From positions 43,834,001 to 43,898,000 of the forward strand of contig JAGIQG010000002.1 in the NCBI GenBank assembly GCA_024679065.1: DNA of 64,000 nucleotides, written 5' to 3'. Of the stretch, positions 1 to 64,000 are shown in pieces; within the stretch, counting starts at the first letter, position 1, and every line of letters starts with the position of its first letter. This DNA comes from Sphyrna mokarran (lineage: Eukaryota). Both the position numbers and the translations under genes were made by a program. The notes beneath the pieces are model-generated. The model was not told the DNA's origin and made no database searches. It worked only from the letters and a program-made list of their open reading frames with translations.

Positions 1-49
1 CTGGAATACTGTTATTCTGTTTAATTAAGATTCAATAAAGCTCATTAAA

Positions 50-260
50 AAGGTAAAGCTGCCATAGACTGCTTTCCACTTTGAGAGGGAGAGCTGACCA
101 GTGGTGATTTAACCTGAGGGTCAACCATACCTCAAATGAGGGGCAAGGTTGACAAGGTGGGCTATTATGAATAAGCTGGTAGAGGAATTGAACCCACACT
201 ACTGCCATTGCTCTGTATCAGTAACCAGCTCTCCAGTCAGTGGAGCCAAACTGACCCCCA
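50..260 (-). mobile_element. Degenerate tRNA-derived SINE
   Basis: GGAATTGAACCC (B-box reverse complement) and a SINE-like head near 185-258; recognised by eye, boundaries approximate. Confidence 0.45.
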
Positions 261-561
261 TCTTATAAATTTGGTAATGCAGACGATGCCATTGCGGAAA
301 GGTAGCAAGTGTGGAATGGACTACTTCAGCATGCCTTTTGCATATGTTTGAATTTGTGCTAATCTGAAATAAACTACAGAAATGAACTTGGTTTACACTG
401 GCACTGATTTTGTGCTCTGTAACCGCGATGAAAGTTTAATCTGGGCATTAGTAAATTGAATAATGGTATCATGTGTTTTTATATATACAAACTATTAATG
501 CAGATTGTATCTTGTGACACTAATGTTTATTTCTGTTTCCTCAAATGTACTCGCAATCAAG

Positions 562-644
562 TTTTTCCACAACTGTATTTCCACATGCTTCGTCAAAGAA
601 GGAAGGTGCTTCATGGAGAGGTGATCAAAGAAAAAGAGGATTAG
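562..644 (+). CDS. HACD1: 3-hydroxyacyl-CoA dehydratase 1 (PTPLA), last coding exon
   Basis: After AG at 560-561 reads [26 protein letters not shown], matching the vertebrate HACD1 C-terminus ([26 protein letters not shown]); HACD1 lies near VIM in tetrapods. Confidence 0.92.
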
Positions 645-694
645 ACCAGTCATGAAACAATGGTGCTTTTCTCAGGATCATCAGACTGTTTAAA

Positions 695-1086
695 CCCCAT
701 TTACACCAATGTTAAAAATTAAGATTCAATCTGAATTGTTAGTTGATCTGAATCAAAGGCATTGTGCAAATATGAATTTCTTGAACTTTGGTCAATTTGG
801 AACAAAAATGAACTGCATCGCCATTCCAGATTGATTCAAAACTTGCTTCAATGTTTGTCTAAATTAAACAGCCTGGAATGGATCTGAATTATCCAATGTG
901 ATGAATTGATCATTTTTATGTCATCATGGCACGCCTATGACTTGTTCCTGCTTTGCATGCTTTGGGGTGAACTGTTGCCCTTGATACATTTACCTAAACT
1001 ACCAACATAATACAAATGCTAAATGTTTGAAATTCAATTCAGATCAATGTAATCCAAATGGAATCTGAATTTCTGTGTAAAAGGGG
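695..1086. mobile_element. Palindromic MITE in the HACD1 3' region
   Basis: Termini CCCCATTTACAC / GTGTAAAAAGGGG plus inner inverted blocks GATCTGAAT/ATTCAGATC and CCATTCCAG/CTGGAATGG. Confidence 0.6.
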
Positions 1087-2150
1087 ATGAAGACTAAACA
1101 AACAAAACCTCAGTGTGAACTTTCGATGATTCTGAGTTATAAGAATCATGGAACCAAAATAAACAGCTATGTATAAAACATAATGAAGTTATGTATGGAT
1201 TATTTAACAAAACTCAACCTATCCCATAATGTTATATTTACAGATTGTTTTAATTAGTTACTAAAACTTGAAGTTGACTGCAAACTAACTTGACAGTTCT
1301 GTGGTTCTTTGTAGTACAAGAGTAACAGTTTTATCCCTTTCACAGTAATATTCAGATTGAATGATTCTGATATTACAACTTTGGCTATCATCCTAGCGCA
1401 AAGATGAGGGCTGCCTCCTATTCATTACATTTCACAATGAAACAAGGCTGATGACGCTTTATGCATGTATGACCGATAACGGACAGGTGCCTGTAGCTAA
1501 TTACTAAACACAGGCAACCAGTTTTGTAATTTAACTGGCATCCTATTCCAAATTTATGTTGCAGAATTGCTTTCTAGGACAATTCTGTTACATCAACTGT
1601 AATTCTGGTGCCAGTGAAATGCCCCTTTTATACTTGAGGCATTTTCTACAGAAACTGTATCCATATGCAAATATTTATGCATGCTTGTAACATTTAATCA
1701 ACTTACCCAATTACGTGGTGACAAGTTTCGTACAAATCAGCACATGAGATGGCTTTGGTGGTGTATACATGTGGATATATGAGCACTTCAGTCCACAAAG
1801 GGCCAAAAACATGGTTACTTCTTTGCATCTCAGATTCAGTTAGAGGTGGCAGTGCCATTGTAAGTATGTTCACGTTACATGTTTGCCACTAACTTTGGAA
1901 CAGTCAATGATGACACACTGAACTTCCCATTTGTTGGGATGCGTGATGAGTTTTATTCCACTTGAGTTAAGTTTTATCCAGGTTTGCAGCAAAGTTGAAA
2001 ATTGAAAATGTTTAAATTTTCCACCGATTAAATCTTAATGTCAGTATGGATTGGTGAATTTTGTACAAACAAATCAAATTAGACACATTACATTGGCACT
2101 GCATGATTTATTCCTTGAAGTGCCTGTACTTCTCTATAGTTTATTTTCTA

Positions 2151-2156
2151 AATAAA
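2151..2156 (+). promoter_or_regulatory. Candidate HACD1 polyA signal
   Basis: AATAAA in an AT-rich UTR-like stretch; an alternative lies at 1158-1163. Confidence 0.3.
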
Positions 2157-2779
2157 ACAAAAGTATGACAGTTCAAAATTTTATTGCTACTTTGAAATCC
2201 GAAACAAATGCTGTAGTAACAGTGATTAAACATTTATATACCTTCAATTTTAAAGCACTGAACTATTTTCAAGGTATTTTCTGCCTATGTTTACTTATTA
2301 GCAATGTTTCTAAATTTGAATCTAGCATCATAAAATAGTCATGAATACAATTCATTCTTTTAACATGTAAAGGAATCACATGGATTATTTTCATCTATCT
2401 TCTGCTATTTTACCTGAGGTATTTTTTTTGTGGCAATTTCATGCAATTCTGTTTATGCTGTTCTAAAATGTCCAATGGACAAAATCAATCTTCTCAAACT
2501 GGCAAGCTAAAATAGTGTATGGAAAGTTAAATACAAACTGAAAACTTAAGTTGAAAGTTACTGCGAAGTATAATTATGTAAAATGATTGACATGATGGTT
2601 TTATTAAGAGTACACTTTTTAATGCCTAATTTTATACAATAGGTTTATAGCACAGTTTGCTGCCCTATCCTCTACTGGGCCAAAGATAATATATTGAAAA
2701 AAAATTGCCAACCACCTCAAATCACAGTGCCCCAAGTACAATGAAATTGCAGAGGCCATTACTGGTGAGGAAATCTTAG

Positions 2780-3200
2780 CCCAGAAGGAATCCATTCAGC
2801 CCATTGTTTATGCACCAGTTCTTCAAACAAGCATTGTGACTTTGTGCCATTCCCCATCTCTCTGCACATTTGACGATTATCAAATAATCATCTAATGCCT
2901 TTGCCTCAATTGAACCTGACTTCCTATGTGAAAACATTTCTTTCACATCCCATTTGCTTCTTTTCCAAATCAGTTTAAATCTGTGCCTTCTCGTTCTTGA
3001 TCCTTTTATGAACTGGAACAGTTTCTCCCTATCTACCCTATCCAATATTTTCATGAATTTGAACATCTCTATCAAATCTCCACTTAGCCTTCATCTTTCC
3101 AAGGAGAATAGTCCCAACCTTTCTAATCCACCCTTATGTGTAAAGTTACTCACCCCGAAGCCATTCTTGTAATCCTCTTCTTCAATCTCTCCAATACTGC
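2780..3200 (-). mobile_element. CR1 LINE 3' fragment
   Basis: ORF MIEMFKFMKILDRVDREKLF...RTRRHRFKL resembles the CR1 ORF2 C-terminus. Confidence 0.75.
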
Positions 3201-3514
3201 ACGTTAATCATAAAAGTCACCAATTTACAATGGTCACAGAAAACTGGATGGAATTGTAGGATTCACTAATAATCAGGAAAAATATCAGAATCTAATGAAA
3301 TGGAATTTAACTTTATTCAAGGAAATTTTCAACTGTTGCCTCAAACAGATGTATAAACAATTAAGTGGCCATGGCATTGCCTGAAGTGAGGTTTGGGAAG
3401 CATAAACCATTTTCAGGTTCAGAACTCATTTAAACACTGCCAGTAAGCTGTCAGGTCAAATGAGTATCCTGCTGCAGTTTATTGCAGGTTATGATAGATC
3501 CCATGGAATGAGTG

Positions 3515-3790
3515 GCATGTTGAAGCAGTGGTTAGCAGTCCTGTCTCACTGCATTGGGGATCCAGGTTCGATTTCCGTCACTGAGAAGTCTGCATGTTTC
3601 TCCCTGTGTCTGCATGGGTTTCCTCCGGGTGCTCTAGTTTCCTCCCGCAGTCCGAAAGATTAGGTGCATTGGCCATGCTAAATTCTCTGTGTACCCAAAC
3701 AGGCACCAGAGTGTGACGACTAGGAAATTATCATAGGAACTAAATTGCAGTGTAATGTAAGCTGACTTGTAACAGTAATAAATAAACTTT
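3515..3790 (+). mobile_element. HE1/V-SINE-like SINE
   Basis: CAGTGGTTAGCA, GGTTCGATT B box, GGGTTTCCTCCGGGTGCTC core. Confidence 0.75.
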
Positions 3791-4269
3791 GAGTTTTAAA
3801 CTTTAATCCCAAAGCACTAGCCAGAATACCCTGGAATATTTATTTGAAGCTAGAAGAAGCACTCTTGCTCTTCCTTCCCCACAAAGTTTCTCCTGAAATT
3901 GTTTGTTAGGGTCTTTTCTCGAACAGTTGTCAGTGATCCATTTTTACTAAACCACTTGAAGTCTGTTAACAGATGTACTGAGAATGTGTGGCACTGATTC
4001 TGCCCATTTATATCTGAAAATTGTAACTGATAAAACCTTCTTTGCATAGTTAAGCAGCCTATCATTGGAAACAGGCAGGCATGCTTTCAGAAAATAAAAC
4101 CTGAGAATCTGGGCATTGAAGGCAAGACCTTGTTCCCTTACAAATGGGTTAAGAAATTGCAGAGACCATCATTGGTGAGGAATGGATGACTGATGGTTGG
4201 AAAATATCTCCCAGTAAAATTGATGTAGAATAATGATCCTGCCTTTAGCTTGTTAGACATTGAAAAATT

Positions 4270-5290
4270 GTTTTCTTATTGTCACGTGTATTGCAATAAA
4301 GTGAAAAGTATTGTTTCTTGTATGCTACACAACAAAACATACCATTTAAAAATACATAAAAGGGCAAGAGAGGATGCAGAATATAATGTTATAGTCATAG
4401 CTCGGGTATAGAGGAAGATCAGCTTAATATATGGTAGGTCCATTCAGAAGTCTGATGGCAGTAGCAAAGAAGCTGTTCTTGAATCAGTTGATACATGACC
4501 TCAGACTTTTGTTATCTTTCTCCTGACAGGAAATATTGGAAGAGAGTATGTCTTGAGAGTAGTTTGTGTGATGCACTGGGCTATGTTCACAACCCTTTGC
4601 AGTTTCTTGCAGTCTTGGTTAGAGCAGGAGCCTAATCAAACTGTGATGCATCCAGAAAGCATGCTTTCTACGGTTTATCTTAAAAATTCATTAAAAGTCA
4701 TAGCACATATATCGAATTTCCTCAGTCTTCTGAGGAAAGTAGAGGCATTGGTGAGCTTTCTTAACCATAGCGTTAGCATAGAGGGACCAGGACAATTTGT
4801 TAGTGATCTGGACGTTGAGAAATATGAAGCTTGAACATTTTCACTTTGTCACCATTGTTGTAAACAAGGATATGTCCTCCACTATGCTTCCTGAAGTTGA
4901 TGATAATCTCACTAACATTGAGGGAGAGATTATTGTTGTACCATTTCACCAGATTTTCTAACTCTTTCCAGTACACTCTGTCATCATTGTTTGAGGTCTG
5001 ACCCACTACAGTGGTGTCATCAGCAAACCTGGAAATGGAGTTGGAGCAAAATTTGGCCACACAGTTTGTAGGTGTATAAAGAGTATAGTAAAGGACTGAG
5101 GACACAGCCTTGCGGAGCTATGTTGAAGATAAACGTGTAGGAGATGTTACTGCCTGTCCCTACTGATAGCCATTTATGGGTTAGGAAGTCTAAGAACCAG
5201 TTGCAGAGGAAGAAGCTGAACCCCGGGCCACACAGTTTGAAGACGAGTCACGGAATAATGGGTGTTAAAGACTGACCTAAAGACTACGAA
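4270..5290 (-). mobile_element. Rex1/Babar-type LINE fragment
   Basis: RT motif YTLYT..CVAKFCSNSISRFADDTTVVG..NNLSLNVS. Confidence 0.75.
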
Positions 5291-7197
5291 TAGCCCTAAG
5301 GGCATGGAATTTGGAGGTGAGTATTGTTGACATTATAATATTGAAGTCTGAGCTGTAGGGGCATTTTTAACCAAACTTGGTTTTCAGTAGGAAACTATTA
5401 CTGATTTGGTCCCTATCAGTGGCAGCAGGAAGCACCAATGATTTTAACTTCTAGAGCTTATTAAATGTGCTAATCCATTTCTCATAAATGTAAAGCAGTG
5501 CTGGTTGGTGAAGATTGACAGTAAGGAATGTTGCAGTTTTCTACATGGGGCCTCGGGAATATGTCTGCTGCTGGCTGCACAAAGTTTTATCTTATTAGAA
5601 TTACTAAAATTTAAGCATAGTCCTGCTGATATAGGATCTCAATTTGTATAAATTTGTGACCCTCCCACCTTAGGTGGCATTTCATCTACCCGTTAGAATG
5701 CTGCAAGTTAACATCACAAAATGTCAAAAGTAATAAGTAGCTGAGCAGGTAAGTAACCTGGTCCAGTTTAAGTGCCCACCAACTTGGATCATTTCAACTC
5801 AAGGTGAATCAGTCTTGTTCGATATATACATAATTTAACAAATTCAACATGCTTGATTAATTGTGTTCTACTTTTTCTTTATTTTCTATGATGGTGCTTG
5901 TTTGCAATTTCTGTGATTAGTTGAATATGGGTTTTTTTCATCAGTATTGGTGCATATCTTGAAAGGACCCTCTGAAGCTGTTTTTAAATTGTCATTGGTG
6001 CAACCAAAATAGGGCCTGGAAGGTTTTTACAATTTTTTTTAGTAGCGTTTACATTTTAATTGCATTTCTCAGAGGTTATTTTATCATTTGCATATGGGTG
6101 CTAATTAAGTAGCTGACTTTAATAAAATTCTGTATTTCTAACTTATGCAGCTAAACAGAGGTTATTACCTCTTATAAAATGTGCAATATGAACTGAATGG
6201 AGTTGATACTTGCCCGCTCTAATGGCTTAAAATAGCCACAGCAGAGATCTGAAGACCTAAATTACATAGGACATGTGAACAGTTTTGACTTTCCTTTAGT
6301 TAAAAAGTAACGTTTTAATGTGGATGCTTTAATTCAACAGATTTTGTTTAATGTTGTAAAAAAAAATGTTCTTAACTGATCATCAAAGGACATACATTTT
6401 GAAAAAAGTCATGCCTGAAATTTCCATTGATTTTCATGAAATGAGTATTGCTATTTAAGTCAGATCTGATATAAAGTAATTATCAATACTATCTTGTATA
6501 AAGCAATGTACTCCAGAAATGTTACTGTAACTGAAGTAGCTTTTATAATATTTTGTTCCCTTTTCAGTGCATGTATATTTATTAACTGAATAGTAGCAAA
6601 GTGTTTTTAAAAATATATATAATTAAAGGTTGTATGCCATGTATTTAACTTGGTTTCAACAATCCAATTATAGTATTTTGAAAGTAAAAAGTAATTGAAC
6701 AGTGTTTCATTCTCAACCCTGTAATTAAGTACAGTTGTGTGAAACTAGTAAAATATGACTCTCAAATCATGTGAAAGTGCTGTGTATTAATGTGACCCTT
6801 GGAAATATTTTCACTTCTGTTAGATTATAATCAGACCTAAATATGAACTTAGTAAAGGTTAAATATAATGCCTTCTGGTTTGTAGTGGTTTCAAATTAAA
6901 TTTACAAGATTCAAATCAATTTGGAAATTATGTAAAAGATGTCAATAGTAAAATGTTATTATTGAAGCAGTTGTGATACAATTGTATGGTTAAAATGTAG
7001 CAAATTGTTGGGGCTATTTAATCCATATTAATGGAAGATATAAACTTGCACCTGTTCTGGAGCAAATGTTCTTTTTCTCCCACTTTTTTTTTTCATTTCA
7101 GCATTGAATACACTTTATTTGCAAGGAAATTAATTAGTTATAGAGGCAGGATTGGAAAATAAAAAAGCAGGAATGTAAATTATTGTGTAGACATGCA

Positions 7198-7382
7198 AGC
7201 AAAATACTACAGATGCTGAAAATCTGAAATAAAAATAGAAAATGCTGAAAATACTCAGCGGTCTGTCAGCATTTATGGAGAGAGAAACCGAGTTAATCAG
7301 ACTTGAAACAAAACGTCTGTTTCTCTCTCCACTATCGCTGCCAAGTCTGCTGAGTTTTTCTAGTATTTTCTGTTTTCATTTC
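7198..7382. mobile_element. Penelope-derived palindromic element
   Basis: Arms GAAAATGCTGAAAATACTCAGC..GGAGAGAGAAAC versus GTTTCTCTCTCC..GCTGAGTTTTTCTAGTATTTTC. Confidence 0.6.
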
Positions 7383-7419
7383 ATACATAAACATTGCTTT
7401 CTGAAAAGTATACTCAAGA

Positions 7420-8755
7420 AAGGCAGATTCAGAAAGCAAGTAACTACAGGACAGTTAGCCTAATATCTGTCATTGTTAAAATGCTACAGTCCATTATTAA
7501 GGAAGTTGTAGCAGTTTTAGAAAATGTTAATGCAATCAGATGCAATCAACATGATCTTGTGAAAGGGAGATCATGCTGGGGTAGAGAGTAACAAGTCATG
7601 AGGGAATCTGCAAATGTGATATACTTGGATTTCCAAAAGCCCTGAGAAGGTGCCAAATCAAAGATTACTAAATAAAATAAGAGATATGTAGGAGAGAAAT
7701 GTATTATCATGGATAGAGAGGATTGATTGTCTAACAGCAAGCAGAGAGTAAATGGGTCAAGTTAACAAGCTATAACTAGGGGAGTGCCAGAGGAATCAGT
7801 GCTGGGATCTTAACTATTTGCAATCTATATAAATAACTTGAATGAAGAGACCGGAGCTGCTAAATCTGCTGATGTCACAAAGCGACATAGAAATTTAAAT
7901 TGGGAGGAGATGATAGAGTCTACAGAAGGATGTAGATAGGTTAAGTAAGTGGACAAAAAATTGGCAGAGAATAATGTGGAAGGAAGAATGGCAGGAAGAA
8001 AAACAGACTTTTAGTTAAATGGAGAAAGTTTACAAAAGTTGGCATTACAGATGGATCTTGGTATCTTAGTGACTGAATCTCAAAAGATTAGTATGCAGAT
8101 ACAGCAAGCAGTTAGAAAGACAAATAGACTGTTGGTGATTATTGCAAGAAGAATGGAATATAAAACGAAGTTATTTTTTCTGTTATTGTAAAGAATGTTG
8201 GTGACACCATATCTGTGTTACAGTGTACCGTTTTGGTCTCTTTACTTGAGAAAGGATATAATAGCATTAGAAGCAGTCCAGAAAATGTTCATTTGACTGA
8301 TTCCTGGGATGGAAAGGTTATTCTATGAGGAGAAATTAGACAGATTGGACATGTACCAAATGGAGATTAGAAGAATGAATCTTACTGAAACATACAAGAT
8401 TCTGAGGGGAATTAACAAGGTGTATACCGAGAGGATTTTTCTCCTTGCAGGAGAGACGAGACCTTGTGGGGGGAAGGAGGATGGTGGACAGTTTAAAAAT
8501 AAAACAGTTTTGCAGAATGTTTTTCTCTGAGAATTATTAGTCTGTGGAATTCTCTAAAGAGAATTCTCTAAAGTGGAGACAGAGTCATCGAATATTTTTA
8601 GGCTGTGTTAGGTTTTTCAGTGAAGGGAGTCAGAGGTTGTAGATAGAAAAATGAAGTTGAGGACACAACTAGATTGGCCATGAACTTATTGAATGGTGGA
8701 ACAATTTTGTAAGGATGAATGGCCTCCTCCTGCTCCTAATTCATATGTTTGTATG
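7420..8755 (+). mobile_element. Decayed CR1 LINE (RT to 3' end)
   Basis: NYRTVSLISV, QHDLVKGRSC and YEEKLDRL remnants with a CR1-like tail. Confidence 0.85.
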
Positions 8756-9929
8756 TATCCACGTACATGGAGGAGATTTTCAGAGACAAAGGAGACCTTT
8801 CAGTTATGAATGCAGCATTCAGCAATATTTTCTCAGAAACTGGTAAAGCTGTAATATGGTTCTTTTATAATTTAGATTTTTTTTAACACTATTAATATTG
8901 AACAATATAAATAACTGAACAATACCTTTCAATACAATACGCTTTTTAAACAACATTGAAAATACCAGGCAGAGAAAGATTGTGGACTAAATTACTAAGT
9001 CTTGGGAAAAATGACTGTATTTATCAATTGTTAATATATTTGTCTGAGTATTTGGAATTAATTGGATTCATGGACTTGGAATCTAGATAAAAAATGCATC
9101 TGTGTTAAGTACACAACTGAACATATAAAATACTCCATTTAATGTAGTAAAACGTCAGCAAATGTATTGCAAAGAAAACCGTTAAATATACATGCAGATT
9201 TTACAAAATTGGCTGGACTTCTGTCATGTATTAACTTGGCAATCAGTACCTAGACTCTGGACTTGAAAAATTGCACTGAATTAACATTTTTCATTTGATC
9301 TGATTCATTTATTCATTTTATTTGGCTAATTAACTAATTGTATACACTTTGTCAAATGTTACAAGGTTAGATTGTTGCTTTGATGACATCAGCTGGCTGC
9401 TCCTTATGTATAAGTTTTCTTAGAGCAATTACAAAGCTTCTAAGCCAAGTTTCACTTGATAGATTACACGTGCAACATGAAAATAGTTAATATAATTGAA
9501 TGAAGTACATGAACTAACAACTAATATGTTGGAATGTTATCACTGTACGGTTGATATTTTCTTCATTCTGGAATTCTATTGCAACATACTACTTCTACCA
9601 CTCCCATATATATAGAAATTGCTGATACTATTACAGTTACATTTGAATATAGTATCCAGATTCTAATGTAAAGTTCCCAGTTATGATCAAGGTAATGAAT
9701 ATAGTGTGACAAATTAACAGAAGGTGTTTCTGTTGTTCTTGTTTACATCAAATTGCTGACTGCAAGAGGGAAAAAACTAGGACATCATACTAAAATAACA
9801 AACACTCCTGCCACTTATTGAAATAATTTTGTCAAATATATGTAGAGAAAATATGTAATACTTGTTAAAATATTGCCAATTGTTTACTTATGACCATAAT
9901 GTTTAATTCTCAGCAATATTGTCACTTAC

Positions 9930-10024
9930 CTGAAGAGGTTTGCATGTTTCTCAAAGTATCTTCATTCGTTTCACAAGGCATTTTGGATTGCCATAGGAAT
10001 TGATCTGGAGTTACCATTGCAAAA
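9930..10024 (-). other. Candidate exon of an unannotated minus-strand transcript
   Basis: Pyrimidine-rich acceptor TCTTTTTCCAG and a perfect CAG|GTAAGT donor; one open frame (MVTPDQFLWQSKMPCETNEDTLRNMQTSS) with no recognised homology. Confidence 0.35.
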
Positions 10025-12077
10025 CTGGAAAAAGACATTTAATTTGACACTTGCATACATAGTTGACAAAACATTTTGAGTTTGGATGATTTATAACTAC
10101 ATGGATTGGGAGTGGATAAATAATCCTTCATTGAAATCCAATGTAAATAAATACAAATTCATCAACTTTCATAATTGATTTTAACAAGATGGAAAAAATG
10201 TGAAGAATAACTATGACATGATTTGGGTAAAATATTGTTCAGGGGAGAAAATGGATAACACAAATACTAAACATATTGAATTAGCTATGAATGAAGTTAA
10301 AAGAAACTTGTGATTGAATCTGATTACTATTGAGATGTAATTAACATATCAAATTGAATGCTGAACTATAAAACCGTTCAATAGAAAAAGTTAAAGGGTG
10401 TCATGTTTGAACCACAGTGCTCTGGTCAGATCGCAGCTTGATTAAAATGCCCAAACTGGTAAATGCAATATTCAAGCCCTAAAAGCATCTCAAAGAAATA
10501 TTATGGTAGACATTTGACACCAAAGGTCTGAGGTATTTGGAAAGACTAGAAAAAATTGGGTTTTCCATTCTTTTAAAGGAGGCATTTGGGAAGAGACCAT
10601 GCAGAGCTGCATAAGGTAATAAATATGATATAAAGCATTATAAGGTCCTCCCCAAAATTAATGTTTGTTGGGCAATCAATAAGAGGGGAGAGCCATAAGC
10701 TTTACTGGATCTCTAAAAGGCAATCAATCTGATAGTACAAGAACAAAATATTTACTTTTATCAGTATGAAGAAGCACTTGAAATGAAACGTATTCCCATA
10801 GCTGCTCCTATGAACAGTCTTGATGTTATCAGTAATGTTAAAATTTTGCTGTGTTTATGTTAGATTGATATATATCCTGATGATTTTCCAAAAGACATCA
10901 TTATTAGGATTCTGCCTGCCTGTTTAGCGAACCAAACTGCCAGCTGAAACTTTGGATTTGGAACATGAACTTTGCGGTATTTAAAGTTGTGGATTGTGGG
11001 TGAGAAGGGAAGTAATGTTTTAAAAGTATAGAAGTGCATATGGAGATATTTTCAGTATTATGGCTGAGCTAATTCAATTTGTCACACAATGTAAACAATG
11101 CATTGGTTTTCTTAAGAATACTGAACATCTTACATACCAGGTATATATTTTAAGGAGTCAATTTTGATATTTAATGGACTTGTGAAAATCTTTATGGTAG
11201 CAATTAATAAACATTCAAGAGGCATTTGGATGATACATGAATAGACAGGGATAAGGACCACGTTGAAGCAAGAAAATATCAGATTACAGAGGCATCTGAG
11301 TTCGCAGACTTGGTGGGCCAATGAGTCTGTTCATGTGATGTACTGTTCTTTGTTTTTTCTTTGTTGTATTTACCAGTAATTTTAAAAACATAGTTATCTT
11401 TGTTTATTTTCTTTGGTAAATTATGATGTGTATTTAAAAACATATTGTGCAACAGAGAATTGTGAAATGTTTGTAAATTGACTTGTTATTTCATTCATGG
11501 AAATACAATTATGTCAGACGCAGTCTAATAGTCTATCAGTCCATTTCTATTAATCAATGCTTGAAATGAGGAAAAACAGCAATCTCTATTGCAAAGAAAA
11601 TTGTCCTACTCCCCCTCAGGATTTCTGTGAAAAACAAAATGAATAAAAATATTGCCCCTTCGAATGAAAGAGGGAAACTATTAAAGGTATAATATCATCA
11701 AGTTGAATCTTGACTGTAACTTGCCATTCCTGCAATTTTTCTACAACTGTCTAATTCCTCTTGAAAAAGTAATTAGGAATGGTCAATAAATGCTGCCCTT
11801 GCCAGAATTGCTTGTATTTCATGAATTAATAAAAACTACTGTTATGGACAAGAGAGCAGGCAAACTACTTGTTTCCCCTCTCCATAAGCAGGTGTTCTGA
11901 ATTATTTTTAAAGTATGTGATAGATTGTTTTCCAAAACCCTTGGTTTGTGTGATCAAATTTGTTAACAATTTGCAATGCACTCATGTAATGATTAACTTA
12001 GAAGGTCTGTTTATTTCATATTTTAAACCTGTGGAAGGAAGGGTTAGAAAGAATTTTAAAGTATGTGTAATGAGGAT

Positions 12078-12330
12078 AGCATAGTGGTCAGCATAGTGGC
12101 TTGGGTCACTGACTGTATGGAGTTTGTACATTCTCTCCTCTGGGTGCTCCTGTTTCTTCCCACAGTCCAAAGATGCGTGGGTTAGATGGATTGGTCAGCT
12201 AAATTGCCCCTTAGTATCAGAGGTATTAGCTAGTGTAAATGTTTGGGTTATGGGGATAGGGCCTGGGTGGGATTGTGGTCTGTGCAGACTTGATGGGCCA
12301 AATGCTCCTGCACTGTAGGATTCTATTCTA
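12078..12330 (+). mobile_element. HE1 SINE
   Basis: GGAGTTTGTACATTCTC..GGGTGCTCC..AAGATGCGTGGGTTAG..GGATTCTATTCT. Confidence 0.85.
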
Positions 12331-13174
12331 ACAGTACAAAAATAAGAAAAATTAATATTGGTTCATGCTATTTCCAGAGTCTAAGAAGTCAAAGTCCACT
12401 AAAGAATTCTTTCATATAGGAACTCAAGTTCAGTTGGCTGAAAACTAGAGTTGTGGAGTTCACTTTACAGTTGCTGCTGATACCAGAAGCCACTGCAGGT
12501 CTGCTGCAGGTACTCAGAAATTGGGTCAGTCCTGCAGGCAGTGGCAGGAAATCTTCCCATAGAGAACAGCTTTGAAGAGCAGTTTGTTGTTCTGCATCTT
12601 GGTGCACATTGGTTAGATGCTAAGCAGCAGACTGTCTGAGGCCAAAGATGTAGGGTATGATTTTTCCAATTCACCTGTAGTGTATTTTCCATTGGCGGAG
12701 ACACCATGGGCTTCCAGTCCCGCTGGAAGTCTACAGGGTTTAACATGCCCTGCACCCTCTACTGCTAGGAACTGTAAATGGGTCATCATCTGTGGGTCCA
12801 GATGATCCCACTGATGGGAAAAGCTGGAACTTTTTGACTATAATGTTAAAGCTGTCTTAAAGATCAGAGGTTGGGTTATATATGACATAGTCCATTAACT
12901 ATTATTTGTTGCTTAACAATCGGATTATGCCACGGGAGTTAAATATAAGGTTTTGGAATGCAGCTATTTATTTGAGATGTGACTTGCTGTACAGACAGTG
13001 ACAAAAAAGGTTAATGGGGTCATTAAAATAGAGGTCAATAAAATTATGAAGGGGGTTAATAAAGTGTACAGAGTGAAGGAAAACCATGTTGCGAGGCTAT
13101 AAATAAAAGATACTGATCAATCAGTCTAAATAAGGAATTCACACTTTTACTAGAGTGGTGAGAATGTGGAATCA

Positions 13175-13990
13175 AAAGAGAAAATGCTGGCAAGCTCAGT
13201 GGGTCTGGCAGCATCTGTAGGGAGGGAAAAGAGCTGACGTTTTGAATCCAGATGATTCTTTGTTAAAACTAAAAGGCACAGAAAGTGGGAGATATTTATA
13301 CTTCAGGATGAGGGAATGAAGAATGAATCATAACTCAGAAACAAGGGGAAATGCTGCATTATGTAGAGAGAATAAAAGATGTGAATGACTGAACAGCAAA
13401 GAAACTGAAATCAAAGGCTAAGGTAATAACAGATGAAGGTGTGCGGGGAGAAGTGAGAAAGAAATAAAATTGAGAGAAAGGGTGGAATAAAGTAGGGGGA
13501 AAGAGTCGGGGGAAAAAAATAAAGACAGTTAATAAAGAAATAAAATGTAGAGAATAGTTAAAAATGAAATGAAAACAAAAGGGTTGAGGTGGGATAGAAC
13601 AAATCATGTGAAGTTGTTGAATTCGATGTTGAGACCGGAAGACTGTAATGTGCCTAGCTGATGATGAGATGCTATTCCTTCAATTTGCATTGAGCTTCAC
13701 TGGAACACTGCAGCAGGCCAAGGACAGACATGGGCATGGGAGCAGGATTGTGTCAAAATGGCAAGCAGAAGGGTCTTGATTGTGCACAGACCAAAAGTGT
13801 TCAACAACCATCCAGTCTACGTTTGGTCTCGCCAATGTAGAAACCACACTGGGAGCAGTGAATGCGATTGGCCAAATTGAAAGAGGTGCAAGTGAAACAT
13901 GGCTTGAGTGGAATGATTGTTTTGGACCTTAGATGCTAAGCGTGGAAGAGGTAAAGGGGCAGGTGTTGCACCTTCTGCAATTGCATGGGA
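13175..13990 (-). mobile_element. Penelope-like element 3' fragment (GIY-YIG end plus pLTR)
   Basis: Minus strand reads LLQCSSEAQCKLKE*HLI (PLE ..KLEEQHLIFRLGTLQP motif); decayed hammerhead-like segment near 13235-13270. Confidence 0.7.
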
Positions 13991-14121
13991 AGGTGAGAAT
14001 ATGGAAAGTGTTTGGTAAGGAGCAGTGTAGAGTTTAAACAGAAGCTGGATGAAGTGATGAAAGAGACACTAATGGAACATAGAGGGAAACCTGGTGTGGA
14101 TCAAGGATGTAAGGATTTGCA

Positions 14122-14312
14122 TTCTAATCAGCAATCTGTGACTGTCTGTGCTGATATGTGTGCTATTGTAGACCAGAACACTGCATTTGCCTGACGAAGA
14201 CAAAAAGTCGAAAGCTCGCTGATTTACTAGCAAATAAATTGGTTGGATTTAAAATTGGCGTTGTAAAACTTTACTTGAGTTTACCCCAGTCCAACGCCGG
14301 CATCTCTACATC
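14122..14312 (+). mobile_element. Penelope pLTR-derived repeat, copy A
   Basis: Aligns by eye with 15000-15160 (direct) and 14815-14990 (inverted). Confidence 0.75.
14191..14217 (+). ncRNA. Minimal hammerhead ribozyme core
   Basis: CUGACGA-A-GAC-AAAAA-GUC-GAAA-GCUC. Confidence 0.65.
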
Positions 14313-14489
14313 GTGGATCAAGGGGGCCAGTTTGCTGGGCGAAAACGTATTCACTGGTGAAAATCCAATATAGGTTATGCTGGAACAATTAGTAGATTAG
14401 GGGAGGGGTTTTTATTTGTGTGAAAACCTGTTCCTTGCATTAAAAAAGTGTTATAAATCTCAGTATTCAGGTTTTCATACCTGACCTCA

Positions 14490-14770
14490 CCTGGCGGTTG
14501 AGGCGCGCGCCCCCTTGTGCCCATCGGTCCGTTCAAACGCGATTCCCGCATGCGCTCATCCACTGCCGGCAACCGCACTGGCAGAGAATTGTCCGCATGC
14601 GCATGCGCACGCCCACTGACGGCGGCCGTTGGTATTCTCCCGCATGCGCACACGCTCACGGCAGGAGGCCGTTCTGAATGAGGATTTTTTGCACGCGCAA
14701 TGCCGCGCAGGGCAACTACCCTTCATCAAAGGTGGGGGGAGCTGGCGCGTGCCCCCGGCAACGGTTTGGA
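14490..14770. promoter_or_regulatory. Orphan CpG-island promoter-like element
   Basis: CpG-dense in a CpG-poor background; repeated CGCATGCGC (NRF1 consensus), X-box-like GTGCCCCCGGCAAC, minus-strand donor CAG|GTGAGG near 14490. Confidence 0.65.
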
Positions 14771-14911
14771 TTGTTCAGCCACCCTGATTCTGTTCCAGTG
14801 AGGGAAATAGTCATGATGTAGAGATGCCGGCTTTGGACTGGGGTAAACTCAGTAAGAGGTCTGACAACACCAATTTTAAATCCTACCGATTGATTTGATA
14901 GTAAACCTTGC

Positions 14912-14939
14912 TAGCTTTCGGCCTTTGTGCCTTCGTCAG
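14912..14939 (-). ncRNA. Minimal hammerhead ribozyme core
   Basis: CUGACGA-A-GGC-ACAAAG-GCC-GAAA-GCUA. Confidence 0.65.
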
Positions 14940-15069
14940 GCGGGTGAGGTGTTCTGGTCTGCAGTAGCACACATATCAGCACAGACAGTTTGATTTGATT
15001 TCTAATCAGCAATCTGTAAACTGTCTGTGGTGATATGTGTGCTATTGCAGACCGGAACACCTCACCCGC

Positions 15070-15097
15070 CTGATGAAGGCACAAAGGCCGAAAGCTA
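15070..15097 (+). ncRNA. Minimal hammerhead ribozyme core
   Basis: CUGAUGA-A-GGC-ACAAAG-GCC-GAAA-GCUA. Confidence 0.65.
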
Positions 15098-15164
15098 ACA
15101 GGTTTACTATCAAATAAATTGGTTGGATTTAAAATTGGTGTTGTCAGACCTCCCACTGAGGAAA

Positions 15165-15370
15165 CACAGTAAAATGTCTCACAACACTAGGTTAAAGTCC
15201 AGCAGGTTTATTTGGTAGCAAAAGCCACAAACTTTCGGAGCGCTGCCCCTTTGTCAGGTAAGTGGGAGTTGTGTTCACAAATAGGCATATAAAGACACAA
15301 ACTCAATTTACAAATAATGATTGAAATGTGACTCCTTATGGGTACTTCATTGTAACAAGAAAGTTCAACT
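15165..15370 (-). mobile_element. Penelope pLTR fragment with a mutated hammerhead
   Basis: Minus strand CUGACAA-AGGGGC-AGC-GCUCC-GAAA (G8 changed to A). Confidence 0.6.
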
Positions 15371-15479
15371 GCTCCATGTGTGCCGAGTTTCTGTAGTAAG
15401 TCCGTAAGCTGGAGGTTCTTGATACAATGGGTTTTAGGATGCCATTGATGTAGCCGGGGGGTTCTCACACCTGGAGAGA

Positions 15480-16190
15480 CAAAATAAAATAAATGGAATA
15501 ATCCAAAAGAAGATGCAAGAACAGAGGGACCTGCATATATATGTGCATAAATCATTAAAAGGTGGAAGAAGAGATGGAAAAGTTACTAATAAAGTATACA
15601 GCACTCTAGCTTTTATCGATAGGACGTAGAGTGCAAAAACAAGTAACTTATGTTAAATTGTGTTAAACACTTGTATGGCCTCAACTAGATGACCATTCCA
15701 TTATGACCAGTTCAGGGTACCACACTTGAGGAAAGATGTGAATGCATTAGATGAGTGCAGAAAAGATTCTCAAGAATGGTCCAAAGGATAAGGAGCTTGA
15801 GTTATACAGATAGATTGGAAAAGTTAAAACTGTTTTCCTTGGAGATGAGAAAATTGAGAACTGATTTGATAGAAGCATTCAAAATTATGACAGATCTGGC
15901 AGAGTAAAAAGGGAAAAAATGTTCGCATTGGTGGAAGGAAGAACAAGAGTGCAAAGTTTTAAGGTAATTGGGAAAAGAAGCAATCAGAGAAAACCCTTTC
16001 ATACAGCAGGTGGTTAGGATCTGCAATGTGGTGCCTGAAAGTTTAATAGAGGCAGGTATAGGCATTTAAGAGGGAATTGGGTTATTATCTGGAAAGGAAG
16101 AATGTGCAGGCTACCTAGGTAAAATGCTTGGCACCAGCTAACTTGCCCCAATGCAGAACAATGGCCTGTGTTTTAGCAATTCTGTTGCTT
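15480..16190 (+). mobile_element. Decayed CR1 3' fragment
   Basis: Similar to the CR1 ORF2 C-terminal DNA (RKDVNALDECR.., LFSLEMRKLRTDLIEAFKIM). Confidence 0.7.
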
Positions 16191-17943
16191 TGTGAAAAAA
16201 GGAAGCTCTGTAATAGAATAGAGTGCAGGACAAACTAAACGACAATATGTTTCATGGTATGAAAGCCAAAATGAATGGGCACAAGTAAAATACCAAAACA
16301 AAATATATCTCTTGATGGGCTTTGAATGGTTGAATGGGGGTTAGGAAATGTGCAGCATTATTTTGAGTCAGCTCAAGTTTAAGTAAGGTAGAAGTGCTGG
16401 GATACTAATGAATTTGTCTGAGTGAGAGGAAACAGACGATGGTGAGTAATGAATATTTTTTGGATTGGGGGAATGTTTCCCAAGGGTCGGTGTAGCAACC
16501 CTTGCTTTTCCCTGAGATGTATTAAGACATTACATCAGCAGAGAAGCTGATGTAAGGGAAGAGTTGGGCAATGTTATTGGAGTGAGAGAAATTGTCTTGT
16601 TGGTGGAGTTGCTAAGTAGTTGGAAGCTCATCTTGGTCAAATGCAAAGAGAAGTTGTGAACAGTCAGCCTCAGCTAGAACATAAGAGCAAGGAGTCCATT
16701 CAAGTCATTCAGCCAATCAGGTCTGCTCTGCCATTCAACCAGATTGTGACTGATATGATACGATAATTTGTCCATAATTTGTCATGTGACCCCTTGAACA
16801 TATTTAATCAGTAAAGGAATCAAGGGTTAAAGGTTTAGATAAACAATTTATAATGGCCCAGCCTCAAAGTCCTCTGTGGTAAAGAATTCCACAGCTTTAT
16901 TACTCTCTGAGCAAAGAAATTCCCCCTCATTTGTGCTTTAAGTGGGTGACCGCTTACACTGAGATTATGCCCTCCAGTCCTAATGTAGTATTTTCAATGT
17001 TGGGAAAGCCACTCCTAAAAGTCATTTAAGCCAGAAGTATAAAAGCAATCAGGGTCAGCCAAGTACAAACAAAGTAAATAATCTGGCTCTGGTGCAAAGC
17101 ATAAAAGATTGTTCAATGACATAACCATCCATTCCCCTGCTGAACAATGTGGAAGCTGGCGAGGTAATAATAGCACAGTTGTGTTGTGAGTAAACTGGCT
17201 GGCCAAAAATGGAGGTAGACATGGGAGCATCAGCTCCTGTTGTGAATGAATGGACTTACCAATATCTTAAAGAAGGAGTTACCTTTGAGGTTGGCGAACA
17301 CTACAATAGACTAGCTACGTACACAGGATAAGCCATAACATCAGCACAACTACAACCCTGTGAATTTCAGACAGCAGTTAGTGCAGCTACCCATGCTGAT
17401 GTTGGGTCAAAGACTGAGTTTCATGGGGATATGATTTGCTCCAGGAGATAATGTTGAATTGTCTGGAGATCTTTAAGCTAAAAGAAAGGGCCCTATGTGA
17501 GATTGTTCCTCATATTCCAAGAGGAACTTGGAAAGGTTAAATGATTGTGAGCTAGGATCCATGTATATCTAGAAGGCACAACAAAATTTTCTAGAGTAAG
17601 ACCTGTGCCTTGCACTTCAGTAGGAAAAATAGAGATGGAACTAAAGTACTTAGAAGACTTGGGCATCATCAGGCCTATACAATTTGCAGAATAGGCAATA
17701 CCCATTGTGCCAATAATTAAACTAGACAATCCTTAACTGTAGGAATTACATGCTGATGGTAATCCAGGCTGTGAAAGTCAAAGGTATTCCATCCCCAAAT
17801 TAGAGGATCTGTATGCGAAGTTGGTTGGTGGGGGGGAGGGGTCAGACATATACAAAATTGACATGAGCTGTGCTTGCCAATAGTTAGAGTAGGTTAAAGA
17901 TGTAAGCAGACCATGGAGTTAATTGTAAAATTTTCTAACAGTG

Positions 17944-18240
17944 TGGCATGGTGGCACAGTGGTTAGTGTTGCTGCCTCACAGTGCTGGCTTGTGTCACTG
18001 TCTCTATGGAGTTTGCACATTCTCCCATGTCTACGTGGGTTTCCTCCGGGAGCTCTGGTTTTCTCCCACAGCCCAAAGATAGATTAGGTGGATTGACCAG
18101 GCTAAACTGCCCCCAAGTTTCAGGGGGACTAGCCAGAGTAAATGCATGGGATTGTGAGGATAGAGCCTGGGGGGGTTTGTGGTTGTTGCAAACTTGATGG
18201 ATCAAATGGCCTTATCCTGTGCTGTAGGACTCTATGATTC
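17944..18240 (+). mobile_element. HE1 SINE inserted in the Gypsy element
   Basis: GGCATGGTGGCACAGTGGTTAG head, HE1 core, CTATGATTCT tail. Confidence 0.9.
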
Positions 18241-19311
18241 TGTGACACATCGTGAACTTATGTCTGCATAATTACGCATTAAAAGTTGCATTGATATGTA
18301 TGTTTACTATTCTGAGATTTTGTCAGCTAGCATCATCTTCCACTGAATTATTAGAGAATTTGCTGCACGGCTTGCCTAGAGTTGTTGTTTATTTAGATGA
18401 CATCCTAATATCAGGGTTCAACAAAAATGAACAAACTTGGACAAAATTTTGAAGAGATTGCAAAAGGCAAAGGTGTACCTAAAAAGAGAAGAGTGTACCT
18501 TCCATGCAAATGAGGTGGCTTATATTGGTTATCAAGTTGATGCTCTGGGATTACCCCCATTGTAGGACAAAGTGGAAGTGATTAAATAGACACTGACCCC
18601 TCGGAACACCTCAGAACTCAGAATCTTCTTGGAATAGTCAACTGTGATGGACGTTTCTTCCCATATCTATCAATATATCTAGCACCATTGCATGTAGAAA
18701 CATTAGTGTTGGTATTGGAAAACAACACAAGAGGAGGTTTTTAGCCAAGTTAAGCAAGTATTTCAGGCAACATGCTTATTAATACACTTCAAACCTTCTA
18801 AGAAGATAGTACTTACATATAAAGCATTACCATCTGGGATCGGCGCTGTGTTATCCTATACAATGGATAACAGGTCCAAGAGAACCATCAGATACATATC
18901 AAGAATCCTGGCAGACATAGAAAGAGGATACTCCCAGATAGAAAAAAAAGATGTAGCTGTTATCTTCAGCAAGAAGACATTTCATAAATACATTTATGGT
19001 AAATGTTTTACTGTCATCACATTAGCTGCTTTTTGGACTTTTCAAGGAAGACAAGATGATTCTAGCAATTGCTTCTTCCAGAATGCAGCGATGGGCACTG
19101 TTCTTATCAATTTACGAATATATATTTGAACTTCAGCCAGTGACTCATATAGCCAATGCAGATGCCTTAAGTCATCTCCTGTTACCCAAAAGCATGCCAT
19201 TTCCTCTAATTGTAATGACTTTAAACTTCCTTTACCTGTAGCAACATAACAAATTAAGCACTGGATTAATAAGCCTCACTGTTATTGAAGATTAAACATT
19301 TGATACTGCAT

Positions 19312-19620
19312 GGGACAGCTCAGTGACTATCGCTGTGCTGTGCAGATACATGGATTTGGGCCTGTGTCTGTGGGCGTTTGCGCATTCTCCCCGTCCTTGC
19401 ATGGGTTTTCTCCAGGTGCTCCGGTTTCCTCCCACATCCCAAAGATGTGCTCTTAGGCTAATTGGCAAAACAAATTCTCCCTAAATTGTCTCAAATTTGA
19501 TTTTTAATCCATAGATCTATAAACATAGATAGGGATCATGGGTAGAGGTAGGAACATCGGGGTGGTGACGCGGGCTCATTGGGCCAAAGGGCCTGTTTCC
19601 CATGCTGTTTTGTTATTTGT
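19312..19620 (+). mobile_element. V-SINE variant inserted in the Gypsy element
   Basis: HE1-like core with head GACAGCTCAGTGACTATCGCTGT, shared with the copy at 44150-44455. Confidence 0.7.
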
Positions 19621-21739
19621 TCTTTAAAATGAAGCCTTATTAGCTTAGGAAGCCTGAACTCAGCTGTGAGAATGGTATCATCCTTTGGGAAATGAGAGTG
19701 GTCTTCCTCAAATGAAGAAGAGTTATTGCTTGAAGAATTGCATTGTGTCCATCTGGTTGTGTCAAAGATGCAAATGCTAGTGAGAAGCTGTATCTGGTGG
19801 CGTCACATTGATGCTGTTTTAGGAATGCTTGTCAAACAAAGTGACCAGTGCCAGTTTCAGCAAAATCTACCAGCTATAATCCCCTTGCACACTTGAGAAT
19901 GGCAAGGATAAGAGTTCACATAGGATACATTGGCCTATTTATGGGCACGATGTTCCCTGCAGACACCCATTCGAAGTGGATAGAGGTATTCAAATTGAGA
20001 TCCACAGCGTCATATGCCACATTCGAGAAACTGCACCAATTTTTCAGCACTCATAGAATTCCAGAAGTACCTGTCTCAAACAACAGAATAGCTTTCATAA
20101 GTGCCAAATTCCAGAAGTTCCTGATACAGAACATAGAAGACTACAGCACAAACAGGCCATTTGAGTTGTGCCGATCATATCTCTACCTACCAGGCCTATC
20201 TATAACCTTCAACCCCTTTAAATCCCATGTGCTCATCCAGAAGTCTCTTAAAAGACCCAAACGAATTCGCTTCCACCACCACCGACAGCAGCCAATTCCA
20301 CTCACTCACCACCCTCTGAGTGAAAAACTTACCCTTGATGTCTCCTCTGTACCTACTCCCCAGCACCTTAAATCTGTGTCATCTTGTAGCAACCATTTCA
20401 GCCATGGAAATAGCCTCTGAGAATCCACCCTATCTGTACCTCAATCTAATCTAATGGTGTAAAACATATCTGTGCCATATCATCCCTCTTCAAATGGATT
20501 GGCCAAACATGCAGTTCAGATTTTCAAGACTGTTTTAAAAAAGCAACCACCTGCATCACTAGAAACTCAGAAAGCACAATTCCTCTAAAACTAAAGAACC
20601 TCCTGGAATACTACTACTGGAATTGCTCCAGCTGAGCTGCTGCTGGATCAATGCTTGAGAAGCAGGTTGAGCCTAATTGGAAGGGTGGATGCAAGACAGA
20701 GTTATCAGAAAAGAAATCGTAAGAGTCTCTTATTATAAAATACATTAATAACTTGTAAAATTTCCAAAACAGTAGCAATAATGAACATCTTTAACACAGT
20801 TTATCATAAACTCAGTCTGTCATGGAACTTCCTCCTTCTCTGGGAGCGACATGGCTCAATGGTTGAGGTTCAACTGTACAGGTAATTTTGTTTGGACATG
20901 CTTCACAAGAACACTACTCTGGAATCTGTGCCTTGCTTCCCTCTGTTCCCTCGGTAGCTAGTAGCTAGTCCCTTTTAAGAGATGTACATTGGGAGGATCA
21001 TGTGAACCAGTTGCCCAGTGGGGAATGAGTGCAGGGATTTTGGTGCCAGAGTAGATGCTAGTGCTGAAAGTGGCAACATTGTGTAAGTACTCTATTATTT
21101 ATCTGCTTGTAAATAAAATGTTATGGTTCGTTATACTAATTAGTGGTCACCAATCCTTGTAACTACTACGCATGCCATGGTATCCTACTTACTGTATCAA
21201 CTTTACCTTTTCTCCAATCAAAAAACTTTTAACTTTCTCAAGTTTAGCCACATCTGCAGGCTTTTCCTGCCCTTTCTCTGAAAGACCATAATGCTAAACA
21301 ATAGACTGTCCCACACTCTGTTGTTTTGCACTTATGTGTGGTCTAACTCAGGTCAGCATGGCAAATTTGGACAAGCTTAGACAAGTTTGGCTAATTTGGA
21401 GTTACCAGTGCAGAATTTTGCCTCGCCACAAATATTATTCTATAAATCTGAAATTCTGCTGGCAAGAATAGGTGAAGACTTTGACATAATTGAAATTTTG
21501 TGTTATTCCATTTTGACTCATTGCAATTTCACTGTACCTTTATCATTTATTGAGTCATCCAAAGGACGTTTTAAAGACAGAATAGTTGCTAAATGATAGA
21601 TAAACGAACTTGTAACTGGGTAAGCACTACACGCAACAAAAAAATGAGTAACTTGGAATTTTATTGTTAGCTGTGTCAAACTGTGTCAAGCCAACGTTAT
21701 TACAGCCAGCTGACATGCTATGCTGCAAGTACGCCCTCT

Positions 21740-22493
21740 TGTGTTTTAGCACAAATAAACAGCCTTGTTACAAAGGGATTGGAATATAAAAGTAAGTTCC
21801 TATTGCAAATATGCAGGTGATTGGTGAGGCCATGCCAGCAGGTGATCAAGAAGGTGAATGGAATGTTGCGAGGGGGATAGAATATAAAAGCAGAGAGGCC
21901 TTGCTGCAACTGTACAAGACATGGTGAGGTTGCAATTGTAGTACTGTGTGCAATTTTGTTCCCTTATTTGTCAAAGGATATATTGGCCTTGGAGGGAGTA
22001 CAGAGAAAGTTCATCAGGTTGATACCAGAGATGAGGGGGTTAGCTTATGAGGAGAGATTAAGTAGATTGGGCCTGTACTTGTTGGAATTAGAATGCTGAG
22101 GGGGGATCTTATAGAAACTTATAAGATAATGAAGGGGCTAGATAGGATAAAGGTAGAGGGATTCTTTCCACTTCGAAAGGAAACCAGAACTAGAGGGCAC
22201 AGCCTCAAAATAAGGGGGGGGTTGGGTGGGTGGGAAGTTTAGAACAGAGGAGAAATTTCTGAGAGGATAGTGAATCTCTGGAATTCTCTGCCCATTGAAG
22301 TGCCGGAGGTTACCTTGTTGAATACGTTTAAGTCACAGGTAGGCAGATTTCTGATCGATAAAGGAGTTATGGGTTATGGGGAAAGGTGGGTAAGTGGAAC
22401 TGATCCACTTCAGATCACCATGATCTTATTGAATGGCGGGGCAGGCTCGAGAGGCTAGATGGCCTACTCCTGCTCCTATTTCTTATGTTCTTA
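21740..22493 (+). mobile_element. CR1 3' fragment
   Basis: NLWNSLP..FKSQVGRFL and tail CTATTTCTTATGTTCTT. Confidence 0.85.
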
Positions 22494-23165
22494 TTACTGT
22501 GTCTAGTTTTTGCCTTTATTTAAGGAAATACTTACTGGCCCTATAGAGAGTGCAATGGACCTTCATTAAACTGATTCCTGGGATTGTCGGTAAAGACTTG
22601 ATGGGCTGAAAGGCCATTTCTCTGTTGTATAACTCGATGATGGAACTGACGTTGGAAAAAAGATAGTGCAGTAGTAGTATGGTCCGATGCACAACAGTTT
22701 ATTGTGGATCTGACCATCATACTGCCCACACAGTAACATGAGAAGGCATATGACCTAGAACCAGGTTTAATCTAGAGATGGGGCAAAATTGAGTAAAGGC
22801 TAAGGCTGGAGTCAACTTCTCACCTGTACAGTTTATAGTTATGAACTGTTAATAAAGTTGCTGTTAATATACTCAAGACTACAAAGCCTACTTCATGGCG
22901 TCCAAAGCATGGTGATGGCAGCATCAGGATCTAAACCATCATCCTCACAACAATGCTGAGAATCTTGGAAAAAGGACACATTCAATGGATTCTTCACTGA
23001 ATCTAACTCCCAACTGAAGCTACACGTCTGAGAAAACACATCACAAAACAGGGGAAGGCAGCTCCAGAGGCAGAACAGCCTGAAAGCAAACAAGAAAAGT
23101 AAATAAAAGCAAAATACGTGGATGCTAGAAATCTAAAATGAAAACAAAATGCTGGATAAACTCAT

Positions 23166-24045
23166 GGGAGGGGAACTTAGCAAAAAAATTTTGTTCAGAA
23201 CGAGCATGAAAGTGGGTGAAATTTGCACCATTTTTGAGCAATTTGAAAATCAAATCTTAACTGACTTGGCAAAAAAACCTTGACAAGCTAATTTCTTGCC
23301 AGCAAGGGGAATGGGCAGGACCTAAACCACCCAAAAGCCAGCTGATTGTAGCAGAAGATACAGTTGGGCGTGCTCAGATCATGGACAGAACCTGCCCCCA
23401 TCCAGTGTTACCATGGGCCTCTGTGGCTGATTCAATTCCCCCACTACAGCCAGTGGGATGGCTCACCAATGCCCCTGTCCCCACCAAACTGATCGCCACC
23501 CCCCCCCAATCATTTGCTACTGCAGAGTGGCAACAATCACCCCCACGTGTCACCTTGCTGATCACTACTGCAGAGTGGCAGTCATTGCCCATCGCCAATC
23601 AATTGCTACTGCTAAGTAACAGCGGTTCCCTCCCTCCACTTAACAGCCAGCCCGCAGTGCCAGGGTGTCCAGTGGGCAGTGTCAGATTGCTAAGGGGCAT
23701 CCCCTGCTCCCAACCTTTTGGGAAAGCTTTAATGGCCTACCTTTCTACTGGTCTGGTGCCTGTTGATGGGGATCTTCACTGGAGAGAACTTCCCCCAGGA
23801 AGGCTGCAGAAGCAAGTGAACTCCCAGGCAAGTTCGTCCCTCGCTTGCTAATTTATTCCAGTTGTATTTTAAATAAATTTAAATATTATAATCAGCTGTG
23901 CATCCTTTACGGGCACGAAGCAGATCGTGCTTGATATCCACTCCCGGAAGATCACGAGAGGTGAGCAATCAGGCATGATTCTCTCTCGATCTTATCAGCT
24001 CGCTGTTCCCTCTGGCCAGCAGGGCACAATGGTAAGATTGCCCAC
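23166..24045. mobile_element. Non-autonomous TIR element inserted in a Penelope fragment
   Basis: GC-rich interior with imperfect inverted termini; the PLE-like sequence at 23105-23165 resumes near 24050. Confidence 0.45.
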
Positions 24046-24732
24046 AGTGGATCTGGCCGCACCTATGAGAGAAACAGAGCTAATTTTCAAGTCTGAATGA
24101 TCCTTCTGTAGAAGGTAGAAAAATAGAATTTTATTCAAGTAGAGGACTGTATTGCATCCTGTTTGGCAGTTCAGCTTCAATGGGCAGAGCTTGCAAACCT
24201 ACAAAGGCTGGATGACATTTTAAATTCCAGGTCAGCTGATCCTGAGAAACCCCTTTAAATTATTCTGTCAGAAGCATTATTTGAAAGCAGCCTGTAACTA
24301 AACCTGATCCCAGAGTCTCAACACATGGCTCAGGAATCCGACAAAAAAAAATTGATAATTCATTTAGTCCATCCGGGTGCATCACAACCATTCAGTTTTG
24401 GAAACAACAAACTCGTGATTCTTTAGAAAGAGTTCCTACTTGTAACACAAGATCTCTGAGTGCATTAAATTGGCAACCCAGGCGCCCTATCCTGCCATTG
24501 CGGCTTCTTCTTCTTCAAGCAGAATTTTAAAAATCCCAACAAACAAGGGAAGATCCTTTGATCAGCAGTAACTGGTATCACCTTCCTGGAAACCTTTTTT
24601 TTTCCTTAAACTATCAGAAATTACAGCTTCGCTGAGATTCACTTATAACCCAGACCAGACACAAATTGGTGTATTCAGAAGATATTTTTAAGACACAATA
24701 TTGCTCCAGAGTTCAGAAAAATCTCTGCAGAC

Positions 24733-25292
24733 CAGCAAGCAAGAGGCTGTTTTACCCTAGACAAGGCACAGCAAGAGTCCTTGTTAAAGTCCACCAAGTT
24801 TATTTGGTAGCACGAATTTTCAGAGCACCGCTCCTTCATCAGGCGAGGGAGTAGTGATGATGAAGAGACATCTGGTGTAATCATAGGTCATAAAAATCCC
24901 ATTTATCAGCACATCAAGTCTATCCTGACCACAATCCCACTCTGCCACTGTAACCCTGCATATTTACTAATTTCCCTGATGCAGTGGTCAATTTAGCATG
25001 ACCAATCAACCTAATCCGCACATCTTTGAACAGTGGGAGGAAACCGGAGCACCCGGAGGAAACCAATGCAGACATGTGGAGAACGTGCAAACTCCACCAG
25101 ATAATGACCCGAGGCCAGAATTGAACCCAGGTCTCTGGTGCTGTGAGGCAGCAGTGCTAACCAATGTGCCACTATGCCACCCGTGGTGAAGAGGCAGTGC
25201 TCTGAAAGCACTTGCTGCCAAATAAACCTGTTGGACTTTAAACAAGGACTCTTACTGTGCCTTGTTAGGGTAAAACAACCTCTTGCTTGCTG
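24733..25292. mobile_element. Penelope-derived palindrome with a central HE1 SINE (minus, about 24890-25180)
   Basis: Arms CAGCAAGCAAGAGG..TAAAGTCCA versus TGGACTTTA..CCTCTTGCTTGCTG. Confidence 0.75.
24814..24842 (-). ncRNA. Minimal hammerhead ribozyme core
   Basis: CUGAUGA-A-GGAGC-GGU-GCUCU-GAAA-AUUC. Confidence 0.55.
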
Positions 25293-26389
25293 ATGTTGTC
25301 AGGCTTCTTACTTACTAATCCCAGTCCCCAACGCTGGCGTCTCCACATCATGCCTAACAAGGCAACCTGGCTATTTAAACTGCCTGAGCTATGTGAGCAA
25401 TTCAGCACCATCCTGAGGGCTGAGTTACCTTCAAAGAGCAGAATCGAGTCACAAAAACGTAGAGACCATCTAAGTCATAAAAAGCAACCCTGAAACTGCC
25501 CAGCAGAATGACCTTGTTAGCGTTGTAATGAGAAGTGTCCTCACAGGAAATCTTATTGCCCAGCACATACTGCCAGTGCTTCCACTGTAACAGACGGGGA
25601 AACTTCAGTAAACTGTTCAGGTCAGAACTCCAACAATGCACACAGATTTTAAAGCTAATCCATGAAGTTGAGACCTGTACCCTCTACATAAATATGCACA
25701 TAGTTATGGGATAAGGAAGTCTTTCTGTTAATTCATTCAAGAATGTGGAGCCTACTCCATGGTGTCCGAAATAGATCAGTTTTCCCTGCAGTTCAGAGAA
25801 TTGAGAGATGATCTATTGAGAGCATATAAATAGCTTTAGGGTTTTACAAGATAGGTGTTGAGATATGTTTTCGCAGGTTGAGGAATCTAGAACAGGGAGT
25901 CACTGTCTCAGAATAAGGAGTAATCTAGAGCTAAGATGAACAGGAATTTATTATGATTTTTTGGAATTCCCTACCTCAGAGACCTATGGATGCTCAGTCA
26001 TTGAGTCGATTCAAGATAGAGGCCAATACAGTTTTGAGTCATAAGTAAATTATGGGATGTAAGGGTACTTTAGGAAGGTGAAATTGAGCTTGAAAATTGA
26101 CTATAACCTTGTTAAATGGTAAGTTGGTTTGATTAACCAAATGACTAAATTCAGTTACTTTTTGTTATGTTCTTATATTTTGTTGGCATAAAATTGGGTA
26201 AAACATTTCTTCTATTTTACACGTATTGAGAACTCATTATTGACACTTCTTCTTTAGAACCCTTCTTCCCCACCCTCGCATTCTTTACACATTAAGCTGG
26301 TGCCTGTCCACAGAGTAGACCATTGTTTGTATCTGCTCAATATTAGGAGAGAATTAATGAACTACATAATTTGAGTATTCTATTGTATG

Positions 26390-26720
26390 AAAAATGTAAT
26401 ATTCTCAACTCACAAATGTAAAAAGCTAAAGTCACTTGGAGGTTGGCACCGATTTAGAAAATCAACTTTGAAATGTCGTCCTGGGAGATCAATACACATT
26501 TTGGCACCAGCTAACAGAATCAAGATAGAAGAAGATTACGTCAGTATCTCACGAGTTGCAAATCAAAGCTGTGGCAAACGGAAAAGTATTGTGGTATATT
26601 TCACCATCGGGAACAGAAAACACAGAGATAGCTATTCCCAGTAGCCAGTAGCATCTCCTAGCTTTCAACGAAAATGGACATTAGTTGGAAGCAGGTAGTT
26701 AATACATGAGTCACCTTAGA
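26390..26720 (+). mobile_element. Possible hAT (Charlie-like) transposase C-terminal remnant
   Basis: Weak resemblance only: IKIEEDYVSISRVA..NRKHR..IHESP*. Confidence 0.3.
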
Positions 26721-28066
26721 AAAACTTATAGACAAGTTTTACAAAATGAGATTGTTACTTTAAAAACTCTGTGGAAGTAAAAGCTGAGAAAAACGTGATG
26801 CCCCCACAATATACTGTGCCAATTCTACTTGCTTTGGAAAATAGAACTCGGGCTCACTGTCTAAAAATAAAAGGTAATCTATTCAGGATTGAGATGAGGA
26901 AGAACTTCACTCAGAATCTTATGAACCTATGGAATTCTCTACCACAGAAAGCTGTTGGGGGCAGTTCATTAATATATTCAAGAGGGAGCTGGACGTGGCT
27001 TTTGCAGCTAAAGGGATCAAGGGTATAGAGGGAAAGCAGGAGTGAATGATCAGCCATGATTGCATTGAATGATGGTGCTGGCTCATAGGGCCAAATGGTC
27101 TACTCCTGCAACTATTTTCTGTTTCAGTGATTTAAGTAAAGGTATTTGTATGACTACAAATGTGAAGCAACAAGAAATCTATATGCTTCTGTCTAAAGCA
27201 TTTCTCTGGTATCATGGCAACACTTTTATTCTTTTGGTAAAACCCATAAAATAGTCACTAATTCTTCACAGTTCACATTCCTGCACAGTGTGGTAGAGGT
27301 GTTGTTTTTCAGAAGGTTTGTATCTGGCAACATTGCAAGATGCTCTCATGCATTAATCTCTAAAGCTGTAAAAGTGAAAGACTGCAGTTAAACTGAGAAA
27401 TGAGGCCAGCTTTTCCAACCAGTGTGCCATGGTTGAAAAATACAAATAAATCACTGTCAAAAGTTTTATTTTTGAAATCTTAATTCCATTGGTGATACAC
27501 AAGCAAGGATAAAGAATTCTGCAAATATTTTCTCACCATTTTATCTGAATATTTTTGGTGAGTGGGTCACACTGTAATTTTAGGTTAGTTGCGCACAGCA
27601 ATAGGCCAATCATAGGAATGTGTCTCTGCAGGAGAATTATGGTGCAACATTTTTCCTCCATCTCCCAGCCTTAGAGTTCAAATAATGCAGTAATGTGCAC
27701 GTTGGTCAAATGCATGAATGCTATTTTCTCTTTCTCTGTGCTCCACCTTTGTAAAGTTTGATGCTTAAACTAGTCACAATGTACTTCAAACTCATGGTAA
27801 CACTGAATATGTAGGAGTGGCAGGTACAGAATACATACACAAACATGCAATTGTACTAACCCCACCACACTAAAATCATTCACTTTATAGAAGTGAAAAT
27901 GATGGACAAGCAAGCCCAAATCACATAACCATGCACAAAACCAGCAAACGCAGAAAGATCTCAGCAATTTTTTTTATTCATTCATGGGACATGGGTGTCA
28001 CTGGCTGGCCAGCATTTATTGTTCATCCGTAGCTGTCCTTGTTCAGAGAGCATTTGAAAGTCAACA

Positions 28067-29149
28067 CATCTGGGATGAGGTATCTAAATGGATACGAAAT
28101 TGACTTCTTGACAGAAGCCAGAGGGTAGTTGTGGAGAACTGTTTTTCAAACTGGAGGCCTGTGATCAGCAGTGTGCCTCAGGGATCAGTGCTGGGTCTAA
28201 GTTACTTGTCATTTATATTAATGATTTGGCTGAGAATATGGGAGGTATGGTTAGTAAGTTTACAGATGATATTAAGATTGGTGGCATAGTGCACAGTGAA
28301 GAAAGTTATCTCCAGTTGCAACAGAATCTTGATCAATTGGGCATGTGGAATGGCAGATGAGTTTAATTTAGACAAATGTGAGGTGATGCATTTTGGTAGA
28401 TTGAATCAGTTAATGGACTTACTCAGTTAATGGTAAGGCATTGGGGAAAGTTACAGAACAAAGAGATCTAGGGGTACATTTTCATAGTTCCTTGAAAGTG
28501 GAGTCACAGGTGGACAGAGTGATGAAGAAGGCATTCGGTGTGCTTCGTTTCTTCAGTCAGAACATTGAATACAGGAGTTGGAATGTCTTGCTGAAGTTGT
28601 ACGGGACATTGGTGAGGCCACACTTGGAATGCTATGTGCAAGTCTGGTCACCCTATTATAGAAAGAATGTTATTAAACAAGAAAGAGTGCAGAAAAGATT
28701 TACTATCGGGACTTGATGAATTGAGTTATAAGGAGAGGCTGGATAGACTGGGACTTTTTCTCTAGAACATAGAAGGCTTAGGAGTGATGTAATAGAGGTC
28801 TATAAAATAATGAGGGGCACAGATCAGCAAGATAGTCAATATCTTTTCCCAAAGGTAGGGGAATCTAAAATTAGAGGGCTTGAGTTTAAGGTGAGAGGGA
28901 AGAGATGCAGAAGTGTCGAGAGGAGCAATTTTTTCTCACAGCGTGTCTGGAACAAGCTGTCAGAGTAGAGGTGGATACAACTTTGTTTCTTAAAAAGCAT
29001 TTAAATAATTACATGGATATGATGGGTATAAAGGGATATGGGCCAACTGCAAGCAATTGGAATTAGCTTAGGGTTTTTTTAAAAAAGGGCAGAATGGACA
29101 TGTTGGGCCAAAGGACCTGTTTCCATGCTGTAAATCTCAATGACTCTAT
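28067..29149 (+). mobile_element. CR1 fragment nested in an older SINE (about 27966-29410)
   Basis: EQRDLGVHFHSSLKV..LVRPHLECYVQVWSP; the host SINE resumes at ACCACATTGCTG. Confidence 0.85.
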
Positions 29150-31697
29150 AACCACATTGCTGTGGCTCTGGAGTCATGTGGCAGATCAGGTAAGGACAAC
29201 AGATTTTCTTCCCCAAAGGATATTAGTGAATCAGATAGGTTTTTCTGGCAATTAATAATGGTTTCATGGCAGGCAGTAGATCTTTAATTCCATTTTTTAA
29301 AAATTGAATTCAAATTCCACTGTCTGCCCATAGCAGGATTTGAATTTGGGTCCCACATATTCTCTGAGTTTTTGAAGTAATAGTCGAGCGATAATACATG
29401 AAGCCATCACCTAGTTCTAACAGCATCTGTGGAGAGGTCTAAATTCCACCAACTACCGTGATAGTATTTGTAGTTTAAAAGAAAGTTTCTATTTATCAGT
29501 CACAAGTTGGCTTACATAAACATTGCAATGAAGTTATTATGGCAACCCCCTAGTCTGCACAGTCTGGTGCCTGTTCGGATACATTGAGGGAGAATTTAGC
29601 ATGGGCACTGCACCTAACCAGCACATCTTTTGGACTGTAGGAGGAAAGTCATGCAGACACGGGGAGAACGAGCAAATTCCACACAGTGACCCAAGCCAGG
29701 AATCGAACTCAGGTCCCTGATGCCAACTACTGTGCTATTATGCTGCCCCATGTTCCTGGAGTAATAGCTGGGGCCTCTAAATTACTTGTCCAGTGACATT
29801 ATCATCATCAACAAGCTGCCATGCCACCTGAATCACACCGAATAGGAGCAGGATAATGGCACAGTGTGAACCCATTGCTCATTTTCTGGAGCTCTTTAAT
29901 TTAAATCCACATAGGTTCTTTTAATCATCTCATGAAATTTAGTGCATGTTTGTTCTGGTACAAAAGGTGGTTTGAATTAGGAGTTGGTATTTATGCTTTA
30001 TGGAAGGTCAAATGCCATCTGTAAGCCAGATGTTGTTGAGTGCTGTTTTGTAAAACAGAATGCATTTGTGAAACGATTGTTAGCAAAAGAGGTAAGTTCA
30101 CTTTTGTTTTCTGCAATAGTTAACAGGAAAATGATCTGAAACGTGAGCTGGTCATTACAATTGAAAGTTTGTTAACATGTGTAACTTGAATGTTGAATTA
30201 AATCATGAACACCCACTGCAGATAAATATAAAGTATTTAACTTCAAAAGATTTATGATTTCAAATTTTAGTATACTGCTCTTTTGATTGCTAATATGAGC
30301 AAAAAAAAAATCTAGTATGAGTTTCAAATCTTGATATCAGGGAAAAATATATCCCAAAAATACTTTTTTCAACCACTGGTTATGCCATGTTCAGTTATGA
30401 ATAATTTTATTTTTATCCTTATATGGGTATAACTGAAAATGATGTATTTAACAGATGTTTTCCATTCATCAAGTTCCAGAAAGCTGACATACACTAAGAA
30501 ATATTCAGTTAGCAACCACAGTTACCAGTGGATAGGAAACTGAAACAAGTCAATATAATCAATGAAAACATTGTTTGCATTCATTGCAATGAAATGACAT
30601 GTTTCGGTGTCACAATGCCATTGTCTTCTTTTTATCAGTGGTAAACCTATTTCATTGTTGTTATCCTTGTTTATTCATCTTCTGTTATTGACATTTTTAA
30701 TTCATTATGAATTAGTCAAACTTACCAACGATATCAAACTATGAGGGGCAGTTAAATCTGATAAGTTGGACAAATATGCAAGCAGAAGAAATGAAAGAGA
30801 TTTAATTAGGGAACACATCAGGATCTTTCAAATATGACTGGAGACTTACTTATAATGTATTGCTTGGTCAAATCATGTACAAATGTATAATATTGTTTCC
30901 TATTTACCAGTGAATCTGCAGAACTCTACTGCCTAAGATTCTGGACACCATTGAGTGTCTTTAAGACAGAGATAGAAAATTTCTTCATTAAAAGAATCAG
31001 TGATTATGAATAGGAGAATAAAGGTGAGAAAAATATCAGCCATGATTGAATAATGGAGCAGACTCAATGGGCCAAGTGGCCTAATTCTGCTCCTACATCT
31101 TATGGTCTTCCTCCTTGACCGTCATGTCTCTTCAATATATGTTATATGTGGTCTCATAATTTTCCATTATACACTTTGTGTCAATGCTGCAGCACATTTA
31201 CCATGCTTTCAGTGCAATACTCCCCACCAGGCACACGTCAGAACTTCATGCTATGCATGTTTCATTAACACTTAGAAAAATCACTTGAGATTTTCTCCAT
31301 AGATGATCCCTGACCTACAAAATATTTAGTCATTTTCTAGTTTTACTTCAAATTTCCAGCACAGCAGTTGCTGTAAATTACATGGCACCTTTTGGTCAGT
31401 TTTATTTGTTTTTCATCTACAATACTGCTGACTACTGTCTATAAGCAGGTTAACTGCATGTAGGAATATGCTTGTATTCTCTTGATCACCCTTTGAATTG
31501 ACCTGGAGTTTCTTAGTACCCTTACTTTGCACAGCTCTCTAAACGGAAAGTCTAGGCGGCGCATTCCAATCATAGCAAAACATGTAGGACATTATTAAAA
31601 GCAGCCCCTAGCAGCAAGTTATGGGGGTGATGCTGAAAACTTCCATTAAAATAGATGAATAAGAATTCACACAATAAACAGAGGATTTGTTCAAAGT

Positions 31698-31703
31698 TTT
31701 ATT
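31698..31703 (-). promoter_or_regulatory. Candidate vimentin polyA signal
   Basis: AATAAA on minus about 360 nt after the stop; another at 31802-31807. Confidence 0.45.
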
Positions 31704-32060
31704 ACAGCTTGCTTACACAGAATTGCTGGGAAGAAAAGTAAAGCAATTGAGATTCTAAACCTGTAAATAAAGATTCAAAACTGGTGAATGAAGTATTGCT
31801 ATTTATTACTGTGCCTTTGTAAACTCTTTCTGTAAACAGAGTGATATAATCCTTCTGTAAAACCAACTGCTTTTCTACAAAGCTTACAACACAATTTTAT
31901 TGAATCTGACACTCTTCGATTAGATACAGAAAGGCACTTCAAAGCCAACAGTTTTCTTCTTGATGATTAAAAGGAGGAGCAACATTCTTGTCAAGCGTTT
32001 CTTCTTTAGGTCATCGGCTTCCAAGCGCATGAAAGAGCATTCTCAGACCAAAGGCTCAGT

Positions 32061-32096
32061 TCAGTCTTCAATTCTCTGGGTAGTTTCGCTGAGTAT
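32061..32096 (-). CDS. VIM: Vimentin exon 9
   Basis: [11 protein letters not shown]. Confidence 0.88.
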   Translation of the reverse strand: MLSETTQRIED

Positions 32097-35000
32097 CTGC
32101 AAAAGCAAAAAAAAAATTGACACATTAGTTTTTGTAAGTTGGAAAGAGGTATATCCATTTTATTAATTTTTTTTGTGAACTTTAATACTAACGTCTCCAC
32201 CACTGGTTTCAATTGTTTTAATTACAACATTCCTCCTTGATGTATGAACATCACTTGGCTGCTGCTCATACATGGCATCTGTAAAGAAAATACAAATAAC
32301 GAAATCATAGATGAGTGGTTTCAATTAAAATATCAACTATGCAAAGATATAACAACATGCTTCCTTGTGTTTTTTTAACTGAAACCTCCTATATTAAGTA
32401 GACTAGTCCACAATTTAAATAATAATGCTGCTTTCTGAACATTTACAAAACATGCTCATTGCCAGAATCAAGTTGGAACATAAAGACATTATTGGGTTAC
32501 TGCATTTACTACTAAGCATGATGTCCCATTGTGGAATGCATTAAAAATGTTAGACATGTATCTATAGGCTTGCTCTAAGTTGAAACATATTGAATAGCAT
32601 CCATACTCTTGTAGTACTTACTTAGTTAGTCCAATGAACAACTCAGCTATACAAGTCAGCAAAATCCTTGGCTTATTGACTATAGACCAACATTGAGTTA
32701 ACTGACCTTAGCCAGGAAAGTGGTAGGTTGTTAGGTACCATCTTGTTTTAGGATTGGAGAATGACTCAAGTTTGATCTCTGCTGGAACTTTATCTATGTA
32801 GATACAGATTTGGTCTTGGCTGTGATGCCTTTATTGCAGTAGTGGACTTCCTCCCTTGGTGGGATATCAGTGTGAACTGCCATGCCACCAAGAAAAATAA
32901 ATTGGGATTAATGTTAAAGTGGCAGACAGAAGTCCCAACCCACTATTTATATAAAAAGGAAATCCAAACCTGTATCTTAAACAGTGTCAATTGTTAATGG
33001 TTCCTTTATAAGGCAAAAACTCAACCAAATGTTCTGGGCAGTATGGTACCTCATCAGGTAAAAATACAAATTGAAGCTCTGAAACCTTTCACCAGAACCA
33101 GCTCAGATTTCATTGTACCTTTAAAAAGAATAAGTGTGGAAGCTTGTACTTGGTACTATAATGTTGAGTAGGCCTTGTAAAATATTTGTTGTGCAGGTAA
33201 AGAAAAACAATTCTTAGATCAAATGTCTGAAGAAATAACTGTAGAACAGCTGACTTACCAAGATCATTCTGCATTCAATGCATGGCATGAAGTAAAGAGA
33301 AAGGTCCTTTATAGCAGGAAAATCATATCTTAAAACAGTTGCTTTTTATAAAGTGACTTTTTAAAAAATGAAAACATTACTTATCCATTTCCAAGTTAAC
33401 AATAGAGATAACCTACCAGAAAGGCTTAGAGAACCAAATGGTGCCACAGGCACAGAAATCCTGCCAAAAAAAAATATAATTATACAAATGAAGAAAGTCA
33501 TCCTTCCCTGTAATTTTACTATTACCACAACAACTCTGTGTCGAATCACTCAATAGCTTCTACCACCTTGACTCAATGTGTAAATTTATTCTATCCTCCC
33601 AAAAGGTTCCTCCAGATGGAATAAAAGAATTCAGTTTTAATTCAGTTGTAAAAATCTTACGACATCCATCACCAATGTATCTACACCATCACAATAATTT
33701 AAAGATCAATTACTATCAGCTTCAGTTGTTTATTCCACCAAAGGTAACCAAATTGCTGCTCCATTTGCCCGGGATCTCTCAAGAGATGGCCTTTTTTTCT
33801 TCATTTGTTTACAGAATATAGACATTGTTTGCAAAGCAACATTTATTACCCATCAATAGTTCTTCTGAGATGTTGGTGGGTCTTCTAACCTAGCCAAGAA
33901 CTAAAATTACACACATAAGGAGAGTAGCTTTAAAATTTCGATGAAACTTTTACTCAACGTAATTGTAGAGGTTTAAAGAATCTTTCCTGCTATATTAGTG
34001 AGAGTTTTTGTCAGTTTATTGTTCACATAATACATGTATAAAGCACCGTAAGTTCAAATGTGTTTTCTATACCACAAGTACCAATTTTGTTTTGCGAAGG
34101 CACTTGTTTAATTCTTGCTGCTTATGTCAGTGCATTTACAAAGTGAAGAAACTTGCATAGATTTTTAAGTTACTGAGTATATGTTTGTCTCAGTCTTCAA
34201 ACTGAATATTTTATAATTAACACTATTTTTCATTTGAATTAAAAAGTACATTTTTTCTTAAATTACACAAAAACATTACCTGCTTTCCTCGCCCTCCAGC
34301 AATTTCCTGTAGGTTGCAATCTCAATATCAAGAGCCATCTTTACGGTCAGCAACTCTTGGTATTCTTGCAAGTGACGAGCCATCTCATCCTTCAAGTTAG
34401 CAATGTCATCTTCAAGACGGCCAATGGTATCTTGGGCATTATTTACTTCCAAAATGTAACGTTCTTCCATTTCTTGCATTTGACGCTCAAGAGATTCATT
34501 CTGTTTTAACAGGAATATTTATGTTACTTCCATTTTTTTTCCTTCAGTCCCCTACTTCATGCCTTTTCTCTCATATTTATATAAGAGCATCACTTCTGTT
34601 TCAATGGTTCCAAAACCATCCCAGATATACATTCACAAACCACAAGTTTTATTAACATACTGCTTAATTTCAGAATTCATGAGGGCACTTGGGATTTTTG
34701 CCAAGGCATAAAATTATAGTTGTATGTTTTAGTTTCTCAGTCATTCACTGTAAGCCACTATAATTGAAAATTTTCCTTGGATGATCAGGGCAGTTTACAT
34801 TCATAATAGTGATCACTTGAAAGAATAAAGATAGCTTTTTTAGCTGCAAAATATTTGTTGGTAGCTTCATAACACCCATCCATTAAAAGGCAATATTGAT
34901 GAAGTTTCAAAAGTTAAGACTCAGAAATATTTTCAAAAGTTTAACATAATACATTTTTACACAGATATTAGAAAGCAACTTTAAAATAATGTAGAGTTAA

Positions 35001-38000
35001 AAAGAAAACAGATGAAGAGAACTGAAGCAGGTGAAGATGGCGTGTAAATATTTACTAATGTATTAAGGGGGGGTTCAAATATTAGGAAAAAGGCAACCCC
35101 CAGAATACTTGGAAAAATCTGCTGACATCAGCGCAAATACATTATGACAAACCTCTGGGCCAATTACCTTATTGGTGTACTTGAATTTAATTAAGTATTT
35201 GTTTTGATATTCCTCTCTATAGCATCAGAGATAAGTAATTAACCAGGCAATACTAAAAACATAAGAAGCAACATGTTTTGAAAGGCTCATGCGCTTCCTT
35301 ATATGGCCTTGAAATGTATTCAGTCTATAGCAAATTTGGAAGCCATATTGTAAAGCAAATGAGATGGGAAGGGACATTCCTGGATCTCCAGGCCATATTT
35401 TCTCAGTCTATTCAAACAGCATGGTTCCTGATATTCTGGCCAACATCAAACAAATCCCTGAGGAATGGATCATTTATTTCAATGTTGTTTGAGATGCTTG
35501 CTAAGTGAAAATTGGCTGCAAGATTTCCTATATTGCAGCACTAACTGCACTTTGAAAGTGCATTATTGGCTGTGGAACATTTTGGGATATTTTGAGGTTG
35601 TAAAAGGTGATTTTTTTTAATGACCAAGAGGTGCCACTTTCACTGGTGTTCAGAAAGTTGCCCTTAAACTTTACATTGGGATGTTTACCACAATAGATAA
35701 GAGCGGTGAACAGGACTTAGAAACAAGACAACAAGGACAGTATTTTGGACTTTTCATGGGACTGAGGGAAAGTCAAGGCCTGGATCCTTCTGATTGCTAT
35801 GTCTAATTGGGTAATGAAGTATTTAAGAACCAATTTGTAAGCCCATTCTACATGTTGATCATTTCCAATATTTTTTATTCATTAGTTTTGAGCCTATGAC
35901 ACCCACCTTCTCTTGCAATTTTATTTATTTTTTCAGGTTTACCTCTTCCTTACTGCCGACTATTTTATGTACATTATGTTATGCAGAAATGTCAAGATTG
36001 GCACTCAGCCGCATGCTTTCAAGGCTGAAATTTCCAAGTTTCTCCACCTTTCACAGATCCTTCTGTTCCTCAACACTATTAAGAGCCCTACCATTAGCCC
36101 TATACTCTACACATTTATTGTTCCTGCCAAAGTGCATTACCTCACACTTTTCCACATTAAACTCCATTTGCCACCTCTCGGCCCAGCTCTGCAACTTGTC
36201 CAAGTCACTCTGTAAACTAAAACACCCCTCTTCACTATCTACCACACCACCAACTTTAGTATCATCTGCAAATTTACTGATCCATCCCTCAATACCCTCA
36301 TCCAGATCATTTATAAAAATTACAAACAGCAGGGGCCCCAAAACAGACCCCTGAGGCACACCACTCGTCACCGAACTCCACGATGAATATCTCCCATCAA
36401 CCACCACCCTCTGTCTTCTATCTGCCAGCCAATTCCTAATCCAATTAGCTAAATCACCCTCTATTCCACACATCTGCATTTTCTGTAGAAGTCTTCCATG
36501 GGCCACCTTATCAAAAGCCTTACTAAAGTCCATATATACTACATCAACCGCCTTACCCCCATCCACCTCTCTGGTCACTTTCTCAAAAAACTCAATGAGG
36601 TTAGTAAGGCATGACCTACCCTTCACGAAACCATGCTGACTATCCCCAATCAATTCATTTCTCTCTAAATAACTATAAATCCTATCCCTAATAATTCTCT
36701 CCAATACCTTGCCCACCACAGAAGTAAGACTCACTGGCCTATAATTCCCAGGAAGGTCTCTCTTCCCCTTCTTAAACAATGGGACCACATTCGCCATCCT
36801 CCAGTCCTCCGGAACCACACCCGTAACCAACGAGGACCTGAAGATCAGAGCCAGAGGCTCTGCAATCTCCTCTCTTGCCTCCCAGAGAATCCTAGGGTAA
36901 ATCCCGTCCGGCCCAGGGGACTTATCCAACTTCAAACCCTCGAGAATTTCTAACACATCCTCCCTATCTACTACAATACTCCCCAATTTGCAACCCTGTA
37001 CCTCAGTGCTCTCCACAGCTACATTTCCAGCACTCTGCGTGAATACCGAAGAGAAATATTTATTATTTATTTATTTATCCCGAAAAGAGGCAGTCAAGTG
37101 GATAAAGTTGTTAAGAAGGCTTATGGAGTCTTAGCTTTTATTGGTAGGGGGATTGAATTTAGGAGCCGCAGAATCATGTTGCAGCTGTACAAAACTCTAG
37201 TGCGGCCGCACTTGGAGTATTGTGTGCAGTTCTGGTCGCCACATTATAAGAAAGATGTGGAGGCATTGGAGAGGGTACAGAGGAGGTTTACTAGGATGTT
37301 GCCTGGTATGGAGGGCAGGTCCTATGAAGAGAGGTTGAAGGATTTGAGGTTGTTTTCGTTAGAAAGGAGGCGGCTAAGGGGGATCTTATTGAAACATATA
37401 AGATGATTAGAGGTTTGGATAGGGTGGACAGTGATAGCCTTTTTCCTAGGATGGAAAAAGCTAGCACGAGGGGACACAACTTTAAATTAAGGGGTATGAG
37501 TTATAGGACGGATATCAGAGGTAGGTTCTTTACTCAAAGAGTGATTAGGGAGTGGAATGCCCTGCCTGCAGCTGTTGTAGATGCGCCAAGTTTGGTGGCG
37601 TTTAAGAGGTTAGTTGATAAGTATATGGATGAGAAGGGAATGGTTTAGTTAGGAGGGGCATTGCTTTTTATTTTGGTCGGCACAACATCGAAGGCCGAAG
37701 GGCCTGTTCTGTGCTGTATTGTTCTATGTTCTATGTTTCACCACAGGCAATGATTCTTGTAGCTAGACAGTGCTTGAAGTTCTTCCCTTTGTCTTACCAT
37801 GATCAAAACCGTAGCATTCTCAAGTTGGCAACTGAGCAGAGCACTATAAAATTTGATCATAACTGTTTTTCCTTTATAATTCTGTTGGAATTGGTGATTT
37901 TGGCTCTCTGTTATTTAAAATGATTGAAGATCAAATCTATTAAGACTTCTTAGCCTTTCTTTAAAAATATTTCCTTTGCTTTTTCAATGTTATCCATGTA

Positions 38001-41000
38001 TTTCAATAACATTCAGCTTTAACTCAGCATTATCCCTCTTGGCTCTTCCATTGAATTTGATTTGTTATGCAGCTTGCCAGGCCTTTCCTCCAAAGTTAGA
38101 AAAACTGAAGGCATTTTTTTCAGTCTCTGTCCCAAAATCTGTCCCCTAGCCACCAATTCCATCTCTTTCCCTGGCTTTCAATTGAAGCAATCTGTTTGTA
38201 ACCTCCACGTCCTATTCCATCCTGACTTGTGCTTTCAACCACATACCCACCCATCATCAACGCTGTCTACTTCTACCACTGTAATATTTCTATAACCTCC
38301 TCTAGTACTGCTGCTTGCTTGCAATTTCTGCACTGATCCATTCCAGTTTCTTGTGTATCTCCAATTTTAATTGTTCTCCAATGGCAGCTACGCCTTCAGC
38401 TTTCCAGTTTCTGTTCCCTGGAAGTCTGAACCTAAACCTGTTTATCTCTCTACTTCTTTCTTCTCTTTTAAGTCTCTCCTTAAAACCTGCCTCTTTGATG
38501 AAGCATGGTGTCATCTACCTAGAAGTGCATAGGTTCTTGATTGTTAAAAGGGATCAAGGGCTATGGAGGGAAAAACAAAAGAATGGGGCTGAGAAACTTA
38601 TCAACCGTGGTTAAATGGTATGGCAGACTCGATGGACCAAATGGCTTAATTCTGCTCCTATACCTTAAAGAACATAGAACATTACAGCACAGTACAGACC
38701 CTTCGGCTCTTGATTCGACCAGTGGAACGAATCTAATGACCCTCTAACCTAAACTAATCCAATGTTGTCCATATGCTATCCACTGACCATTTGAACACTC
38801 TTAACGTTGGCGAGTTATGGTCTTACTTGTCCTAATATCCCTATGTAGCTTGGTGGCAATTTTGTTGTTGCTAAACATTGGCATGTTTTATGTTAAAAGA
38901 TTTGATCAACGTGCACTGTTGTTGTTGGACAACAAATCTTTCGGTTCTATAACTGAATTTAATTTGTTGAAGGTTACATATAATACATAGAGTACTTACT
39001 GTTCCCTTAAGTGCATCAATATCACAGGTCAGTGTCTGGATTTGTCTGCGGTATTCACTATTCTCTTGTTTAGCTGTGCGAAGAGCATCATTGTTGCGAG
39101 AGGCAGTGTCACTCACATCAGCCAACTGTTTCAATACAAAAACCTCGATGAGCAATTCTTAATATAACACTCGCGTCCTGACTTTACCAAACAAAATACA
39201 TTTAAATTTTAGTTTTGTATTTAATGAAGAACTAATCTACATTGCCCTGATTGCTGTGGGAGTTGCTGTAGGAAAACGTGGATGTGACAGTGACACTGAC
39301 TTCAGAGATTGTAGTGTGGAAGAGTTGATCCTAGAGTGACGAATGGGAAAAGTGCGGAGTGAAGTGATTCCACAGGTTATATTAGGTAATAAGGTGGGAA
39401 AGATAGGGTGGAACTTTCCCCCAAGATTTTCGAAGTGTCATAAAAGTCTGAAAATCGTAGAGTTTCATTCCGGTTTCTCCAACAAGCTTAGATTCTGCCC
39501 CCTCTACTGGCATGAAACGCCTATTGCCAAAAGAATTGAAGAGTGTGGGAAAACACTTGTCGGGGAAACCGACATGCACCTGATTTCCCACATACTGTGG
39601 AGAAGTGGGCCCTCATTCATGAAAACAGGCCAATCAGCTCAACTTGTCAATGCTGCCCAGTTTTTAACCACTAAGCTAGTCCCAATCGCCCGCATTTTTG
39701 CCCATAATCCTCTATACCCATCTTATCCATGTAACTGTCTAAATGCATTTTAAAAAGACCAAATTGTACCCACTCTAATACTGCTTCTGGCAGCTTGTTC
39801 CAGACACACACCATCCTCTGATGAAAAAATTGCCCCTCTGGAACATTTTGTATCTCTCCTCTCTCAAACCTATGCCCTCTAGTTGTTCTGATTACCATCC
39901 CCTCCCGATTGCCAGTCTCCTGATCAGCAATCCCCACATCCAATTGCTAGCCTCACCTTTAGCTGCCACTCATGATGCAGTGTTCCTCTTTCCTCCCCTC
40001 CTACCTCTTTTGTCTGGCTCTGCCCCCTCCTACTCCCTCCCCGATCCCTGAAGGCCCCACTTCCTTTACCAGGGTCCTGGTGGGCACTGCCAGAGTGCTA
40101 GGCTGGCACTGTTAAAGGGGGTACTGCCCTCTGCCCACAACCACCCAGGGGACCTCAGTGGCCTTCAGCACCCTGGCAAGGCCATTACATCTGGTCCCCA
40201 TTGATAGGTCCATCTGTATCTGTGCCAATGAGAATCTCCGCCAGCAAGGTTGGAAAGGCAAATCAAACCTGAACAACAGTGTCCTGGGATCACTGAATAG
40301 ATTTATAAAAGGATATGAATATTTAAATCAGCCTCAAGCCATGATGACGTCAAGTGAAATGGCCCAGGAAAATCACAACTGGCCAGATGCCGGGCGCAAT
40401 TCAGATGTTTTGTCTCCCGCTGAAATCTCCATCCTGCTACGCAACTCAACCAGTGCAGCAGGGTGGGAAAAATCACTCTTTTAAACTGGTATAGTTGAAA
40501 TGTACAAAGCATGGATGGATAAGGATGAGATCAGTCTGTTGATGAAATTGGAATGGTATAACAGTAGTAATTTGAGCTGTTCTAAAATTTAGGTGTTTAT
40601 GAGTATGGAATTTATTAGGATTTTAATGATAATTTAAAATATGCAATTTGGAGTTGGGAGCGAGTGCAATTATGAGATAAGATATAGCTGGTAGATACAG
40701 GAATAGAACTAAGGGCTTAGTATAGATAGTAGTGTGGTAGTAATTATATATTCTGTTGTGGGAGGAAGGGCAAAGATGCCTTTTTTTAAAAATAAAAAAT
40801 AAAGATATAGAATTGGCACTGGGAGGGGGATAGTGCTTGGTATAAGCTTTAGAAGTTTACTGATAGATGGTTTGGCCTCCATTTTGTTGTCATGACTACC
40901 ATACAATGTATAGCAGAAAACATACCTTAGATTTGTACCATTCCTCGGTTTCAGCAATATTCTTAGCAGCAAGTTTATCAAACTGAGAACGAACTTCATG

Positions 41001-44000
41001 GAGTGCTGCAGTCAGGTCAGGTCTGACCACATCCATTTCTACCTTGACTTGTGAGTCTTGGATTTGAGCCTGCAATTCACGAATTTCCTGAAGAAAGGAA
41101 TGAAAATATACAAATCAATGTTTGGTCAAAATAGTACATTCTATGTATCTTTAACCAGCATAACATATTTAAATAAATATTACCCAAAGAAGTATTCTCA
41201 ATTATAAAAAACATGCTTACCTCTTCATGAAGTTTCTTTAAGAACATAATTTCTTCTTGCAGTGACTCAACTTTACGTTCCAGATCCAAACGTGCCAGAC
41301 AGGCATCATCCACATCCTCATAGAAACAACAGAAAAATAAAATCCAGAACAAAGTTAATTAAAACAATTATTCTGCGCTGTTGCAATGTTATATAAAACC
41401 TTATCTCAGTGGTGAGCTGCATTCATAATTATTAATTATGCATGATTGCACACATACTGTATAAAATGCTATGTTAATCCTTTTCTATTTGCCTTTGCAA
41501 CTACATGAAGTGAAACAACCATTTTGTGTTTAAGTTGTAAGTGTCTTTAAGTCTGGTATAAAAATCTCCAATAGGGAATGAGAGCTAACATTGATTTTGA
41601 AATTACTTGTTAATCAATTATGATCCAGTAACATTCTGGCACATACTTTGTCCGTCACATTGAATTATACGTGATAATATATAAAACTGAATACAATAAT
41701 TTAAATCACTCATATCAATGCTCAACCATCAGTGGTATTTGAATAGCTTCAACAACATAAAAACCGAGGTTTGGAAAATGTGAAGGATGAGGTAGAGACA
41801 ACAACCATTTTAAACAATGTTAAAAATATGTCCAACAATAACGATTCCAAAATTGACAGACAGCACTCAAGCAGCTCCAGATGCTTGTAAATTTGGCATA
41901 AACTCTATTTCATGCTACACCACCCATCTTCTGGTCAATCTTAAATAGAAATACACAGGCATTACAAACAGAAACATTCCATTCTGCCCAACCAGTTCAT
42001 GTTGGAATTTACTTCCCATGATAATTGCAATGAAAACCAAATTAGACATAAATTAGCCTTATATCCATAGCTTTAAGGAAGCTACAAAGACTCACAGTCA
42101 GCATGCAAGAAGAAAAATAGAAACTTCTGAGCTTTTTTGGGTCAGTTGCAGTCATTCATGATCAGTGATTGTTCAACTCTGCTGTTCGAGAATGACGGTT
42201 GTCATTAACTATCAGAGATGATGAAGTTACAAATCAAATAAAAAGTCATTGTTCAAATTCTAATTATTTTTGTGTATCCTTAATTGATTTTGATATTCTG
42301 CTGATCAAACATTCAAAGAGTTTTAAATAAGATTAAAAAATATTTTTTCAAAAAAAAGTGCTTTTACTCTTTATAAGTTTTTAAAAGTTTTGTTAGAAGT
42401 TAAATATTCCATCCTGTTGTTCCAGATTGCTGTATTTCATTGCTGAAAATGCAGCTGGCACTCATGCTGAACGGGATTAGGCTGGAAGATGAAGGCAGTT
42501 ATTTAAACCTGCTATGAAGTCTTGATGATCAAACAGTTGGTGACATTAATTGCAGCTTGAGCTTTGATGTGGTAACTTCAGTACAAAGCACTGTAATAAG
42601 TTCTCTAATTAGACAGGACAGTTAGGTTTGTTCAATAGTGAGCGAGTTTGATGCTATAGAACAGCCATGGTGCTGATTTTATTAACACTGGGTCAATTAC
42701 GAAACAGCAGCTATTGTGTTCTATTTGCTGTTTGAGGGACAATACTTTAAAATGCTTTGAAGGCAACATTACCTAATCAGCTGTACTAGAGATTTTGTGA
42801 TCATTTAACAATCAACTGAGTCTTTTATAAAAATGCATCCAATTAAGTTTGTAACTATAAAGGGGAATAAAGAAATGGCTGAGAAATTACATTCCTATTT
42901 TGCAAATATTTGTCTTAAATATTTATTGTTTGTAACAGTTGTCTTCACAAACAAAGACATGAATAATATGCCATAAGTGCTGCGAGGAACATATTTTAGT
43001 GCAGAACATTAGTAGAGAAATGGTTTGGGGAAATTAATAGGATTGAAGGTGGATAATTCTCTAAGACCTGATAATTTTCATCTCAAGTACTTAAGGAAAT
43101 GGCCCTCGAAATAGTAGATCCATTGGTAGTTATTTTTCAAAATCCTTTGGACTCTGCAGTTGTTCCTACAGATTAGTTACCATCCAATGTAAGCTCACTA
43201 TTCAAACAGAAAGAAAACAGGGAACTAAAGACTAGTGAACCTAACATTGGCACTGGGGAAGTTGCTAGAGTCTATTATCAAGGATTCATATCTCAGCATT
43301 TGGAAGTCAGTGGTATAATAAGCAAAGCCAACATGTGTACAATCAGACAAAGTCAGCATGGATTTACAAAAGGGAAATGATGCTTGACAAATCTATTAGA
43401 ATTTTTTGAGGATGTAACTGGTAGAACTGACCAAGGAGAACGAGTAGATATGATTTACTTCGATTTTCAGAAGGTTTTAAACAAGGTCTTACATAACAGA
43501 CTACTATGTAAAGTTAAAGCACATGGGATTGCAGGTAACATCTTGAGATGGATAGAAAGATGTTTAGCAGATAGGAAGCTAAGAGTTGGCACAAATTGAT
43601 CTTTTCTAATTGGCAGTCAGTGACTATTGGGATTCCACAGAAATCTGTGCTCAGACCCCAACTGTTCCCATTATAATGATATGGAAGAGGGAACTGAATG
43701 TATTATCTCCAAATATGCAGATAATACAAAGTAGGGTAGGAGGATGAGTTGAGGGGAATACAGAGATGCTTCAGCATGATTCAGCAGGCTGAATATGTGG
43801 GCATCTGCACGGCAGATGCAGCGTAATGTGGATAAACCTGAGTGTATGCACTTTGGCAACAATAATAGGAAGATAGATTATTACTTGAATGGGCGTAAAT
43901 TGAGAGAGGAGGATACTCAACAAGAGCTTTGGAGTTCTCATGCATCAATCGTTGAAAGTAAGCACTCAGGTACAGCTCGCAGTAAAGAAGATAAATATGT

Positions 44001-47000
44001 TGGCTTTCATAGTGAGAATTTGAGTATAGGGATAGGAATGTTTTGCTGCAACTGATGAGGTCACACCTGGAATATTGTGTGCAGTTTTGGTATCCTTACC
44101 TGAGGAAGGATGGCTTTGCTATAGAGGGAGTAGCGTAGAGCAAGTGTAGAGCAACACAGCACGGGAAACAGGCCCTTCGGCCCAACGAGCCCACGCCGCT
44201 GTCATAACTATATAGTAACAATTCCATTATCCTATTCTAATTTTAGGTTATTCCTAATATGGAAGAATCTCAATGTAGGGACAATTTGTTTCCCAATCAG
44301 CCTAAGAGCGAATTTTTGGGATGTGGGAGGAAACCGGAGCGCCCGGAGAAAACCCACGCAACCACGGGGAGAACGCGCAAACTCCCGCAGACACTGGCCC
44401 AATTCCAAGTGTCTGCACAGCTACAGCGATAGTCACTGAGCTGTCATGGTGCCCTTCAGATGGTTCAGATAAAGCACTCATTTACGACATGAAGCACCAG
44501 GCAACCCATGAATCAACATCCAAGAGCTCGCACCACCTGCCAAATGCATGCTGCTTGTTGGTCAAGTTGGACCGAATTACCTGTGGGAAAAAAAGCCATA
44601 GTTAAACAGTCCTACAGTGTAGGACTGTACAGAGTACAGTGAAGGCTAACCAGGCTGATTCCAGGGATAGCAGGTCTGTCATATGAGAAGCTAATTCGGT
44701 TAGGATTATTCACTGGAGTTTAGAAGAGTGACAGGGGATCTCATAAAAACTTAGAAAATTTTAAGGGTTGGACAGGATAGATTCAGAAAGAATATTCCAA
44801 TAGTTGGAGGATACAGATTAAACCTTTTAGAACTTTAGAGCAATTTCTACAAGCAGAAAATGTGTGGAATTCACTACCACATAATTTATTGATACCAAAA
44901 CATTGTCTGATTTCAAGAAGAAATTAGATATAGCTCGTGGGGCTAAAGGGGTCAAGGGATGGGGGAATTAGGATAATGAATTCAATGATTAGCCATGATC
45001 AAAATGAATGGCAGAACAGTCTTGAAGAGCCAAATGGATAACTCCTGCTTATAATTTTTACATTTCTATAAATAGAGAACCAAAATAATGTTTTTTCAAT
45101 TGTTTGACTCCTATAGAAGTACTTCTTTCTAGCAAATCACAGAATGTGGGGAGACTGAAAGCATTCTTAGCACCTTACTTGGCGAAGGACAATTAAGTTT
45201 TTGGTAACAAACAGAACGACACATTAAATTAGTCCAAATGAAAAACAATAGCATGTTTGACCATTCTTAGCTTATCTTTGTGTTTAATTTTTTACAGCTC
45301 ATTTCATACAAGATCTCAATTAAATACACACAAGTTAAAAACATGTTTGATACAAGTGTTATTGGTCAATGAGTTAATGCCTTCAGGACAGGAATAAGAA
45401 AGGGAAACAGATCAATGAAGTTTTTTTCACTGTTTTTGAGTATTCTGTTGTTAGCATGTTGCATGTGGGTTACCAAATTGTGTGTTCCTTTATTCAATAA
45501 TTATTTTTTTTCTAGAAAAAAATTAAAGCTTTGCTTTCTAGTTTCCTTGTCACTAAGATGTTAATGTTGCTACTGCAACAACTCTAATCTACTGATTTCC
45601 AGCTGTACAAAAGTATCTAGTCATTTAATTATTTTACTGATATGAGCAGTGTTCTTTTCACAGCATCTCAAGACAAATTCTTGTTGGACTTCACTTCATA
45701 TTAGTGGGGAATAACAAATAGCCGATCCTTGGAATCATTGTTACCACAGTTCATTTGACACAATCATGCGTTAGACTGATAAAAGTTTGTGCATCTGCTC
45801 AAACTCAATCACGTCTATCCACCACAGGGGGAGCTAATGGAAGCAATAAGTTGCTTCTCAGTGCAAAGGAATCTTAATGAAAGGGACTGCCCCAGAATGC
45901 CACACCCTGTAGACTCAGGAAAGACGTGTGGTTGTGGGCCTCTGGATCAAACACAGCAAGAATTACTTTAAAAAGAATGTGTTCTTTAATTTAACAGAAC
46001 AAAAGAAGAAAAGAACAAAAGAAACTGCACTGATGCAAGAGCAGTAAAACAGTGGCTGCTTAGTAATTCTGTCCAGCTGGAACTTCAGAAAGAGAGTATT
46101 CCATCATGCACAGTCAGCCTCTGGGAGCCAGACGCTTCCTCAGGAAGAGAGAAAATTACTGGCCATGTCACCCCAGGCTGCTCTTGTGCATTTTCCATAG
46201 GATGTCTCTGAATATCATCAGCAGAATTCCATGCTGACTCAGGGAGTCAGACACCATGTATTATGCAGTTACAACAACACTTTGATTCTTGCTCTTTGCT
46301 GAATTAACCAATAATACCTGGGACACTGAGGACATTTTCACAGACATCCAGATAACCTGAACTGGGAAAACGGGAAAAAATGCCACTTTTTTTGCAAAGA
46401 GCACATATATGGCCATCCAGTGAGGATGGTAGCATACCTTACCTTGACTGATCCCACCAAGTAAACTGCTCACACAGCTGGGGTAATTTTAACCTAACTC
46501 ACCAGGCGGGGCTCCTGCAGGGTTGGCTGGCATGCCAGCTTGCACCCTAGTGCATATAAAATCAATTGCCCACCCCAGCCCTCTCCTCAGGTGGGTTAGG
46601 TTAAAATTGCCCCTCTAGGAGTAGATATCGAAATCAAAGCTACTTATAGGAATATCTTTACAGGTGGTCGACTACAGCAGGGTGAGCAAAGGATGAAAAG
46701 CAATCAGAAGCAGAGACTTGGGAAAAGATTTTTGGTTGACATTGACATATTTAAGAAATAATCAAATAAATTACATTTCAGATGCTTTTGTAATACCCTT
46801 CTTGTTGCATTGATTTTATCCCCAAATGTTCTAAATTGTTATAAATTCCTAAGTTTTGCAGAAAGCTACTCGCTGCAGGGAATGTTAGAACGTGAGGGGT
46901 GTGGTTCAAAAGAAGGGACCGTTCTAAGGCAGCTATTTAAAGGCCTTTTCTCTGCTCACAGATTGGATTGGGTGTGTCTGTCTCTCTGTATGTGGTCACT

Positions 47001-48993
47001 TGGTGGGAGGCTTGCCGTCCGGTTTCGTGGGCATTGACTATCAACTCGAGCCCTCCCGATCACTGAAATCAGGTTGAATTTTTACCGATGGCAATGGGTT
47101 TAGTGTTCATACCTGTCTGAAAGCTGCCAGGTTGTTTTCGGCCTCCTCCCGCTGAAGAATTTCATCTTGCAATCTGCAAATAACGGTATTGAGATATCAG
47201 ATAGTTTCCACTTCGCCTCGAAGGGCGGCGTTTGAAGCCGCCCTGAACTTTCACTGCTGGACACTAAAGTTTTAAGGATGCTTAAATCCCTCTCCTTAAT
47301 TACCTATATTCTCGCTTTTCTTTCCAGTTGAATATATAGATATATATCCCAAGAACTGAAATCGATTGCTTTGCAAAAGTTTTGGTTAAATGTTTGCAAT
47401 CTTATTCAAACATTGGAATTAAGTCGCAGATACTGGTTGAACAGATACTAAGGGCGGAGTTAGTGTCTGTCCTAAAGTGTGCATTTAAACCTGCAGTCCA
47501 CAAATTGGGCGCCACTTTCCCCAACTCAATTTGAAAGCAAACAAACGGGATGTTCCCCCATCCAAAATCAGGACAATTCTTGACTTTGAATTTAGGCTAC
47601 AATTACGCTGCTAAGGCTAACTCTAATGTAAGGACGCTTCACCATTTCAATGGTGACATGACACATGTGATACAAGTCGCCAAAGGGAGATGATTAGAAG
47701 AGTGACGGGACAGGGTGGGGGTGGGGAAAGGAGTCCCGCCCTCCTTCCCCCACCCCCGGCTAAATCAGGAGCGTCTGCCCAGTTTACGAAACGCAAGATG
47801 ATCTCACGAGCTCAGTTTCCAAAGATCCATTCGGATGACTGAGCTCTTTTCTCCCGCTGCCACTTCCACACCCATCAATAGCTCCAATCACTGCACACAG
47901 ATCCGCGAATTCACAAATCTCCTCTAACACCCAGGCTGGAAATAACAATGAAGTGTGGAGTATCCACAGGAACTAAAGGGAACTTTATACAACTTGCCAG
48001 ACCAGCTGATATCATTCCACAATCCATTTGCACCAAGACATTTCTTTCTGATTTACACAAAAAAAAGTCTTGCCCTGAGGAGTTAAGAGCGGATTTAACT
48101 ATGTACTCTTGAGAGCTTTCAAACATTCTTCTAAGGAATGTCTGCATTCTCAGACTGCTGTGGGATTATCTGATGCCAATGAATCCATTATAGCGGCTTA
48201 GTATTTCCAGCATTTTTGTTTTGTTTCTAATCGAAAAAGCGTTCCCCCCCCAAAAAAAAATAACCCACAAATGTTGCTGATGTAGAGAAACATATTCTTC
48301 ATTACAGTTTTAGTCTGAGTCTGTTATTTTAGAGTAACTTGCAGTCCAGTTAGTTCCCTCTCATTGTGTGAAAGTGGACAACTTTTGAAGGACATCTGTA
48401 CACCTCACCTTCCCCGCCCCCCTAAACCAAGTGAGCCCCACTGTACCGAGATAGTAAGAAGCACACACTCACTTCTCTCTCAACTTCTGGAGATCGTCCG
48501 CCAGGTTATCCCTCTCCACCTCCATGCGGGATTTCTCATTGTTGACCTGGTCGATCTGGAGGCGCAGGTCTCTCAGCTCCTGCTCGTACATATCGCCGAC
48601 GCGGGACCTGGGCTTGCCCTTCAGCATCTCCAATTCGGCCAGCAGCATCTTGTTCTGCTGCTCCAGCCCCCTCACCTTGTCCAGGAAGCTGGCCAGGCGG
48701 TCGTTCAGTTCGATCATCTCGGCTTTTTCGTTGCTACGGTTCACCTTGAACTCCGAGTTCATGGCATCTACCAGGGAGAAGTTCAGGCTGCTCCCCACGG
48801 ATGCCCCCGGGGCGCTGCTCCTGGCGTACGCCGCCTTGCTGCGCCGGATCATCGGCTGCTGCGAGTAACTGCTGATCCTGGTGCTGGAGCTAACGCGCGG
48901 CACTGTACGGACCGAGTAAGAGCGGTAGCTGGATATGGGCTTTACTGGTGCCTCGCTAAAGATCCGGCGGTAGGTACTCTTTGTAACGGACAT
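32061..48993 (-). CDS. VIM: Vimentin, 9 coding exons, 450 aa
   Basis: Exons 48993-48473, 47173-47113, 41316-41221, 41087-40926, 39125-39000, 34500-34280, 33460-33417, 32278-32193, 32096-32061 total 1353 nt; GT-AG introns; internal exon sizes 61/96/162/126/221/44/86 match the VIM pattern; YRRIF head motif, [14 protein letters not shown]; HACD1 synteny. Confidence 0.9.
32193..32278 (-). CDS. VIM: Vimentin exon 8
   Basis: [29 protein letters not shown]. Confidence 0.88.
33417..33460 (-). CDS. VIM: Vimentin exon 7
   Basis: [15 protein letters not shown], 44 nt. Confidence 0.88.
34280..34500 (-). CDS. VIM: Vimentin exon 6
   Basis: [26 protein letters not shown]. Confidence 0.95.
35390..35615 (+). 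mobile_element. Old DeuSINE/SacSINE1-like 3' fragment
   Basis: AAATTGGCTGC..ACTGCACTTTGAAAGT..ATTGGCTGT; approximate reverse complement of part of 53810-54420. Confidence 0.45.
36055..37735 (+). mobile_element. Young CR1 insertion with 5' inversion in vimentin intron 5
   Basis: 36055-37064 is an inverted RT segment; 37077-37735 is the sense 3' end; flanked by TTTCAC at 36049-36054 and 37736-37741. Confidence 0.9.
39000..39125 (-). CDS. VIM: Vimentin exon 5
   Basis: [42 protein letters not shown]. Confidence 0.93.
39404..40480. mobile_element. Non-autonomous TIR element with a nested CR1 3' end (about 39620-39890, minus)
   Basis: Imperfect termini AGGGTGGAACTTTCCC / GGGAAAAATCACTCT; interior resembles 23166-24045. 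Confidence 0.45.
40926..41087 (-). CDS. VIM: Vimentin exon 4
   Basis: [54 protein letters not shown] (not in the ORF track). Confidence 0.93.
41221..41316 (-). CDS. VIM: Vimentin exon 3
   Basis: [32 protein letters not shown]. Confidence 0.93.
42855..45065 (+). mobile_element. Decayed CR1 with a nested SINE (44150-44455, minus)
   Basis: [33 protein letters not shown]. Confidence 0.85.
46480..46613. mobile_element. Short MITE
   Basis: TIRs GGGGTAATTTTAACCTAA / TTAGGTTAAAATTGCCCC. Confidence 0.75.
47113..47173 (-). CDS. VIM: Vimentin exon 2
   Basis: (K)[20 protein letters not shown], 61 nt. Confidence 0.93.
48473..48993 (-). CDS. VIM: Vimentin exon 1 (CpG island)
   Basis: [33 protein letters not shown]; donor GTGAGT. 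Confidence 0.95.
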
Positions 48994-49091
48994 TTTGTAA
49001 TCCTTGTTGGGAGATACTCTACTTTCTGAATCTTCTCACACAGGCACCAACTTCTATGGGCTGCAAGAGAGGGATTGCTGGCAGATGCCTC

Positions 49092-49112
49092 CTATTTATA
49101 GGGAACTTTCCC
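49092..49112 (-). promoter_or_regulatory. Vimentin TATA box overlapping a MEF2 consensus, next to a kB-like site
   Basis: TATAAATA on minus (49100-49093) within CTATTTATAG; GGGAACTTTCCC at 49101-49112. Confidence 0.65.
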
Positions 49113-50789
49113 GTGGGGGTCCGTGAGGCGAGTGCTGCTGCTGTGATTGACAGCGCATGGACCAACCGGCATCTGGCAGCAGCAAAGTTGGACCATCACC
49201 CACAACTTTACACACTACTTCATGAGGCGGGGAGCTGAAGGATTTGTAAGCATCTCGCTTCAGACTACAGACTTCCCGCCATTCCCTCCACCCCCCCCCC
49301 CCCCTTAAGATTGATCCAGAGGAAGCCAATCTTACTCTGGTAGAATGGTAGAGATCCGCTAATCCTAAAACCACTGTTTTTACTGAGCAAATTCAATCAA
49401 TCTAACACGAGTTGTTCTATTCACTATTCTAGTTAGTTCTAGTTAATTGAATGCTGTCACCAAAGCAGTTGGATAATAAATCGGTTGGATTTAAAATTGG
49501 GTGTTGCTAAATTCTTACTGAGTTCTTACCAAAGCAGTGACCAGACTATCTTAAACAATCGGTGAGATTTTTTAAAGTATGCATGATGTTTGATTTTAAA
49601 AAAATGAATTCCGAGGAAGTATGATAAAAACACCAGAGGTCAGTGTAACACAAAGACTGCTTTGACGGCAGTAGTGCGAAGCCAAAGAAGCATACTTTTG
49701 GAAGGCAAAGTACAGATCGATTGTTACATACGTTCTTTTCATCTAAAAACAGTAGGGAAACAGGCTGCTGCTATTGTTGGACCAAGCCGGAATCCCACTA
49801 CATCATTGCACATGCATTTTACAAGCTTTCTACTAAAAATCAATATATTTCAGGGAGAACGTTACAAAAGCGGGGAGTTTGGTCTGAGTACAGAACCATC
49901 CCAAGCTGGGGCTCAGTGCTGAAAAGGGCGGGGTCGCTCGACAAAACTGCAACTCTGCAATCCCTTTGTAACTTCTAGGCATCCTGAGAACTCTGTAAAA
50001 CCTCAACGCAATTGAAAAGCTCAGCCAGAATCTTAAAATGTACAAGTTAATTGCTTTTTCATGTTTTTGGCATTGTTTGCCGAGATTGGAAATACGTCCC
50101 AAATGTTACTTGTAAGTCTGGAAAAATAAATTTTTCTGCCCCACCATCGTCGGAGAACGTCCTCACTGTTTGTCTGATGACCCACATTACAGTAGATTAA
50201 ATCTGTCCCTTTTTTGATCGATGATGTGAATCCACTGGGAAACTAGCAGTAAATGCTAGAACCCTTTCCAGTTGCTATGGAAGTTGCTGCACTTGGTTTG
50301 CGTCAGAATTAATTCCAAACGACTTTGTATCCTGGGGACGAAAAGGCTTGAGTCGGGAAAGGTGGGCGTTTCTCTTACAGCAGCAGCCTTAAGAATAATT
50401 TCCCATAAGAGAAATTATCTATTAATATTCCCAATAATATGAGCTTAAAAAATTGTCAAGCTATGTGAATCTTACAAACCATTAAGACCTATATAAAGAT
50501 ATTTGGATACAGCCATCCTGTTAGCCCCGCTCCTTTGCTCCTTCCCCATAGCCCTACATTTTTTTTTCATTTTTGCTTCAATATCATCTGACAGCTATAA
50601 TTAAATCTGTTTCCACTTTTTCAGCCAGTGCATTCCAGATCGTAATAGCATGCTTGGTAGCAAGAATTCCACCCCACCCCCATCCCTTCTTTTGTCAATA
50701 ATCTTAAATCTGTGTTCTCTGGTTACAGGTCTTACTCCTCCTCCCGCAGTGGATACTGCTTTCATGGACCTGATGTCTGTGTGAAGAAT

Positions 50790-51355
50790 TACCCAGCTGA
50801 TGTCATATTTAAGTTAAGAAAGCCCAACAACACCTCTACTTTCTCAGAAGGCTAAGAAAATTTGGCATGTCAGCTATGACTCCAATTTTTACAGATGTAC
50901 CATAGAAAGCATTCTTTCTGGTTGTATCAGTTTGGTATGGCTCCCGCTCTACCCAAGACCGCAAGACGACAAATGGTCATGAATGTAGCCTAATCCATCA
51001 CACAAGCCAGTTTCCCATTCATTGACTCTGTCTACACTCCCTGCTGCTTTGGCAAAGCAGCCAACATAATTAAAAACATTCTCTCTTTCACCTTGCATCG
51101 GAAAAAAAGATACAAAATGCGGTCACGTTCCAACAGACTCAAGAACAGTTTCTTCCCTGCTGCCATCACACTTTTGAATGGACCTGCCTTGCATTGTTAA
51201 GTCGATCTTTCTCTAGACACCAGCTATGACTGTAATGCTACTTTACTCTCTCCTTTCCTTCTCTACGTATAGTATGCTTTGTCTGTATAGCGTGCAAGAA
51301 ACATTACTTTTCACTGTATACTAATAAATGTGACAATAATAAATCAAATCAAATA
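50790..51355 (+). mobile_element. Rex1/Babar 3' fragment
   Basis: FYRCTIESILSGCI and RLKNSFFPAAI remnants; AATAAATCAAATCAAAT tail. Confidence 0.75.
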
Positions 51356-51477
51356 CTTATTACCCCCAAAAAGTTCATCACAATTTGAGATTGTCAGGCT
51401 GGACACTGAGGACACCCAGTCTCTATCTCATCACCACTTTTCACAACCTTCACTCTCTTCAAAGTGTTTGATAGTTT

Positions 51478-51690
51478 TTATTTGATTTGATTTATTAGCG
51501 TTGCATGTATTGGTAAACAGTGAAAAGTATTGTTCCTTGCACATTATACAAAATATACCATTCACAGAGAAGGAAAGGAGAAGATGGAGAATACATTGTT
51601 ACAATCATAGCTAGCGTGTAGAGAAAGATCAATTTAATGTGAGGTAGCTCCATTCAAAAGTCTGATGGCAGCAGGAAAGAAGCTGTTAAA
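51478..51690 (-). mobile_element. Rex1/Babar 3' end, inverted relative to the previous copy
   Basis: Starts TTTGATTTGATTTATT; resembles 4270-4480. Confidence 0.7.
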
Positions 51691-52179
51691 ATATAGTATT
51701 GTGAGAAAGTTTAAGAGAGTAAATTTTAAAAGCATAGAATGAGAGTAAAACTTAGAATTAGAGGGAATGCTGCAACAGCTTTGAGATGTCGCCATGCTCT
51801 GACATCATCTGAAACCTAAGCTATTTCAAAACTGCTGGTTAGAATCCAGTACCAGATGAACAGGAATTCCTCCAGAAATTTCTCATCACAGTTCCATGGG
51901 CCTGTAGCTTCCTGGGCCCCTCAGCAGGGTGTGGGGGTGTGGGAGTATTCCAAAGATTTGGAATCTCTCTTGGAAGTTCCCAAGTAAGGACTTATTTGGC
52001 AATTGTCCAGAAGCATCAACTTCCCCTGGAAATTGAAAGCTGCACTGCAAACCATCTGACAAACAATTTAACTTTGGATTGTTATGGCAGTTTTACACCA
52101 TAAGTTAGCCTGAAAAAGTTGGACAAAATAAAACCATTTCTAACTTCAGCATATCGATTTTAAATGTCCGGACTGAACC

Positions 52180-52850
52180 CTACACGGAACACCCTGCCCC
52201 ACTCTCCAGACCTTCCATTCCTCAACTAATCAACATCTAGGTATTTCTAAACACTCCCATAGCATTTCCCCCACACTCTGACATCCAGCCACAAGGGCCT
52301 TTCCCCCCTCTCTCTCCAACTCCCTGGGCTGACACTAAATTTCCTCCCCCCCTTTCAATCTAACACTCCCCCAGTCTCAGCCCCATCCCCACAAGCAGAC
52401 ATGCACCTCCAGAGTAGATCTGAATCCTCCCCCGCCCCCCAAAAGGTGTGGATCCAGATCCTGACAGAGTGGATCTTCTCCCCACCCCCTTCCCCCACTG
52501 AGTGGACCTGGATCCTGGTACTGTCAAAGTGGACACAACTGTCCTGGCAGACCCAAACCCCAACATCCCCAGAATGGACCACACCATCCCACCGTACTCC
52601 TCCCCACCCCCTGTCCCATCTCTGAGAACCTGGATTCAGTATCTCTGGAGGAGACCTAATCACACCCCCTCTTCCCAATTCCCAAGAGGACCCAGATCCT
52701 GAGAACTCCAGATCAGAGCTAGTCCCCCCTCAGTCTTCAAGCAGATCTAGACCTGGAAATATCTGTGTGGACCCAAACACTCACAACATCCAGAGTGGAC
52801 CTTGTGAACAACACCCCATCCCCAGACTGAACACCCCACAATATGATAAA
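52180..52850. repeat. Degenerate C-rich minisatellite-like tract
   Basis: Recurrent GAGTGGACC/GGATCC(A/T)G units separated by C-runs. Confidence 0.55.
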
Positions 52851-53809
52851 CTGTATCGATCCTCTTCATTAATCAGACAGCCTATCTACACCCATTTGAG
52901 CTCACAAAGGAGTCAGCTGGAGGCTGGATAGTGCTCCTGAAACTGCACCCTGTCCCCAGCAAGGAGAAAAATGGCAAAATAGCAAAATACACAACATCTA
53001 CAACAGGAATACTGTGCTCTAAAGGATCAAAGTTTCTGTTTTGTGACTTGAGTTCAAACACATTTCCTAATTTAAACAACTGTTGACTCATAATTAGGAT
53101 TTGAACTCAAGATAGTGGATAGTGTAAACTAAACATTTAGAGTTGAAGCATCCTGCTAGAGAACTTGAATACTAAAGTAATACAAAACCTCTTATGATTT
53201 TCATTTCACCTCCCCCTGCTTCACTGATATCAAGTATATAATTTAGCGCAAGGCTGCTTTTTAATGTAGGAACTTTCTTGTATGTTTATCTAAAGTATGT
53301 ATTTTCTGCTATTAGTTCTCTTTCATCTCTCACTTGTTCTCTGAGTAAAGGTATCACTTGGAACTAGGAGAGTGAGAGAGCATCAGGATAGTTACACTGG
53401 AGTGCTAACAAGTTAACTATTGATATGTGGTAGAAATGAAGTGGGTGCTGTGCTGGGCAGCTGTTTCATCCCTAATGGGAGGCATAATTGATTTTGGTGG
53501 TCAAGTATTAAATACATTGATTAAATCCACTGCTGACATCAATTATTCTGCTCATAGAAAGCTTATCATTTGGGAAGTGCACTTACCATCACTTAAAGAC
53601 ATTGTGCAGCTCTAAAAGAAAGATGCAGTTTTAAAGGTGGTTAATTATTACTGCATAACTGGGGCAACAGTCAGCAAGTTTGAGGTAATTCACTGATGGA
53701 TGGCCTTTTGTAACAAATAGGATTCAGCAGCTTCTCCATCTTTCAATTTACCTGTACAATCATCCAGCAAGAGATGTAATTGGACAGGCCAATGGGAAAG
53801 GAAAGGAAT

Positions 53810-54420
53810 ACTTGCATTTGTACAGCACCTTTCATAACTTCAGGATATTCCAGTGCTCTTTACAGCCAATGAATTGCTGTTATAAGGTAGGAATTGCAGT
53901 AGCCAAATTGTATGTAGCAAGATCCCACAGACAACATATTGATAATGATCAGATTATTTGTTTTGGGTGGTGTTGATTAAGAGCTATATTTGGCCAGGAT
54001 ACCACTTATACCTCTTCTTCAAAATAGAGCTACTTGATCTTTTATGTTCACCTCAGAATGGAGACAGGGCCTTGGGTTAATAACACCTGATCCAAAAGAC
54101 AACTGCAAAATCTTGCTGCCATTCGTGCTGATGGGATATTACGGTTCGGTTGACACTGCATCCCTGTTGCAGGTTTCCCAGCAGCAAGGAGTGCATTCAA
54201 CAGGAAACTCCATTGATAATGTCGAGACAATAAGATCCTGTTCCTGCCAGTGTCAAACATGTCACAGAGAGGGAAAAGAATTCCACCCAACATCTCCAAC
54301 AGTGCAGCACTGCCCAGTATTGCATTAAGTGTCAGCCTGGATATTGAACCTCAGGTTCTGAGACGGGACTTGGATCAAAATCTTCTGACTCAGAGATGAG
54401 AGTGCTGTCAACTGAGCCCT
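53810..54420 (-). mobile_element. DeuSINE (SacSINE1/AmnSINE-like)
   Basis: Minus head GGCTCAGTTGACAGCACTCTC..TGAGTCAGAAG; Deu-like core GGCTGACACT..GTGCTGCACTGTTGGAGATG; recognised from memory of the family. Confidence 0.6.
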
Positions 54421-55329
54421 AGCAACATGATCCTTAGATCCTAGTTGTAGAGCAGGAAACCTTTATTTGTCATTATGATGCACTGTGATACTGATCTGAA
54501 TCAGCAGTTGAAGATTGAGAGTTCATAGCCTCGGAATCACTGTTCCCAGTAGGCCTCAGGCCTGACTGGGAGATGGCCACACATGCGCACACTGTGAAAG
54601 GGTCACACACATGCAGTTAGGTTTTTTTAACATCCTTTAGGTTGGAAACTGGTATGATGTATATGTGCAGAAGGAAAAGAAGAAAGTGAAGCAGTGTAAA
54701 CTCCAAATTAAAGACCAAGCTGTAGGGAACAGATCAAAGCAAAATGGGCTTTAAATAAATTTTGGTGATCCAAGAGGGCAACTGAAGACTTGTCACTCAC
54801 TGCTGCATGGCAAAGGTGCCGTTTTCGAGCAATGGTATTCTGCTTGGCATAGCCGAAGATCTAAATTTGAAAGGTGAAGCTTGAGTATAAACAAAGATTC
54901 AGGGGAAAGGAATTGCCAAAGGCAAGATTGAAATCACAGAGAACTGGATTCTTGTTGAAACTGTCCAAGTGGGCACGACCTTTGAGGTAATAGCAAGGTG
55001 GGTTTTTTGAATGTGGAGATTGGATACTGTTTCAAAGTTGGCAGTCTATGGGTGGAATTTTCTACACAACCCACTGACTGTTTTGCAGTAGTGGAAGTGG
55101 GCTGACTTTGGCTGTTGACGTGATCTTCTAGTGCAACTGTTGTTAATGAGCTTTCCCGTTGAATACATCTCTTGCTACTGGGAATCCTGTGGCAGGGTGC
55201 ACTATCAGTGGGAATGGAAAATCCCACTGGTATGAATGGTCGGATTGTTCTGGCCATTGAGTCTTTTTTTTATTTCACCATGTCTAACTTGATCCATGAT
55301 GCCTGAAGGAAGACAATAAGTTGTTTTTT

Positions 55330-55940
55330 GATTCCTCTGACCAAAATAGATAACCTCATACTTATTCATGCTAAATCTGCTAAATTTTGCTCTACTGACC
55401 TAACCTATCCATATCCATTTGTAAATTTCTTAATTCTTTATTGCAACTTGCTTTCCCACCTACTTTAGTGTCACCTGCAAATTTTGTTATAGTACATGCT
55501 ATCCCTGCATCCAAGTCATGAATATAGATTATAAATTGTTGAGGTCTGAATCAGGACTCTGAATGGTACACACTAGTTACAACTTGCCAACCAGAAAAAG
55601 ACTCATTTATCTCCACTCTATGTTTCCGTTTGGTTAGCTAATCTTCTATCCAAGCCAATATATTATCTCTACCCTGTGGGAACTTACTTTGTGTGGCACC
55701 TTATTAAATGCCCTTTGGAAGTCCACATACTCACGTCTACAGGATCCTATTATCCGCTTTGCTTGTTACATTTTCACAGAACTCTAGCAAGATAGCCAAA
55801 CGTGATTTACCTTTCATAAACCCGATGGATTGCTTTTTGATCTTCCAAATGACCCATTATTATTTCTTTAATAATGGATTCCAACAATTTCCCAATGGTA
55901 GATATTAAACTAACTTTTCTATAGTTTCTTATTTTCTACC
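55330..55940 (-). mobile_element. Decayed CR1 RT fragment
   Basis: Reverse complement encodes FQRAFNKVPH-like and FAGDTKVGG-like motifs. Confidence 0.65.
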
Positions 55941-56251
55941 TTTCTACCTTAAAGTTCCAACTATCCAGGCAGCAATGTTATTGTTTGAGGACTCAACTGT
56001 TCTGGTCTAAGAGGGCTTCAGTTGTCTAGTGGATCTGAACAATTCAACCATCTATAATTATGAGCCATGTATACAGGTGCTAGTACTTATTCCCAAGAAA
56101 TCAACCGTTCTTTGCAAGATCAAGATTGAGGATTGCAACAAAAGAAGTATATCATGACAACTGCCAGATGGTGGCAACAGACTTGCGTGATGCATTGCTG
56201 GTAGTCACAAACAAGTTGTTACATTAATGGGGTGAAAATTCTATTAAAGAT

Positions 56252-56580
56252 GGCATGGTGGCACAGTGGTTAGCACTGCTGCCTCACAATGCCAAGGTTC
56301 TGTGTTCAATTCTGGCTCAAATTACTGTGTGGAGTTTGCACGTTCTCCCTGTGTCTGCGTGAGTTTCCACAGGATGCTCCGATTTCCTCCCACACTTCAA
56401 AGATGTGCAGGTCAGGTGGATTGGCCATGCTAAATTGCCCTTTAATGTCAGGAGATTAACAGAGCAATTAAGGGGGATTAACATGGGATAATGGGGGTAG
56501 GACCTGGGTGGAATTGTTGGCCCTGTAGACTTCATGGGCTGAATGGTCTTCTTCTGCATTGTAGGGATTATACAGATTAT
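56252..56580 (+). mobile_element. HE1 SINE
   Basis: GGCATGGTGGCACAGTGGTTAGCACTGCTGCCTCACA head and HE1 core. Confidence 0.9.
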
Positions 56581-57647
56581 TTATAGATTACATTATACTA
56601 TTGGAAGAGTCCTACAAATTTCAGAGCCCTATGTTACTGTTTCTGGTTGCCCATCGGGAAAAAAAAATGAAAGTGGCATAGCTGCTTGTGTAAAATAAGC
56701 AAGAGCTTCAGATTGCCTATTGTTACCGAAATCTCCAGTTGCTGTGTGAAAGCTATTGGCGGCAAATCAATTTGGGGCTGCAGTGACATTAAACGCAATC
56801 TGGTGCAAGTTGTAATACAGTTCTTATTGCATGAAACAGCACAACTTTGTGACAGCCTTCCAAGAAAACAGTAACTTCTTATTCACTGCCCTTTACCTAA
56901 GGTCTTATTCACTGCATTCTTCAAAGGCTAAAGATTCCTACAAGTACATCTAATGTCCCCAGACCTATAGCTCGATTCTTTCTTCATCTGAAAAGATTGC
57001 AATTTCCAGAAGGAGCCAAAAAGTACCAATGAGCTGTAAACATTAACCCCCTAAATTCTCTACAACATTTAAAATGAAAACAGGTGAATATTTCTTCAAA
57101 TATGCTTCCTGTGATCGGATGCCAGGAATTGCATGCAATTCTCCTCACCATGCAACCAACCTGGTAAACTAGTGAAAGAAGACCAAGAATTTCAGAGTCA
57201 TGTCAAAATGTCTTTAAAAGTTTGCCGCTCAGTTCTTGGTCTTGTATTTTTTTAGCTGTTTTCCCTGTTATTACTGGAAACAACTAAATTCCACAAAGGC
57301 TGAACAATATTGGTTCTTCAAACTTTACATAAATATTATTAAAATATTCAGGATCACAAATACTGATTTCTTCCTCAGTTTAAGCAGGAAGTTTTATTTC
57401 AGCAGTAATAGCAGTATTACAATCAATAGTTAAGGTGAAGCAATAAAAACTTGAAATTCAAATTCAGACCTGTTTGACTAAATATACTGTAATGGTGTAC
57501 TTTTTTATTTGAAATTGAATTTTTCAAATGACTTGATACTTCCCTAGCACTTCAATTCAATCCAGAAAGCAATAATGCTTAAAAGCTTGTTCTTCACATA
57601 AAGAAAATTGCAATTCTTATTTTTTAAGATTCATGACTTTAACTCAG

Positions 57648-57719
57648 TTAATCTTCACTCAATTCAGTCCGATCAGTGGCTTCCTCCAGTTCAAACTCGT
57701 GTGAAGTTTCACTAAGTAT
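57648..57719 (-). CDS. Vimentin-like paralog, last exon
   Basis: After TTTATAG reads ILSETSHEFELEEATDRTELSED*. Confidence 0.8.
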   Translation of the reverse strand: MLSETSHEFELEEATDRTELSED

Positions 57720-57837
57720 CTATAAATGGAAAAGCAAAAGAAATCTATGATTTTTAAAAATATTTCATTTAAAACTATGTTTAAATTCATTTTAAATTGT
57801 TCCTTTTTGAGAGCATCATTGTCAGACACTAACTAAC

Positions 57838-57926
57838 CTCGCCATCTTTTATCTCAATTGTTTTCATAGACAGTGTTCTTTTGGGAGAACGAATCTCAGG
57901 TTGTTTATCCTCTTCAATGTCTGTTT
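57838..57926 (-). CDS. Vimentin-like paralog, exon 8 equivalent
   Basis: ETDIEEDKQPEIRSPKRTLSMKTIEIKDGE; donor GTTAGT; phases 1 and 0 as in VIM. Confidence 0.85.
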
Positions 57927-58380
57927 CTGGAAGTGAAGGAAAAAAATTATACATGGCCTTAATGTGCAATGTCCATATCTGGATTAACTTGTAATTACTT
58001 AAGAATTCTTCTTTACTGAACTGATTAACCATTTCTATCAAACAAACTCTAAATTGGATTGGGTGGATGAGCTTGCTTAAAAACATATTTAATGAGGAAG
58101 CTATTCTAGACAGTGGAAGAACAAATGGTGCTGCCAAGAAAACGAAGAATAGAAACATAAAATTCCCATAAATAACTGCATTAGTGTATGGAAGATAGCC
58201 ATTTAATTGCCATAATGATTACAAATTACAAGTGTGTATTTAATGGTAAGGCACCAAGGCTACTACCATAGTTGTAAACAATGTATATTTTAATTTATTG
58301 AGCATTAGCTCAAAGAAAACCAACAAATATTTGAATAATATTTTCTTATTCAAATTTTACAAGTGTAATGAACAACCTAC

Positions 58381-58427
58381 CTTTCAAACGTAAATTGACA
58401 GGGATTGGAGAATATTGGATGGAAAAC
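58381..58427 (-). CDS. Vimentin-like paralog, exon 7 equivalent
   Basis: (R)FSIQYSPIPVNLRLK; acceptor TTTTGTAG, donor GTAGGTT; phases 2 and 1. Confidence 0.75.
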
Positions 58428-59319
58428 CTACAAAATAAAGAACTTGGTTAACACAGCAGTTTTGTTTACAACTTTCACTTTAATTCTTTAATTTTTCATG
58501 TCAGGGTAAGTACCTACATTCCATTTTAATTCATTGTGTGAACATTTTTAGATATCTTGATGTTATAAGATACTTAGAGCTGTACATTTCTACACTCAAT
58601 AATTAAGGGAGTGATCCTCTGGCCCTGTGCCTTCATGCACCAATCATGCTAGGGCAGAGAATCGTTGGCGAGGAATTATAGTGTATTTGCACTGATGAGA
58701 GCCATTTTTGGGATTCTCCCCATCCACACACTTGAACACAATCTGGTTTATGCCAATGGCTGTGAACCAAGAAACAATATTTTCCATTGTGTACTAATAC
58801 ATGTGACAGTAAATCAAATCAAATACTGGATCAATATATTTAACTAACATTTAAACATGCAAGGTCAGTTTGGAGCCAGATTCTCCCAGCTCCTACCATC
58901 CTCAAACCCTCAGACACAGAGGGAACCTGGCATGAATCACTACTGGTCTTCACAAATGGAAACCAGTTGTGATGGCTGGCAAGGCAGTTGAGATGGGGGG
59001 AGGAGGGGTGAGGGGCGTAGTTTGGAGGCTATTGAAGCCCCAGGGTGGTTAAGGAAATGGTTAACCAGAATGCTAATCTGATAGTCTCATAGCAGGGTTG
59101 CTCATTTGCTGGGGAATACCAGTGAATCATGAGGATATGGCTGATACAAGGGAACAGAGGTGATGTTAGCCAGTGAGTAGGAGGGTAGTGTGTATAGGGT
59201 TGTATGAAGATAGGGGCACCTTTAAAAATGTCTTGCTGGTATCTTTAGGTCCCCAATCCAAAAAAACATTCGAAGTGTGATGAATTGCAAATTGAATTTG
59301 TATGTCATCACTGTTTACA

Positions 59320-60697
59320 GGTATAGTGCCAGAAGACTGGAGGATAGCAAATATTGTACCCTTGTTCAAGAAGGGGAGTAGAGACCATCCTGGAAATTAT
59401 AGATTAGTTAGCCTTACTTCTGTTGTGGGCAAAGTTTTGGAAAGGATTATAAGAGATAGGATTTATAATCATCTAGAGACAAATAATTTGATTAGGGATA
59501 GTCAACACAGTTTTGTGAAGGGTAGGTCATGCCTCACAAACCTTATTGAGTTCTTTGAGAAGGCGACCAAAGAGGTTGATATGGCTAAAGCAGTTGATGT
59601 GGTATATATGGATTTCAGTAAAGCATATGACAAGGTTCCCCATGGTAAACCACTGCAGAAAATACGGATGCATGGGATTGAAGGTGATTTATCAGTTTGG
59701 ATCAAGAATTGGCTAGCTGAAAGAAGGAAATCTTCAACCTGGAGTCAGTTACTAGTGATGTACTGCAGGGATCTGTTTTGGGGCCACTGCTGTTTGTTAT
59801 TTTTATAAATGACCTAGATGAGGGTGTAGAAGGATGAGTTAGTAAATTTGTGGATGACACTAAAGTCGGAGGAGTTGTAGACTCCTATGGATGTTACAGT
59901 TTGCGGATGGATGTTACAGTTTGCAGAGAGACATAGATAAGTTGCAGAGCTGGGCTGAGAGGTGGCAAATGGAATTTAATATGGAAAAGTATGAGGTGAT
60001 TCACTTTGGGAGGAGTAACAAGATTACAGAATTTTGGGCTAATGGAAGACTCTTGATAGTGTGGATGAGCAGAGAGATCTAGATGTACATAGATCCCTGA
60101 AAGTTGGCACCTCAGTTGATAGTGTTATTAGGAAAGTGTATGGTGTGTTAACTTTTATTGGTAGAGGGATTGAGTTTCGGAGCCGTGAGATCATGTTGCA
60201 GCTGTGCAAAACTCCGGTGTGGCTGCACTTGAAGTACTGTGTATAGTCCTGGTCATCGCATTATAAGAAGGATGTGGAAGCTTTGGAAAGAGTGCAGAGG
60301 AGATTTACCAGGATGTTGCCTGGTATGGTGGGAAGGTCTTATGAGGAAAGGCTAAGGGACTTGAGGTTATTTTCATTAGAGAGAAGAGGGTTAAGAGGTG
60401 ACTTAATTGAGGCATACAAGATGATCAGAGGATTAGATAGAGTGAACAATGAGAGCCTTTTTCCACAGATGGTGATGGTTAACACGAGGGGACATAGCTT
60501 TAAATTGAGGGGTGGTAAATATAGGATGGATATCAGAGGTAACTTCTTTACTCAGAGTAGTAAGGATGTGGAATGCCCTGCCTGCAGCAGTAGTGGACTT
60601 GCCAACTTTAAGAGTATTCACATGGTCATTGGATAGACATATGGATAATACTGGAAATAGTTTAGGTTAGAGGGTCATTAGATTGATTCCACCAGTC
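59320..60697 (+). mobile_element. Older CR1 copy whose terminal ~55 nt is displaced to 63879-63935
   Basis: PEDWRIANIVPLFKKG.. with frameshifts; the 3' UTR breaks at CCACCAGT and resumes CGGCGCAACATCG..GTTCTATG. Confidence 0.85.
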
Positions 60698-60783
60698 ATA
60701 GAACATAGAACATTACAGCACAGAACAGGCCCTTCGGCCTTCAATGTTGCGCCGACCAATATAAAAAGCAATGCCCCTCCAAA

Positions 60784-63690
60784 CTAAACCATTCCCTTCT
60801 CTTCCATATACTTATCAACTAACCTCTTAAACGCCACCAAACTTGGCGCATCTACAACTGCTGCAGGCAGGGCATTCCACTCCCGAACCACCCTTTGGGT
60901 AAAGAACCTACCTCTGATATCCGTCCTATAACTATCACCCCTTAATTTAAAGCTGTGTCCCCTCGTGCTAGCTTTCTCCATCCTAGGAAAAAGGCTATCA
61001 CTGTCCACCCTATCTAAACCTCTAATCATCTTATATGTTTCGATTAGGTCCCCTCTTAGCCGCCTCCTTTCTAACAAAAACAACATCAAATCCCTCAGCC
61101 TCTCTTCATAAGACCTGCCCTCCATACCAGGCAACATCCTGGTAAACCTCCTCTGTACCCTCTCCAATGCCTCCACATCTTTCTTATAATGTGGGGACCA
61201 GAACTGCACACAATACTCCAAGTGCGGCCGCACTAGAGTTTTGTACAGTTGCAACATGACGTTGCGGCTCCGAAATTCAATCCCCCTACCAATAAAAGCT
61301 AAGACTCCATATGCCTTCTTAACAACCTTCTCGACTTGACTGCCTACTTTCAGGGATCTATGCACATACACACCAAGATCCCTCTGTTCATCAAGACTAC
61401 TAAGAATCCTACCATTAGCCCTATACTCTACACATTTATTATTTCTGCCATAGTGCATTACCTCACACTTTTCCACATTAAACTCCATTTGCCACCTCTC
61501 GGCCCAGCTCTGCAACTTGTCCAAGTCCCTCTGCAAACTATAACACCCCTCTTCACTATCTACCACTCCACCGACTTTAGTGTCATCTGCAAATTTACTA
61601 ATCCATCCTTCAATACCCTCATCCAGATCATTTATAAAAATTACAAACAGCAGGGGCCCCAAAACAGACCCCTGAGGTACACCACTTGTCACCGAACTCC
61701 ACGATGAATATCTCCCATCAACCACCACCCTCTGTCTTCTATCTGCTAGCCAATTCCTAATCCAATTAGCTAAATCACCCTCTATCCCATACATCTGCAT
61801 TTTCTGCAGAAGTCTTCCATGGGCCACCTTATCAAACGCCTTACTAAAGTCCATATATACCACATCAACCGCCTTACCCCCATCCACCTCTTTAGTCACT
61901 TTTTCAAAAAACTCAATGAGGTTAGTAAGGCACGACCTACCCTTCACAAATCCATGCTGACTATCTCCAATCAATTCATTACTCTCTAAATAACTATAAA
62001 TCCTATCCCTAATTATTCTCTCCAATACTTTGCCCACAACAGAAGTAAGACTCACTGGCCTATAATTCCCTGGAAGGTCTCTCTTCCCCTTCTTGAACAA
62101 TGGGACCACATTCGCTATCCTCCAGTCCTCCGGAACCACACCCGTAACCAACGAGGACTTGAAGATCAGAGCCATAGGCTCTGCAATCTCCTCTCTTGCC
62201 TCCCAGAGAATCCTAGGGTAAATCCCGTCCGGCCCAGGGGACCTATCCAACTTCAAACCCTCAAGAATATCTAGCACATCCTCCCTATCTACTTCAATAC
62301 TTTCCAGTTTGCAACCCTGTACCTCAGTGTTCTCCATAACTACATTTACATCACCCTGCGTGAATACCGAAGAGAAATATTTATTCAGTACCTCTCCAAT
62401 CTCTTCAGGCTCCACGCACAACTTCCCACTGCTGTCTATGACTGGCCCTAATCTTGCCCTAACCAATCTTCTATTCTTAACATATCTAAAGAAAGCTTTA
62501 GGATTCTCCTTAATCCTATCAGCCAAAGTCTTCTCGTGTCCTCTCTTAGCTGTCCTCAATTCACTCTTTAGCTCCCTCCTGGCTAATCTATAGCTATCCA
62601 TTGCACTAACCGAGCCTTCAAGCCTCATCCTGACATAAGCCTCCTTTTTCCTTTTAACCAGCAAATCAACTTTTTTCGTACACCAAGGTTCTCTTACTCG
62701 ACCATTTCCTCCTTGCCTGACAGGGACATACTTATCAAGGACTCGCAGCAGCTGCTCCTTGAATAAGCTCCACATTCCAGATGTTCCCAGTCCCTGTAGT
62801 TTCCTAGTCCAATCTATGCACCCTAATTCTCTCCTGATGGCCTCATAATTACCCTTCCCCCAGCTATAACTACTGCCCCCAGCTTCATGCCTATCCCTAT
62901 CCATCACTAAGGTGAACGTAACCGAATTGTGGTCACTATCACCAAAATGTTCACTAACTTCCAAGCCTAACACCTGGTCTGGCTCATTGCCCAGCACCAA
63001 ATCCAATGTAGCCTCACCTCTAGTTGGCCTATCTACATACTGAGTCAAAAAACCTTCCTGCACACTTTGTACGAAAACTGACCCCTCTAACGAGCTAGAG
63101 CTATAGCTATTCCAATCAATATTAGTAAAGTTAAAGTCCCCCATAACAATTACCCTATTACTTTCACTCCTGACCAGAATTGACTTTGCAATCCTTTCCT
63201 CTACCTCTCTAGAACTTTTAGGAGGTCTATAAAAGACTCCCAACAGGGTGACCTCTCCTCTCCTGTTTCTAATCTCAGCCCATACTACCTCAACAGACAA
63301 GTCCTCATCAAACTTCTTTTCTGTCACTGTGATACAGTCTTTGACTAATAATGCCACTCCTCCCCCCCTTCTACCTCCTTCTCTACTCCGACTAAAGCAT
63401 TTGAACCCCGGAACCTGCAACATCCATTCTTGTCCCTGCTCTACCCAAGTCTCTGAAATGGCCACAACATCGAAGTTCCAGGTACTGGTCCAAGCTGCAA
63501 GTTCCTCCCCCTTATTGCGAATACTCCTTGCATTAAAGTATACGCATTTCAAACCATGCCCTACCCCACCCGTATGCTGCTGTGTTTTACAGCTTTCCTC
63601 TATGACCCCCTTACTCTCATCCCTCTTAGCACCCCAACTACTTAGGATCCCACCCCCCCCCCGAATCAGTTTAAAGCCCCCTGCATAGCC
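60784..63690 (-). CDS. CR1 ORF2 (APE endonuclease plus RT); frame open from 63690
   Basis: [34 protein letters not shown]; no stops; I read the frame as open upstream of the TTG at 63552 up to TAA at 63693-63691. Confidence 0.93.
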   Translation of the reverse strand, partial: GYAGGFKLIRGGGGILSSWGAKRDESKGVIEESCKTQQHTGGVGHGLKCVYFNARSIRNKGEELAAWTSTWNFDVVAISETWVEQGQEWMLQVPGFKCFSRSREGGRRGGGVALLVKDCITVTEKKFDEDLSVEVVWAEIRNRRGEVTLLGVFYRPPKSSREVEERIAKSILVRSESNRVIVMGDFNFTNIDWNSYSSSSLEGSVFVQSVQEGFLTQYVDRPTRGEATLDLVLGNEPDQVLGLEVSEHFGDSDHNSVTFTLVMDRDRHEAGGSSYSWGKGNYEAIRRELGCIDWTRKLQGLGTSGMWSLFKEQLLRVLDKYVPVRQGGNGRVREPWCTKKVDLLVKRKKEAYVRMRLEGSVSAMDSYRLARRELKSELRTAKRGHEKTLADRIKENPKAFFRYVKNRRLVRARLGPVIDSSGKLCVEPEEIGEVLNKYFSSVFTQGDVNVVMENTEVQGCKLESIEVDREDVLDILEGLKLDRSPGPDGIYPRILWEAREEIAEPMALIFKSSLVTGVVPEDWRIANVVPLFKKGKRDLPGNYRPVSLTSVVGKVLERIIRDRIYSYLESNELIGDSQHGFVKGRSCLTNLIEFFEKVTKEVDGGKAVDVVYMDFSKAFDKVAHGRLLQKMQMYGIEGDLANWIRNWLADRRQRVVVDGRYSSWSSVTSGVPQGSVLGPLLFVIFINDLDEGIEGWISKFADDTKVGGVVDSEEGCYSLQRDLDKLQSWAERWQMEFNVEKCEVMHYGRNNKCVEYRANGRILSSLDEQRDLGVYVHRSLKVGSQVEKVVKKAYGVLAFIGRGIEFRSRNVMLQLYKTLVRPHLEYCVQFWSPHYKKDVEALERVQRRFTRMLPGMEGRSYEERLRDLMLFLLERRRLRGDLIETYKMIRGLDRVDSDSLFPRMEKASTRGHSFKLRGDSYRTDIRGRFFTQRVVREWNALPAAVVDAPSLVAFKRLVDKYMEEKGMV

Positions 63691-63878
63691 TTAGCAAATT
63701 TTCCCCCCAAGATATTAGTTCCCCTCTGGTTCAGGTGTAGACCATCTCTCTTGTAGAGGTCCCACCTATCCCAGAATGAGTCCCAATTGTTCAGGAACCT
63801 GAACCCCTCCCTCCTGCACCATCCCCGCAGCCACGAGTTCAAACATTCCCTCTCTCTATTCTTCTCTAAACTATCCCT
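63666..63878 (-). CDS. CR1 ORF1 C-terminal fragment (SGNH esterase-like)
   Basis: LNSWLRGWCRREGFRFL..LYKRDGLHLNQRG..ALN*. Confidence 0.85.
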   Translation of the reverse strand, partial: RDSLEKNRERECLNSWLRGWCRREGFRFLNNWDSFWDRWDLYKRDGLHLNQRGTNILGGKFAKAMQGALN

Positions 63879-64000
63879 CGGCGCAACATCGAGTGCCGAA
63901 GGGCCTGTACTGTGCTGTAACGTTCTATGTCTATGTCTTATGAATTGCAGCAAATCACCCAGCATGAATCCCACCGGTTTTCTGGCTGGAGATAAAACTT

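Follow-up and report, generated by a model that had tools for sequence, protein, structure and literature searches.

Here we describe an intact second vimentin gene in Sphyrna mokarran, lying in tandem upstream of the shark vimentin gene. It arose by a duplication dating from the shark-ray split or earlier, and its product likely co-assembles with, and tunes, the filaments of the downstream gene; we give this reading as a whole a probability of roughly 60%. Hereafter the upstream paralogue is gene B and the downstream shark vimentin is gene A.

Gene structure and locus

The window is the 64,000-nt stretch of DNA that was analysed. Its numbering is continued past its end, such that a place on contig C771 equals 43834000 plus the number given. 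The initial annotation had recognised three minus-strand exons of 47, 89 and 72 nt, and these indeed carry AG/GT ends, their end phases of 1 and 0 being those of A. With A exon 1 as query a second match was found 42 kb further along the contig, and exons 1-6 of B, 1-28 kb past the window end, were located by tblastn and a splice scan of the 200 kb beyond the window. Recovery of exons 1-6 past position 64000 had been set beforehand as a test of the gene. The complete gene has nine exons, GT-AG ends at 8/8 introns and a coding sequence of 1380 nt, encoding 459 aa with no internal stop; disabling mutations were looked for and none was found in B. The features are as follows.

91783-91278, minus strand: B exon 1, coding part, 506 nt (tblastn and splice scan)
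76368-76308, minus strand: B exon 2, 61 nt (tblastn and splice scan)
71561-71466, minus strand: B exon 3, 96 nt (tblastn and splice scan)
68979-68818, minus strand: B exon 4, 162 nt (tblastn and splice scan)
67793-67668, minus strand: B exon 5, 126 nt (tblastn and splice scan)
65060-64840, minus strand: B exon 6, 221 nt (tblastn and splice scan; loose ends of contigs X1 and X2 match its end)
58428-64000, minus strand: B intron 6, in-window portion, of 6412 nt overall
58427-58381, minus strand: B exon 7, start of the tail, 47 nt (AG/GT ends, phase 2 to 1; contigs X1 and X2)
57926-57838, minus strand: B exon 8, with the KTIEIKDG turn motif, 89 nt (AG/GT ends; spliced contigs; hairpin predicted from an orthologue model)
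57719-57648, minus strand: B exon 9, coding part, acidic extension, 72 nt including the stop (spliced contigs)
57404-57647, minus strand: B 3' UTR as far as X1 extends, 244 nt, with AATAAA a few bases beyond
32061-48993, minus strand: gene A, the downstream shark vimentin, nine exons, 450 aa

The stretch 57600-58500 has a single match in the genome. Exons 2-6 (61, 96, 162, 126 and 221 nt) and all phases are equal in A and B, and the donor hexamers of intron 7 (GTAGGT) and intron 8 (GTTAGT) are identical in the two genes, as originally noted. The stop of B lies 8655 nt from the ATG of A at 48993, in agreement with the earlier estimate of about 8.6 kb. The two proteins share 221/439 aligned residues (about 50-51%), with identity of roughly 51-67% by segment across the rod; divergence is thus not confined to the tail but extends into the rod. 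Predicted mass and pI are 53.4 kDa and 5.01 for B, and 51.7 kDa and 5.01 for A, so near to equality that on gels one could be taken for the other.

On its other side B lies head to head with TRDMT1, about 13.6 kb from the B ATG, with CUBN further out; HACD1 and then STAM lie beyond A. These four genes are identified from matches to short motifs, and a Pfam search of the genome for PF00145 (TRDMT1) gave 0 matches. The position of B, between TRDMT1 and shark vimentin A, matches the order of the mammalian VIM block, CUBN-TRDMT1-VIM-HACD1-STAM, in which to our knowledge mammals have one VIM only. Mammals also have ST8SIA6 between VIM and HACD1. From the last HACD1 exon located to the end of A (582-32061) no sialyltransferase motif was seen, in what is a lower-bound search, and of 53 PF00777 sialyltransferase matches in the genome none is on C771; ST8SIA6 may be absent from the shark locus.

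The genes also differ in composition. GC3 of B exon 1 is 0.44, whereas that of the genome's four other type III genes is 0.77-0.84, and first-exon CpG observed/expected is 0.57 in B and 0.86 in A. The low GC3 and the CpG-poorer first exon suggest that B is regulated separately from A. Intron 6 of B also holds a LINE-type retrotransposon (63690-60787, minus strand) with an uninterrupted 968-aa frame containing endonuclease and reverse transcriptase domains. Pieces about 94-95% identical to it occur in A intron 5 and related pieces in B intron 5, hence the family looks young.

Transcript evidence

Four runs were aligned (X1, X2, X6 and X15), X7-X14 being excluded for their small word shares, and spliced contigs of B were obtained from 2/4. 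The X1 run, which we guess to be RNA and whose source is possibly the same as that of the genome, contains 54/54 sampled words of B exon 1. A 1760-nt X1 contig joins exons 6-7-8-9 exactly, as looked for in the spliced-read check that had been proposed for the gene. Aligned to 57250-58520, the X1 contig agrees over 454 bases with 0 mismatching letters and leaves out precisely the introns of 118 and 454 nt, and its loose end past exon 7 is the end of exon 6. In the contig, exon 7 starts at base 1309, a position that would fit 1172 coding bases preceded by a leader of about 136. X2, from a different organism, has both joints as in X1, whilst X6 spans the 3' end only and X15 reads through unspliced. 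The observation is real, chance being excluded by the spliced contigs of two runs.

Distribution and naming of orthologues

Searching with B exon 1 gave 67 proteins from 571 candidates. The best 20 of the 67 are B-type and 13 of these come from named sharks, rays and skates; cluster look-ups added four more species, bringing B orthologues to 17 named sharks, rays and skates. Identity to 11 elasmobranch orthologue records ranges from 65 to 91%, the closest named relative being that of Mustelus asterias (91%). A and B are on equal-sized contigs in 11/11 species with both sizes on record, and the S. canicula A and B accessions are consecutive. A bony B-type protein was absent from the 67 matches (0), which is not a fair test of absence, and B-type motifs were seen in 0/117 top vimentin matches, which is weak evidence and again not a fair test of absence. 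Alternative B isoforms are present in databases, for S. canicula (P0119, P0004 and P0120) and also as P0003 and P0125, one of them with another tail end.

The corresponding search with A exon 1 gave 46 matches from 665 candidates, amongst them the Scyliorhinus vimentin CAC17961.1 and the Tetronarce type III protein P23729; A is therefore the shark vimentin already on record. It is 86% identical to the Scyliorhinus protein (CAC17961.1/Q9DDB3). One ray-type gene A vimentin, P0076, is filed under the bacterium Kangiella spongicola, probably through contamination of the record.

B itself is already predicted in public annotation and so is not new to databases, where it carries automatic names: 'GFAP-like' in 7/17 species and 'vimentin-like' or 'type III IF-like' in the rest. 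We found no paper describing B in a literature search that took in few subscription papers, and no paper there treats the conflicting database models as one vimentin paralogue.

Protein features and proposed role

By several marks B is a type III protein, having the nine-exon structure, an IF rod and head and, by prediction, a basic-D-G hairpin. Between the end motifs the rod is 299 residues in B, in A and in seal vimentin alike. Orthologue P0001 matches Pfam Filament over 1-313/313 with Filament_head over the cut-off, and the rod of the Mustelus orthologue aligns without gaps to vimentin 8RVE (E 6.6e-129). In the monomer model of the Mustelus protein (mean pLDDT 71.5) there are three long helices, and the tail forms a hairpin with K-D-G at its turn (423-433/436-447, pLDDT about 70-83). 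B is thus predicted to have a normal coiled-coil rod of unchanged length followed by a tail beta-hairpin.

Motifs were tallied in 14 B orthologues, 15 A proteins, 104 bony vimentins (the rows of 440-475 aa among 116, one being skipped) and 10 DES/PRPH/GFAP rows; the B tally leaves out 2 S. canicula isoforms, 1 N-extended model, 5 N-truncated near-duplicates and 5 cluster members. B lacks the ten-residue rod-end consensus of canonical vimentin. The glycine of rod-end LLEGEE is replaced by Ser, Thr or Ala in 14/14 B proteins (TYRNLLESEE in the window gene), whereas LLEGEE is kept in 15/15 A, 104/104 bony vimentins and 10/10 DES/PRPH/GFAP. The head pattern Y/F-R/K-R/K-x-F, which includes the nonapeptide Phe, occurs in 0/14 B as against 13/15 A and 94/104 bony vimentins, and is missing from 2/10 DES/PRPH/GFAP rows. 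Head arginines number 2-6 in B and 7-11 in A, and the B head is basic (net +6 to +9). Median tail net charge is -10 in B, -3 in A and -4 in bony vimentins. A longer, acidic tail had been claimed for the window gene, and measurement bears this out (68 aa, net -9, versus 54 aa, net -4, in A).

KTIEIKDG had also been considered closer to the type III motif than the KTIETSGG of A. This holds for the turn only, since B keeps the basic-D-G turn and A keeps the Thr, and each matches KTIETRDG at 6/8 letters. The turn is K-D-G in 13/14 B proteins and Q-D-G in 1/14, and KT[IV]ETRDG is present in 100/104 bony-vertebrate vimentins. In the 15 A proteins the turn reads S/R-G-G throughout instead of R-D-G, and coelacanth vimentin (P0087) is also without R-D-G.

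From these head, rod-end and tail changes we infer that B is a weaker self-assembler. The head nonapeptide is described in a review as required for assembly (PMC11121635), head-deleted desmin is reported to form no filaments alone yet to join a vimentin network (PMC2116339), and vimentin assembly is reported to be perturbed by rod-end and tail mutations (PMC2119649). We propose that the B rod would dimerise and pack like that of other type III proteins, with the arginine-poorer head, decayed nonapeptide, altered rod end and longer acidic tail weakening self-assembly. B would then enter filaments with the A product, or with desmin or GFAP, and such mixed filaments might be packed or spaced differently, or differ in solubility, in a limited range of cells.

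The main rival to a partner-subunit role is that B is a self-sufficient, tissue-specific vimentin isoform, its motif changes being tolerated drift or compensated and the ancestral expression domain being split between A and B. The unchanged rod length, the 160 columns invariant across the 14 B orthologues, the basic head and a promoter make-up unlike that of A would all suit such an isoform. Moreover, given the basic head and the 2/10 DES/PRPH/GFAP rows that lack the head pattern, B may well polymerise alone. However, three assembly-related features change jointly in 14/14 B proteins and are largely fixed in the 129 other type III rows, and although we take a stand-alone isoform to be a serious contender, we lean towards B as a co-assembling subunit.

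Phylogeny and age of the duplication

The initial annotation had viewed the exons as an old tandem duplicate with a divergent tail, and had called for a phylogeny. In a rod tree (327 columns, 39 chosen rows, JTT+I+G4) A and B both fall inside the vimentin clade (support 95/96). The clade including B had 98 in an earlier quick tree and has 87/86 under a mixture model without exon 4. A, B and the chimaera row group together (97/99) beside the bony vimentins (99/99), apart from DES, PRPH and GFAP. Orthologues in 17 species, separate DES, PRPH and GFAP genes in the same genome and rejection of a B+GFAP grouping together identify B as an old tandem duplicate of vimentin, and exons 1-6, the open frame and the spliced contig uphold that view. 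Duplication took place no later than the shark-ray split and probably before the chimaera split.

The chimaera is represented by a single UniRef record, the Callorhinchus 'Vimentin-like' protein P0022, which resembles B over exons 1-3 and A from exon 5 onwards, with the tail end of A. In the Atlas it fell into generic IF clusters only. It pairs with B in exons 1-3 (97/100), but exons 5-6 (87/89) and the tail place it with A. Across the full alignment B is paired with the chimaera by 10 sites (8 of them in exons 1-3), versus 3 and 2 for the other pairings. The view that this record is simply the chimaera's B orthologue was considered and rejected, because exons 5-6 and the tail pair with A. Judged from sequence, the mixed pairings by segment would fit either exchange between tandem neighbours or a fused chimaera gene model. 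The second vimentin gene of sharks and rays has a partial counterpart in the chimaera.

By AU test the whole rod rejects B+GFAP (p 0.001), A+bony (0.025) and B+chimaera+bony (0.023), and keeps A+B without the chimaera (0.062) and A+chimaera (0.076). With the chimaera row removed, A+bony has p 0.009 and B+bony p 0.014. We do not treat the whole-rod A+B clade as decisive, because exon-wise tests show its dependence on exon 4: of the 16.6 log-likelihood units by which A+B is favoured over A+bony, 14.4 come from these 54 of 327 columns. Without exon 4, AU values on 25 rows are 0.67 for A+B, 0.45 for A+bony and 0.17 for B+bony (B+bony 0.17 and 0.13 in the two tests), and a mixture model on 21 rows returns a three-way fork of A, B and bony vimentins. 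Exon 4 has a 24-nt run identical in A and B; its fourfold sites (5/11 identical, A versus B) give no sign of recent conversion.

Such dependence also suits an older origin, in which vimentin duplicated before the split of sharks and bony vertebrates, the bony copy was lost and conversion of exon 4 mimics sisterhood, making B an older fifth type III gene. No history is rejected once exon 4 is removed, exons 1-3 alone join A with bony vimentins, weakly (77/63), and several exon 4 residues are common to elasmobranch A and B and absent from the chimaera record. Against this stand the whole-rod rejections of A+bony and B+bony given above, with or without the chimaera row, and A+B remains the best tree under JTT even without exon 4. 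Moreover, A-B agreement at fourfold sites of exons 2-6 (26/40) is above that of the other nine type III pairs here (9/34 to 28/50), and the searches described above, neither of them a fair test, brought up no B-type bony protein. We consider this older origin possible but unlikely. Its fuller form, in which B goes back to the jawed-vertebrate ancestor as a fifth type III gene, was lost in bony vertebrates, is an obligate vimentin co-polymer and has its age masked by exon 4 conversion, strikes us as doubtful; if it were true, B would have been kept for more than 400 million years in cartilaginous fishes and the chimaera record would be a fusion of genes or of annotation. The most likely history would instead be a duplication on the cartilaginous-fish stem, followed by faster evolution of B (stem 0.68 versus 0.25), and the neighbours A and B would have exchanged exon 4 sequence long ago.

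That B is the shark GFAP or another known type III gene, as the automatic name 'glial fibrillary acidic protein-like' in 7/17 species would have it, is refuted by the rod tree and the AU test, with separate genes grouping with GFAP (C849), DES and PRPH (C113 and C971) at 99-100% and B in the vimentin neighbourhood. Equally negligible is the chance of a decaying pseudogene, or of a duplicate made in assembly: nothing was found in its support bar the faster evolution of B, and it is refuted at the RNA and sequence level by the open 459-aa frame, the spliced contigs, the limited identity of A and B, the single genome place of the terminal exons and the full-length orthologues in sharks and rays.

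Significance

Standard teaching gives the type III family four genes; in sharks and rays the number is five. B is a natural variant in which the parts played by rod end and head nonapeptide in assembly could be tested. Under its 'GFAP-like' label B risks being wrongly used to mark glia in expression data from sharks and rays, and the vimentin recorded for sharks is gene A alone. A catshark vimentin study of 2001 reportedly saw an unidentified IF protein in interstitial fibroblasts, for which B would be a candidate.

Comparison with known systems

Shark vimentin A (CAC17961.1/Q9DDB3, P23729) has in common with B the locus, the lengths of exons 2-6, the phases, the rod length and the clade. Unlike A, B has a shorter and arginine-poorer head, an altered rod-end motif and a turn of K-D-G where A has S/R-G-G; its tail is more acidic and exceeds that of A by 8-17 aa, and its first exon is poorer in CpG. 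Database models such as S. canicula XP_038653958-60 are B orthologues under automatic and conflicting names.

Bony vimentin shares with B the clade, the gap-free rod and the tail turn motif, and in the human gene order TRDMT1 adjoins VIM as it adjoins B here. Identity to B is 46-54% in the three rows compared and 8RVE is the best solved-structure match to the Mustelus orthologue, whereas the LLEGEE that is invariant in bony vimentins is altered in every B protein tallied.

Nestin, synemin and NF-M are co-polymerising IF subunits. B may resemble them in working only, through weakened assembly motifs and an acidic tail, and nestin is reported to co-assemble with vimentin (PMC2698154). B differs from all three in its type III exon structure, its basic head, which is about 50-65 aa long, and its short tail; it does not belong to their classes, and its co-assembly would be a likeness by analogy.

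Follow-up and report, generated by a model that had tools for sequence, protein, structure and literature searches.

A conserved slippery heptamer at the ORF1/ORF2 junction of esterase-type CR1 retrotransposons is probably a site of programmed -1 frameshifting

How LINEs initiate translation of ORF2 is called an open question in the available text of PMC3894237, and a copy of CR1, the group described as the dominant repeat of birds (PMC11835228, in the part available), raises that question in Sphyrna mokarran: by what route does a ribosome reach an ORF2 that overlaps ORF1 in another frame and offers no AUG ahead of its endonuclease motifs? The window, that is, the whole stretch of 64,000 nucleotides that was analysed (contig JAGIQG010000002.1, from a genome of 2.77 Gb), holds this copy on its minus strand (Table 1). 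By its domains, its tail and its named homologs, the element is assigned to the esterase-type vertebrate CR1 LINEs; the named ORF1 homologs come mostly from sharks and rays. Full-length copies encode an ORF1 with an SGNH esterase and an N-terminal Cys motif, of which the window copy keeps the C-terminal part only. The esterase-type CR1s described in the accessible portion of PMC4120745 (ORF1 type IVB, zf/lz plus esterase; CR1 subgroup 7) likewise join a Cys motif and an SGNH esterase in ORF1 to an APE and RT ORF2, with a short-repeat 3' tail and frequent 5' truncation.

The window copy is itself 5'-truncated at about 63885, with about 70 ORF1 codons left, and it interrupts, in antisense, the tail of a CR1 that is older and lies on the opposite strand. 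The segment 63998-63886 was rejected as further ORF1, since the match to a full-length copy begins only at 63885 and the sequence beyond belongs to the tail of the older element. Because most of its ORF1 is lost, the window copy cannot itself make a fusion protein; it is a relic of the family's frameshift signal.

On the minus strand of the window, ORF1 terminates in GCT TTA AAC TGA, and ORF2 follows in the -1 frame with an overlap of 25 nt. Pfam places Exo_endo_phos and RVT_1 in the -1 frame and the C-terminus of a GDSL esterase in the upstream frame. TTTAAAC has a single occurrence per element of 3.2-3.8 kb, and the run of G residues (G10) starts 6 nt past it. Six ATGs lie before 63423, every one of them out of the ORF2 frame, and in the window copy no AUG in the ORF2 frame is found at or near the ORF1 stop or anywhere else before that position. 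Because the first in-frame ATG lies behind both NARS and ETW, a start there would cut the enzyme; the glutamate of ETW (63453), which aligns to the E of IQETH in the L1 endonuclease, is presumably a catalytic residue. A first-pass annotation of this stretch had reported the heptamer, its phase, the stop, the open -1 frame, the overlap, the position of the first ATG and the spacing of G10, and all of these hold for the window copy.

Table 1. Features of the CR1 junction and its surroundings in the window (positions are those of the window; strand as read from the forward sequence)
Feature	Position	Strand	Basis
ORF1 3' remnant, C-terminal part of SGNH/GDSL esterase, ending ...GALN*	63666..63885	-	Pfam; match to full-length copy begins at 63885
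Slippery heptamer T_TTA_AAC, in X_XXY_YYZ phase	63669..63675	-	sequence reading; conserved in other CR1 lineages
ORF1 stop TGA, adjoining the heptamer (TAG or TAA in other lineages)	63666..63668	-	sequence reading, lineage representatives
Linker in the -1 frame, free of stops and of Met, from heptamer to endonuclease NARS motif	63535..63675	-	frame reading
G10 run, length unstable among copies (7-15)	63653..63662	-	genome copies
Positionally conserved G motif (G-run, 1-2 other bases, GGG), 11-20 nt after heptamer	63649..63658	-	representatives
ORF2 frame, 968 aa stop to stop, APE endonuclease and reverse transcriptase, intact	60784..63690	-	ORF reading, Pfam
First in-frame ORF2 ATG, downstream of NARS (63534) and ETW (63453)	63421..63423	-	frame reading
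3' UTR and short-repeat tail of the element	60697..60783	-	sequence reading, copy comparison
Displaced 3' tail of older CR1 copy (body about 59304-60696, +), split by insertion of the young copy; not ORF1	63878..63945	+	copy comparison

The same junction recurs in CR1 lineages that were picked without use of the heptamer, by an esterase HMM or by an endonuclease motif. The esterase HMM gave 150 matches, the best 30 of which form a second CR1 family of this genome, ending in TLN or SLN followed by TAG; among its 27 readable loci, TTTAAAC was present in 26 and GTTAAAC in one, and ORF2 stood in -1 phase in 26/27. Loci picked by the endonuclease motif kept the ORF1 end in 23 of 30 cases (18 TTTAAAC, 4 GTTAAAC, 1 TTGAAAC), with 14 of the 23 in -1, six in +1 and three in 0, the misses arising mostly from run length. 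Older variant loci kept it in 12 of 18 (11 TTTAAAC, 1 TTTAAAG), of which eight were in -1, three in +1 and one in 0. Metagenome contigs carried a CR1 ORF1 end (about 30-35% identity) at 8 of 37 loci, with TTTAAAC in 8/8, and the four loci that reach the endonuclease motif are open in -1 in 4/4; the other 29 were left uncounted, being cut off short of the ORF1 end, too degraded, or esterase ORFs that are only distantly related. We take these metagenome CR1s to be probably of amniote type, by their likeness to turtle proteins. Contigs of two other organisms differ from the window copy within the G-run and at the base that precedes the heptamer, with no difference listed at 63663-63675. Scans of viral contigs gave no relatives, and prokaryote genome contigs gave three short matches only, which were not used. 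Judged from these copies, the slippery-junction signal belongs to the CR1 family and not just to the window copy.

Of 17 representatives chosen by hand, 15 extend as far as the endonuclease, and 14 of the 15 do so in -1 (in one of these the final linker codon is a stop), counts that overstate independence because the rows are related and fall into about three deep groups. Representative linkers of 35, 39, 43, 44, 49, 50, 59 and 86 codons are open in -1 and carry 3-10 stops in each of the other frames; lineages that share the heptamer, the stop and the -1 phase have linkers that cannot be aligned. The codon before Leu varies in the representatives (GCT, ACT, TCT, GGT, TGT, AGT) and is always T-final, Leu is always TTA and Asn is AAC, minority codons that make up 16 of 88 and 6 of 30 of the codons for these residues in the window ORF2. 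At the protein level, 67 hits to ORF1 homologs (from sharks, rays, turtles and one eel) include 47 complete tails, of which 43 finish with LN. Residue -3 was none of E, Q, K, M or W in 43/43, which is a weak test of an NNT constraint, as the same holds at positions -7 and -9. A search for longer ORF1 relatives gave two proteins, one of them informative, and two stingray protein models read ORF1 via FKL into NARS. Alignment across copies and families, as proposed in the first-pass annotation, supported the heptamer and, in most lineages, the -1 phase, and limited the G10 run to two young subfamilies.

The sequence establishes the heptamer, its phase, the stop and the open linker, the fact that this family has no usable AUG, and the recurrence in distant CR1s. 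On these grounds we consider it fairly probable that the ORF1/ORF2 junction of esterase-type CR1s works by programmed -1 frameshifting. A ribosome at the last two ORF1 codons, with the stop next, would slip one base back on U_UUA_AAC and continue through the variable linker into the endonuclease and reverse transcriptase. A small amount of an esterase-linker-endonuclease-RT fusion would be made in this way, and we infer that this fusion would be the working ORF2 protein.

The -1 linker would be expected to stay open just as much under reinitiation at the ORF1 stop, in which a terminating ribosome would restart without an AUG, one base back (on the CUG-A overlap) or a little downstream, and make a separate ORF2p. 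In the window family a CTG overlaps the stop with an A at -3 (63669), and a mechanism of this kind could tolerate some change at the junction; in all TAG lineages, however, the overlapping codon is CTA, which is not known to be usable as a start codon. L1 and SART1 resemble CR1 in having a bicistronic LINE mRNA with low ORF2 output, whereas the L1 ORFs are separated by a 63-nt spacer and ORF2 has an AUG, those of SART1 meet in a UAAUG overlap and the CR1 ORFs overlap on a slippery heptamer; unlike both, the window's CR1 family has no AUG before the presumed catalytic Glu. Termination-reinitiation is known for SART1 and has been proposed for L1 (PMC5972666, in the text available), yet at the CR1 junction it would leave unexplained both the fixed T_TTA_AAC at synonymous positions and the GUU variant described below, and the 9-base G-run found in some copies breaks a restart at the stop too. 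We regard it as a rather unlikely route to ORF2.

Variation within the heptamer bears on the same choice. When the heptamer was left free, 3361 places were found; among the 100 listed, counted by eye, 90 had TTTAAAC and 10 had GTTAAAC, with nothing else. The genome holds 211 GTTAAAC copies, with a 10-base run in 78/100; 23 of 28 fall in the youngest clade, and the median nearest-neighbour distance is 0.35%. G_UUA_AAC is the sole heptamer variant that multiplied, and it is a known functional slippery site: GUUAAAC is the frameshift site of equine arteritis virus (PMC3835772 Table 1) and GUU is listed by name among the XXX triplets that are tolerated (PMC3542737), as given in the accessible parts of these sources. 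The spread of GTTAAAC fits frameshifting without proving it, because the T-to-G change is also simply synonymous in ORF1.

Run length is the second source of variation at the junction. At 2008 places the genome matches the flanks of the junction with 6-16 bases between them. Among the first 100 of these, the gap was 7 bases in 2, 8 in 2, 9 in 25, 10 in 52, 11 in 10, 12 in 5, 13 in 2 and 15 in 2, and the caution in the first-pass annotation that G10 may vary in length was borne out by runs of 7-15 bases between copies. G10 is rejected as a family trait: a 10-base run is found in only 884/2008 copies, and G10, a local expansion, is confined to two young subfamilies. The first 60 of the 100 listed places were fetched, and 58 entered a tree, in which young subfamily A comprises 38 rows (23 with a 10-base run) and the window's subfamily B comprises 20 (9 with a 9-base run, 3 with 10). 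A sister lineage with an interrupted run has 10 bases in 34 of 39 copies. Copies with pure runs and a B-type flank are in -1 phase in 17/54, against 34/39 for this sister (p 7e-8), and in the other 37 of the 54 the -1 frame is not open; 9 bases are modal among the 54 (22/54), and 10 bases occur in 13/54. With a 9-base run, a ribosome in subfamily B that shifted -1 would run into a stop 10 codons later, and ORF2 lies in the +1 frame. Where the run is stable, the phase of ORF2 is -1. The first-pass annotation had named an ORF2 in another frame as evidence against its reading, and the window subfamily's commonest run does give the +1 frame, set against -1 phase in 34/39 and 26/27 copies where the run is stable.

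The excess of 9-base runs in subfamily B resisted the simpler accounts. Decay of G10 with age is rejected because 10-base B copies are not younger (p 0.86; the youngest bin holds three G9 and one G10). A single 9-base source lineage is rejected as well: the 9-base state does not cluster on a 56-row B tree (16 changes versus 16.5 when shuffled), and no linkage to 91 shared variants was found (best p 0.009, uncorrected). Variants common to more than 5 of 49 B copies divide into 41 synonymous and 22 other, compared with 156 and 452 among private variants. By this contrast, the sources of B were under purifying selection on ORF2; their ORF2p was functional, or they exchanged sequence by recombination with lineages in which it was. 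The excess could stem from trans-mobilisation of transcripts that carry a 9-base run, from a bias towards contraction, from the ribosome slipping again on the G run or from initiation independent of frame. It is mainly on account of the 9-base subfamily B that our confidence in frameshifting is no higher.

The last of these causes amounts to a separate account of the junction, in which ribosomes would initiate past the G-run at a near-cognate TTG (63552, just before KCVYFN) or ACG (63573), or at AUGs particular to a lineage, and the heptamer would be retained on account of the encoded protein or of some other function of the RNA. It would account directly for the 9-base subfamily, and an in-frame Met does occur in the linkers of 5/15 representatives; three database ORF2 proteins begin at such a Met. 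An ORF2 ATG upstream of the endonuclease motifs, which the first-pass annotation had counted against its own reading, exists in some lineages and in none of the window family. The Met positions are not conserved between lineages, however, and downstream initiation leaves unexplained both the open linkers of 35-86 codons upstream (rough chance 0.001-0.07 each) and the in-phase counts of 34/39 and 26/27 where the run is stable. We hold it to be quite improbable.

If the ribosome does shift at the heptamer, it may be helped by something downstream. The first-pass annotation had proposed that a G-quadruplex (G4) built from G10-TGGG and later G tracts drives the slippage, a variant of the frameshift reading and not exclusive of it. 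According to the available text of PMC3919603, -1 shifting in vitro reaches at most about 7% with a three-tier G4 RNA placed 6-8 nt past UUUAAAC, and fewer tiers are weaker. The junction in the window has a G4Hunter score of 1.88, and ViennaRNA predicts a two-tier G4 at the junction in 8/18 representatives, in one of which it lies further downstream. Against this, the sense strand is G-rich throughout (33% G, 12% C), other peaks of the element score equal or higher (1.96, 2.32), and the junction was the top G4Hunter peak in 0/4 elements scanned. Four G3 tracts within 45 nt are found in 5/18 representatives only, and no conserved three-tier G4 was found at the junction in the 18, those predicted being of the two-tier, weaker kind (PMC3919603). 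Sister lineages and other organisms lack G10, and the conserved part of the G-rich stretch starts at +11, beyond the 6-8 nt optimum. This part of the first-pass proposal finds no support in the form given, and a G4 trigger is unlikely.

Other stimulators fared similarly. A conserved hairpin 5-9 nt downstream is rejected because fold z-scores (pseudoknot-free folds) are flat, at -1.3 to +1.0, in 17/18 representatives; the remaining one scores -2.75, with its hairpin starting far downstream. A conserved distant C-rich partner is also rejected, no long-range partner being shared among 8 elements. With the representatives aligned gap-free from the heptamer onwards, position +14 is a G in 17/17, positions +11 and +20 are each a G in 14/17 (hand-picked, related rows), and GGG begins at +18 in most. 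These are third codon positions, at which background G is 23-40%. We treat this positionally conserved G motif as a lead only, since a need for a Gly-rich peptide is also possible; in the frameshift reading it would be this motif, 11-20 nt downstream, and not G10 or a hairpin, that helps, together with the stop adjoining the shift site.

Known systems offer partial parallels, each compared here through the accessible text of its source. The nidovirus sites UUUAAAC and GUUAAAC are identical to the CR1 heptamer and its GUU variant (PMC3835772, PMC3542737); nidoviruses have a pseudoknot 3-7 nt downstream, whereas no conserved hairpin or long-range partner was found for the CR1 junction. The -2/-1 shift in PRRSV nsp2 uses no RNA structure and relies on a short motif 11 nt after the site (PMC7939443), the distance of the CR1 G motif. 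The PRRSV motif is C-rich and bound by PCBP and nsp1-beta, whereas the CR1 motif is G-rich and has no known binding protein, and a -2 shift at the CR1 junction would meet UAA. Among APE-type non-LTR elements, TRE5-A and TRE3-A of Dictyostelium need a -1 frameshift for ORF2, according to a review legend (PMC5911963), the one source for this comparison; they differ in having an unrelated ORF1, in belonging to another clade and in their protist host. In the literature searched, we found no paper describing frameshifting for CR1, and an earlier mention is possible. Within the portions available, the word "frameshift" is absent from PMC4120745 and is not used for a translation mechanism in PMC2734521, the route of ORF2 translation in esterase-type CR1s goes undescribed, and PMC5009743 makes no mention of CR1.

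Taken together, the junction signal appears real and family-wide, it probably serves programmed -1 frameshifting, the G4 trigger is unsupported, and subfamily B stands against the frameshift reading. The esterase-EN-RT fusion put forward in the first-pass annotation is kept in its -1 reading, which the recurring heptamer, stop and phase and the GUU variant support, and its G4 stimulus is unlikely. A bolder extension, which we think fairly unlikely, is that CR1s from shark to amniote make a Gag-Pol-like esterase fusion by a -1 shift triggered by a protein that reads the G motif exactly 10 nt from the site, with the spread of G_UUA_AAC as a natural retuning of the ORF1:ORF2 ratio.

The conserved slippery site is a short, directly testable cassette, and this genome offers natural variants of it, with U or G as the first base and runs of 9 bases, of 10 bases or interrupted. 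Should frameshifting be true, annotation would have to treat ORF2 as having no N-terminus of its own, and a CR1 copy would count as intact only with its junction in phase. The frameshift reading predicts a fused protein that would tie the esterase to the reverse transcriptase.

Among the 150 matches to the esterase HMM, a single-frame arrangement of ORF1 and ORF2 was found once, in the family-2 CR1 copy L239, where an additional G in the run immediately 5′ of the slippery heptamer joins the two ORFs into one continuous open frame of 1224 aa. Clean internal deletions at the junction were seen in two other genomic copies: the deletion in L230 fuses the heptamer nearly directly, and in frame, to the endonuclease motif, and that in L121 has removed the latter half of ORF1. 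Two homologs of CR1 ORF1 stand in records assigned to other kinds of organism, P0010 (60% identity) to Pseudomonas aeruginosa and P0051 (36%) to a flatworm; the ORF1 sequence in these records is probably host DNA.

The young CR1 copy in the window shows marked strand bias (G 33% vs. C 12% on the sense strand) and interrupts, in antisense, the 3′ tail of an older CR1, with which it has a short stretch in common. The pieces of a very young subfamily-A copy adjoin in opposite orientations, an arrangement as in 5′ inversion.

CR1 copies and related features (window positions unless a contig is given)
Feature	Position (strand)	Identity to copy L050
L239, family 2	G000:C1104:27582000-27587000	
Young copy, region with strand bias	60784-63885 (-)	
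Older copy, part 1	59304-60696 (+)	
Older copy, part 2	63878-63945 (+)	
Stretch common to older tail and young copy	63878-63885	
Subfamily-A copy, piece 1	36055-37064 (-)	99.9%
Subfamily-A copy, piece 2	37077-37733 (+)	98.4%

Upstream of ORF1, all six full-length copies inspected (L244, L083, L071, L056, L049, and L152) carry, approximately 70 nt 5′ of the ATG, a CTAAC resembling a branch point together with a pyrimidine tract and an AG, an arrangement similar to a splice acceptor within the 5′ UTR.
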